The notes under the pieces: generated by a model
The model's input: the letters and a program-made list of their open reading frames with translations, nothing else
Database searches by the model: none
What the model was told of the DNA's origin: nothing
Made by a program: the position numbers and the translations under genes
DNA from: Vermamoeba vermiformis
Lineage: Eukaryota
Reading direction: 5' to 3'
Assembly (NCBI GenBank): GCA_045837725.1
Contig: JBEWZL010000101.1
Location: 496,001 to 526,162, forward strand
DNA length: 30,162 nucleotides
Shown here: piece by piece, positions 1 to 30,162 of the stretch
Numbering within the stretch: the first letter of the stretch is position 1
How the letters are laid out: each line of letters begins with the position of its first letter

Positions 1-344
1 AGTTCGTCAAAACGGTTAATTGTACCCGCAGCAAAAAAATGGTGATATGTATGTATTAATCCATCTGCTAATGATATAGTAGCGCAAGAATATATTCGGC
101 TTCCAGTAACGCTGATCTGAGATGTGACTAGCGGGTCAAAAGTTAAAGTACCTACAATTTTGTAAACGGTCAGTTAATGAAAAAATATGATAATTAACAG
201 AATTATTGGGGGTAATTATTATTTTTTCTGTCCATAAATAACGGTACAGCAGAATTCTGATTATTTTCGTTTGTACTTACCTTCGCTAGCATCGCTCAAA
301 TACAGCAAGGAGCACCAAAAAATTAACCATTTAAACCATGCCAT
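1..344 (-). CDS. 5' part of a probable secreted or surface protein; runs off the window start
   Basis: Exon 344-281 encodes MAWFKWLIFWCSLLYLSDASE (signal-peptide-like). Intron 280-152 is GTAAGT...TAG. An open frame follows from 151 to base 1 (GTLTFDPLVTSQISVTGSRIYSCATISLADG...). A possible upstream micro-exon ATG AAG|GTAAGT lies at 439-434. Confidence 0.5.
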
Positions 345-569
345 GGATTGTAGTCGGTTGCAGTTGTGGTGCTATTCGTTTAGAAAAATTAATTTTTATT
401 GTACTGGAATACTTGCCGTGAAAACGGACTTACCTTCATTGATATCAAATCCGATATTTAATTATAGGTAGCTTATTTGCATACCCTTTCGTGTAAATAT
501 TTTATTCTATTCAAAAAATAACAAATTCTGGATCAGATCAACTCTCGAGTTCAAGGTTGAATTTGAATC

Positions 570-3490
570 TTAGTTCAATTTGGCTTGTAAAGCAGCTTCT
601 GAGTTGCCCTTGGCGAGTGCGGCCTTAACTTCAGAAGCAGTAGGCATTTTACCAACATTCATCAATTCGGCGGCTTGAGCGCAGACAGGATCTCTGTTCA
701 TAGAGCAAACAGCGTACTGAAAAATAGTTACATTAGTACATATACATACAAATACTCAATATATATTGGTATTTTCGATTAAGCCACTCAAAACGGTTTG
801 CTTTTCCGATCGGACGGATGTGACAAGGAAAATTCGTTACTTACGATTCTCTCGCCCTTAGCATAGTAAGCAACAAAGTTAAGAGTATCAGGCTCGAAAC
901 CATTCTCAGGCTTGTCGATAATAACGTCGTCGTATTCGAGAGCATAACCCGCGTAACGGATGCTCTTGCCGAAGATGGTAGTCCAGAAGAAAGGAACGCT
1001 GCGAGCAGGAGTGGTCTTACCAACCATATTCCTATTTAAATATATCATTAACATTGCAATCTTCAAAGAACCAAAGTTTGTTTAACGAATCCGATCAGAT
1101 TTCGAAGCAAGATCTTGCTGTAAGATTACTTACAAACCAGCGACCATGCCGTGGTACTGAGCCATGCCCCAGTGTTCAATGCGAACTTCTTTGCCGTCGA
1201 GACCGAAGAAAGGGAATGTGGCCATATCACCAGCAGCCCAGATGCCGTCACCAGCCTTCATGTTCTAGTTGCAAATATAACCATTAGGTCATATATTAAT
1301 ACATGAGACTATTAGCATAATCATCGAATGCTAGCAAAAGTTTAAAGTTTAGCGTAGCGGATCTGATCTTCGAATTTTCGAGTACTTACGACGTCGCACA
1401 TAACAGATTTGTCACGAGGGTTGAACTTGACACCGCTCTTAATGTAACCAGTGCTGGGGATGATACCAGCGCCGAGCACAACAACGTCAGCGGGGATCTG
1501 GTCACCATTGTTCAAGATGACTTCGCAGACAAGGTTGTTCTTAACGATGAATTCCTTAGCAACGGCCTCCATCTTGAATTGAATACCGTTCTTCTCGTGG
1601 AACTGATAGTATAATATGATTAGTATGCATGAACTACTAAGTCTTGCTAAACGTCAAAAAGATCCGGTTGCACTTCGATGGATCCAGCTTGAGGCACCAT
1701 ATAAGCTTGCTATTAATTATTATTATATACCTTGCGCAAAGCAGCACCAACTTGGACACCCAAGACACGTTCGAAGGGAGTCTTTTCCATACCGAGCACA
1801 GTGACGCTCTTGCATTGCTTGACGATGCACGAAGCAGTTTCCATGCCAATGAAGCTGCTGCCAACGATAACGACGTGCTTGCCGTTAGTAGCGTCGAGCA
1901 CCTTGTTGGCGTCTTCAGCATCACGGAGCACGAAAATGTTCAAGGCGTCGCTGCCGGGGACAGGGAGAGTACGAGCACTATAGGAATATATTAACAAAAA
2001 GAATTGAATTCGTGCAAAGCTACGGTAGATATAATGCTCCTATATAAATGTCATATATGAATGTACTTACAATCCACCAGTAGCCAACAAAGCCATATCG
2101 AAGTCAATGACTTGACCGTCCTTCAATTTAGCGTTCTTGCTCTCACCGTTGAACTCAACAACTTCATTGCCGAGCAAGACTTCAATATCGTAGTTCTTGA
2201 AGAAATCAGCTTGGCGCAAGTAGATCTTGTCGGGCTTGATTGACATAGCCTTGCTCAACTTTGGGCGGTCATAAGGCAACCAGCTTTCTTTGCATGACAT
2301 GACGATGCGACCTGACCACAAACCGTTAAAAAATTGATCGGAGATGATTCCGCGGAACGGTAAATCGTATTGCACCCGATCAAGACCGACAGTCTTTCAA
2401 TAAATATACGTTATATGAATCGATCGAACGATATGATATGGTTAGCTAGAGTTGTAAAGTCGTACCAGTGAATCCGTTTTGTCTGAGAGTTTCAGCGCAA
2501 GTAGTACCAGCGGGACCACCTCCGACAATCAACACAGTGCGTTTGTCACTAGCATCGCGCTTGACCATCTTCTTGGTGCGCTTAGAGGTCTTGACTTCGT
2601 TGGCATCACCAGACACAATAATGTCTTCGCCGACAACTTTAACCTTTAGGAATTAACATTAATTATACGTCATGTACGAAATAAAATATTTTTTTGGCTA
2701 AATTATTGGCGAATGCCGTTAATATTTCGGGATCTGAAAGTTTGTGGATCTCAATAATAAGTTACTTACATCGAAGCAAGGCAAGCTATCCATACCAGGA
2801 AAGTCTTCAATATCACCAGTCTTGCCGTCAAAAGCAGCTCCGTGCCATGGGCAACGAATTCTGCCGTCGCAGTAGGCCTAAAAAAAATCAAAATTAATTA
2901 TTTAATTTAATTATTAATGAGAATAAGAATGTAGCAAAGGTTGGGTTCATTCTTGTAACTACAACAATTAAGCGAATTTTCGTGAACGGATAGGCAAAAA
3001 AAATCGTTAAAATATCTCGATTTCCCAATGTACAGTGGTCATATAATAACAATAACTTGTGCATTATAATAATTCAATACTAAACACTTACACCGGATTT
3101 CAAAGGAGCAGAATAGTGAGTGCACTTTGATCCAACGGCGCTCAATTGACCAGCCTTGTCTTTAACGAGCAAAATCTTGCCCTCGCCGAGTGAGCATTCT
3201 TTTACTCTATTAAATTGATTTTTAATTAGTAAAAAGATTGTTACGAACGGATTCGGATCCAAATCCGTTACTAGCTTGATTGATAATTTCATAATAATAT
3301 TAAAATATTACACTTACTCTCCGTTTTTAATTTCCGAGACCTTCGCCACTACTCCTTCAACAATATTAGCATTGTTGTTATTGTTACCACGAGATGCAGT
3401 TGTGGTAGTGGTCGTGGTGTTAGTAACCTGTTGGTTCTTGCCCAACAAGGCTCTCAAAATATTAACGAATAGAGATAATACAACACCCAT
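570..3490 (-). CDS. AIFM3: AIFM3-like protein: N-terminal Rieske [2Fe-2S] domain plus FAD/NAD pyridine nucleotide-disulfide oxidoreductase; 10 exons
   Basis: Exons 3490-3318, 3206-3092, 2877-2770, 2643-2466, 2311-2071, 1977-1731, 1602-1390, 1264-1134, 1031-845 and 716-570 join in frame through GT-AG introns. Rieske motifs KCTHY and RCPWHGA; FAD motif IVGGGPAG; YDRPKLSK; NAD motif IVGSSFIGME; WAAGD; RIEHW; VPFFWT. Confidence 0.93.
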
Positions 3491-3768
3491 GACGTCTCGT
3501 GTGCTCTTGAGGTCAGAAAACAAAACAAAATCAACGAGCAAAATTTTATTCTTTCACCTGAACCAAAGTACCGTTCTTCCGCGCCGGCGAAGTAACTTTA
3601 ATACGACTGGTTCTAGAGTTTTTAGAATTGGAACCAAATTCGAACTTACAGGGTTTCAAGCCTGAAAACATTGTTCGTTCGTGAAATCCAAAAAAACTTT
3701 ATTTGATTACAACATTGCACAAAAACTCAGCATTGCAATTGAAGCGGATCTATTCAAATTCATATATC
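3491..3768. promoter_or_regulatory. Short divergent (bidirectional) promoter region between the AIFM3-like and persulfide dioxygenase genes
   Basis: Only 278 bp separate the two head-to-head ATGs (3490 on -, 3769 on +). Inferred from gene layout; no TSS data. Confidence 0.5.
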
Positions 3769-5187
3769 ATGCTTCGTACCGTTGTAAATAGCGTTGTAAG
3801 AGTTAAATCAAAGCCGGATCAGGTAACTTCATTAACACAGCTCATAAATTTTATATGACGGTGCGAAAAATAGCCCTATAATTATTATAATTACTATTAA
3901 ATCCTTTTTTGTGCATTTTAAGTAATTGGCTGAATTTTTCAGATGGCGACTCTTCAGAAAAGAGGCTTCTCAACCAAACACTCGGAAAAAGCACCGATAG
4001 TTACAAAGTTTTTTCATCAACAAACAAACTCTTTCAGTTATGTCGTCACAGATCCGGACACAAAAGATTGCGTGGTAATTGATCCCGTTCTTGACTATGA
4101 CCAGGCCAGTGGATCAATATCAACTTCATTTGCTAAGAAAATAGTAGAATATATTAAAGAACATAAATTGGACACCAAATGGATTTTTGAAACACATGTG
4201 CACGCGGATCATTTAACGAGTAAGACACATCCAAAAAACCGAAATTGTTCGTATGGCAATTAAACTATTGCTAATTATATAGGCGCTCAATACGTCAAAG
4301 AGAAGCTCGGAGGTGCTATTGCCATTGGTGAAGGCGTCACTAGTGTTCAAAAGTATTTCAAAAAAGTTTTCAACTTCAAAGAATTCAAAACTGACGGCTC
4401 TCAATTCGATTACCTAATCAAAAATAACGATAAATTTTCATTTGGTATGTATTCGAATACATCGCTGACTAACAATCGTTCTTTCCATGGGATCTGAGGC
4501 CTTCCTAATACTTTTGTGTTACAGGCAAGATGAAGGTTCGTGCATTGCAAACACCTGGTCATACGCCTAGCTGCATCACATATCACATTGGAGATGCTTT
4601 ATTTGTCGGGGATACTCTCTTCATGGTATGTACTAAGATTATACTTATAATGACTTAAGTTCTACAATTTGTATGTTCTTTCTTAACTTTTGTTCAGCCC
4701 GATTTTGGTACCGCTCGATGTGACTTCCCTGGTGGTGACGCCAAAACTTTGTACAAATCAGTGACTGAGAAGATCTATTCATTCCCAGCAACCACTCGAA
4801 TGTTTATGTGTATGTAGATTTGGAGCACAGCAAGTGTCTATTAAGTTAACATGTTGACTATAGGTCATGATTATGCTCCTGGAGGCCGAGAAATTGCATG
4901 GGAAACGACAGGTAACGTTATAACAGATCCGATCTGAAATCGAACTTACTTATAATTGCCTTCATTGAGCAGTGGGGGATCAAAAAAGGCATAATAAGCA
5001 CATTAAAGACAGCACTCCGGAGGAAGAGTTCGTTCGAATGAGGACTGAGCGAGACAAGCAATTATCAGCGCCGAACTTGTTGTACCCTGCTATTCAATTC
5101 AATATGAACGGAGGCAAATTATTTCATAAGGAAGATAACGGAGTGCATTACTTTAAATTGCCGCTAAATACTTTCAAAAAAGATTAA
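3769..5187 (+). CDS. Metallo-beta-lactamase-fold persulfide/sulfur dioxygenase (ETHE1 superfamily, bacterial SdoA/Blh-like type) with a probable mitochondrial presequence; 7 exons
   Basis: Spliced product contains IDPVLDYD, WIFETHVHADHLTSAQYVKEKLGG, DGSQFDYL, TPGHTPSC, FVGDTLFMPDFGTARCDFPGG, CHDYAPGGR, WETTV and C-terminal EDNGVHYFKLPLNTF. The N-terminus MLRTVVNSVVRVKSK is Arg/Ser-rich and acid-poor. Confidence 0.92.
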
Positions 5188-5410
5188 ACGGCGTCTCAAA
5201 TAAAGTCGCGATCAGCTTTGTCGTCGTGGCGCTTCGCTTTGTAGTCTTGTTATGAGAAATCTCTTATAAATACCTTAGTATAAGTTAGTTTCTACAAATT
5301 CGTTTCAATCGAAGATAGTACATCTTCACAATAAGACTTGCCATTTACCCGATCTCGCATTATTTTTTCCATTGCAAGCAGACCAACATACATTATACCT
5401 TTTAGTTTGT

Positions 5411-6219
5411 ATGGAACCAGCAGATAGACCAGTAAAATATGTTGGAGAGAATGACTACAGGCTAAGGCATTGGCTCGGGTTTTTGTGGCAAATTAGCGAA
5501 TTTGTCTCGTTGGCTATTTTATCGTTAGTCGGAATAGTAAGTCATAAATTAAAATACGATATAATATGTCTATAAATATTATATTAAATTAAATTAATTG
5601 ATTCAAATTGACGAATTTTCCAGCATCGTACTTTGCTCGTTATGTGGAAGGTGGAAGCCTTTGGCATCATTTGCATGGTAGCAGGATCATTTTTACATTT
5701 TAATATCACGTTATGTTATTTATTAACATACTGGTACGAATCGAGGTAAGATCCGATCGCGCGCCAAAAAAAGATCTCGCTTATTAACGAACTTGTAGGC
5801 AAATGATTTATAAGAACTACGAAAACGTACCATTTAGAAACCGAAAAGGCGGTTTTTACTTTCTTCTCTGCATTGGTGCCGCATTTTACATGACGATCGG
5901 CCTCGTTATCATCCACATCGTTGGTATCTTCAAAGCGATGTTCAATCCAGCAGAAGACGGTGCAATGCATTTGATACTACTTGCGGGAGATATTAATCTC
6001 GTCAGGCACTTCGTTTCAAAGGCATTGTTGGTTGGCGAGAGGCGAGATGGCAAGTACTCGATATTTGCTGTTACTCCTTTGCTATTAAATTTTCAAATAT
6101 TCGCACAACGACGCGGGCAAGTATTGCAAGTTCAAGAACAACCAAGACCAGGGTTGAATGTGGTATCTGTTCTACCTGATGCGAGGTCTGGGCTAACACA
6201 GAACACTCCTCTTATGTAA
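5411..6219 (+). CDS. Hypothetical multi-pass membrane protein (~220 aa, 3 exons)
   Basis: Exons 5411-5536, 5624-5745 and 5799-6219 join in frame via GTAAG...AG introns. Several hydrophobic segments (FVSLAILSLVGI, FGIICMVAGSFLHF, FYFLLCIGAAFYMTIGLVIIHIVGIF). No family recognised. Confidence 0.65.
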
Positions 6220-6561
6220 AATTATATATGTGTTATTATGTACAGCATGAAGGCACGAGAGGCATATGTAAATAAAGCAGTCTGTCAAGCAAGATCTGAT
6301 CTCATAAGATTCCGTTAGGCGTGCCAACCTGAAGGCTGTTGAGGAGAGAGCTTACATGCGCCCATTATTTGATAATAAATACAGTATAAAATTAGTGCAT
6401 TGTGGCTTGCTAACGCGTGCTTCGGATAATTTTGGAATAAATAACGGCCAAAGCGATTTTTTGCTTTCGTGAGCCTTGAATCAATAGAAGAAGAGAGTGC
6501 ACCATATAAATACCTTCTTTCTTCACTTATTTATTTAAACTATATTTATTATTGCTCGCGA

Positions 6562-9488
6562 ATGAGGCTGAAAGCTCTAGCTCTATTATTACTGTCGTTA
6601 TTGGCGACATCTGCCTTCGCTGCTGAAGGCACAAGTACAGAAAGCAAAGCAGAGGAAGAAGAAGCCGTTATGGGCTTTGGTATGCTGCTATTAATTGGTC
6701 TCTTGGTAGCTACCTTCCTCTTCGGTTATGTATTGCATCAAGTCCACTTTGTCTACCTTCACGAGTCTGGAGTTGGCTTGATTTTAGGTACGCATTATTA
6801 AATGTGGTTTATTTGGTTTAGCAGTTAATTATCTTCCGGGCTATCACTAGATCCGGATAATTTTTGTTATTTTAAAAACTAAAATCCGTTATTGATACTT
6901 CCTTCATATCAAAATTTATTCTTATTATAGCTCGTACAATATGATATTTATTTGTATTTTTTAGGCATTATTGTTGGAGCTTTGATCCGTTTTGTCTCAG
7001 ATGTAGATCAACTGCGCTCTATTGTATCATTTAACCAAGAATTTTTCTTCTTGGTGTTGCTGCCGCCTATTATTTTCGAATCTGGCTATAATATGAAGCG
7101 AGTAAGTTCCATAACAAACCAGAAATATCGAAATTCAAACACGATCAATCAATGGCCCTCGATCTGTCACTACGGATGCGTGCATTTAGCGACAAAATAT
7201 CTTATTTATTTATTTTTAATATATTAGGGCCACTTTTTCTACAATATCGATTCGATCTTGGCAACGGCTCTTGCAGGCACTTTCATATCCATGGTCGTTG
7301 TCGGCTTTTTGACTTACGGAGTCATTGCTGCTGGTAAGTTAGCTTTAAAATAATTATAAGCATGCCTATAATAGGCTTATTATGCTGATTAAGGACAGCT
7401 GAAACTGAAGCGCGCAAATTTTTAATGCTAAATTCAGAACTTGATAATAATAATATTTTTTTGATTATATTTAGCACTAAATTTAATAATACACGAATAT
7501 GATAATATTTAAGCTCAAATGTATATTTATGCAATTAAAATTCCAGCCACAAAATAACGTTACTGGCCAAATATTTCTAACCATTAAAATTATGACTTAA
7601 TTAGGCATGACCCGATTTGGTATGACCATTCTTGACTGCTTCATTTATGGTGCTCTTATTTCTGCCACGGATCCTGTAACCGTCTTGGCCGTCTTCAAGG
7701 CCCTCGGTGTCGACAGCAATGTGTACGCTAACGTCTTCGGTGAGTCAGTACTCAACGACGCCGTCGCCATCGTGTTGTACAGGTACGTTCAGCTCATTAG
7801 AATTAATTATTAAGCTCAAAAACCCGAGCCAAAGTCACGTGTACACGTGCACGTTGCAAAGTCTGATTTGGTTAAGCCAGTATTAATTCTTCTTTTAGAA
7901 CTGTCGTTGGTTTCTTGGACTCTGAATTGAACGCTGCCACGTTCTTTTTGGCTATTTTGAAGTTCATTTACATTTTCATTGGCTCGATCATTGTCGCGGT
8001 CATCATCGGCTTGTTGAACGCTATTGTAAGTCACGTGATTTATTCTTTTGCATGAATATAGACTCACAGTGTCGGCCTCTAGTTGTTCAAGTACACCTCG
8101 TTGTATAAGATGCCTGTGATGGAGACCGTCATTTTGGGTTTGTACGCGTACTTCAGCTACTTGATCGCCGAAGGTTTGTCCTTGTCTGGTATCGTGGCCA
8201 TTTTGTTCTGCGGTATTACTATGGCCCACTACAGCTACAACAACTTGTCCAAGTAAGTCCCACGAAGTGCTTAATCTAACATAATTTTTGGCCGTTCAAG
8301 ATCACGATCCGGATCGGCATCTCAATTTTTTTTTTTCGCTTTGTGAACATAATATTAATGCATTATATTATAGGATTTCTCAACGCTCGACCAAGAGATT
8401 CTTCGAAATTATTGCTATGATGGCTGAGACTTTCGTCTTCATTTACATCGGTTTGGCCATTTTCGTCTTCGATCAGGTACGTACCAATCATAAAGTATTG
8501 ATAAGCTACACGTGGCTAATATTCCTAATTTAGAAATTCGACGTTGCCTTGATCTTGTGGCAACTTCCTATTTTGTTGATTGCCCGTGCGTTGAACGTGT
8601 TCCCGATGGTCGCTCTCGTCAACGCCAACCGCAAGCCCATTCACAAGATGCCGATGACGCAACAAGTCATGATGTGGTTCTCTGGCTTGCGTGGTGCTTT
8701 GGCCTTCTCGTTGACCTTGCACATCCCTTCTGGTGCTGCCACCTTGATTAAGACTACCACGCTCGTCATTGTCTTCTTCACTGTGCTCGTGTTGGGTGGT
8801 TCTACGGTGCCTATGTTGAAGGCGTTGAAGATTAAGGTACGTCTCCAGATCCATTTTTTTTGACCCGTGTCGGATCACAGATCCGCGAAGATTTTTTATT
8901 ATCTTATGTGATAGTATAGCCTTACTAATATTATAATACTATTAGATCGGAGACGGTGGCCACGGCCCATCTGATCCCGAGTCTTTGACTAACCAAGAAC
9001 GCCTTGAAGCTGAGGCCGAAGAGGAGTTTGTGCAGAAGAACAGATTCATGGAATTTGACCGCAATTATCTCAAGCCATTCTTCACGCGTTATTTGCGCAA
9101 GAAGAACATGCCCGGCAACGCTCTTGAGGGTCACCACGAAGAGACCCCGATGGAACTCCAAGTCGATACTGAATTGGAGGCTATGAAGCATGATAAGAAG
9201 CCCATGAGAGAAGGTGAAGTCATTGAAGGTAAGTGCCATATATAGTTAATACTAATAGAGTTGAAATTGCGGTATTGCACGAGCGAGCCAGATCCGATAA
9301 AAAAAAACTATTTTTGACCGAATTAATTTGTTCAATTTAAGCTTGTTTAGCTTATAATTAATACTATTCGATAAAATGTATATTAATAACTATTTTTAGA
9401 TCATCCTTCTGCAGAACACAAAAAGCCGGTCTCGGTCGAACGACAAGGATTGATTGAATCTGATGACGAACAATCAAACCTTGCTTAA
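6562..9488 (+). CDS. Na+/H+ exchanger (CPA1; intracellular NHE8/NHX-like) with N-terminal signal peptide; 10 exons
   Basis: Motifs [81 protein letters not shown] and [11 protein letters not shown]. Exons start at 6562, 6965, 7228, 7605, 7899, 8083, 8374, 8534, 8946 and 9400; stop TAA at 9486-9488. Confidence 0.95.
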
Positions 9489-9587
9489 AGTAACGAACTA
9501 TTGCTTCGTAATATTATTAGGGCGGTTTATATCGCCTTTTAAAATACATTTATTTAATTTTATTGTTTTGAAAATAAATTTTGAAAA

Positions 9588-10209
9588 TTAACTTGATTCT
9601 TGCTTCTCTTTGTTCTCGGCGACATCATCGAGCTTATTAACTAGTTCTACTAATACATCACCATGGCAAGGCGCTGGTTTGCACTATCAACGAATTTAGA
9701 TCGGGATCTGAAATTGAAAGATCAAGGAACTTACCCAACAGCCAAGCACTTTGCCTTTTAATTCCGGTAAATCTTTTAATAATTTTTCGTTTTTCATTAA
9801 ATATTCTCGGTACTTCTCAACGGCGTTTTCATTCGTTTTGAGATCTTTGACTTTGAACGGATTTGCCCATTTGCTCGCTTTTAATCGCCAGCCACCCATG
9901 TTCATAGCTCGGCCGATATATACATCGCAGTCTTGAACAATTTGGCCATTTTTCCGCTTTAATTTCACTACAGTGGTTTTTGCCACCCCTTCAGTCTTTG
10001 TTCTACACGAAAATATTGAATAAATAATTTCAAAAATTTAGAATCTAAAAAATATTTAAAATAAGCAATAATCCGTTTTGGCTCGTCTGATCTCTTAGAT
10101 CTTACTTTTTAAGCGGAGGTTCTTCCTGAGTTAAATGTGATGCATCCGCTTTTCTCTTTTTCTCGTTCTTTTCAAATTTTAGTTTCGTTTGTGTTGTTTT
10201 GTTCGACAT
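9588..10209 (-). CDS. DUF4326 domain-containing protein; 3 exons
   Basis: Exons 10209-10106, 10002-9735 and 9683-9588. Family signature DVYIGR...SKWANPFK...AVEKYREYL...LPELKGKVLGCW|CKPAPCHGDVL, with GCWC..CHGD completed by splicing. Confidence 0.88.
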
Positions 10210-10501
10210 GGCTATTCAAATGAAACTTTTGTGCCGTAAATCAGCCAAAACTGGAAAATTCGACAACAATTCCTGACTTATTGGGTTTGGCCCTGAAGAC
10301 ATAACATGAAATGTGTTCGATTAAGGTTTAAGCTTCATTTTTAAACATGAAGTCGCTGTCGAGAACAATTAAGGCACGAGAACTCAGCTCCCATCTTCGG
10401 CATTAACATTTGCCACGGAAAGGCATAAAAAAACAAAAATCATGCGCGTTGACTTGATTTATTCCGGTACAGAAGGTTGGACTTGCCGTAGTCGATCCCA
10501 T

Positions 10502-12719
10502 TTACGTAAATTTCATCTTGATTATTTTGGCCTTAGTTTCAGATACAACCACCAGCACGTCATCGACGCAAAAAACGCGTTTGAGATCTGTTGGACCCAA
10601 TTCAAGGGTTTTGATCACTGTGCCTGTTTCCCAATGAATTACCTGTAAAATAAATTTAATTAATATTTTAATCTAAATTAGGCAATAAGTGTCCTACTTT
10701 AAGTTGTTGTTCGTTGTTGGCGATAAATAGAATTTTTCCGCTGGGATCGAACTTCAAGTCCGCCAATCCTTCAGGTATCTTTATAACTATTTGCCAAGTC
10801 TTCTGATCCAAGTCAAATACTTCTATCGAATTTGGCTTTTTGATCGCAATCTTATCTGCAAATAGTCTGTTAGAAAAATCGAATGACACGTGTCACTATG
10901 AGCTCTAGATCATGACACGTGTCATTAATTGTCAAGCACGATAAATTCCTTGACTCGAAAAATACAGAGGTCGTGTAAAAATAATATTTGTCATTTATAA
11001 ATTTCGTTATTGTTACGTACTGTGTTTCGGGACCCAAGTGAATTCTTCAGCTTCAATCACCGTGCAATAATTGCGGTTTTTCAAGTCAAAAATTATGGTT
11101 GTATTTTCACGACACGTAAATCCGAGTAAGTATCTTTTCACTCCGTTAACCTTCGTCACGTGCTCGCTAATATCTGTTCGATATAATTAATATTATTAGT
11201 GTGATCTTAGTTAATTAGTGTAATCAACTCGTACTTCTAGCGTTTTTGATATTTTGGAGCTCGTTCATTTTCAAAAATTTGATGCTCCATTCCGCAAGCA
11301 AGTTAAAAATCTCTAAAGGTCCTTCAACGACTTCCCATAGTCCTAATTTGTCGTCGAAAAATATCGCAAATACGTCCGGCTTGTTTTTAAATGCATAGAT
11401 TTTTTGAATTTTTCCGAATTCTTCTTCGAGATCTTCAAACGATTGCTCATGATTATGACACCTAATGTACTAATATATGAGTCAACCATATATATATATA
11501 TATATTGCGTACCTAACACATGCTGGAGGTGAAGTCGGCGCTGCCTTGGCACTCCATCTGGGTAGAGGACAACATTTCTCGGTAATTTTGGCAATATTCA
11601 GCTGATTATAACTCTAATAATCATACAAAATATTAATATTATAGCATCTATATTTATCGAATTTAGCAAGAAATAGTCCTTGACATACCAGGTCGCAGAT
11701 GTACTTTGAATTTACTGCCAGATGTTGCAGACCTTCCTGGGAAAATCCAAGCCCTCCTCTAACCTTTTTATACGATTTTATTCCGCGTTTGAATTCTTCT
11801 TGGTCCCAAATGACGCATGCTGAGTCATAGGCAACGAAAAGTTGTGTTTTTTCTAAATCCAGATTCGGTCAGCAACCTTCATGTACAATATATCAAGCTA
11901 TCGTTATTAATTTTTCTTACCATCGCTATAAATATTCACATTCGAATCGAAAATATCAATTAAATTTCCATAGTACGTGGCTCGTTTGAACGGATACTCA
12001 GTAATGATTTTCGAAACCGGTAGTTCGTCTAGTTGAGCCTCCATAATATCTCTTATATAATAGTCTGCTAAAGCACTGACAGAAAAAAAAATGATCGGAT
12101 TTTTCAGCGGTTTGCTGGTGGCAATTCTGCGATCGGAAGATCAGATGGATCCGCAAAATTTCTTTAACTTACGTCAAATCAATTATAGTCACCAGTTCGC
12201 CATCTACTATAATAAAACAGTCCGATAGTAAGTGAAATGAAAGCTTTTGGGGATTAGGGATGTGATTTCCAGTCATGAACGCGTATTCGAACGTCTTCTC
12301 AATGCTTGGCCTTAAAAACCGATTAGACTATAATCTAATTAATTAATATATTATATTTTGTTGCTTACGACGATAATATCTTTGTTAATTGTAGTACCTG
12401 AGAAAAAAATCAGAATTTTATTTTGTCCAATGACAGATCCAGCTTACCGTTGGCCGCCAGTGCTGTTTAAACTCCGAATTACACGTGACAAAAGCATTAT
12501 TAAATATTGTCCGCCATATCACACTTTGGTCTGATAAAACATCGTTCCATTGCTTGCAAACCAAGCAGATGCAGGCAAAATGTTTAAAATTAATTCTCTT
12601 CAATATATTTTCGAGTACTTCTAGCGGTACAGCATTAAATGGATTGAATTTAGCTGCAATAATTAATTTTTGAATTAATAACTGCACATTAAGTTCCATT
12701 TTTAAAACTTACTTTCCAT
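10502..12719 (-). CDS. F-box protein with a beta-strand-rich, WD40/propeller-like C-terminal region; multi-exon
   Basis: ATG GAA A|GTAAGT at 12719. F-box FNAVPLEVLENILKRINFKHFACICLVCKQWNDVLSDQSVIW. C-terminal repeats such as IEVFDLDQK, LKFDPSGKILFIA and VIHWETGTVIKTL. Stop TAA at 10504-10502. Internal exons only partly resolved. Confidence 0.75.
11488..11505. repeat. (AT)9 microsatellite in an F-box gene intron
   Basis: atatatatatatatatat read directly. Confidence 0.8.
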
Positions 12720-13072
12720 CGTGTTAGTATCTCTTGCCTGCCTTTAAAGTTAAAAAGACTTTCTTAATTACATAATGACAAGTGCTTGCGTGGTTTGTTA
12801 GTTGAAAAACGAACAAAAATAAACAATTCAAGATTTTTACTTGCTAGCGCTACTTTTCTTCGTTGAAAATCAGGAAGCTCCGCAGTCGAATATTGACTGC
12901 TTTATAAATCATGTTTGGCAGTTGAGAGGATCCATACAATCGTCCGTGACATGGAACAGATCTGTTCCATTGCAACGCTCGATTCAGCAGCCAGTAATTG
13001 TATTCTAGCATGCATCTGTCATAAGTTTAATAATAAATAAAAGTTTATTTTACATTGTTAACGGTATGAAAA

Positions 13073-15847
13073 TTAAGCCATAGGAATGGATGTAATATGC
13101 GGAGTGTTCTTCAATTGACGTCTTGAAGCAATATATCGCAATAATAGTCCTGATAATAGCACGGAATTGATCGGCATGAAGCTCGCACACGCTAAAATGC
13201 CAAATCCACTCGCTGCATTCACTGCATTGCCAAAACTGAGACCGAGAGCTAACACGAACGGAACTGTAACAGGACCTAATACAAAAAATATGAATAAGAC
13301 TCATCCACGGTGCATAAAATATTAGCTTATGCATATAATTTATCAATTTAAGTTGGTTAAATGAAGGCAATATTAGGTTGAAGAAAGAGATCTGTAGGCA
13401 AGATCTCGTTTTAAAATGAAATTTACCTGTTGTAACGCCAGCGCTATCCCAAGCAATATTGACAACGTCTTCTTGACTATAGTGCGTTAATACTAACGCT
13501 ACGCCGTAACCAACGATGATGAAGTAGATCAGTGAGAGTTGATAGAGGATAATAAGCACTCCTAATAACACGCCGGAGCCAACTCCGAGTGAAACTGCAA
13601 AGATGAGAATTGAGCTCTTAAACTGGCCCTGGGTGATTTGTTCCACTTTGGATCCCATGACGTTCATGACTGGTTCTGCAAATGTCGCCAAAACGCCCAA
13701 AAAGAATGCAAATAGGCATACGATGAGCAACCCGATCGATCGATCGAATAACGGCGAATTTTCAACGCCGTCAATGGCCATCAAACCCGTCGGCAAAACT
13801 TTTCCGAGAAGTCCAGCTAGTGGTGTCATGCCATAAGTCAGACCAAGATTGAACAATAGCATGCCTAGTTGTGCAAATCCAAAGCCTAGTAATATCATCT
13901 TCATAGATGTGCTAAACCAACTTCGGTTCTTTGGAGATCCGGATTCAGCCTCGCTGGATTCGCCACTCTCGAGCATATCCAATCGATTCTTCTCTTCGTA
14001 GCTTTCACTGTGTGAGTCCTCTGACTCGACTTCGGTGCCTACCATAGGAGCAGTATCTTTATATACTTGTTCTTTGCTTCTGGATCGCAAAAATTTGGAC
14101 GAAATGTCGTGGCCGGATGTAGTTCGTTCATTGAACATTTTTTGCTTGTGAAGCCATTCTTCGCGATCTTGAGTTGATACAAAGGCCGTAGTATCAATTA
14201 CGAAGCGTAGTTGAGGTACTACTGCTGCACCGGCTTTGGCTTCTTGTCGGTAACGTGCGATCTCTTCTTCAGAAGTTTCGTACAGGCCAAGTTCTTCCTT
14301 ATTAGCGCGCAGTACGTCCATTGAATTATTTAAGTTGACGTTAGGCGAACTTTCGACTGAAATGACGCGTAGTTCTTCTGATTTTGAAGCTTTTTGTTCG
14401 CTCGCATCCAACGCCATGATCTTGCGAAGAGTAATTTCTGGCAAGTGTCCTCGAAGGAATACTAATAGGACGACTATTAATAGAACTCCTAGCGGCACGA
14501 TAGCGCGAAAGGCGTAAATGACTTCGATGATTGGTGACTTTTCTAAGAACGGCAACTCGCTGTTGTGCTGAACTGACTTGGTCTCCTTCAAGATTTGGTC
14601 TATTGGCTTAGAGTACACCAATATGACACTAAGGATTTGGATACATAATACTGGCAGGAGCGCGGCCAAAGTGACAACTCCGAACGCATCCACTTTCTTG
14701 TTTGACTCTTCTTGTGGTCTTTCTTCGATAACTAAAAGAATTTTAGGACTCTATCCGATTGAATATTAATATAGTGCTTCGTTCGTACCTTCTTCTTCGA
14801 TAATTAAGCTATTAGTATTGAGCTTTGAGTTTCTTCTTTGAAGAAGCTGCGTTTCTCGTTCAAGTTGGTGTTTTCTGAACTCTTGTTGCGCACTGACACC
14901 AATACCAATCGATAATATAATAGGTACTGTTACTGGACCTAAATAAACAACATTAAGACCTGTGTAACGGGTTCAAATTTGACCGTCAAATTTCCAAACT
15001 AAAATTTTGACCGTCAAAAATTAAACGAGGACCACGTACCAGTTGCCACGACGCCAATATCCCAAGCCAAATTAATAAGAGGTCGTAGATTATCATTGGC
15101 CACGTGCATAAACAGCGACAGTGCAATAGTTGATCCGCCGATCGAGTAGATGAGCGGCTTGAGTGACCATCGTCTCGTGAACCTGATGATGCCTAATACG
15201 GTTGCTGTTCCTACTCCAAGTCCAATCGACAAGACGAGCATTTCGCGCCAATTGTTGACCATGTAGAACAAATAAGGCTGTTGTTTCCGCTTTACTTCTG
15301 ACGTCAGTGGCGCTATGGCTGCAATGGCTGGCTCGGCGTAAGTAACTGCAATGCCAATGACAAATGAGAGCATCAATACGAGGGCTATATGGAGCTTTTC
15401 GGGCATTAAGCGGCCAATGGATTCGCCAAGTGGCATCAAGGCAAATTTTAATCCTTCAATAAATAAAGTCAAGCCTAATATGACTGCTAATATTCCAAAT
15501 CCAACGACTGCGCCATTTTCTGCTGATTGGTGGAATATTAAAGCTGCAAATAAGACGAAATAAAGTGTGATCGGGATAATGACTTTGATCTGCTCGTATA
15601 GCTGTAATAAGAAGTAGTGCGTCACGTCGTAATGTTTGAATGCGTTGAATTGCTTCCATAGCTTCTTATATTTCTTTAGTACGAATTGTGGGAGTAAATT
15701 AAATGGAAACGGAGCGCGGATCTTGATGCGAGTTGGATCTGCTACCGACTCAAAGGTTAGAAAATATTAATATCATAGTTGATTTTAATGACAATATTAA
15801 GGCTTACCGTTATTTCCATTATCTACTAGACTTTCTTGTTCACTCAT
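13073..15847 (-). CDS. Membrane protein with two tandem DUF1538 domains separated by a long hydrophilic loop; 5 exons
   Basis: Half 1: GLTLFIEGLKFALMPLGESIG, TYAEPAI, WDIGVVATG|PVTVPIILSIGIG, DAFGVVTLAALLPV. Half 2: GMLLFNLGLTYGMTPL, TFAEPVM, WDSAGVTTG|PVTVPFVLALG, SGFGILACASFMPI. ATG at 15847; stop at 13075-13073. Confidence 0.88.
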
Positions 15848-16607
15848 TTTAATCGGATTTAATTTTTTGCATCCGTTTCATTATTTCTTTAGTGGTAAAA
15901 TGAAATAAAAATACCTCAGCGAGATGCATAAAAGATCGCTCTCGATATTTCATAAATTTGCTTAAATAATCATTGAAATCTCGTAATTTATTTAGCAAAC
16001 TGGTTGAGATTCGCAATAAAAAACAGAGTAAAGGCGCTAAAAATTCTACGACTGATCGAAATAAAAATATTACCGTGCAAAACAGGTCTGTCTGGCTCAG
16101 AAAAACGCCGGACCACCAATCCACTCTAATGAACCAACCTTTTGCTCATACCGTGTAGAATAATGATTATTTGTTATGAATGTAAAGGACGTTTTTGGTT
16201 GGTGAGCAAACAGGCTAGATGTGCAACACGTTGCTGGTGGTAAACATAATGACAAAGAGAAAGCTCCGAACAAGACCCAAGAGTAATCACACAAAGGAAA
16301 ACGATTGCTTTTCGATTACGCTCCAAGTAATGTGCCAAAAAGAGACTTTGTTGTAGTACTACAGCAAGCCAAAGTCTGGTCCTAGGACAAGCGGATCAGA
16401 ATCTGACCCTGCGAGTCCAGATCAGCACTTTTCCACTCCTTTTCATTTGCAGACGAGACAGCCGTTGATTTCTGGGAATTTATTGCTCGCATTACGCTGA
16501 TTGGTCAAGCATCAAGCTCAAAACCTCTCGATTTTTGTTGATTAAATTATCTTGCACACCGCGACACAACGATCGAACCACACTTCACACCTCTGCCGCA
16601 ATATTAA

Positions 16608-18570
16608 ATGCCTAGTGCTAAAGGAAAACAACGATTATCTTCGTCGCCCGTGCTGACCGAAGTACGCGCTGGTGAGAATGGAAATGGAATCGCGGGTAAA
16701 GGCAGCGCCAGCGAGAAGAAAAAGAAAATTATGCGCTTAAAAGAGTTTAGAGAGCTGTTACAAAAGAAAGTAAGGCAATAGTAATGCTAAATATCGAGGT
16801 TTATCAAGACCATCGCGTGATCTTGCGACTAACTAATATTTTTTCGCTTTTAGCTCAAGTACGACATCGGTACAAGTGCCAGACATATTCGCAATTGGGT
16901 TAATGATAAAAAGCCGTATTTGCCGCCCCGCTCGCCATTTTCATTGTTGCAAGAGCTGTTTTTCTACGATCCGTGGAAAGTTTTGATCGCCTGCATGGTA
17001 AGAAAATTAAAGCGATATTTTTAATATTATTTTCATCGATAATAAGCCTCAATGAGCGATTTAATCGCGGCCAACCATTTTCCTGGAATTTTAATTATCT
17101 GATCCAAATTTGACGTGACATTTTTTTCTTTAGTTCCTCAACAAAACTTCGGGCAAACAAGTCTCTACTGTATTATATAAATTCTTTAGCCGTTATCCAA
17201 CGCCTATTGACCTTCGAGACTCGAACAGAGAAGATGTGATCGCGATCATAAAACCGCTCGGGTAAGTAGCACCTCACAGCTATATATCGTCGGTCATGCG
17301 CTAACCATGCTAAATAGATTATTTAATAAGCGAGCTGACATGATTGTTCACTTTACAAAAGAGTTTTTGGCGGGTAATTGGCGGATGCCAGATCAGATCA
17401 AAGGTGCGTGGCTTTCTTTAACTCTCTAATCGCACAAAAATACTGTAACGTGCTTTAAAATAGTAATTTTATCGTTTGATAGGTATTGGAAAGTACGCTA
17501 ACGACGCTTATCGAATCTTTTGCTGCGGTGAATTCAAAGACGTGCAGCCAAACGATCACGCGTTGAACAAGTACCATGAGTGGCTTATCAAAGAAGATAA
17601 TAGGGACCAAGATAGTAAAAAAGTAAGTCGGTTAATAGTAAGGCTAATCTTGGATCGAAACTAAGCGGCTGTATTCAAAAGGGTTCTGGATCTGCTTCAT
17701 CCAGCGAAAATAACAGCAATGATTCGCAAGATAGTCAAAATCCACGTGAAATTTCAAGCAATGAGAGTGACCAGGACGAAAAAGAAGAAGAAAAGCCGAA
17801 CACAAAGTCAAAAAAGAATTCAGGCGTCAAAGAATCAAAGTCAGCGCATCATCAAGCGTTCTTAGTGGCCGGAGAATTAAAATGGAATATCCGACGTGAA
17901 GATTTGAATATTTCGCAAGAAGAACGTGATTGGTGGTCTGAATTGTTCGACATCCGAGACTATTTCTACAAAAAGTTCCAGAACGTTGAAATCGATGCTC
18001 AAAGTGATGAAATCTCGCAATCTGAAGAGGAGGTCGTTATAGAAAAATTGCCTAAAATGGCAAAATCTGCGACCAAAAAACGAAAAATTGAGATCGAGGA
18101 AGATGGGTACGAAAAGAAATCGAAAAAGAAGCAAAAAATTGACAAGGAAGCGGCCAAGTTAGAAAAACAACGCGCAAAAGAGGAGAAAAAGCTGGAAAAG
18201 GCCCAAAAGAAGGAGAATAAGAAAAAGAAGCAGATCGATCGTGAGGCCAACAAAGAAAAATCGACTGCAGAGCGTTCTTTACCAGAGAACTCGATTGTTA
18301 TTACTGTAAGTATTGTTAGCATAATTCTTAATACCTTGAATATAACTAACCTACCCCTAGAAAACGAATTTGCCTCCTGGATGGAGATTCGAAATCCGAA
18401 AGCGACAATCGGGTGGCACTAAAGGAAGAGAAGATTACTATTGGTAATTATCGCTCGTATTTAGCGCTAAATCATCGGCTTACACTGACTTTGACCTCAG
18501 GTACTCACCAGAAGGAAGAAAGTTCCGCAGTTTGGTTGAGATCCGAAAGCACCTTGCTAGTCAAAAATAG
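16608..18570 (+). CDS. MBD4: MBD4-like HhH-GPD G:T/U mismatch DNA glycosylase with a C-terminal methyl-CpG-binding domain (478 aa, 8 exons)
   Basis: Exons 16608-16769, 16854-16997, 17134-17261, 17318-17403, 17483-17622, 17682-18305, 18361-18443 and 18501-18570 total 1437 nt in frame. Glycosylase: [115 protein letters not shown]. Confidence 0.92.
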
Positions 18571-18654
18571 ATGCAGCAATCATATAAAGGTTAAATACAA
18601 GCGACTTTCGTCAGACTTGCAAAAACATTTTATTTTTGGCCCATAATATTAGCG

Positions 18655-19167
18655 TTACATTGTAAGAATTTTTCTGGGGATTAATCCGTAAGACAGAGCT
18701 CGAAAAACAACTACTACTAGTCCAATTATCTTTCCGGGGCTATAAAGATCGTTCGGAAGTAAATAAAAGATTAGAAACTGGACGAAGAAGTCAACGAGGC
18801 AAGTAGCGTAGCCAATCCAGCACAAGATCCGCACAGTTGTTCGTAATTTTGAGCTGTGCCCGAGTGACAAGGCGATGCCAAGTATAGGTCCTGATAATAG
18901 CACCATATCTACACCAAAGAGTAGTGCGGCGTAAGTGAAATCACTGGGGTATGATAGCCCAGAAGCAATGTAGCAGTAATGCCAAGCAAACGATAACGTC
19001 GATACAAAAGCAGACCATTCTGAAGTGTTTGGTCCGTCGCAAGGGGCTGGCAATGCAGGTGAATCTAGATAGTGTATTGGTAAGAAGGAGAGGCCTAGTA
19101 AGGTCAATGTTAAAGCCATTATTGACATTCCTAATAAATCTTTGTTGACGTGCTGTTTTTGCTGCAT
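18655..19167 (-). CDS. Intronless hypothetical membrane protein (170 aa, ~4 hydrophobic helices)
   Basis: ATG-to-TAA ORF filling the gap between the MBD4-like and ADH genes, with several long hydrophobic stretches. No family recognised. Confidence 0.65.
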   Translation of the reverse strand: MQQKQHVNKDLLGMSIMALTLTLLGLSFLPIHYLDSPALPAPCDGPNTSEWSAFVSTLSFAWHYCYIASGLSYPSDFTYAALLFGVDMVLLSGPILGIALSLGHSSKLRTTVRILCWIGYATCLVDFFVQFLIFYLLPNDLYSPGKIIGLVVVVFRALSYGLIPRKILTM

Positions 19168-19323
19168 TTTCGTGTAAACTATTGTTTAAAGCTAATAGGA
19201 ATTAATTTATGTCCGGTTCATAATTTGAACCAGTCCGCTGACGTGGACTTTTTTCTTTTTTTCGTTTCACGTCATAGGGACCGTTTGTTGCATTAAACAT
19301 TTTATCAACAATAATTAACAATA

Positions 19324-20730
19324 TTAATCAAACTTCAATACAGCGCGGAAGCGAACTTTGTTGGTCATCATCGCTTGATAAGCTTCGTTGACTTTGTCGA
19401 GCGGGAAGACTTCAATCATTGGACGAACACCAGTCAAAGCTGCAAAGTTGAGTGTGTCTTCGGTTTCAATAGGAGTACCGCTAGGCCTATAAAGATAGCG
19501 TATTAGATCCGAATCTGCAGCTAAAAATTCTCGAACAAGCAAATTTAACTTACCAACCGACAACACCACGGCGTTGACCAATCAAATCGAAAGCACCAAC
19601 TTTAAGAGGCTCATGAGGAATTCCGAGAACGAAAACACGACCGTCAGGAGCCAAACCAGGAGTAAGTGCTGAGATCGCATCTGCGTGAGGAGCAGTAGCG
19701 AGAATGACTTTAGCACCGCCGAGGGCTTGCAAGGCCTTAGCAGGGTCTTCCTTAGAGACGTCAATATAGATATGAGCACCGAGCTTCGTGGCCAGCTCTT
19801 TCTTGTCGGATCCGGAAGAAAGGGCGGCAACCTTGTAGCCCATCTTGGCAGCGAATTGGACACCTACACGAGTATTAATATCGAGCCACGATAATACATA
19901 GTTATAGTGCTTACCAAGGTGACCCAAACCACCCAAACCCTGGACTGCAACGAGATCACCAGCCTTGGCGTCAGAGTGACGAAGAGGGTTGTACACAGTG
20001 ATGCCTGCACACATCAATGGTGCTGCTTCTTCGAAGGACAAATCATCGGGAATGCGTGCAAGGGCTTCAAAAGGCACTATAGAAAATAAATAAGTATTAA
20101 TACTGAAAATTGGATTTGTAACGGATGCGCTCGTTGCATGCTGCGTATGTAATCAATGGTTGGAGCGATAATTTACCTGTAATATAGTTGCTGTATCCTC
20201 CGCTATAAGAAACACCGCAAATCTTCTCGTGTTTGCAAGTCATCCAGTCACCGCGACGGCATCTGTCGCACTGGAAGCAGTGACCACCGTGCCAGCCAAC
20301 ACCAACGCGATCTCCAGCCTTCCACTCAAGAACACCAGCACCGACCTATTAAATAAGCGATTAATTAAGAGTGATCAAACTAAAAATCGGATCGCATCTA
20401 ATTTACTCGTGTTAATACGCATGAAGACATACCTTATCGATAACACCGGCAACTTCGTGTCCGGGGCTAATAGGGTATTGAATAGTCGGGAAGACTCCTT
20501 CCTTAGTGAACATATCGCTGCAAAATCAAGAGGTCAGATTCGCGCGAAAAAATTTGATCCAGCAATTTTTAATAAATAATAAGAATTCTGGTATTAATTG
20601 CTACTAACCTATGGCATATACCACATGCGTGCACTTTAATACGCACTTGGTTTTGAGCAGGTTCAGGGAGGCTCTTTTCTTGAACGACGAATCGTTCGGC
20701 TCTAGCTTTTTCAACGACGGCAGCTTTCAT
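19324..20730 (-). CDS. Zinc-dependent medium-chain alcohol dehydrogenase (AdhP/CAD-like); ~6 exons
   Basis: MKAAVVEK...ACGICH|SD; PGHEVAG; GDRVGVGW; structural Zn motif CFQCDRCRRGDWMTC; AAPLMCAGITVYNPL; VQGLGGLGHLG; C-terminal KVRFRAVLKFD. Confidence 0.93.
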
Positions 20731-21585
20731 CGTGTATAGTATTTGTGTTGTTCTTATTGTTTTGTTGATGATTAATTATCGTACAAGATATCCTTTAAAT
20801 AGTTGCCACCGTTGCCCTGGCAAATCGCGGCGAGTAACAAGTTCCCGCGGCGTGCACAAAAATCAAGCCAGATCTCACCGGACGAGCTCGGACAAAGCTT
20901 AATGGTGCATATGGAGATTATTGATCCATCTTCATATCAAACTGCTCGAAGTACGAGGGGTGAGCCGGCAGATTCGATCGGCAATGGAAGCTCCGAAATC
21001 TCCGGTCCCAGAGCACTGTTCGTTGATTGATTATTTACAAAGACGTCGACGGCTTGTCGACCAACCCGAAGCTGAGGTACTGCATTGCATGATTCAATTG
21101 AACAGTGTCTTTTGGTAGGTGAGCTGTGCAGCAATTTCATTAGCATTTGATCAAATTTAGCATACGAAAAATATGTATGTATAGTATTGTTATTTTTGAT
21201 GATTGGTAACGTTTAAATAAGCTCTGTGCGCTGCGTTAAGTAAATTAGATTTTTGGAACCAGTTTTCAAGTTATTATTAGGTATAATATTATGAAGAATA
21301 GTATTACTAAGTACTATTCGTTAACGAGTAAATTAATTGTGAATAATAATTCATTATTTCAAAAAAAAAAAAAACGGCTAGTGCAATTAATCTGCTCTTG
21401 TTGCAGGTGCAACTTGACTTACTTCGCGTATTGTAGAGTTACATGATGATAATTGAGGCAATCATGTGGTCAAACGGTGTTTTGCGACTTTTGTTTGACC
21501 GATCAGATTTTGCGAGATTTTCTCCTCGCCAAACGATTCTAATACCGAAATTAACAACTTAACACAACACCTCTGTAATTATACT

Positions 21586-22214
21586 ATGGATCTTAAAGAA
21601 CAAAACGAACGAAGCTGCGAAGTTCTCGCTCAAATTATCAGACAACACGGCAAGCCAAATCCAAATTACCCCAAGTAAGTCTAATGTAAGAAATAATATT
21701 TTAATAATATTTTATGATTACCGGGGTATCGAATATTAGCAGTTTTCGAATTTAAATAAGCACTAGTTAATTTATGAATTTATTTTTTATGCTTGATGCT
21801 GAAAAATATCTTTTTAATAGTGACATTGACTTGGATTACGGTACTTTGCGTGTAAATGCCGAAGAGCAAATTGGTGGAATCATGGCCTTGCTTAAAAGCA
21901 TGAAGCAACGCGTAAGAAATTTAACGTTTTATTCAAGCTCAAATCCACGCTAAAATTTCGTTTTCCTGCGTAGAAAATTGTCGACTTCGTTGGTCCTATG
22001 TTGCACGATGACTCAACAGTTACTTTAATCAACGACTACTACCAAGAGTTCAAGACTCAACTGATCCGTTACGACGAGATCAAGGATAAAGTTAAAGGTA
22101 CGTGCAACCGCATTTTCTTTATATTTCCAATCCATATTTGCCTTTAATAAATATTTTTGCTAATATGTTACTATAGGAGAGATCACTGGTCACCAGAAGG
22201 TCGGTGGATGGTAA
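21586..22214 (+). CDS. Small Costars/ABRACL-like protein (113 aa, 4 exons; absent from the ORF track)
   Basis: Exons 21586-21674, 21821-21911, 21974-22097 and 22177-22214 give MDLKEQNERSCEVLAQIIRQHGKPNPNYPNDIDLDYGTLRVNAEEQIGGIMALLKSMKQRKIVDFVGPMLHDDSTVTLINDYYQEFKTQLIRYDEIKDKVKGEITGHQKVGGW. LLKSMKQRKIVDF.G..L.HDD resembles the Costars core LKAAKRRKIV.Y.GE.L...HDD. Confidence 0.7.
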
Positions 22215-22516
22215 AACCAAAAAAAAATCTACTTCAACTGTATTAATACACTAAGGCTCGCTCGTATATAAAATAATATTATACCTTGATTATCGAAATA
22301 TTGATGTTAGAGGCCAATGCACCGAGTCGCTGTTCCTGCTGAATTCATTGATCGGCTGGTAACCAATTTTTAGACTCCTAAGTTGACGACGTCAAATTGA
22401 CTTATTTAGTAGCAATTATAATATCGTCGTGGAGATAGAACGTTATTTGTCACGCAACATAAATTTTTTATTTTCTCTGTATGAAAATTGGCCCGCAAAG
22501 AGGTGGTTACGGATTA

Positions 22517-23059
22517 TTACTTGTGATTAGTGTTATTAGGAAATTGGTACAATCTTTGTTCTTCTTGCGAGTAGCGGTGCAGGACATCGAGGGGTGGCAC
22601 CACATCCACGAATCTGGAGTGCCTTCCACGTAGCTCCTCGAGTTCTGCTTGCGTGTAAACTGCACTATTTGTTATTAATTTAAATTGGTTGTTCCAATAA
22701 TCCTTGCAATACGAACGGCAATTGTTTACGGATTCCGTTTCAGATGTAGTTGCATCGCTTTCCATTTGCTGTTTAAAAACTTCGCCTGCATTTTGTTTAT
22801 ATTTGTTGTGTCACTTATATAGTTGTCTAATACAAGCGGAATATTCTTGGTGCTGCAAGGCGAGTCTTCGTTTTTCTTCTTGATCCAAAACTTGCATCTG
22901 CTTCGCATAAATTTCTTTTAAATATACGCCCGTGCCTAGCATTGCAACGCTAAAGACTAATAAGGAACCAGCACCTGCAGACAAAGAGCCGGCAATTGTT
23001 TTGCAGATCCGCTTGACAGAAAAAATACGTCCTCGTTGTGCTTGTTCTTGTGCAGACAT
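22517..23059 (-). CDS. Hypothetical single-pass membrane protein (2 coding exons; start uncertain)
   Basis: Exons 23059-22834 and 22785-22517 join in frame across a 48-nt GT-AG intron. One hydrophobic segment (SLLVFSVAMLGTGVYL), then a coiled region and CRSYC. Confidence 0.55.
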
Positions 23060-23283
23060 CTTGCTAGCTGTGTGTTCTAACAAATAAATAAGTGTTATTA
23101 ATTACGATAGTTTTGTTTCGGCCAAAAAACCAGCTGGCTGGCGATATGTTCTTTGCGCATAAAATTATTGCCGCCGTCGTAAGTAAATAAATAATGATAC
23201 TTTGTGAGAAGCAAACTTACCATTATCAGTGCTACAACGAGTAGAATTTCAATGCTCTAACATCTGGTTATTAATAAAAACTG

Positions 23284-25104
23284 TCATCCAGATCCAAGTA
23301 TGTTTGAGATCGCCTCTCGCACTTCTTTCGCTGTGGGACGATTGTTAGGATTAGCGTCCCAACACTTGATAATGAGCTGTCGGTAAGGCTTGGGACACAT
23401 AGACTTGTTAATTTTAGGCCTTTTTCCATCAGCAATTGCTTTGCGAATGTGATTTGTATCGTGCAAACCCTAACCAATCGTTAATCAGCCATTTCCTATT
23501 TCCAAATAAGGAAATTAGTATTTGAGTCGCTTACTTCCCAAATATTCTGTCCTGAGTGAAATATTTCCCAGAGAATCAATCCAAAGCCGTACACGTCTAC
23601 TTTTTCATTGAACGAGAACTCTTCAATGTCACGTGACTTTATTCGGAGCATCTCCGGTGCTTGAGATATAATACCACCGGCTCCCTACAATTAACTTAGT
23701 CCGTGGCGAAAGAAAAATTCGAGGTAATTATTTTACGTACTCGTTTGCGCTGGTAGACATCAGGGTTATTCAGTTCCGATATGAACATTGATAATCCAAA
23801 GTCACATATTCTCACACGCCAATCATTCGTTAACAAAATATTTTTGCTGTTGAAATCTAAGTGGATCACTTTCAACGTCTCGTGGATGTACACCAAGCCT
23901 ATCATACCAATCAAATATTAGTCTAATTATAGCAGTTATCGGCTACATATATTCCATACCATTAATTATGTCTTTGATTATAGTGTCTCTATGCTTGGCA
24001 AACTCGATGTTTGGATCCGGCGCTGAAGTTTTTGCTCGACGTCGTCCTGATTGATTTTGTATGTGTAATACGTCGTATAATGATCCCCTTGGACAATATT
24101 CCATAAATAGTAACTTCAATTCTGCTTGAAAATCTATAAATTGGACAACGTTCTCGTGCTTCGCTAGGCTAGAAAACTTAAGCCAGATCCGATTTGATTA
24201 ACGAGCTTTTGATATGTACCTTAATATATGCGCTTCATTTTCAATACTTTCTAATGTCTGTTTGTTATTATATTGCTTCACAGCGACAACACTATCGTTG
24301 TAATTTGCCTTCCAGATCTTGGAAAATCCACCAACGCCTACTACGTCCTCAAACTCGACTTCATTTGCATCGACTATAAGTCCGTTAATATTATAATATT
24401 AATGATATGTATTACCTTTTTCTCGTTTCTCTGGAGTAGATTCTTGTTGGGTAGCCGGATCTGCACTCGAAATTGTTAAGCTAGCCATGGACTGTTCAAT
24501 AGCCTTATCTTCTTTTGTTACATTTGCCTTATTTGGTAATTCAATAGGGCTGAGTTCTGTTGTCGGGTCGCTAACGTCACGGTGAACTTCGGTTTCGTCG
24601 CTGATCAGATCCAATTCGTTCAACAACGATAGCTCTTGGTCGTTTAAATAAAATTTTACCAAACTGAGGTATCCAGCCCTACATAATAGTAATTTAGCGG
24701 AAATTGACTGATCAAGCTGGATCTTACTTTTTGGTGAACGTTACACGGTCATTGTACAAAGAAAATTCGCCATTAGCAGGCATAATAGATGCATCTATAC
24801 CTTTAATATCCCATCTACCATATAGCGAATATTAATATAGGAGCTTTCAAACAGATCTGAACAACTTACACGAACTTGCATTGGTCGTCTTGCAGGATCT
24901 GAAAATTAATATCGAATTTTCCTTTATTTGGAAGCTTTTTGAGCAGATTTTTGCCTTGTTGAAGTGCTTTGTTATTTTCATTGTCCAATAAATACCACGC
25001 TAAAGTATACGGCGTTAGAGATTTGGTAATTCGACGATTAATAGCTTACTAGAATTATTATCGGCATTAATATTAATTTTTGAGCAATTTCCAGTAATTA
25101 ACAT
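23284..25104 (-). CDS. Tyrosine-kinase-like (TKL) protein kinase with an N-terminal extension; multi-exon, start uncertain
   Basis: VGVGGFSKIWKA, VAVK, HENVVQF, MEYCPRGSLYDVLH, VIHLDFNSKNILL, ICDFGLS, QAPEML, KVDVYGFGLILWEIF and CWDANPNNRPT. Stop TGA at 23286-23284. Confidence 0.88.
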
Positions 25105-25334
25105 GTAACTCTGGCTTTTTGTTTCGGAGATCGGCAAAATCTTCAAGCGTGCCGTCCATTTAGTTAATATTTCCATATGAAAATTAAATAAATATGAGCT
25201 ATGCTTGTTTCATGATCTTTATGGTGTTCCTTCGATTTTTAAACGGATAAAAAATGAAAGGCGGGAATTTGTTACTTCTGCCCCCGTTCGTCCCTTCAAT
25301 TTAACATATTTTATTTAATAACCGTACACAAACA

Positions 25335-26724
25335 ATGGCGCTTCGTAGAATACTTGGCTACTCTGTGCGTAGAGCCCAATATAAATTTACAAGGTCGATC
25401 AACTCAATGTTCGACATGTTTGACCAGTACTTGGGTCCTCACAATGGTGCAAGTATGTATTTACATATTTAGTAAATACTAAGAAGTATAATTAAATTAA
25501 ATAATCGGATAATTAACGCTAACCGTTGACAACAGATCTTGCTGTTCAAAATATTTCTGGAGCCTTCAAAAATTCAAATATTCCTAAAAGCGACTTATTA
25601 GGTAATTTCAAGACCTAAAATAATATTGGAAATATTTTTCTAATTTTTCTGTGCATTTTGATCTGCAGATCCGAAATCTAGATCAATCTTGCTCGCTGGA
25701 CATTCACATTGGGAGAATATTAAGCACAAAAAAGCACGTGCCGACAGTGCTCGAGCAAGCAAATTTCAGAAACTATCGTTAGAAATTACGACAGCTGTCA
25801 AACAAGGGGGACCAGATCTTCAGAGCAATTTACGATTGGCCCTGTTACTACAAAAAGCGAAAGAAATTAATTTTCCTAAAGACAGAGTTGAAGCCGCCAT
25901 TCAGAGAGTAAGCAAATACTAATTACCTATTCACATTAGTTGTTCGATCCTTAACTTGAGATGGATGTCGCTCCTGAGAAATTTCTGACGCGATAATTAG
26001 GGCTCTGGAAAAGGATCAGATAGTGCTGAGCCGATTATATACGAAGGCTATGGACCACAAGGCACAGCTATAGTAGTTGAAACATTGACAGACAATCGCA
26101 ACAGAACAGCGCAACTTATTCGCAAAATATTTTCAGATTATTCGTGCAATTTAGGCGCTACGGGATGTGTCTCGTATATGTTCAACAAATTAGGACAAAT
26201 AGTCATCCCTATGAACGTAAAAACTGAAGATGAAGTAAGTTAACCGGCATCCGCGGTTATTTTAATTTAAAGAGTTGTGATCAAATCATTAATGCGGATT
26301 AAATAATAATTTATTTTTAGATTACGGAGATTGCTTTGGAAGCAGGAGCTGAAGATATAAAATTTCCGGCTGTCGGAGAAAAACCTGAAGCTAAAGTAGG
26401 TTTATTTTAAAAATATTAATATTAATATTTTGTTATTTATAGCTAATTTGATACTAAATATGACAAATGTAACGTTTACTAATTTGGTTTCATAAATAGA
26501 TTTTTTGTAGAGTGGATGCGTTGTTCGATACCAAGACAGTCTTAGAAAGCAAAGGAATAATTCCGCGACAAATGTCGATCGTTCAATTGCCTCAATCGAC
26601 AGTTACATTCGCTAACGAAGAAAATTTAAAATTGTTCCAAGACTTTTTAATTGCGTTTGAAAATTGCGAGGATGTTGTAACCGTTACGCATAATGCAGAT
26701 CTGAAGGCTGAAGAGGACGAATAA
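25335..26724 (+). CDS. TACO1: YebC/PmpR-family protein (TACO1-like) with a probable mitochondrial presequence; 6 exons
   Basis: AGHSHWENIKHKKARAD, GGPDLQSNLRL, YEGYGPQGTAIVVETLTDNRNRT, SYMFNKLG, LEAGAEDI and EDVVTVTHNA. N-terminus MALRRILGYSVRRAQ. Confidence 0.92.
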
Positions 26725-26905
26725 ATAATGTAAGCTTAAGTGATGAATTTCTTTAATTAATTTTAAAACTACTTACCCAACACAAATCCGTTACAAATTT
26801 TTTTTTCCGAAATTTTTATGAAAAGAAGAGCTGTTGCGTTAATAAGACTGTGCGCATAAATTTATACTATTTATTAATCGTTTAAAACGCGCTGAGGGAT
26901 TTGTT

Positions 26906-29900
26906 TTACTGGCTGTTAAAGTCCAGGCACGTAAACGAATCGTCGCAATCTTTTTGACGAAAGACAATGAAGCGCGAGTTACACAACGGAGACAGTTCGC
27001 AATTAGGCGGCACATTGATCACGTGCTCCCAGTGCATAGTCTTCAAGTTCCAAATGACGCCTAGATCCGCTTTGTGACTTTGAACTAGCGCTCGACCGTG
27101 CTGATTTATCCCAGAACGCGCTGCAAATGGAAATTTCAATGAACATTAGCGGATCCGTAATTTTTATCTCGAATGGAGATAAATATGTTAAGATTTACCT
27201 GATTAGTCTTCAGAGCGTATAATTCTTTCATCATTCGCGTATCAAATAAGGTGACATAATGACACGAGGAATGCGCCACGTGAAATTCATCGACAAATTT
27301 CACTTTGAATTTGTTTCCTCTGTGGTAATAATTATGTTTGGGAACATATTCCATCGGGTTCATCACCATTTTCAAATTTCGATCGGCGATGCCCAATCTT
27401 GAGTTGTTCGTAGCCACGGCAATGGTATTATTGTACGGATTATAGGCAGCTGAGCCTATTGTGAACATATTCTCCGCTCCTTGTGGCTGTATTCGACCAA
27501 TTTGTTTGCCGAGCTCTAAATCGAAATAATACGCCTCTGCAATATAAAAAGAAATAAGAAAGTTAAGTCAATAAATGTTCGCGAAACTTTGAGATAGGTT
27601 CTTAAAATAGTCCCTAGGATTATATCCAAGCGTTGCAAATTAATTTTACTGCAAAAGAGTTCATCAGAGAAAACCTAATTTTCGGCACCGTGAAAATTAT
27701 GAAATGACACGTGTCACAAAGTATCATGAGTCGACTTGTGACGTCACTTACTATTACTAGTGAGTATAGTGTTGTTGCCTATTGATACCATAAATTCGCC
27801 GTAATAAGCGTTTGGAAACTGACTAAATGAATAAGTGTGTGTTTGGTCGTTTCTGTGAATAACAAACTCTCGGTGGAGATAAAATCCAAACGTCGGGATT
27901 GTTCCGCTACTGTCACTTTCAATAATATTGCAACCATTCAAGTAGGTTTGTTCGTGCCATTTGGCGCCGAAATTTTGAACCGTTTCGGTGTGACAATTCC
28001 ACAATTTGATTTGATTACGATCGTTAATTAGCAGCCAATTCTCGTCCATATCAAGCATTGAAAGCTTGGGAGAATAATTATAATTATCGGTGAACTCAAT
28101 TTCTCCGTTGGCTGCTGTCGCGATTCTTTTCACTGAAAATCTTCCGTTCTTCCAATTCGACGATAATCTAAAGAATATTAGCAATTAATACTATCGCATG
28201 ATAAAGTTGATAAATTCGAGCAATTGTAATATAGTCATTTTTACCTATAATGTTTTGCGTATTGGGCTTGCATTAAAGAGCGACTATCCGTTTTTATATC
28301 GGAATAAATTAGCGGAAAATCTTCGCGTAATTGCTTCTCGCCAGGCGCCACAATCTCGCGTAAATCTCGTCGTTCGCATAACGATTTGCACGTCAAAAAT
28401 AGATTCATGATCGTAATGGCATCTAAATCTTTGCAAATCATCATTGCTACCTCCGCGGGCAAATGATAGAACGGAAACTCTGTATTGCCAAAAATGGAAA
28501 TATTATCGATAATATTCACTGAACCGTCATCATTTGATATTTGATGCGCGTTACCTTAATGTGAATTATATTAATAATATTTATAAGTTAATTGACTTAA
28601 TGTTTTGCTTACGTGATACCATGTGATTATAAAGTGGTGCTTTCGATATAAATCTCAAGTTGGTGCATTGATAGACCCACTCGGATCCGCAAATAATCAT
28701 GCGATCAATTATTGATCGAAGAGTAGCCATACTTAACAAATTCTCTTTCATCAGTTCTTCAATGACCAACTGCAATTCTGCAAGTAATAATCGTTAAAAA
28801 TTACGGAGGAGAAATTTCATGGTAATTACTTACGTGGCGAAATCCGCCGTTGGAGTTTTGGCAAAAGAAGTAACAAGGCGCTCTTGCCTTTGTGATTCCT
28901 AATATAGTAATATCGATATTAGAATAATACTTCTAAAATAATGTCAATCGTACTGTTGTAAAAGCAATTTTTTCAACATTTTTGGCTCGACGTCGTTCAT
29001 CCAATCCAAGCTAGCTGAATTTTGAATAATATAATGCACAAAAGACATTCCGTTGCATTTTACTATAAAGGTGGTCTATAATTAGTACACGAATAAGGTA
29101 AACGTTTTCGGTGTAATTTAGGGTTAGGGTTTGACAACGGTAAAAATTATTCGTACCTCGTTCGAGATCAACATTTTTTGCCAAATAAGGAAATAAATAT
29201 GCCAATTTTTTGTATGTCAAGCAAAACACAAGCAACGGAACGCCGCTTTCACATTGACCGAGATTCAATTGCTTTCGGTCCTGTAACAGCTGAATCAATT
29301 GGATTTTGCGTTCATTTGATATATTTTCTGATAGCACTATCACGTATGGAATTGTTTTGATCGTTGGAAGTGGATAACGGATATTTTTTTGTTCGAACGG
29401 ATCTGCTCCTAAATCCAGTAGAGCAACGAATAATGAAGGGTATTCGATGGTGTTCCATAATGTCAATATTTTAAGCTTCAGTAATTCTGCGAGAATTGGG
29501 CTCAGTTTTTGCGCTCGATCTAGATCGCGGGTCCGTTCGGAATCTGCCTCAAAAATCAGTTCTGGTGGCCAGATTGCGCAATCCTCTTGATTATATAATA
29601 TAGATTGTTATATTTCATAATTATTCGGTCCAATGAGGGCTACTTACCAAAGAATTTAGCCCAACGAAAACTTTCTTCGTGTTTTTTCAATTCGCTCGGT
29701 TCTAATATTTGTTTTAGAATTAAATCCGCATCGTCTGCCGTTGTGTGGGATATTCTTGCATTTGGTATCGCCGAAATAATTATTGCTGTTTTTTTGGCGC
29801 CCTCCAAATCACCAGATCTGATTTTCTTTCGAAAGCAGTCAAATCGTTAGTTTATTGATATCTGTCGTAATTAATATGCATAATAATTTTTGTAATAATA

Positions 29901-30162
29901 TCTTACGTCATGCAACGTATTAAATAGCGTAGTTTTATCGAGTAAGGACATCTGTCTCCACAACTCGGATTCCTCAGTTATTTCCATCTGATCGAGCTCA
30001 ATATCTTCTATTTCGATGGACACGCGTATAATTGTGACTAAATTCAGTCTATTGTGTTCGGTCGGTCCCTACTAAACAAGGAATAATTTTTTCGAAATTG
30101 ATCTCGTTCCCTGTTTTTTTCTTTTACCGTTTTGAGCAGATCAACCATAGATGAAACAAGGA
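26906..30162 (-). CDS. Large multi-exon protein: degenerate ankyrin-like N-terminal region, central F-box and beta-propeller-like C-terminus; 5' end at or beyond the window edge
   Basis: F-box FYHLPAEVAMMICKDLDAITIMNLFLTCKSL followed by LSSNWKNGRF. Propeller-like IKLWNCHT, VTLFDTRMM and VIWNLKT. Upstream exons give LHDKIRSGDLEGAKK, ALLDLGADPF, NGMSFVHYII and NHKGKSALLLL. They can join the F-box exon in frame via TCA C|GTAAGC (28612) to TAAG|GT AAC (28554). Confidence 0.6.

Follow-up and report, generated by a model that had tools for sequence, protein, structure and literature searches.

A GATC-centred palindromic word in excess in the introns of a 30-kb stretch of Vermamoeba vermiformis DNA

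Abundance of GATC and its eight-base-pair consensus

The AT-rich introns of a 30,162-nt stretch of Vermamoeba vermiformis DNA (hereafter the window) were described in a first-pass annotation as carrying clustered GATC-centred motifs, which raises the questions of whether this excess is genuine and what might read the word. The statistics all came from this one 30-kb window and from 73 to 74 curated introns, with expected counts obtained mostly from dinucleotide-preserving or other shuffles. G1, an AIF-like gene on the minus strand (570-3490), had nine introns totalling 1181 nt, the positions of which find support in P0124, an independent intron-less protein that is colinear with the model and identical to it at 557 of 579 residues with one gap. 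The other gene models, produced by a dynamic-programming gene finder and hand curation and without annotated UTRs, were supported by open spliced frames and single-exon Pfam matches.

In G1, 13 GATC were located in seven of the nine introns, as had been counted by hand, versus 3.85 ± 1.81 in shuffled sequence, and 13 was reached by 0/1000 dinucleotide-preserving shuffles. All 12 strings quoted in the annotation were found as written, every one inside an intron of the gene models, with the last (25659) spanning a 3′ splice junction as described. The excess was also present, as claimed, in introns of other genes: those within 717-10105 (n = 27, 3046 nt) had 35 GATC in 17 introns (expected 8.88 ± 2.69; 0/500 shuffles), those past 10105 (n = 46) had 28 in 19 (expected 10.91 ± 3.24; 0/500), and the whole curated set had 63 (expected 19.77 ± 4.21; 0/500). 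A k-mer scan of the kind suggested earlier, run on the intron interiors of the window, returned GATC as the top 4-mer (60 versus 19.9, Bonferroni 8e-11), GATCCG, CAGATC and AGATCC among the top 6-mers, and CAGATCC as the first 7-mer (7 versus 0.14 expected). Over the whole window, 189 GATC were present, with order-0, order-1 and order-2 models expecting 106-111, and GATC ranked first for over-representation among all 256 tetramers (z 7.4). The intronic excess is thus confirmed. The sites, with the strand of the gene, were as follows.

808-811, minus, G1 intron 9 (717-844): GATC within palindrome TCCGATCGGA
1093-1114, minus, G1 intron 8 (1032-1133): 2 GATC (1093, 1111), the second in GCAAGATCTTGC
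1360-1368, minus, G1 intron 7 (1265-1389): 2 GATC, 5 nt apart, including CGGATCTG
1661-1684, minus, G1 intron 6 (1603-1730): 2 GATC (1661, 1681)
2336-2425, minus, G1 intron 4 (2312-2465): 3 GATC (2336, 2378, 2422)
2731-2750, minus, G1 intron 3 (2644-2769): 2 GATC (2731, 2747)
3246-3269, minus, G1 intron 1 (3207-3317): GATC (3256) central in 24-nt near-palindrome AACGGATTCGGATCCAAATCCGTT
4491-4494, plus, G2 (metallo-beta-lactamase fold) intron 2 (4445-4524): GATC
4926-4981, plus, G2 intron 5 (4912-5008): 3 GATC (4926, 4931, 4978), including CAGATCCG
5750-5776, plus, G3 intron 2 (5746-5798): 3 GATC (5750, 5755, 5773)
6850-6853, plus, G4 intron 1 (6788-6964): GATC (TAGATCCG)
7143-7164, plus, G4 intron 2 (7102-7227): 2 GATC (7143, 7161)
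8300-8315, plus, G4 intron 6 (8253-8373): 3 GATC, 6 nt apart, including 12-nt palindrome CGATCCGGATCG
8848-8883, plus, G4 intron 8 (8837-8945): 3 GATC (8848, 8873, 8880), including CGGATCacaGATCCG
9291-9294, plus, G4 intron 9 (9229-9399): GATC (CAGATCCG)
9699-9723, minus, G5 (DUF4326) intron 2 (9684-9734): 3 GATC (9699, 9705, 9720)
10089-10101, minus, G5 intron 1 (10003-10105): 2 GATC (10089, 10098)
10494-10497, minus, G6 (F-box) intron 10 (10293-10505): GATC
10908-10911, minus, G6 intron 8 (10856-11020): GATC flanked by two TGACACGTGTCA palindromes
11203-11206, minus, G6 intron 7 (11174-11234): GATC
12093-12151, minus, G6 intron 3 (12076-12172): 4 GATC (12093, 12131, 12139, 12148)
12436-12439, minus, G6 intron 2 (12328-12447): GATC (CAGATCCA)
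13389-13405, minus, G7 (DUF1538) intron 4 (13276-13426): 2 GATC (13389, 13402)
16819-16822, plus, G8 (MBD4-like) intron 1 (16770-16853): GATC
17101-17104, plus, G8 intron 2 (16998-17133): GATC
17653-17656, plus, G8 intron 5 (17623-17681): GATC (TGGATCGA)
19506-19509, minus, G9 (alcohol dehydrogenase) intron 4 (19487-19553): GATC (TAGATCCG)
20373-20393, minus, G9 intron 2 (20346-20432): 2 GATC (20373, 20390)
20556-20559, minus, G9 intron 1 (20518-20608): GATC
24186-24189, minus, G11 (kinase) intron 3 (24169-24219): GATC (CAGATCCG)
24710-24723, minus, G11 intron 1 (24679-24727): 2 GATC (24710, 24720)
25535-25538, plus, G12 (TACO1/YebC) intron 1 (25453-25668): GATC
25660-25673, plus, G12 intron 1: GATC at 25660 and CAGATCCG spanning the 3′ splice junction
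25946-25949, plus, G12 intron 2 (25908-26000): GATC
26279-26282, plus, G12 intron 3 (26235-26320): GATC
27152-27155, minus, G13 (F-box-like) intron 9 (27101-27198): GATC (CGGATCCG)
28684-28717, minus, G13 intron 6 (28555-28732): 3 GATC (28684, 28703, 28714), including CGGATCCG

The unit was an 8-bp palindrome with the consensus CRGATCYG, which occurred 17 times window-wide (1.08 ± 1.00 expected; 0/100 shuffles) and 7 times in introns (0.12 expected), with 34 intronic copies of the half-sites CRGATC/GATCYG (2.96 expected). The flanks lengthened the word symmetrically: C was found at position -2 in 51 of 126 intronic half-sites (log-odds 1.41) and recurred there in the non-intron flanks (log-odds 1.37), G or A was preferred and T avoided at -1, and a pyrimidine was preferred at -3. 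A word of 8 bp with flanks this specific is the kind of target that DNA-binding proteins recognise. The strongest hexamers in the window were CGGATC/GATCCG (12.7x) and GGATCC (11.8x), and the 18 copies of the former (1.42 expected) bear out the remark that the motif abuts CpG. Outside introns, the flanks had 34 GATC versus 17.1 ± 3.8 expected (2.0x; 0/1000) and the CDS had 91 versus 65.8 ± 6.0 under synonymous-codon shuffles (0/500). Two copies lie 34-39 nt beyond the G1 stop codon.

Position within introns

The annotation saw no fixed distance to splice sites. No single distance was indeed found, but sites strongly favoured a zone covering the first ~66 nt from the 5′ splice site. The premise of no positional relation, on which the annotation had itself made its reading depend, did not hold: among introns of at least 100 nt (n = 29), 28 sites were located between 6 and 66 nt past the 5′ splice site (1740 nt in total) versus 5 deeper (1485 nt; P 3e-4). 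Between +10 and +50, GATC density was 11-17 per kb, compared with 0-8.5 per kb past +70 and 3-8 per kb across the 100 exonic nt just before the splice site; CpG, GpC, G+C, CACGTG, CATG and the others tested had no such bias.

About one GATC cluster was present per intron regardless of length, the introns bearing GATC being 27 of 36 at 80-180 nt, 7 of 32 below 80 nt and 2 of 5 above 180 nt. The description of the sites as tight pairs or triplets was partly upheld, in that 18 of the 36 GATC-bearing introns had at least two sites, but the extra clustering was modest once the ~60-nt zone was allowed for (36 introns hit versus 41.5 ± 2.6 expected, P = 0.026). Among 64 introns binned by distance from the ATG (G13 was excluded because its 5′ end lies beyond the window), densities were 9.9, 8.3 and 6.6 per kb at 0-500, 500-1000 and 1000-1500 nt, and 11.4 per kb both for introns starting at 1500-2000 nt and for those beyond 2000 nt; no promoter-proximal limit was observed.

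Protein, methylation, RNA or no function

The word, whose enrichment, 8-bp consensus, strand symmetry (see below), 5′ zone, spread over gene bodies and synonymous-site excess are demonstrated here, may be a DNA element read on the double strand by a putative sequence-specific protein and acting within the transcription unit, a reading that we favour tentatively; protein binding, the identity of the protein and any effect on expression are what we infer. The annotation had offered a methylation target or a chromatin-protein site; the latter fits best, whereas methylation gains no support from sequence context.

The main rival, possible but rather unlikely, is symmetric adenine methylation (6mA at GATC) by a GATC-specific methyltransferase or by an AMT1/MTA1c-type ApT enzyme with an unusually narrow flank preference, the gene-body clusters being retained because they are readily methylated and so mark chromatin or set its phase. 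The palindrome has the central ApT needed for symmetric maintenance methylation, and the synonymous-site and flank excess is consistent with a DNA mark. According to PMC12695648, S-A-T-S contexts, to which GATC belongs, have the highest 6mA in AMT1-encoding eukaryotes and W-A-T-W, which forms most ApT in AT-rich introns, the least; published work also describes 6mA in such organisms as periodic and linked to nucleosome spacing (PMC12695648; PMC4835550), and in Nannochloropsis as enriched near splice donors, but not at GATC (PMC10943562). GATC-GATC distances in the window had a periodicity of ~138 nt, with peaks at 138, 140 and 132 nt in the three thirds; with clusters preserved, the observed value was reached by 25/1000 uniform and 1/1000 jitter nulls, and for exonic sites alone by 1/500 jitter nulls. 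This post hoc periodicity is suggestive only, and it speaks against methylation that it lost significance when clusters were collapsed (493/1000 uniform and 94/1000 jitter nulls), was common to AT-rich words and bulk A+T content, and is shorter than the nucleosome core. Of the 16 NATN contexts in introns, only GATC was enriched (3.03x), with CATG at 1.24x (order 1), GATG at 0.58x and CATC at 0.57x. Known eukaryotic ApT methylation prefers all S-A-T-S contexts (PMC12695648; PMC4835550), the latter study assigning 76% of DpnI-detected 6mA in Chlamydomonas to CATC/GATG and 19% to GATC. Because GATC alone is enriched and the known preference is broader, generic ApT methylation fails to predict the pattern. 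The flank preference, reaching -2 and -3, also extends beyond the reported S-A-T-S context. An adenine methyltransferase specific for GATC is not known to be established for the nuclear DNA of eukaryotes, and no methyltransferase domain was matched among the scanned exon and ORF translations of the window, although 30 kb is too small to tell much.

An RNA-level element downstream of the 5′ splice site, either a protein-bound splicing enhancer or self-complementary GAUC words that base-pair with each other, in one pre-mRNA or across two, or with an snRNA, would suit the anchoring of the excess to the 5′ splice site, a bias unique to GATC among the features tested, and the single cluster per intron independent of length. 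Nevertheless, it is unlikely. The 22 non-palindromic GATC hexamer pairs were strand-symmetric (sense versus antisense, chi2 13.6, df 22, P 0.92), yet the branch-site word CTAAT, a true RNA signal, was found 32 times in sense and 9 times in antisense in the same introns. No extra structure was detected when the first 80 nt were folded (mean z-scores -0.22 without GATC, n = 40; -0.09 with one, n = 17; -0.27 with at least two, n = 16), and 6 of 27 neighbour spacings were 5-6 nt, leaving the cores too close for hairpin pairing. Nor was the presence of GATC related to how strong the 5′ splice site was (13 of 25 GTAAGT introns versus 20 of 48 others, Fisher P 0.46), and the excess extends to flanks, synonymous sites of the CDS and the two copies past the G1 stop codon. 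The word is probably read on DNA, not RNA, and the annotation's preference for a DNA-level signal over a splicing element is partly supported, by strand symmetry, by the excess in flanks and synonymous sites and by independence from splice-site strength, but not by the positional bias; the sharp concentration of sites in the first 66 nt is not predicted by a pure DNA model and hints at coupling to splicing.

The absence of any function, with the sites arising as by-products of biased mutation or repair, of heterogeneous intron composition, or of decayed mobile-element ("introner") copies that made the introns, is the most doubtful reading: GATC is elevated in every sequence class, as a genome-wide mutational bias would give, introns have G+C-rich patches (CpG O/E 1.65, GpC 1.48) and palindromic 4-mers are mildly elevated (most 1.05-1.6x), but other 50%-G+C tetramers are not elevated (TCGA 1.21x, TGCA 1.19x, ACGT 1.12x, GTAC 1.05x, CTAG 0.72x, GATG 0.58x) next to the 3.03x of GATC, and a bias would explain neither the C at -2 nor the restriction of sites to an intron's first 66 nt. 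All-against-all blastn of 73 intron interiors revealed no shared sequence around the clusters: the 12 top-scoring pairs consisted of the CACGTG palindrome or of AT-rich words, and 35.3 bits, the highest score, was also the maximum in 20 shuffled sets; neither an Rfam RNA family nor an ARAGORN tRNA was matched.

Known GATC elements and a possible mode of action

The closest known system comes from plants, where a GATC motif, YVGATCBR, lies downstream of the TSS; its consensus covers CRGATCYG. As described in PMC11525189, it boosts transcription dose-dependently from that position, is strongest in introns and UTRs, works through GATA factors, and has CAGATC and AGATCC among its strongest hexamers. 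YVGATCBR occurred here 21 times in introns (2.08 ± 1.44 expected) and 47 times window-wide (12.0 ± 3.3 expected; 0/100 shuffles), and three of the six strongest plant hexamers given there ranked 3rd, 4th and 7th among 26 GATC hexamers. Unlike in plants, where the motif works no further than about 500 bp from the TSS, the intronic sites had no promoter-proximal limit, CGGATC/GATCCG and GGATCC, the strongest here, fall outside that plant top six, and AGATCT (3.5x), GATCTA (1.1x) and AGATCG (1.1x), which belong to it, were weak or absent. The Arabidopsis word TTNGATYTG had one copy per strand, and the canonical GATA word was not enriched (0.79x). Other studies report that intron-mediated enhancement is orientation-independent (PMC3355757) and does not require splicing (PMC6760150), and that the fungal GATA factors NsdD2, WC-1 and SUB-1 bind GATC (PMC8805025).

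By this precedent in plants and fungi, the candidate reader of the proposed protein-bound element would be a GATC-preferring GATA-type zinc-finger factor. On this view, the genome of this gene-dense eukaryote keeps an excess of CRGATCYG in DNA that is transcribed but non-coding. Most copies fall within ~65 bp of the intron start, generally in a single cluster of 1-4 per intron, and gene flanks and synonymous codon positions favour the word as well. From inside the transcription unit it may influence either transcription itself or co-transcriptional steps at exon-intron boundaries, in a manner comparable to the plant downstream GATC motif and to intron-mediated enhancement signals.

Gene models and extent of the GATC excess

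The window was gene-dense, intron-rich eukaryotic DNA of 30,162 bases with 38.6% G+C. Genes were modelled by dynamic programming, with a small gene finder for which the window served as training data, and then curated by hand, which gave 13 genes and 74 introns totalling 7330 nt. The median intron length was 87 nt (73-intron version), and G+C was 30.6% in introns versus 43% in exons. The 5′ splice sites were GTAAGT-like, a CTAAY branch word lay near the 3′ end of introns, and the spliced frames of the curated models were all open. Single exons gave Pfam matches in the expected order, namely Rieske plus Pyr_redox_2, Lactamase_B, DUF4326, F-box, DUF1538, ADH, protein kinase, and TACO1/YebC. All nine introns of G1, the AIF-like gene on the minus strand (570-3490), were confirmed, since the model was colinear with the independent protein P0124 (578 residues, encoded on a 1823-nt intron-less contig; 557/579 identical, 1 gap). 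The models other than G1 were self-made, all statistics refer to one 30-kb window, and the class "other" (6.4-6.5 kb) is a mixture of promoters, UTRs, which carried no annotation, and possibly missed exons.

Among 50 AIF matches, the named relatives of G1 came from animals (48-53% identity to AIF3/AIF4), an ascomycete (52%), and Cafeteria; for all three genes searched with single-exon proteins, the named relatives were distant ones, from animals, an ascomycete, and Cafeteria or from Volvocales and bacteria, and an Atlas search likewise gave no close named relative. Judged by the named AIF relatives, the host is probably not a land plant. G4 (6562-9488, plus strand) is putatively a transporter-like gene. 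An 800-residue membrane protein with two DUF1538 domains and a long low-complexity stretch between them was encoded at 13073-15847 (minus strand), its best named relatives being from Volvocales (42-44% identity, with about 37% of the query exon aligned) together with a marine transcriptome. A zinc alcohol dehydrogenase gene with four introns was located at 19324-20730 (minus strand); over one exon, its nearest two records were 75% and 71% identical, bacterial-type proteins came next with 49-58%, and the gene may be an old bacterial acquisition. The gene at 16608-18570 (plus strand, 8 exons) encoded an MBD4-type DNA glycosylase: two exons aligned, at E 2.5e-8 and 2.4e-13, with MBD4 glycosylase domains of solved structure in a colinear arrangement (chain residues 11-38 and 112-147), and a methyl-CpG-binding domain was divided between the two small exons at the end (Pfam MBD, E 0.0067 and 0.016, colinear, below the cut-off), the last intron (18444-18500) and the last exon (18501-18570) having been added by hand. 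This gene suggests that 5-methylcytosine is present in the organism; despite it, CpG showed no depletion (O/E 1.25 window-wide, 1.65 within introns).

The first-pass annotation had described GATC-centred motifs in the introns between 717 and 10105, and all twelve strings that it quoted were recovered at their coordinates, inside introns. Its count for G1 also held, with 13 GATC in 7/9 introns (1181 nt) versus 3.85 ± 1.81 expected, a number reached in 0/1000 dinucleotide-preserving shuffles, as did its extension to introns of other genes, an excess being present separately inside that range (35 vs 8.9 expected) and outside it (28 vs 10.9). All 74 introns contained 63 GATC versus 19.77 ± 4.21 expected (0/500), at least one occurring in 36/74. 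In an unbiased k-mer scan of intron interiors, GATC was the top 4-mer (60 vs 19.9, Bonferroni 8e-11), and over the whole window it was the most over-represented of the 256 tetramers (189 vs 106-111 expected under three backgrounds, z 7.4). By class, the enrichment was 3.2x in introns, 2.0x in other non-coding sequence, and 1.28x in exons; non-intron flanks had 34 GATC versus 17.1 ± 3.8 (0/1000), and coding sequence had 91 versus 65.8 ± 6.0 when synonymous codons were shuffled within each gene (0/500).

Some GATC of the class "other" may lie in unannotated transcribed sequence. A candidate 5′-UTR intron at 3796-3942 (plus strand), belonging to G2, the metallo-beta-lactamase fold gene, opens with GTAAGA at 3796, a GATC lying 21 nt downstream; a GTAAGT at 24864-24869 (minus strand) has one about 12 nt downstream; and two GATC at 531-539, beyond the stop codon of G1 by 34-39 nt, are presumably in the 3′ UTR.

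The palindromic word and its position within introns

With both half-sites folded together, position -2 relative to GATC was C in 51/126 half-sites (log-odds 1.41), position -1 was G or A with T disfavoured, and position -3 was a pyrimidine; C at -2 was also seen in non-intron flanks. The consensus is the 8-bp palindrome C-R-G-A-T-C-Y-G, which occurred 7 times in introns versus 0.12 expected and 17 times in the window versus 1.08 ± 1.00 in shuffles; its half-sites CRGATC/GATCYG occurred 34 times in introns versus 2.96 expected. The GATC observation is both confirmed and strengthened, the unit being an 8-bp palindrome enriched about 16-fold. The strongest hexamers were CGGATC/GATCCG (12.7x), GGATCC (11.8x), CAGATC/GATCTG (10.2x), and AGATCC/GGATCT (9.0x), which accounts for the earlier description of the motif as "AGATCCG / CGGATCT-like" and as often lying next to CpG. 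Other palindromes of 50% G+C were present in introns at 0.72x-1.62x. Conceivably, CGGATCCG might be read as a CGG-N2-CCG site of the zinc-cluster type, although about half of the half-sites are CAGATC.

Other repeated words were observed in the introns. In intron 1 of G1, a 24-nt near-perfect palindrome, AACGGATTCGGATCCAAATCCGTT (3246-3269), is centred on GGATCC; its outer arms AACGGAT/ATCCGTT recur at other intron positions, and AACGG/CCGTT showed no zone bias (7 vs 7). In intron interiors, AATATT occurred 41 times versus about 16 and TAATATT 26 times versus 6.8, often 3′ of the branch-like CTAAT, as in CTAATATT (7 vs 1.06). CACGTG was present 7 times in introns versus 0.53 expected, and the 12-nt perfect palindrome TGACACGTGTCA, which has this E-box/G-box core, had three copies versus 0.00 expected, only in introns of two F-box or F-box-like genes. 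The CACGTG palindrome is a second, rarer intron-housed palindromic word. The copies of TGACACGTGTCA are:
10884-10895, intron 8 of G6 (minus-strand gene)
10913-10924, intron 8 of G6 (minus-strand gene)
27705-27716, intron 8 of G13 (minus-strand gene)

Counted from the 5′ splice site, GATC density was 11-17 per kb between +10 and +50 nt and dropped to 0-8.5 per kb past +70. The introns of at least 100 nt, 29 in number, had 28 sites at +6 to +66 (1740 nt) versus 5 in the stretch from +66 to a point 30 nt short of the 3′ end (1485 nt; binomial P 3.2e-4), corresponding to 3.8x and 1.3x the first-order expectation, respectively. The earlier premise of no positional bias relative to splice sites was thus overturned, the sites being concentrated 6-66 nt past the 5′ splice site. 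This bias was specific to GATC: after masking of GATC ± 2 nt, zone ratios for CpG, GpC, G+C, CCG/CGG, AACGG, CACGTG, CATG, TCGA, AGCT, and TGCA were 0.57-1.28, none significant. A broad G+C enrichment just downstream of the 5′ splice site was rejected on the same masked sequence (0.90-0.97 for CpG, GpC, and G+C).

GATC was found in 27/36 introns of 80-180 nt, 7/32 below 80 nt, and 2/5 above 180 nt; since long introns had no more sites than medium ones, there is about one cluster per intron. The tight pairs and triplets noted earlier stood insofar as 18 introns had two or more sites, but clustering beyond the zone effect was modest (P 0.026). Presence of GATC was unrelated to intron rank, and a promoter-proximal restriction was not seen, as intronic density did not fall with distance from the ATG, taken as proxy for the TSS (9.9, 8.3, 6.6, 11.4, and 11.4 per kb in successive bins, 64 introns).

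Possible readings and known GATC systems

Relative to transcription, the sites were strand-symmetric (22 sense/antisense GATC hexamer pairs, chi2 13.6, df 22, P 0.92), so that the strand-specific sequence expected of an intronic splicing enhancer was not found over these pairs, whereas CTAAT, the branch-site word used as a control, occurred in these introns 32 times sense versus 9 antisense. When the first 80 nt were folded as RNA, no class was more stable than shuffles (mean z -0.22, -0.09, and -0.27), and 6/27 neighbour spacings were 5-6 nt, with cores too close to pair. Because of the strand symmetry, the excess beyond introns, the lack of fold stability, and these short spacings, a signal read on duplex DNA is favoured. 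The DNA-level inference of the first-pass annotation was partly supported, by the symmetry of the flanks and by the excess in flanks and coding sequence; its premise of no positional bias fell, and its methylation version was not favoured by sequence context. RNA hairpins as a general explanation were rejected, fold z-scores being the same in introns with and without GATC, and searches of the introns for known RNAs gave 0 Rfam matches and 0 ARAGORN genes.

As the best reading, put forward tentatively, the word is a protein-read DNA element inside the transcription unit, a candidate function that would make it kin of the plant GATC motif with a different distribution. The plant motif, YVGATCBR, is described as a position-dependent enhancer found by massively parallel reporter assays, which raises transcription by about 50% per copy, is active only downstream of the TSS, strongest in introns/UTRs, acts via GATA factors, and outside vascular plants is described there as weak or ineffective (Voichek et al., Nat Genet 2024, PMC11525189). 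Common to it and the word in the window are the GATC core, a pyrimidine at -2, a non-T at -1, enrichment inside the transcription unit, mostly in introns/UTRs and also in coding sequence, and the frequent presence of several copies. YVGATCBR was fitted by 21/63 intronic GATC versus 2.08 ± 1.44 expected (0/500) and by 47 sites in the window versus 12.0 ± 3.3 (0/100). CAGATC and AGATCC, among the strongest words in plants, ranked 3rd and 4th of 26 hexamers here; however, only 3/6 of the strongest plant hexamers were strongly enriched, AGATCG and GATCTA were not, and the top words were CGGATC/GATCCG and GGATCC. The distribution also differs, as plant sites are concentrated within about 500 bp downstream of the TSS, whereas those of the window show no fall in density with distance from the ATG and sit in the first ~66 nt of introns.

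The Arabidopsis signal of intron-mediated enhancement (IME), TTNGATYTG, likewise intron-borne, GAT-centred, and DNA-level, is reported to be additive and indifferent to orientation and to work from UTR or coding sequence too; IME itself is described as independent of splicing (Gallegos & Rose 2019, PMC6760150) and of orientation (Rose et al. 2011, PMC3355757). The reach of IME is given as about 1 kb from the TSS, a limit that does not appear in the window's sequence distribution, and TTNGATYTG was practically absent from 73 intron interiors (1 sense and 1 antisense match). Outside plants, GATA-type zinc fingers also recognise GATC on DNA, as reported for the fungal factors NsdD2, WC-1, and SUB-1 (PMC8805025), although their sites are in promoters of particular targets and those of the window in half of all introns. 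A full-text literature search for a similar motif outside plants returned only plant work.

GATC-specific adenine methylation, ranked second, is conceivable, though on the whole unlikely. The symmetric ApT methylation by AMT1/MTA1c, reported from ciliates, green algae, and early-diverging fungi, has palindromic ApT sites, as GATC is here, and is described as gene-body and transcription-associated, periodic, nucleosome-linked, and concentrated near the TSS (PMC12695648, PMC4835550). Its best substrates are given as S-A-T-S contexts including GATC, with CATG, GATG, and CATC methylated too (PMC12695648), and Chlamydomonas 6mA is reported mostly in CATC/GATG (PMC4835550). Among the 16 NATN tetramers in introns, in contrast, only GATC was raised (3.03x), CATG being at 1.24x, GATA at 0.79x, GATG at 0.58x, and CATC at 0.57x. 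Generic ApT or S-A-T-S selection was thus rejected, and methylation would need a GATC-specific enzyme, since the known system favours all S-A-T-S contexts and CATC/GATG are depleted here. Bacterial Dam sites share this 4-bp palindrome, are recognised in double-stranded form, and are sometimes clustered where they are regulatory; Dam is, however, a prokaryotic system, unlike this eukaryotic window. We know of no Dam-type enzyme acting on a eukaryotic nuclear genome, and none was seen in the window.

That the word acts at the RNA level, downstream of the 5′ splice site, appears improbable: it would fit the GATC-specific zone near that site (28 vs 5 sites, P 3e-4), but not the strand symmetry set against the CTAAT control. 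Compensation for weak 5′ splice sites was also rejected, GATC occurring in the first 70 nt of 13/25 GTAAGT introns versus 20/48 others (P 0.46). A non-functional by-product, such as a relic of introners or mobile elements, is very improbable, as no extended intron-intron similarity was present, the best blastn score (35.3 bits) equalled the best of 20 shuffled sets, and none of the 12 best intron-intron pairs contained GATC clusters. The probability beyond these four readings is left to other explanations.

Spacing of the sites and implications

GATC-GATC distances over the window peaked near 143, 295, 418, 565, 697, 832, and 970 nt, with a spectral peak at 138 nt, in an analysis that was post hoc and covered one window. 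With clusters intact, the observed value was reached by 25/1000 uniform and 1/1000 jitter (± 70 nt) nulls; with clusters collapsed to 149 points, the period was not significant (493/1000 uniform and 94/1000 jitter nulls). The window thirds peaked at 138, 140, and 132 nt, exonic GATC alone at 136-138 nt (1/500 nulls), and the intronic-by-exonic cross term in the 130-146-nt band was 3.46 (18/500 nulls). TATA and ATAT had stronger power, at 142 nt, and the power of bulk A+T content at 130-150 nt was about double the baseline, GATC being in antiphase to A/T runs; the period was absent from the 5′ splice sites themselves. A spacing of ~138 nt is shorter than the nucleosome core length. The periodicity is suggestive, an unexplained lead toward a chromatin link, and is not counted as evidence.

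Along this lead, gene bodies might carry a sequence-encoded array of palindromic CRGATCYG about 138 nt apart, on which an epigenetic system specific for GATC would act to phase chromatin and to mark the borders between exons and introns, a proposal that we regard as very doubtful. The sites would lie in antiphase to A/T runs and be placed at the intron start where coding allows. The system, whether it worked by symmetric adenine methylation or through a dedicated reader, would be the counterpart in eukaryotes of a Dam-type code. To our knowledge, such a counterpart has no description in any nuclear genome.

It was not until 2024 that a GATC word within transcription units was recognised as strongly modulating gene expression in plants (PMC11525189). 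Here, a related palindromic word is enriched ~16-fold in genes of an apparently different lineage than vascular plants, with properties that are without report for plants, namely its place in the first ~65 bp of introns, its extension over whole gene bodies, and a possibly periodic spacing. Should a protein read the word, regulation from within the transcription unit would have an earlier origin or a broader distribution than has been assumed. Methylation of the word would make it the first adenine-methylation code with sequence specificity in a eukaryotic nucleus, and coupling to the 5′ splice site would tie DNA-level signals to intron definition in a short-intron genome.

What the first reader, a model, noticed from the sequence alone, without database searches (positions are those of the whole stretch)
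16819..25950. Apparent ~135-150 bp periodic spacing of GATC clusters through exons and introns: candidate nucleosome-scale sequence code
Seen, GATC positions read by hand: 16819, 16968, 17101, 17238, 17391, 17554, 17689 (mean step 145); 18092, 18233, 18540, 18825; 19506, 19673, 19809, 19954; 23864, 24014, 24186, 24315, 24458, 24603, 24720, 24854 (mean 141); 25397, 25535, 25668, 25815, 25946 (mean 137). Earlier in the window: 4051, 4207, 4491, 4772, 4926, 5210, 5351 (single or double steps of ~141-156). Skipped positions often hold near-matches (gagattcgaaatccg at ~18385, aatccg at ~18685). Established: linker-targeted DNA methylation (ApT 6mA in ciliates and green algae; Dnmt5 CpG methylation in some algae) tracks nucleosome spacing. 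Inference: a similar system here, with a repeat at or below the 147-bp core length, which would be unusually tight. Caveat: some off-phase GATCs were left out of these lists, and overall GATC density is near one per 150-200 bp, so chance spacing could mimic the pattern.
Basis: partly seen in the sequence, partly recalled or inferred. Interest (0 to 1): 0.7.

Follow-up and report, generated by a model that had tools for sequence, protein, structure and literature searches.

The report
141-bp GATC/TA chromatin-scale sequence code
This stretch of a compact eukaryotic genome is written in repeating units of about 141 bases, in which TA-rich words alternate with TA-free zones carrying GATC, through genes, introns and spacers alike, which looks like DNA-encoded positions for unusually tightly packed nucleosomes.

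Summary

**GATC.** GATC pair distances peak at about 145, 290, 415, 565 and 690 bp. The best period is 139-140 bp, and 0 of 1000 random placements reach the observed score.

**TA-rich words.** These carry a much stronger 140-141 bp signal (TA 24.8, ATA/TAT 43.2, against GATC 9.4). They sit in exact antiphase to GATC.

**The lattice.** 214 units with a mean of 140.7 bp cover the whole 30 kb. They run across at least 10 unrelated genes on both strands, through exons, introns and spacers. There is no 141-bp tandem repeat.

**GATC is specific.** It is the most over-represented of the 256 tetramers (189 against 111 expected). In coding DNA it is placed by synonymous codon choice (63 against 37.5 ± 4.4).

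**Reading.** The best reading is a DNA-encoded, close-packed nucleosome array with a repeat of about 141 bp. GATC, often as CRGATCYG, marks the stiff, TpA-poor zone rich in A/T runs, which is most likely the short linker.

**What stays open.**
- Whether GATC is methylated cannot be tested here.
- Which phase is the linker and which the nucleosome centre is inferred, not shown.
- The organism is an unidentified eukaryote.

Nucleosome-scale sequence periodicities are known. The phased GATC motif and this signal strength look new.

The parts
1..30162 (.). Continuous lattice of 214 units. Spacing is mean 140.7 bp, sd 8.1, range 106-188. Each unit has a TA-rich centre and a TA-poor zone that often carries GATC.
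   Evidence: Wavelet phase of TA. Whole-window Fourier peak at 141.5 bp: TA power 41.8, GATC power 12.7. Cross-correlation of GATC with ATA/TAT has minima at 0 and ±140 and maxima at ±70 and ±205.
16819..25950 (.). The range given in the finding.
   Evidence: best period 139 bp, z 7.99; 0 of 500 nulls reach it.
16819..17692 (.). Run of 7 in-register GATC sites, with steps of 133-163 bp.
   Evidence: Units shown aligned.
23864..24857 (.). Run of 8 in-register GATC sites (mean step 141), inside a protein kinase gene on the minus strand.
25397..25949 (.). Run of 5 in-register GATC sites (mean step 137), reaching into the TACO1/YebC gene.
4051..5354 (.).
24389..24415 (.). Example of a TA-rich unit centre, made of alternating A/T words of the AATATT / ATTAAT / TATA kind.
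   Evidence: Row 24459. AATATTA occurs 66 times against 17.5 expected, ATATTAAT 27 against 5.3, TAATATTA 14 against 2.2, all at phase about 0.
8300..8315 (.). Example of a GATC cluster: three GATC at 6-bp spacing. Similar clusters lie at 13734-13745 and 25660-25684.
   Evidence: 139 clusters in all; 40 hold 2-4 GATC. Spacings of 4-6 bp occur 15 times.
18384..18398 (.).
   Evidence: HATCCG/CGGATD words are antiphase, R 0.47-0.56.
13053..14750 (-). Long open frame of 566 codons in a DUF1538 gene, almost all of it matched by a homologue (matches from 14732 down to 13371 and from 13276 down to 13076, with an inferred intron at 13277-13370). It shows the code overlaid on coding DNA.
   Evidence: Pfam E 1e-40. 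86% identical homologues. TA power 7.1 at 146 bp within this stretch alone.
6562..9485 (+). NHE8-type Na+/H+ exchanger gene. 10 exon segments and 9 intron gaps were placed by homology and used to test exons against introns.
19336..20691 (-). Zn-dependent alcohol dehydrogenase gene with 6 homology-placed exon segments, also used in the exon/intron test.

Best explanation
The window carries a DNA-encoded chromatin lattice. Every 141 bp or so, two kinds of zone alternate.

- One is a broad, flexible zone rich in TpA and alternating A/T words (ATA/TAT, AATATT, ATTAAT, TATA).
- The other is narrower and almost free of TpA. There, A and T occur as runs (AA/TT, T5 tracts), CpG and GA/TC are enriched, and the palindrome GATC is concentrated, often as CRGATCYG and often doubled.

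The lattice runs without interruption through coding exons, introns and spacers of unrelated genes on both strands. In coding DNA it is written mainly by synonymous codon choice.

I read it as positioning information for a close-packed nucleosome array with a repeat of about 141 bp. In this reading the TA-rich zone is the wrapped centre, and the stiff GATC zone is the very short linker or nucleosome edge.

**Shown:** the periodicity, the antiphase relation, the specificity of GATC, and the overlay on coding sequence.

**Inferred:** that nucleosomes are the cause, which phase is the linker (my estimate is about 65% that it is the GATC zone), and any role for GATC as a mark. I put adenine methylation of GATC at about 30%.
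For: **Period and significance.**
- GATC z 9.3 at 139-140 bp, 0 of 1000.
- Scores of TA 24.8, ATA/TAT 43.2 and GATC 9.4. 0 of 300 jitter nulls reach any of them, and no other period exceeds 6.2.
- 40 bacterial control loci give at most 3.7 (TA), 6.7 (ATA/TAT) and 4.7 (GATC).

**Coherence.** A single Fourier line at 141.5 bp holds over all 30 kb. There are 214 units at 140.7 ± 8.1 bp.

**Antiphase.** ATA/TAT is 70% below its mean at GATC and 40-70% above it at ±70 and ±205 bp. TATA is 3.4-fold enriched at the TA peak and 0-0.08-fold at antiphase. GATC is 2.6-fold enriched at antiphase and 0.2-0.5-fold at the peak.

**Physical contrast.** TpA observed/expected is 0.49 at the GATC phase against 1.08 at the peak. 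AA/TT observed/expected is 1.3 against 1.0. GC is 43% against 34%. A6/T6 tracts are antiphase, R 0.47. T5 tracts flank GATC at 10-30 bp on both sides.

**10-bp signal.** WW dinucleotides show a 10.2-bp autocorrelation signal of 0.64, against 0.34 ± 0.06 in shuffles (0 of 200).

**GATC specificity.**
- It is first of 256 tetramers, observed/expected 1.70.
- It is 2.7-fold over a phase-specific dinucleotide model at antiphase.
- CGGATC occurs 41 times against 9.5 expected, CAGATC 47 against 12.3, and CAGATCCG 10 against 0.5.

**Not an exon/intron effect.**
- GATC has R 0.49 in Pfam-supported frames and 0.47 elsewhere.
- The intron share is flat across phase, 0.24-0.32.
- Synonymous shuffles give 37.5 ± 4.4 GATC against 63 observed, and phase scores of 0.20 against 0.49 for GATC and 0.037 against 0.177 for TA, 0 of 1000 each.
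- GATC falls in all three codon frames: 20, 14 and 29.

**No tandem repeat** of about 141 bp.

**Precedent in print.**
- A/T peaks spaced about 150 bp coincide with nucleosome centres, and 6mA lies about 70 bp from them in Chlamydomonas (PMC12146615).
- Sub-147 periodicities of 120.9 nt in Trichomonas and 132 nt in Giardia, with an MNase ladder of about 120 bp (PMC2577358).
Against: - No chromatin, MNase or modification data exist for this DNA, so nucleosomes are inferred from the period alone.
- 141 bp is below the 147-bp core length and below the shortest repeat named in a 2026 review (154 bp, S. pombe; PMC12961432).
- The assignment of linker and dyad is not settled. In AT-rich Tetrahymena, GC-richer DNA holds the nucleosomes (PMC4617968, abstract). 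That would put the nucleosome centre on the GATC zone.
- My two tests for rotational phasing were uninformative. WW and SS dinucleotides are not locked to GATC (164 of 300 and 80 of 300 nulls reach the observed value). The excess of local 10-bp power at the TA peak is not specific to 10 bp.
- Only 106 of 214 units carry a GATC.
- GATC alone is not significant in the last 4.2 kb.
- This is one window of one unidentified genome. Whether the pattern is genome-wide is unknown.
Confidence: 0.7

Rival explanations
1. GATC is the substrate of a linker-directed DNA adenine methyltransferase, either AMT1/MTA1c-like or Dam-like. The phased GATC sites exist to be methylated and to sharpen nucleosome positions.
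For: - GATC contains ApT and fits the VATB preference reported for Rhizopus 6mA, which peaks at linker centres (PMC12019607, passages).
- 6mA lies in linkers in Tetrahymena (PMC5714169) and across AMT1-bearing eukaryotes (PMC12695648).
- Here GATC is specifically enriched and phased beyond what composition explains. It is kept by synonymous choice in coding DNA and occurs as palindromic doublets.
Against: - Methylation cannot be seen in a sequence.
- Known eukaryotic 6mA targets ApT with little or no wider consensus. GATC is 3.8% of methylated adenines in Tetrahymena.
- Here CATG (R 0.08) and ApT in general do not share the GATC phase.
- No MT-A70 or Dam domain appears among the 271 open frames scanned, though that covers the window only.
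- Reported 6mA is concentrated after transcription starts, whereas this lattice is uniform over the window.
Confidence: 0.3
2. The phases are the other way round. The GC-richer GATC zone is the nucleosome centre and the TA-rich zone is the linker.
For: - In AT-rich Tetrahymena, GC-rich DNA underlies the sequence-directed nucleosomes (PMC4617968, abstract).
- Here GC is 43% at the GATC phase and 34% at the TA peak.
Against: - A-tracts and T5 runs, which are known to be stiff and to exclude nucleosomes (established knowledge, recalled), sit with GATC and not with the TA words.
- The TA-rich zone is the broader of the two, while a 141-bp repeat leaves room for only a very short linker.
- A/T peaks mark nucleosome centres in the fungi and the alga mapped in PMC12146615.
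Confidence: 0.25
3. GATC has no function of its own. The lattice, or at least the GATC enrichment, is a by-product of damage, repair or replication biases that differ between linker and core DNA over long-fixed nucleosome positions.
For: - One-mismatch relatives of GATC also lean to the same phase, R 0.1-0.33, as do GA/TC, CG and AA/TT. This suggests a zone-wide compositional regime.
- Only half of the units carry a GATC.
Against: - GATC exceeds phase-specific dinucleotide and trinucleotide expectations, at 2.7-fold and 1.5-1.8-fold.
- It is the top tetramer of 256.
- It has an extended palindromic context. GATC-YG makes up 88 of 378 half-sites, and CAGATCCG occurs 10 times against 0.5 expected. 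A simple context bias does not predict this.
Confidence: 0.3
4. The pattern is chance spacing picked out by hand, or a side effect of exon/intron alternation, tandem repeats or repeated protein domains.
Against: - With all sites counted, 0 of 1000, 0 of 500 and 0 of 300 nulls reach the observed score.
- No tandem repeat of about 141 bp exists.
- The phase is the same in coding and non-coding DNA, and the intron share is flat over phase.
- Bacterial loci that carry a homologue of one of the window's genes (DUF1538) show nothing comparable.
Confidence: 0.01
5. The 141-bp lattice serves a periodic DNA-binding system other than canonical nucleosomes. This could be a sequence-specific architectural protein binding CRGATCYG or the AATATT words.
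For: - The period is below the canonical core length.
- There are two families of palindromic words, as expected for dimeric binders.
- In Rhizopus the MTA1c complex binds linkers through a Myb-like subunit with an AAC-containing motif. Here AACGG and AACGGAT are antiphase, R 0.35 and 0.72.
Against: - Only 3 of 18 AACGGAT sites continue into GATC, and there is no fixed offset between AACGG and GATC.
- The 10.2-bp WW signal and the contrast between stiff and flexible zones are what nucleosomal DNA shows.
- The searches I ran for a phased GATC motif or a lattice of about 140 bp turned up no such system.
Confidence: 0.08

Closest known systems
   Same: - Arrays of A/T-content peaks at nucleosome-size spacing.
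- The peaks coincide with nucleosome centres in vitro and in vivo.
- 6mA lies about 70 bp from the peaks in Chlamydomonas.
- The arrays are commoner in small, compact genomes.
   Different: - CAPs are described as shifts in A/T content of about 150 bp, strongest near transcription starts and in GC-rich genomes.
- Here the genome has 38.6% GC and the period is 141 bp.
- The carriers are specific words (TpA and AATATT-type against GATC), and the array is uniform over 30 kb.
- No phased GATC is mentioned in the parts I read.
- I did not open their Data S1 (scores for 1117 lineages), and it may cover this organism or its kin.
120.9-nt periodicity of Trichomonas vaginalis, with 132 nt in Giardia (Chen et al. 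2008, PMC2577358; abstract and sections 11-12 read)
   Same: - A sequence period below 147 nt, tied to an MNase ladder of the same size.
[quoted passage not shown]
- The Giardia period prefers ApT and TpA.
   Different: - Their signal starts at the 5' end of transcripts and fades along them.
- It was detected by pooling many genes.
- Here it is visible in a single window, crosses gene borders and introns, and has a second, antiphase palindromic motif.
DNA-guided nucleosomes and linker 6mA in Tetrahymena (Beh et al. 2015, PMC4617968, abstract; Wang et al. 2017, PMC5714169, passages)
   Same: - Sequence oscillation in coding regions positions nucleosomes and biases codon usage.
- 6mA at ApT sits in linkers with the period of the array.
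   Different: - The period is about 200 bp.
- GC-rich DNA is the nucleosomal part.
- 6mA has no consensus beyond AT, and GATC is 3.8% of the sites.
MTA1c-dependent symmetric 6mA of early-diverging fungi (Rhizopus microsporus, PMC12019607; passages read)
   Same: - 6mA at ApT within VATB, which GATC fits.
- It is highest at linker centres.
- The complex binds linkers.
- The genomic DNA is DpnI-sensitive.
   Different: - The methylated clusters lie downstream of transcription starts.
- The passages I read report no encoded GATC periodicity.
- Nucleosomes are about 188 bp apart on average (my arithmetic from their counts).
Linker CpG methylation by Dnmt5 in prasinophytes and other small algae (Huff and Zilberman 2014; recalled, and seen only as cited in PMC12695648)
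   Same: - A periodic mark between tightly packed nucleosomes.
- CpG is not depleted.
   Different: - The mark is on CpG, not on GATC.
- Here CpG is only 1.4-fold enriched at the GATC phase and is not the leading signal.

Membership tests
Nucleosome-scale genomic sequence periodicity (CAP-type arrays) | A/T-rich peaks in consecutive arrays with 100-200 bp spacing | tested here: met
   214 consecutive units at 140.7 ± 8.1 bp. AT content is 55.5% at GATC against 64-66% at ±70 and ±205 bp. TA score 24.8 at 141 bp.
Nucleosome-scale genomic sequence periodicity (CAP-type arrays) | The peaks coincide with mapped nucleosome positions | not testable with these tools
   No MNase, chemical-map or ATAC data for this DNA. 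The organism is unidentified.
Transcript-anchored periodicity (Trichomonas type) | The period constrains codon usage in coding DNA | tested here: met
   Synonymous shuffles lose the signal. TA phase score 0.177 against 0.037 ± 0.019, and GATC 0.49 against 0.20 ± 0.09, 0 of 1000 each.
Transcript-anchored periodicity (Trichomonas type) | The signal starts at the 5' end of transcripts and decays along them | tested here: inconclusive
   No transcription start sites are known here. The lattice keeps a spacing of about 141 bp across gene borders, with slow phase drift and a few slips. The wavelet smooths over gaps.
Linker-directed ApT adenine methylation (AMT1/MTA1c) | 6mA present on ApT | not testable with these tools
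   Sequence only.
Linker-directed ApT adenine methylation (AMT1/MTA1c) | Targets are ApT in general (VATB or no consensus) lying between nucleosomes | tested here: not met
   Of the 10 NATN word classes only GATC is strongly antiphase (R 0.48). CATC/GATG has R 0.21 and CATG 0.08. ApT overall is 1.3-1.4-fold enriched at the TA peak.
Linker-directed ApT adenine methylation (AMT1/MTA1c) | MT-A70 methyltransferase and its partner genes present in the genome | not testable with these tools
   None among the 271 open frames of this window scanned against Pfam. The rest of the genome is out of reach.
Linker CpG methylation (Dnmt5 type) | CpG concentrated at the internucleosomal phase and not depleted | tested here: met
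   CG is 1.4-fold at the GATC phase against 0.7-fold at the TA peak. CpG observed/expected is 1.1-1.38 at all phases. This shows a compatible sequence only, not methylation.
Tandem repeat or satellite DNA | Head-to-tail copies alike in sequence with the period in question | tested here: not met
   TRF finds only three arrays, with periods of 11-15 bp. There are no direct-repeat families near 141 bp.

The most novel reading that the evidence does not exclude
This organism has a hard-wired, nearly crystalline chromatin lattice with a repeat of 141 bp, shorter than the canonical nucleosome core. The palindrome CRGATCYG is written into the short linkers, even at synonymous sites of coding DNA. It would serve as the target of a GATC-directed adenine methyltransferase or reader that locks the array in place. 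That would be a two-layer nucleosome code, encoded in DNA and reinforced epigenetically, and it would be readable from the sequence alone.
Probability: 0.2. Interest if true: 0.9.

Novelty: new variant of a known kind. Interest (0 to 1): 0.72.

Why it matters
How far DNA sequence, rather than remodelling enzymes, sets nucleosome positions is a long-standing dispute. In the best-known cases the encoded signal is weak and appears only after averaging thousands of genes.

Here it can be read in one 30-kb stretch:
- TATA words vary more than 40-fold between the two phases.
- The pattern bends synonymous codon choice.
- It ignores gene borders.

That makes the organism a natural test bed for three questions:
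- How tightly nucleosomes can be packed. A 141-bp repeat would be below the 154 bp that a 2026 review names as the shortest.
- What a coding sequence pays to carry a second code.
- Whether a specific palindrome (GATC) acts as a linker mark.

There is also a simple bench prediction. Naked genomic DNA cut at GATC should give a nucleosome-like excess of fragments of about 141 and 282 bp.

Tried and rejected
**Intron predictor.** A regular-expression predictor found 67 and 61 candidates on the two strands, against 56-77 in shuffled sequence, so I dropped it. I used homology-placed exons instead: 19 exon segments and 16 intron gaps from three genes. The intron borders are approximate.

**Dyad versus linker.** I tried to decide this from 10-bp phasing.
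- Anchoring on GATC gave nothing (164 of 300 and 80 of 300 nulls reach the observed value).
- Local 10-bp power is 1.15-1.17-fold higher at TA peaks, but the same holds for periods of 11-14 bp.
- Verdict: inconclusive.

**Myb-site idea.** AACGG beside GATC might have pointed to an MTA1c p1-like binder. Only 3 of 18 AACGGAT continue into GATC, and there is no preferred offset. I keep it as a weak lead.

**Taxon.**
- DUF1538: the best named hits are green algae at 30-32% identity; unnamed records reach 80-86%.
- Alcohol dehydrogenase: the hits look bacterial.
- Protein atlas: bacterial DUF1538 clusters only, scores below 0.9.
- NHE8 exon: the best named hits are animals at about 50%; an unnamed record reaches 91%.
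- No tRNA and no Rfam match.
- Result: an unidentified eukaryote. Its short introns often begin with GTAAGT-like donors. CTAAC-like words lie before several candidate 3' ends, though I saw those only in the listing of the discarded predictor.

**DNA of relatives.**
- The scan of genome contigs with the 91% relative found none (64 pattern matches, 0 confirmed).
- The second scan gave 80 bacterial loci, of which I used the 40 of at least 15 kb as negative controls only.
Conservation of the lattice in relatives therefore stays unchecked.

**Literature.** Searches for a phased GATC motif or a periodicity of about 140 bp in a eukaryotic genome found no such report in the held library. Subscription journals and supplements were not covered.

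Full report
**What the window is.**

The window is 30162 bp with 38.6% GC. It is gene-dense eukaryotic DNA. Stop-to-stop frames match Pfam families in this order:

| Gene | Coordinates | Strand |
|---|---|---|
| Rieske + Pyr_redox_2 | 1345-3307 | - |
| Metallo-beta-lactamase | 3934-4655 | + |
| Na+/H+ exchanger | 6931-8860 | + |
| DUF4326 | 9699-10037 | - |
| F-box | 12421-12708 | - |
| Two DUF1538 domains | 13053-15766 | - |
| Zn-dependent alcohol dehydrogenase | 19553-20345 | - |
| Protein kinase | 23287-24197 | - |
| TACO1/YebC | 25662-26721 | + |
| F-box-like | 28244-28555 | - |

- Exons are short and are split by gaps of 36-268 bp, which I infer to be introns.
- There is no tRNA and no Rfam match.
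- The organism could not be named. The closest proteins are unnamed records at 80-91% identity. The best named hits are green algae at 30-32% for DUF1538 and animals at about 50% for the NHE8-type exchanger.

**Checking the observation.**

- 34 of the 35 listed coordinates are exact GATC starts, and one is off by one base.
I therefore tested with every site counted.
- All-pairs distances among the 189 GATC pile up at 131-160, 281-300, 401-430, 561-580 and 681-690 bp, with troughs between.
- A cosine score over pair distances of 40-1000 bp peaks at 139-140 bp with z 9.3. None of 1000 uniform placements reaches it; the null maximum is 5.6.
- None of 300 nulls in which each site is jittered by ±70 bp reaches it.
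- The signal holds in the finding's range (z 7.99, 0 of 500) and in the 16.8 kb before it (z 5.98, 0 of 500). It does not hold on its own in the last 4.2 kb, which has 22 sites (247 of 500).

**The larger pattern.**

GATC is not the main carrier of the period. When all words of 1-4 bases were scanned, the strongest 140-bp signals were ATA/TAT, TA, AATA, TATA, ATTA and ATAT, and GATC came eighth.

| Word | Score at 140-141 bp | Highest score at any other period |
|---|---|---|
| TA | 24.8 | 3.9 |
| ATA/TAT | 43.2 | 6.2 |
| GATC | 9.4 | 2.2 |

No jitter null reaches any of these (0 of 300 each).

- A plain Fourier transform of the whole window has a line at 141.5 bp for both TA (power 41.8) and GATC (power 12.7). 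The lattice therefore stays roughly coherent over more than 200 repeats.
- A wavelet phase of TA gives 214 units with a mean of 140.7 bp and sd 8.1. The phase drifts slowly, with a few slips near 2.3, 4.5, 10.3, 18.8 and 28.5 kb.
- GATC is in exact antiphase. ATA/TAT is about 70% below its mean at GATC, 40-55% above it at ±65-75 bp, below it again at ±145 bp, and 54-70% above it at ±195-205 bp.
- Folded on phase, TATA runs from 0-0.08-fold at antiphase to 3.4-fold at the peak. GATC runs from 2.1-2.6-fold at antiphase to 0.2-0.5-fold at the peak.
- 106 of 214 antiphase centres have a GATC within 35 bp, against 32 of 214 TA-peak centres.

**What distinguishes the two zones.**

| Measure | GATC zone | TA zone |
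|---|---|---|
| GC content | 43% | 34% |
| TpA observed/expected | 0.49 | 1.08 |
| AA and TT observed/expected | about 1.3 | about 1.0 |

- In the GATC zone, GA/TC and CpG are also enriched.
- A6/T6 tracts share the GATC phase, R 0.47. T5 runs flank GATC at 10-30 bp on both sides.
- So A and T occur as runs in one zone and as alternating TA/AT words in the other.
- The TA zone is marked by AATATTA (66 against 17.5 expected), ATATTAAT (27 against 5.3) and TAATATTA (14 against 2.2).
- The GATC zone is marked by CGGATC (41 against 9.5), CAGATC (47 against 12.3) and CAGATCCG (10 against 0.5). 88 of 378 half-sites read GATC-YG.
- GATC often comes in clusters. There are 139 clusters, and 40 of them hold 2-4 sites. 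Spacings of 4-6 bp occur 15 times.
- WW dinucleotides also show a 10.2-bp autocorrelation signal that shuffles do not reach (0.64 against 0.34 ± 0.06, 0 of 200).

**GATC is specific, not a shadow of composition.**

- It is the most over-represented of all 256 tetramers: 189 against 111 expected from trinucleotides, and against 106 from base composition.
- Other palindromes built from the same four bases show no phase. CATG, ACGT, AGCT, TGCA and TCGA have R 0.03-0.10, against 0.48 for GATC.
- Against a dinucleotide model fitted separately in each phase bin, GATC is 2.7-fold over expectation at antiphase and 0.64-0.94-fold at the TA peak. Against a trinucleotide model it is still 1.5-1.8-fold over.
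- One-mismatch relatives lean the same way only weakly, R 0.06-0.33.

**Exons, introns and coding constraint.**

- The phase preference of GATC is the same inside Pfam-supported frames (R 0.49, n 64) as elsewhere (R 0.47, n 125).
- In 19 homology-placed exon segments it is R 0.33 (n 27). In the 16 intron gaps between them it is R 0.61 (n 15).
- The share of intron bases is flat across phase, 0.24-0.32. The lattice is therefore not an alternation of exons and introns.
- I shuffled synonymous codons within each of the 26 frames, which keeps protein sequence and codon usage. Results over 1000 shuffles:

| Measure | Observed | Shuffled | Shuffles reaching observed |
|---|---|---|---|
| GATC count | 63 | 37.5 ± 4.4 | 0 of 1000 |
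| GATC antiphase score | 0.49 | 0.20 ± 0.09 | 0 of 1000 |
| TA in-phase score | 0.177 | 0.037 ± 0.019 | 0 of 1000 |

- GATC falls in all three codon frames (20, 14 and 29) and across many dipeptides. It is a DNA-level signal.
- There is no tandem repeat of about 141 bp.
- 40 bacterial loci of at least 15 kb, out of 80 fetched around homologous DUF1538 genes, reach at most 3.7 (TA), 6.7 (ATA/TAT) and 4.7 (GATC) at any period from 80 to 260 bp.

**Interpretation.**

- A strand-symmetric lattice of about 141 bp that ignores gene borders, reading frames and introns is what a regular nucleosome array would impose or require. This is inference; no chromatin data exist for this DNA.
- Precedents are in print:
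  - A/T peaks spaced about 150 bp mark nucleosome centres in fungi and Chlamydomonas, with 6mA about 70 bp away (PMC12146615).
  - Trichomonas has a 120.9-nt period matched by an MNase ladder of about 120 bp, and Giardia has one of 132 nt (PMC2577358).
  - Tetrahymena coding DNA carries nucleosome-guiding GC oscillations (PMC4617968, abstract).
- A repeat of 141 bp is below the 154 bp that a 2026 review names as the shortest. The same review cites arrays of about 130 bp assembled in vitro on telomeric DNA (PMC12961432).
- Which phase is the linker? I favour the GATC zone, at about 65%, for three reasons. It is the narrower zone. It is TpA-free and rich in A/T runs, which are stiff (established knowledge, recalled). 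And the published CAP data put nucleosome centres on A/T peaks.
- The opposite assignment has support from Tetrahymena and yeast, where nucleosomal DNA is the GC-richer part.
- My two sequence tests for rotational phasing could not decide between them.

**The methylation idea.**

- GATC holds an ApT and fits the VATB context of fungal 6mA, which peaks at linker centres (PMC12019607).
- Linker 6mA is widespread in eukaryotes that carry AMT1 (PMC12695648).
- Known systems, however, methylate ApT with little further consensus, and GATC is 3.8% of the sites in Tetrahymena (PMC5714169).
- Here only GATC, not CATG or ApT in general, sits at that phase.
- CpG is not depleted at any phase.
- No methyltransferase gene lies in the window.
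- I put methylation of these GATC sites at about 30%. A passive by-product is about equally likely, and a sequence-specific binder is less likely.

**Novelty and limits.**

- Nucleosome-scale sequence periodicity is a known kind of feature. The new elements appear to be the second, antiphase palindromic motif, the period of about 141 bp, and a strength that makes the code legible in a single window.
- Six searches of the held library found no report of a phased GATC motif or a genomic periodicity of about 140 bp. The library lacks most subscription journals, and I opened no supplements.
- Everything rests on one window of an unidentified genome.
- DNA of relatives could not be reached. The first scan of genome contigs confirmed none of its 64 pattern matches.

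Noticed in passing
window 13053-15766 (-), 9699-10037 (-), 19336-20691 (-): Three genes look bacterial by their nearest relatives (a double DUF1538 protein, DUF4326 and a Zn-dependent alcohol dehydrogenase). The DUF1538 and alcohol dehydrogenase genes are split by inferred introns, and the DNA of all three carries the 141-bp lattice. They may be old horizontal acquisitions that have since been fully adapted to the host genome.
   Followed up: partly
window 10882-10897, 10911-10926, 27703-27718: Three copies of a palindromic element, ATGACACGTGTCA(Y), built around CACGTG. Two of them lie 29 bp apart on either side of a GATC. CACGTG occurs 15 times against 4.4 expected. It is probably a promoter or other regulatory site.
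   Followed up: no
whole window: WW and SS dinucleotides show a 10.0-10.2 bp autocorrelation signal stronger than the 3-bp codon signal. Its position within the 141-bp unit could not be fixed.
   Followed up: partly
around the 189 GATC sites: T5 runs, but not A5 runs, are 2-2.7-fold enriched 10-30 bp on both sides of GATC as read on the plus strand. This strand asymmetry may reflect the predominance of minus-strand genes. I did not resolve it.
   Followed up: no
window 17619-18419 (+): An open frame of 267 codons, rich in lysine and glutamate by eye, with no Pfam match. The lattice and in-register GATC sites continue through it.
   Followed up: no
intron candidates across the window, e.g. 16826-16900, 17262-17317, 18306-18360, 25453-25535: Candidate introns show GTAAGT-like donors; GTAAGT/ACTTAC occurs 40 times against 13.3 expected. 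ACTAAC or GCTAAC words lie shortly before the 3' YAG. This fits a tightly defined branch site, as in fungi and some protists. It comes only from the listing of the discarded predictor.
   Followed up: no
L061 (bacterial control locus): One Mariprofundaceae locus gave an ATA/TAT score of 6.7 at 144 bp, the highest among the 40 controls. It is probably noise. I did not examine it.
   Followed up: no

What the first reader, a model, noticed from the sequence alone, without database searches (positions are those of the whole stretch)
16608..18570. MBD4-like glycosylase with reversed domain order: intact methyl-CpG-binding domain at the C-terminus, split by an intron
Seen: the last two exons (18361-18443, 18501-18570), which the ORF track does not translate in the right frame, splice to [39 protein letters not shown]. 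This aligns without gaps to the MeCP2 MBD as I recall it ([39 protein letters not shown]) and keeps the equivalents of R111, D121, Y123 and R133. The glycosylase keeps the catalytic Asp ([10 protein letters not shown]) and lies N-terminal, followed by a ~250-aa Ser/Glu/Lys-rich linker. Established: animal MBD4 is MBD-linker-glycosylase and plant MBD4L has no MBD. Inference: a permuted or independent MBD-glycosylase fusion, implying that this protist reads and repairs methylated CpG.
Basis: partly seen in the sequence, partly recalled or inferred. Interest (0 to 1): 0.8.

Follow-up and report, generated by a model that had tools for sequence, protein, structure and literature searches.

The report
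Glycosylase-first, MBD-last MBD4-like repair gene
This is a real, spliced eukaryotic gene whose protein has an MBD4-type thymine/uracil mismatch glycosylase at the front and a short methyl-CpG-binding domain at the very end, the reverse of animal MBD4, and probably a separate fusion of the two modules.

Summary
An 8-exon GT..AG gene (16608-18570, +) gives a 478-aa product. Spliced contigs of public run X1 carry introns 3-7, including both junctions around the MBD exons. A 477-aa orthologue from elsewhere (P0001) is 77% identical end to end. It passes Pfam for HhH-GPD (31.5 bits) and MBD (38.4 bits), with the MBD at the C-terminus.

Three corrections:
Both are conserved.
- The MBD is a core only (Pfam positions 9-56 of 77) and lacks the C-terminal hairpin.
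- The "linker" holds a conserved ~55-aa Trp-Trp helix block and a long charged helix.

Among the 150 best of 3058 relatives, 53 are MBD-then-glycosylase and only the orthologue is reversed. The glycosylase groups with MBD-less relatives, one carrying an N-terminal chromodomain, apart from nearly all canonical MBD4s. This favours an independent fusion.

Reading methylated CpG is inferred, not shown. The window has no CpG depletion (o/e 1.25), and no genome was available to look for DNMTs. I rate it a new variant of a known kind, of moderate interest.

The parts
16608..18570 (+). Whole coding region of the MBD4-like gene: 8 exons, 478 aa, TAG stop at 18568-18570
   Evidence: Open spliced frame with 7 GT..AG introns. 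77% identical over the full length to P0001.
16608..16769 (+). Exon 1: basic N-terminal tail (aa 1-54)
   Evidence: The intron 1 joint is seen in RNA reads of a relative: X6-X8, joint 16767/16852, 3, 2 and 5 reads.
16854..17622 (+). Exons 2-5 (16854-16997, 17134-17261, 17318-17403, 17483-17622): MBD4-type HhH-GPD glycosylase domain, aa ~57-215
   Evidence: The orthologue aligns without gaps to human and mouse MBD4 catalytic domains, E 1.6e-49. The model superposes at TM 0.94-0.98 and rmsd 0.7-1.2 Å. Introns 3-5 are spliced in X1 contigs.
17554..17556 (+). Codon of Asp198, equivalent to the catalytic Asp534 of mouse MBD4 (QPND motif)
   Evidence: It lies 20 residues after the Tyr of GKY, the same spacing as Tyr514 to Asp534 in mouse (passages of PMC3458566; alignment; mapping).
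17503..17505 (+). Codon of Asp181 (GKYAND). It is invariant in the family but is not the Asp534 equivalent.
17143..17145 (+). Codon of Lys106, at the position of the arginine finger (mouse Arg442, FLNR motif)
   Evidence: Alignment, paper passages, mapping. P0001 also has Lys here. P0152, P0080 and P0125 have Arg.
17682..18305 (+). Exon 6: spacer of 208 aa (Ser/acidic stretch, conserved Trp-Trp block, basic stretch, long charged helix)
17868..18035 (+). Conserved post-glycosylase 'Trp-Trp' helix block (aa 283-338)
   Evidence: 89% identical to P0001, against 60-64% for the flanking segments. A profile of it also finds P0152, P0080, P0125 and P0065 directly after their glycosylase domains. Predicted helix at P0001 297-337, pLDDT about 87-91.
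18108..18269 (+). Lys/Glu-rich segment (aa 363-416) predicted as one long helix
   Evidence: K+R 43%, D+E 20%. Helix at P0001 362-415, pLDDT about 90-95.
18306..18360 (+). Intron 6 (55 nt), just before the MBD
   Evidence: X1 contig joint 18304/18360 skips 55 nt. P0002, an ORF call on a relative's genomic DNA, runs into an intron at the same point.
18361..18443 (+). Exon 7: first half of the MBD, holding Arg443, Asp453 and Tyr455
   Evidence: Pfam MBD profile 10-32. Gap-free alignment of the orthologue to MBD2. Residue mapping.
18444..18500 (+). Intron 7 (57 nt), splitting the MBD inside a Trp codon
   Evidence: X1 contig joint 18442/18500, GT..AG
18501..18570 (+). Exon 8: second half of the MBD (Arg465, helix) and the stop codon
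   Evidence: Pfam MBD profile 36-56. The X1 contig runs on unspliced to 18577, past the stop.

Best explanation
**What it is.** An expressed nuclear gene for a base-excision repair enzyme of the MBD4 family.

**Shown**
- The N-terminal half is an MBD4-type helix-hairpin-helix glycosylase.
- It keeps the catalytic Asp (aa 198), the thymine-recognising Tyr and Gln, and the intercalating Leu residues.
- The C-terminal 50 residues are a methyl-CpG-binding-domain core. It keeps both DNA-reading arginines and the Asp and Tyr of methyl-CpG-selective MBDs.
- Between the two lie a disordered Ser/acidic stretch, a conserved Trp-Trp helix that marks a small clade of these glycosylases, and a long charged helix.

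**Inferred**
- The MBD parks the enzyme on methylated CpG DNA.
- The long spacer lets the catalytic domain sweep neighbouring sites.
- The glycosylase flips out and removes T or U opposite G, the deamination products of 5-methylcytosine and cytosine. This leaves an abasic site for AP endonuclease.
- The MBD was added at the C-terminus within a clade of MBD-less glycosylases, independently of the N-terminal MBD of animal MBD4.
For: **Gene and splicing.** The frame is open with 7 GT..AG introns. Spliced contigs in X1 cover introns 3-7. RNA reads of a 90-95%-alike relative (X6-X8) cover introns 1 and 3.

**Orthologue.** P0001 is 77% identical over the full length. Pfam gives MBD 38.4 bits (cut-off 21) at 427-474 and HhH-GPD 31.5 bits (cut-off 26.2) at 99-181.

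**Glycosylase.**
- Gap-free alignment to solved MBD4 catalytic domains, E 1.6e-49.
- Structural match at TM 0.94-0.98.
- Residue mapping rests on passages of PMC3458566.

**MBD.**
- Gap-free alignment to MBD2, E 1.4e-10.
- The model's C-terminal strands and helix match MBD2 and MBD4 MBD structures at rmsd 1.7-1.9 Å over 44-47 columns.

**Selection.** Identity to P0001 is 46/47 in the MBD core, 144/159 in the glycosylase and 50/56 in the Trp-Trp block. Elsewhere it is 25-64%.

**Origin.**
- In the 150-row tree, the window protein and P0001 sit with P0065, P0125, P0152, P0050 and P0080 (SH-aLRT 92). This group lies outside a starred 104-row clade that holds 52 of 53 MBD-first proteins.
- In the careful 51-row tree, that 7-row group has support 81/73. 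A 98/91 branch separates it from 17 of 18 MBD-first rows.
Against: - No binding or activity data exist.
- Each MBD exon of the window alone is below the Pfam cut-off (16.5 and 15.3 bits).
- The MBD lacks Pfam positions 57-77, the C-terminal hairpin.
- The arginine finger is Lys, and the Leu485 equivalent is also Lys.
- There is no CpG depletion in 30 kb: o/e 1.25, minimum 1.06.
- RNA runs X6-X8 gave zero depth over 18214-18900. The relative's MBD exons are therefore not shown to be expressed in those runs.
- No single X1 contig spans glycosylase to MBD.
- Support for the 7-row clade is only moderate, and the tree is unrooted.
- The source of the MBD is unresolved. It scores 43.7 bits to MBD2, 32.3-32.7 to vertebrate MBD4 MBDs, and 18.1-44.1 to the MBDs of the 53 MBD-first proteins.
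- Only 150 of 3058 hits were listed.
Confidence: 0.62

Rival explanations
1. The architecture is the same, but the C-terminal MBD does not read 5-methyl-CpG. As a shortened MBD it would act as a general DNA or chromatin tether, a mismatch (TpG/CpG) sensor, or a protein-interaction module. The genome would have little or no CpG methylation.
For: - No CpG depletion anywhere in the window.
- The MBD lacks the last ~20 positions of the Pfam model.
- No DNMT could be looked for.
- From my own knowledge, not from a call: some MBD-family domains (MBD3, MBD5/6, BAZ2 TAM domains) do not select methyl-CpG.
Against: - Both arginines, the Asp and the Tyr align with those of methyl-CpG-binding MBD2.
- The MBD core is the best-conserved segment of the protein, 46/47.
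- Gene-rich DNA can be unmethylated in organisms that methylate only transposons, so the CpG ratio of one window is weak evidence.
Confidence: 0.28
2. The reversed order arose by rearrangement (domain permutation or exon shuffling) of an ancestral MBD-first MBD4, not by a separate fusion.
For: - The MBD scores as well against the MBDs of some MBD-first MBD4-type proteins (up to 44.1 bits) as against MBD2 (43.7 bits).
- The tree is unrooted and clade support is moderate.
- Several clade members are fragments whose N-termini are unknown.
Against: - The five nearest glycosylases show no MBD. The one labelled complete (P0152) carries an N-terminal chromodomain instead.
- A starred branch separates the clade from 17 of 18 sampled MBD-first proteins.
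Confidence: 0.2
3. This is a gene-model artefact: a glycosylase gene and a separate small MBD gene or pseudo-exon wrongly joined.
For: No single X1 contig covers the whole transcript, and X6-X8 reads do not cover the last exons.
Against: - Exon 6 is one open frame from 17682 to 18305. X1 contigs join it to exon 5 and to exons 7-8.
- P0001, on a 1542-nt contig, encodes the whole two-domain protein in one frame.
- The stop codon follows exon 8 with only 85 nt before the next ORF, which lies on the other strand.
Confidence: 0.02

Closest known systems
Animal MBD4 (MED1; KEGG K10801), e.g. human and mouse MBD4
   Same: - The catalytic domain aligns gap-free at about 52-54% identity, with near-identical predicted fold.
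- The catalytic Asp, the Tyr, the Gln and the two intercalating Leu residues are kept.
- It also pairs the glycosylase with an MBD through a long spacer.
   Different: [quoted passage not shown]
- The MBD here lacks the C-terminal hairpin.
- The arginine finger is Lys.
- A Trp-Trp helix block and a long charged helix follow the glycosylase.
- The glycosylase falls outside the clade holding nearly all MBD-first proteins.
Plant MBD4L
   Same: An MBD4-type glycosylase that is not preceded by an MBD.
   Different: Plant homologues lack any MBD and keep a long N-terminal extension (passage of review PMC9266487). Here the N-terminal tail is only ~56 aa and an MBD is present at the C-terminus.
P0152 and its kin (P0080, P0125, P0065, P0050): unnamed MBD4-type glycosylases with the Trp-Trp tail
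   Same: - They are the nearest glycosylase relatives in the trees.
- Four of the five (P0152, P0080, P0125, P0065) share the post-glycosylase Trp-Trp block.
   Different: None has an MBD. P0152 instead has an N-terminal chromodomain (Pfam Chromo, 56.6 bits, residues 31-79). In all of them the block follows the glycosylase directly, without the long Ser/acidic spacer.
MBD2/MBD3-type methyl-CpG-binding domains
   Same: This is the best solved-structure sequence match of the C-terminal domain: MBD2, E 1.4e-10, gap-free, with both arginines, the Asp and the Tyr aligned.
   Different: Those proteins are NuRD subunits without a catalytic domain. Their MBDs include the C-terminal hairpin that is missing here.

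Membership tests
MBD4-type HhH-GPD mismatch glycosylases | Sequence and fold of the MBD4 catalytic domain | tested here: met
   On orthologue P0001: Pfam HhH-GPD 31.5 bits, cut-off 26.2. phmmer to 15 MBD4 chains, E 1.6e-49 to 8.6e-48, gap-free. Foldseek TM 0.94-0.98. The window product is 91% identical to P0001 in this domain.
MBD4-type HhH-GPD mismatch glycosylases | Catalytic Asp (mouse Asp534) 20 residues after the active-site Tyr (Tyr514), and Gln423 | tested here: met
   Asp198, Tyr178 and Gln87 of the window product. The Asp column is at least 90% conserved in a 42-sequence alignment.
MBD4-type HhH-GPD mismatch glycosylases | DNA-invading residues: arginine finger (Arg442) and intercalating Leu480/Leu482 | tested here: inconclusive
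   Leu144 and Leu146 are kept. The finger position is Lys106 in both the window product and P0001, while the nearest kin keep Arg. The effect on activity is unknown.
MBD4-type HhH-GPD mismatch glycosylases | Excision of T/U opposite G | not testable with these tools
   Needs an enzyme assay.
Animal MBD4 (K10801) architecture | N-terminal MBD followed by C-terminal glycosylase | tested here: not met
   Glycosylase at aa ~57-215, MBD at aa ~429-475. Of 54 two-domain proteins among the 150 best relatives, 53 have the canonical order.
Methyl-CpG-binding domain (Pfam PF01429) | Score above Pfam's gathering cut-off | tested here: met
   P0001 scores 38.4 bits against a cut-off of 21. The window's two MBD exons scanned singly give 16.5 and 15.3 bits, collinear. 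The spliced window product could not be sent to the Pfam tool.
Methyl-CpG-binding domain (Pfam PF01429) | Two DNA-reading arginines plus the Asp and Tyr of methyl-CpG-selective MBDs | tested here: met
   Arg443, Asp453, Tyr455 and Arg465 align with the corresponding MBD2 residues. The same columns are conserved in 53 MBD4-type MBDs. The role of the two arginines is stated in the review passage of PMC9266487. The roles of Asp and Tyr are recalled.
Methyl-CpG-binding domain (Pfam PF01429) | Complete domain including the C-terminal hairpin (profile positions 57-77) | tested here: not met
   The match covers profile 9-56 of 77 and the protein ends 3 residues later. An X1 contig reads through the stop without further splicing.
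Methyl-CpG-binding domain (Pfam PF01429) | Preferential binding to methylated CpG | not testable with these tools
   Needs EMSA or a similar assay.

The most novel reading that the evidence does not exclude
A small clade of MBD4-type glycosylases, marked by a conserved Trp-Trp helix after the catalytic domain, has repeatedly captured different chromatin readers. One member has an N-terminal chromodomain, and this lineage has a C-terminal MBD. Coupling of deamination repair to heterochromatin marks would then have evolved convergently at least three times, counting animal MBD4. This lineage's version would work with a minimal, hairpin-less MBD held on a rigid charged helix.
Probability: 0.45. 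Interest if true: 0.6.

Novelty: new variant of a known kind. Interest (0 to 1): 0.5.

Why it matters
MBD4 is the textbook case of a repair enzyme tethered to the epigenetic mark whose decay it repairs. A second, independently built tether with the opposite domain order would show that the coupling itself is selected, not the particular architecture. So would a sister protein that uses a chromodomain instead.

It also offers a natural minimal MBD for testing what the C-terminal hairpin contributes. The gene could serve as a marker for asking whether its host lineage methylates CpG.

Tried and rejected
- **Whole genome.** None is held for this window, so no DNMT, UHRF1 or TET search was possible.
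- **The look-up of sequencing runs.** No RNA holder was listed. Five contig runs held small shares of the words (0.08-0.14), and three raw RNA runs were added by species label.
- **The search for homologous proteins.**
  - The exon 6 query found only P0001.
  - The whole-P0001 query found 3 proteins among 8000 candidates, apparently swamped by low-complexity words.
  - The MBD-region query found only P0001 among 8 candidates.
  - None of these is evidence of absence.
- **ESM Atlas.** It gave only generic glycosylase and MBD clusters, best score 0.90, and no structure search.
- **Metagenome scan.** It returned one syntenic locus, L001, that ends at query residue 330, before the MBD.
- **Rfam and tRNA scans of the window.** No matches.
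- **Pfam on the spacer exon.** Only a weak EB1 motif hit (E 0.048), discarded.
- **Minus-strand ORF 17999-18418.** This is the mirror of the Lys/Glu-rich coding stretch and I did not take it as a gene.
- **Bdelloid rotifer as source.** I considered and dropped this. A table and passage of PMC6264785 list MBD4 as absent from Adineta vaga.
- **Literature.** Six full-text searches turned up no description of a glycosylase-then-MBD protein. They cover only the open-access library, and I judged the results from listings and abstracts.
Full report
**What is in the sequence**

Reading 16300-18900 and joining the candidate exons gives an 8-exon gene on the + strand:

| Exon | Coordinates |
|---|---|
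| 1 | 16608-16769 |
| 2 | 16854-16997 |
| 3 | 17134-17261 |
| 4 | 17318-17403 |
| 5 | 17483-17622 |
| 6 | 17682-18305 |
| 7 | 18361-18443 |
| 8 | 18501-18570 |

- All seven introns are GT..AG and 55-136 nt long. The frame is open for 478 aa and ends at TAG.
- Four of the seven introns carry CTAAC or CTGAC 10-20 nt before the 3' AG.
- The next ORF, on the other strand, starts 85 nt after the stop. The genome is therefore compact.
No whole genome is held.

**Is the gene model real?**

Three independent lines agree.

1. *Spliced contigs.* Public run X1 (Logan contigs, 95-99% alike) gives three contigs. Their joints are at 17260/17317, 17401/17481, 17622/17682, 18304/18360 and 18442/18500, which are introns 3 to 7.
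- One 225-nt contig spans 18241-18577.
   - The 18304/18360 joint sits one base left of my model. It equals the modelled GT..AG intron if that strain has a different, synonymous last exon base. This is an inference.
2. *RNA reads of a relative.* Raw RNA reads of a 90-95%-alike relative (X6-X8) show joints for intron 1 (3, 2 and 5 reads) and intron 3 (1, 7 and 11 reads, with 5 other letters between).
   - They give zero depth over 18214-18900, so they say nothing about the MBD exons.
   - It aligns with the spliced window product over the full length at 77% identity (367/479), continuous across every exon junction.

Two further pieces of support:
- P0002 and P0014 are short ORF calls on a relative's genomic DNA that run into introns at the same positions.
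- Metagenome locus L001 is syntenic, with the same upstream DUF1538 gene at 78% DNA identity. It ends at residue 330.

**The two domains**

*Pfam.*
- Scanned singly, exon 7 and exon 8 hit Pfam MBD at profile positions 10-32 (16.5 bits) and 36-56 (15.3 bits). The hits are collinear, but each is under the 21-bit cut-off.
- P0001 passes both cut-offs: MBD 38.4 bits at 427-474, and HhH-GPD 31.5 bits at 99-181.

*Solved structures.*
- P0001 residues 70-213 align without gaps to human and mouse MBD4 catalytic domains, E 1.6e-49.
- Its last 50 residues align without gaps to MBD2, E 1.4e-10. MeCP2, MBD1, MBD3, plant MBD5/6 and MBD4 MBDs follow.

*Predicted structure.* I made an AlphaFold2 model of P0001 from a 42-sequence alignment (mean pLDDT 74.8).
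- The glycosylase has pLDDT above 90.
- Two strands plus a helix at 434-476 have pLDDT of about 68-90.
- Foldseek matches the glycosylase to MBD4 structures at TM 0.94-0.98.
- Foldseek matches the C-terminal piece to MBD2 and MBD4 MBD structures at rmsd 1.7-1.9 Å over 44-47 columns.

*The catalytic Asp.* In mouse MBD4 the catalytic residue is Asp534, with Tyr514, Gln423, the Arg442 finger and the intercalating Leu482 (passages of PMC3458566). Laying these spacings on the alignment gives the window equivalents below.

| Mouse MBD4 | Window product | Motif or note |
|---|---|---|
| Tyr514 | Tyr178 | GKY |
| Asp534 | Asp198 | QPND, 20 residues after the Tyr |
| Gln423 | Gln87 | kept |
| Leu480 / Leu482 | Leu144 / Leu146 | kept |
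| Arg442 (finger) | Lys106 | substituted |
| Leu485 | Lys | substituted |

- Human numbering that I hold from memory fits the same mapping.
- P0001 shares the Lys at the finger position. The nearest kin keep Arg.

*The MBD.* It is not complete. The Pfam match covers positions 9-56 of 77, and the protein ends three residues later. Most of the 53 canonical MBD4-type MBDs continue into a Phe-x-Phe hairpin. The residues that matter for reading CpG are present: Arg443, Asp453, Tyr455 and Arg465.

*The spacer (aa 216-428).* It is not just low complexity.
- A ~55-aa block with a Trp-Trp motif (aa 283-338) is 89% identical to P0001.
- It is predicted as a confident helix.
- Residues 363-416, which are 43% Lys+Arg, are predicted as one long helix with pLDDT of about 90-95.

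**Conservation**

| Segment | Identity to P0001 |
|---|---|
| MBD core | 46/47 |
| Glycosylase | 144/159 |
| Trp-Trp block | 50/56 |
| All other segments | 25-64% |

The MBD is the most conserved part of the protein. This argues that it is functional.

**How unusual is the order?**

- A profile-free HMMER search of 1.84 billion representatives with P0001 gave 3058 hits at E <= 0.001, and the best 150 were listed.
- In the box, 54 of the 151 proteins (P0001 included) had an MBD match at E <= 0.01. Of these, 53 have the MBD before the glycosylase. Only P0001 has it after. The other 97 had no MBD match.
- HMMER's whole-sequence score adds domains in any order. A reversed two-domain relative of similar similarity should therefore have ranked among these 150.
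- More distant ones among the 2908 unlisted hits remain unexamined.
- Six literature searches found no description of the reversed order. They cover open-access text only, judged from listings and abstracts.
- The review PMC9266487 (passages) describes only the animal form and the MBD-less plant form.

**Origin**

*The Trp-Trp block clade.* A profile of the block finds it directly after the glycosylase in P0152, P0080, P0125 and P0065. P0152 is labelled a complete transcriptome ORF. It has an N-terminal chromodomain (56.6 bits) and no MBD.

*First tree.* Glycosylase domains of 150 of the 154 sequences held. I dropped four with none, or with fewer than 110 matched positions. Quick method, LG+G4.
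- The window protein and P0001 (99*) sit with P0065, P0125, P0152, P0050 and P0080 (SH-aLRT 92).
- This group lies outside a starred 104-row clade holding 52 of 53 MBD-first proteins.

*Second tree.* A careful mixture-model tree of 51 rows: the 7 clade rows plus every third of the others with at least 130 residues. Six long or compositionally odd rows were left out.
- The 7-row group has support of 81/73.
- A 98/91 branch puts it with 12 MBD-less rows and one MBD-first row (P0067), away from the other 17 MBD-first rows.

The tree is unrooted and several clade members are fragments. An independent C-terminal capture of the MBD is therefore favoured, not proven.

*Source of the MBD.* This is unresolved. 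Bit scores to MBD2 (43.7), to some MBD4-type MBDs (up to 44.1) and to vertebrate MBD4 MBDs (about 32.5) overlap.

**Does the organism methylate CpG?**

This could not be tested. The only proxy is the CpG observed/expected ratio in the window. It is 1.25 overall, close to GpC at 1.29, and never below 1.06 in 2-kb windows. This gene-rich stretch shows no deamination decay. That is weak evidence against global or gene-body methylation, and it is silent on transposon-restricted methylation.

**Mechanism proposed**

*Shown:* an expressed, spliced, conserved two-domain protein with an apparently competent MBD4-type active site and an MBD core with the CpG-reading residues.

*Inferred:*
- The MBD anchors the protein on methylated CpG.
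- The disordered and helical spacer gives reach.
- The glycosylase removes T or U opposite G and hands an abasic site to the rest of base-excision repair.
- The basic stretches in the spacer look like nuclear-localisation signals. This rests on my own knowledge and was not tested.
- The Trp-Trp helix may pack on the catalytic domain or bind a partner. This is also untested.

**Verdict**

The finding is real and the architecture claim stands. Three details needed correcting: the catalytic Asp, the completeness of the MBD, and the nature of the linker. It is a new variant of a known kind rather than a new system. Automatic annotation already calls the orthologue MBD4. The functional inference about methylated CpG remains open.

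Noticed in passing
window 17868-18035 (aa 283-338); also P0152 256-313, P0080 115-168, P0125 119-185, P0065 153-196: A conserved block with a Trp-Trp motif follows the glycosylase domain in a small clade of MBD4-type enzymes and has no Pfam family. It is predicted as a confident long helix.
   Followed up: partly
P0152 (313 aa, transcriptome ORF): The nearest non-orthologous relative is a chromodomain-glycosylase fusion: Chromo at 31-79, then the MBD4-type glycosylase, then the Trp-Trp tail. This is a different reader on the same enzyme.
   Followed up: partly
window 17143-17145: The arginine finger of MBD4 (FLNR motif) is Lys in the window protein and in P0001, but Arg in P0152, P0080 and P0125.
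   Followed up: partly
window 18108-18269: A 54-residue Lys/Glu-rich stretch is predicted as a single long helix (pLDDT about 90-95). It could be a rigid spacer, a coiled coil or a non-specific DNA-binding arm.
   Followed up: no
window 13050-15766 (- strand); L001 3-2288: The upstream divergent neighbour carries two DUF1538 membrane domains (Pfam E 1.1e-40 and 4.1e-32). It is syntenic with the MBD4-like gene in metagenome locus L001 at 78% DNA identity.
   Followed up: partly
window 1-30162: CpG is over-represented rather than depleted (o/e 1.25, GpC 1.29). It rises to 1.4-1.6 in 25-30 kb.
   Followed up: partly
window 18655-19185 (- strand): A 176-aa hydrophobic ORF with no Pfam match begins only 85 nt after the MBD4-like stop codon, convergent with it.
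   Followed up: no
window 9696-10037 (- strand) and 19550-20152 (- strand): There is a DUF4326 domain ORF (E 1.2e-16) and a zinc-type alcohol dehydrogenase exon (ADH_zinc_N, E 5.4e-16).
   Followed up: no
P0067 (324 aa): One MBD-first protein sits in the otherwise MBD-less clade of glycosylases with long N-terminal extensions. This hints at yet another separate MBD-glycosylase fusion.
   Followed up: no
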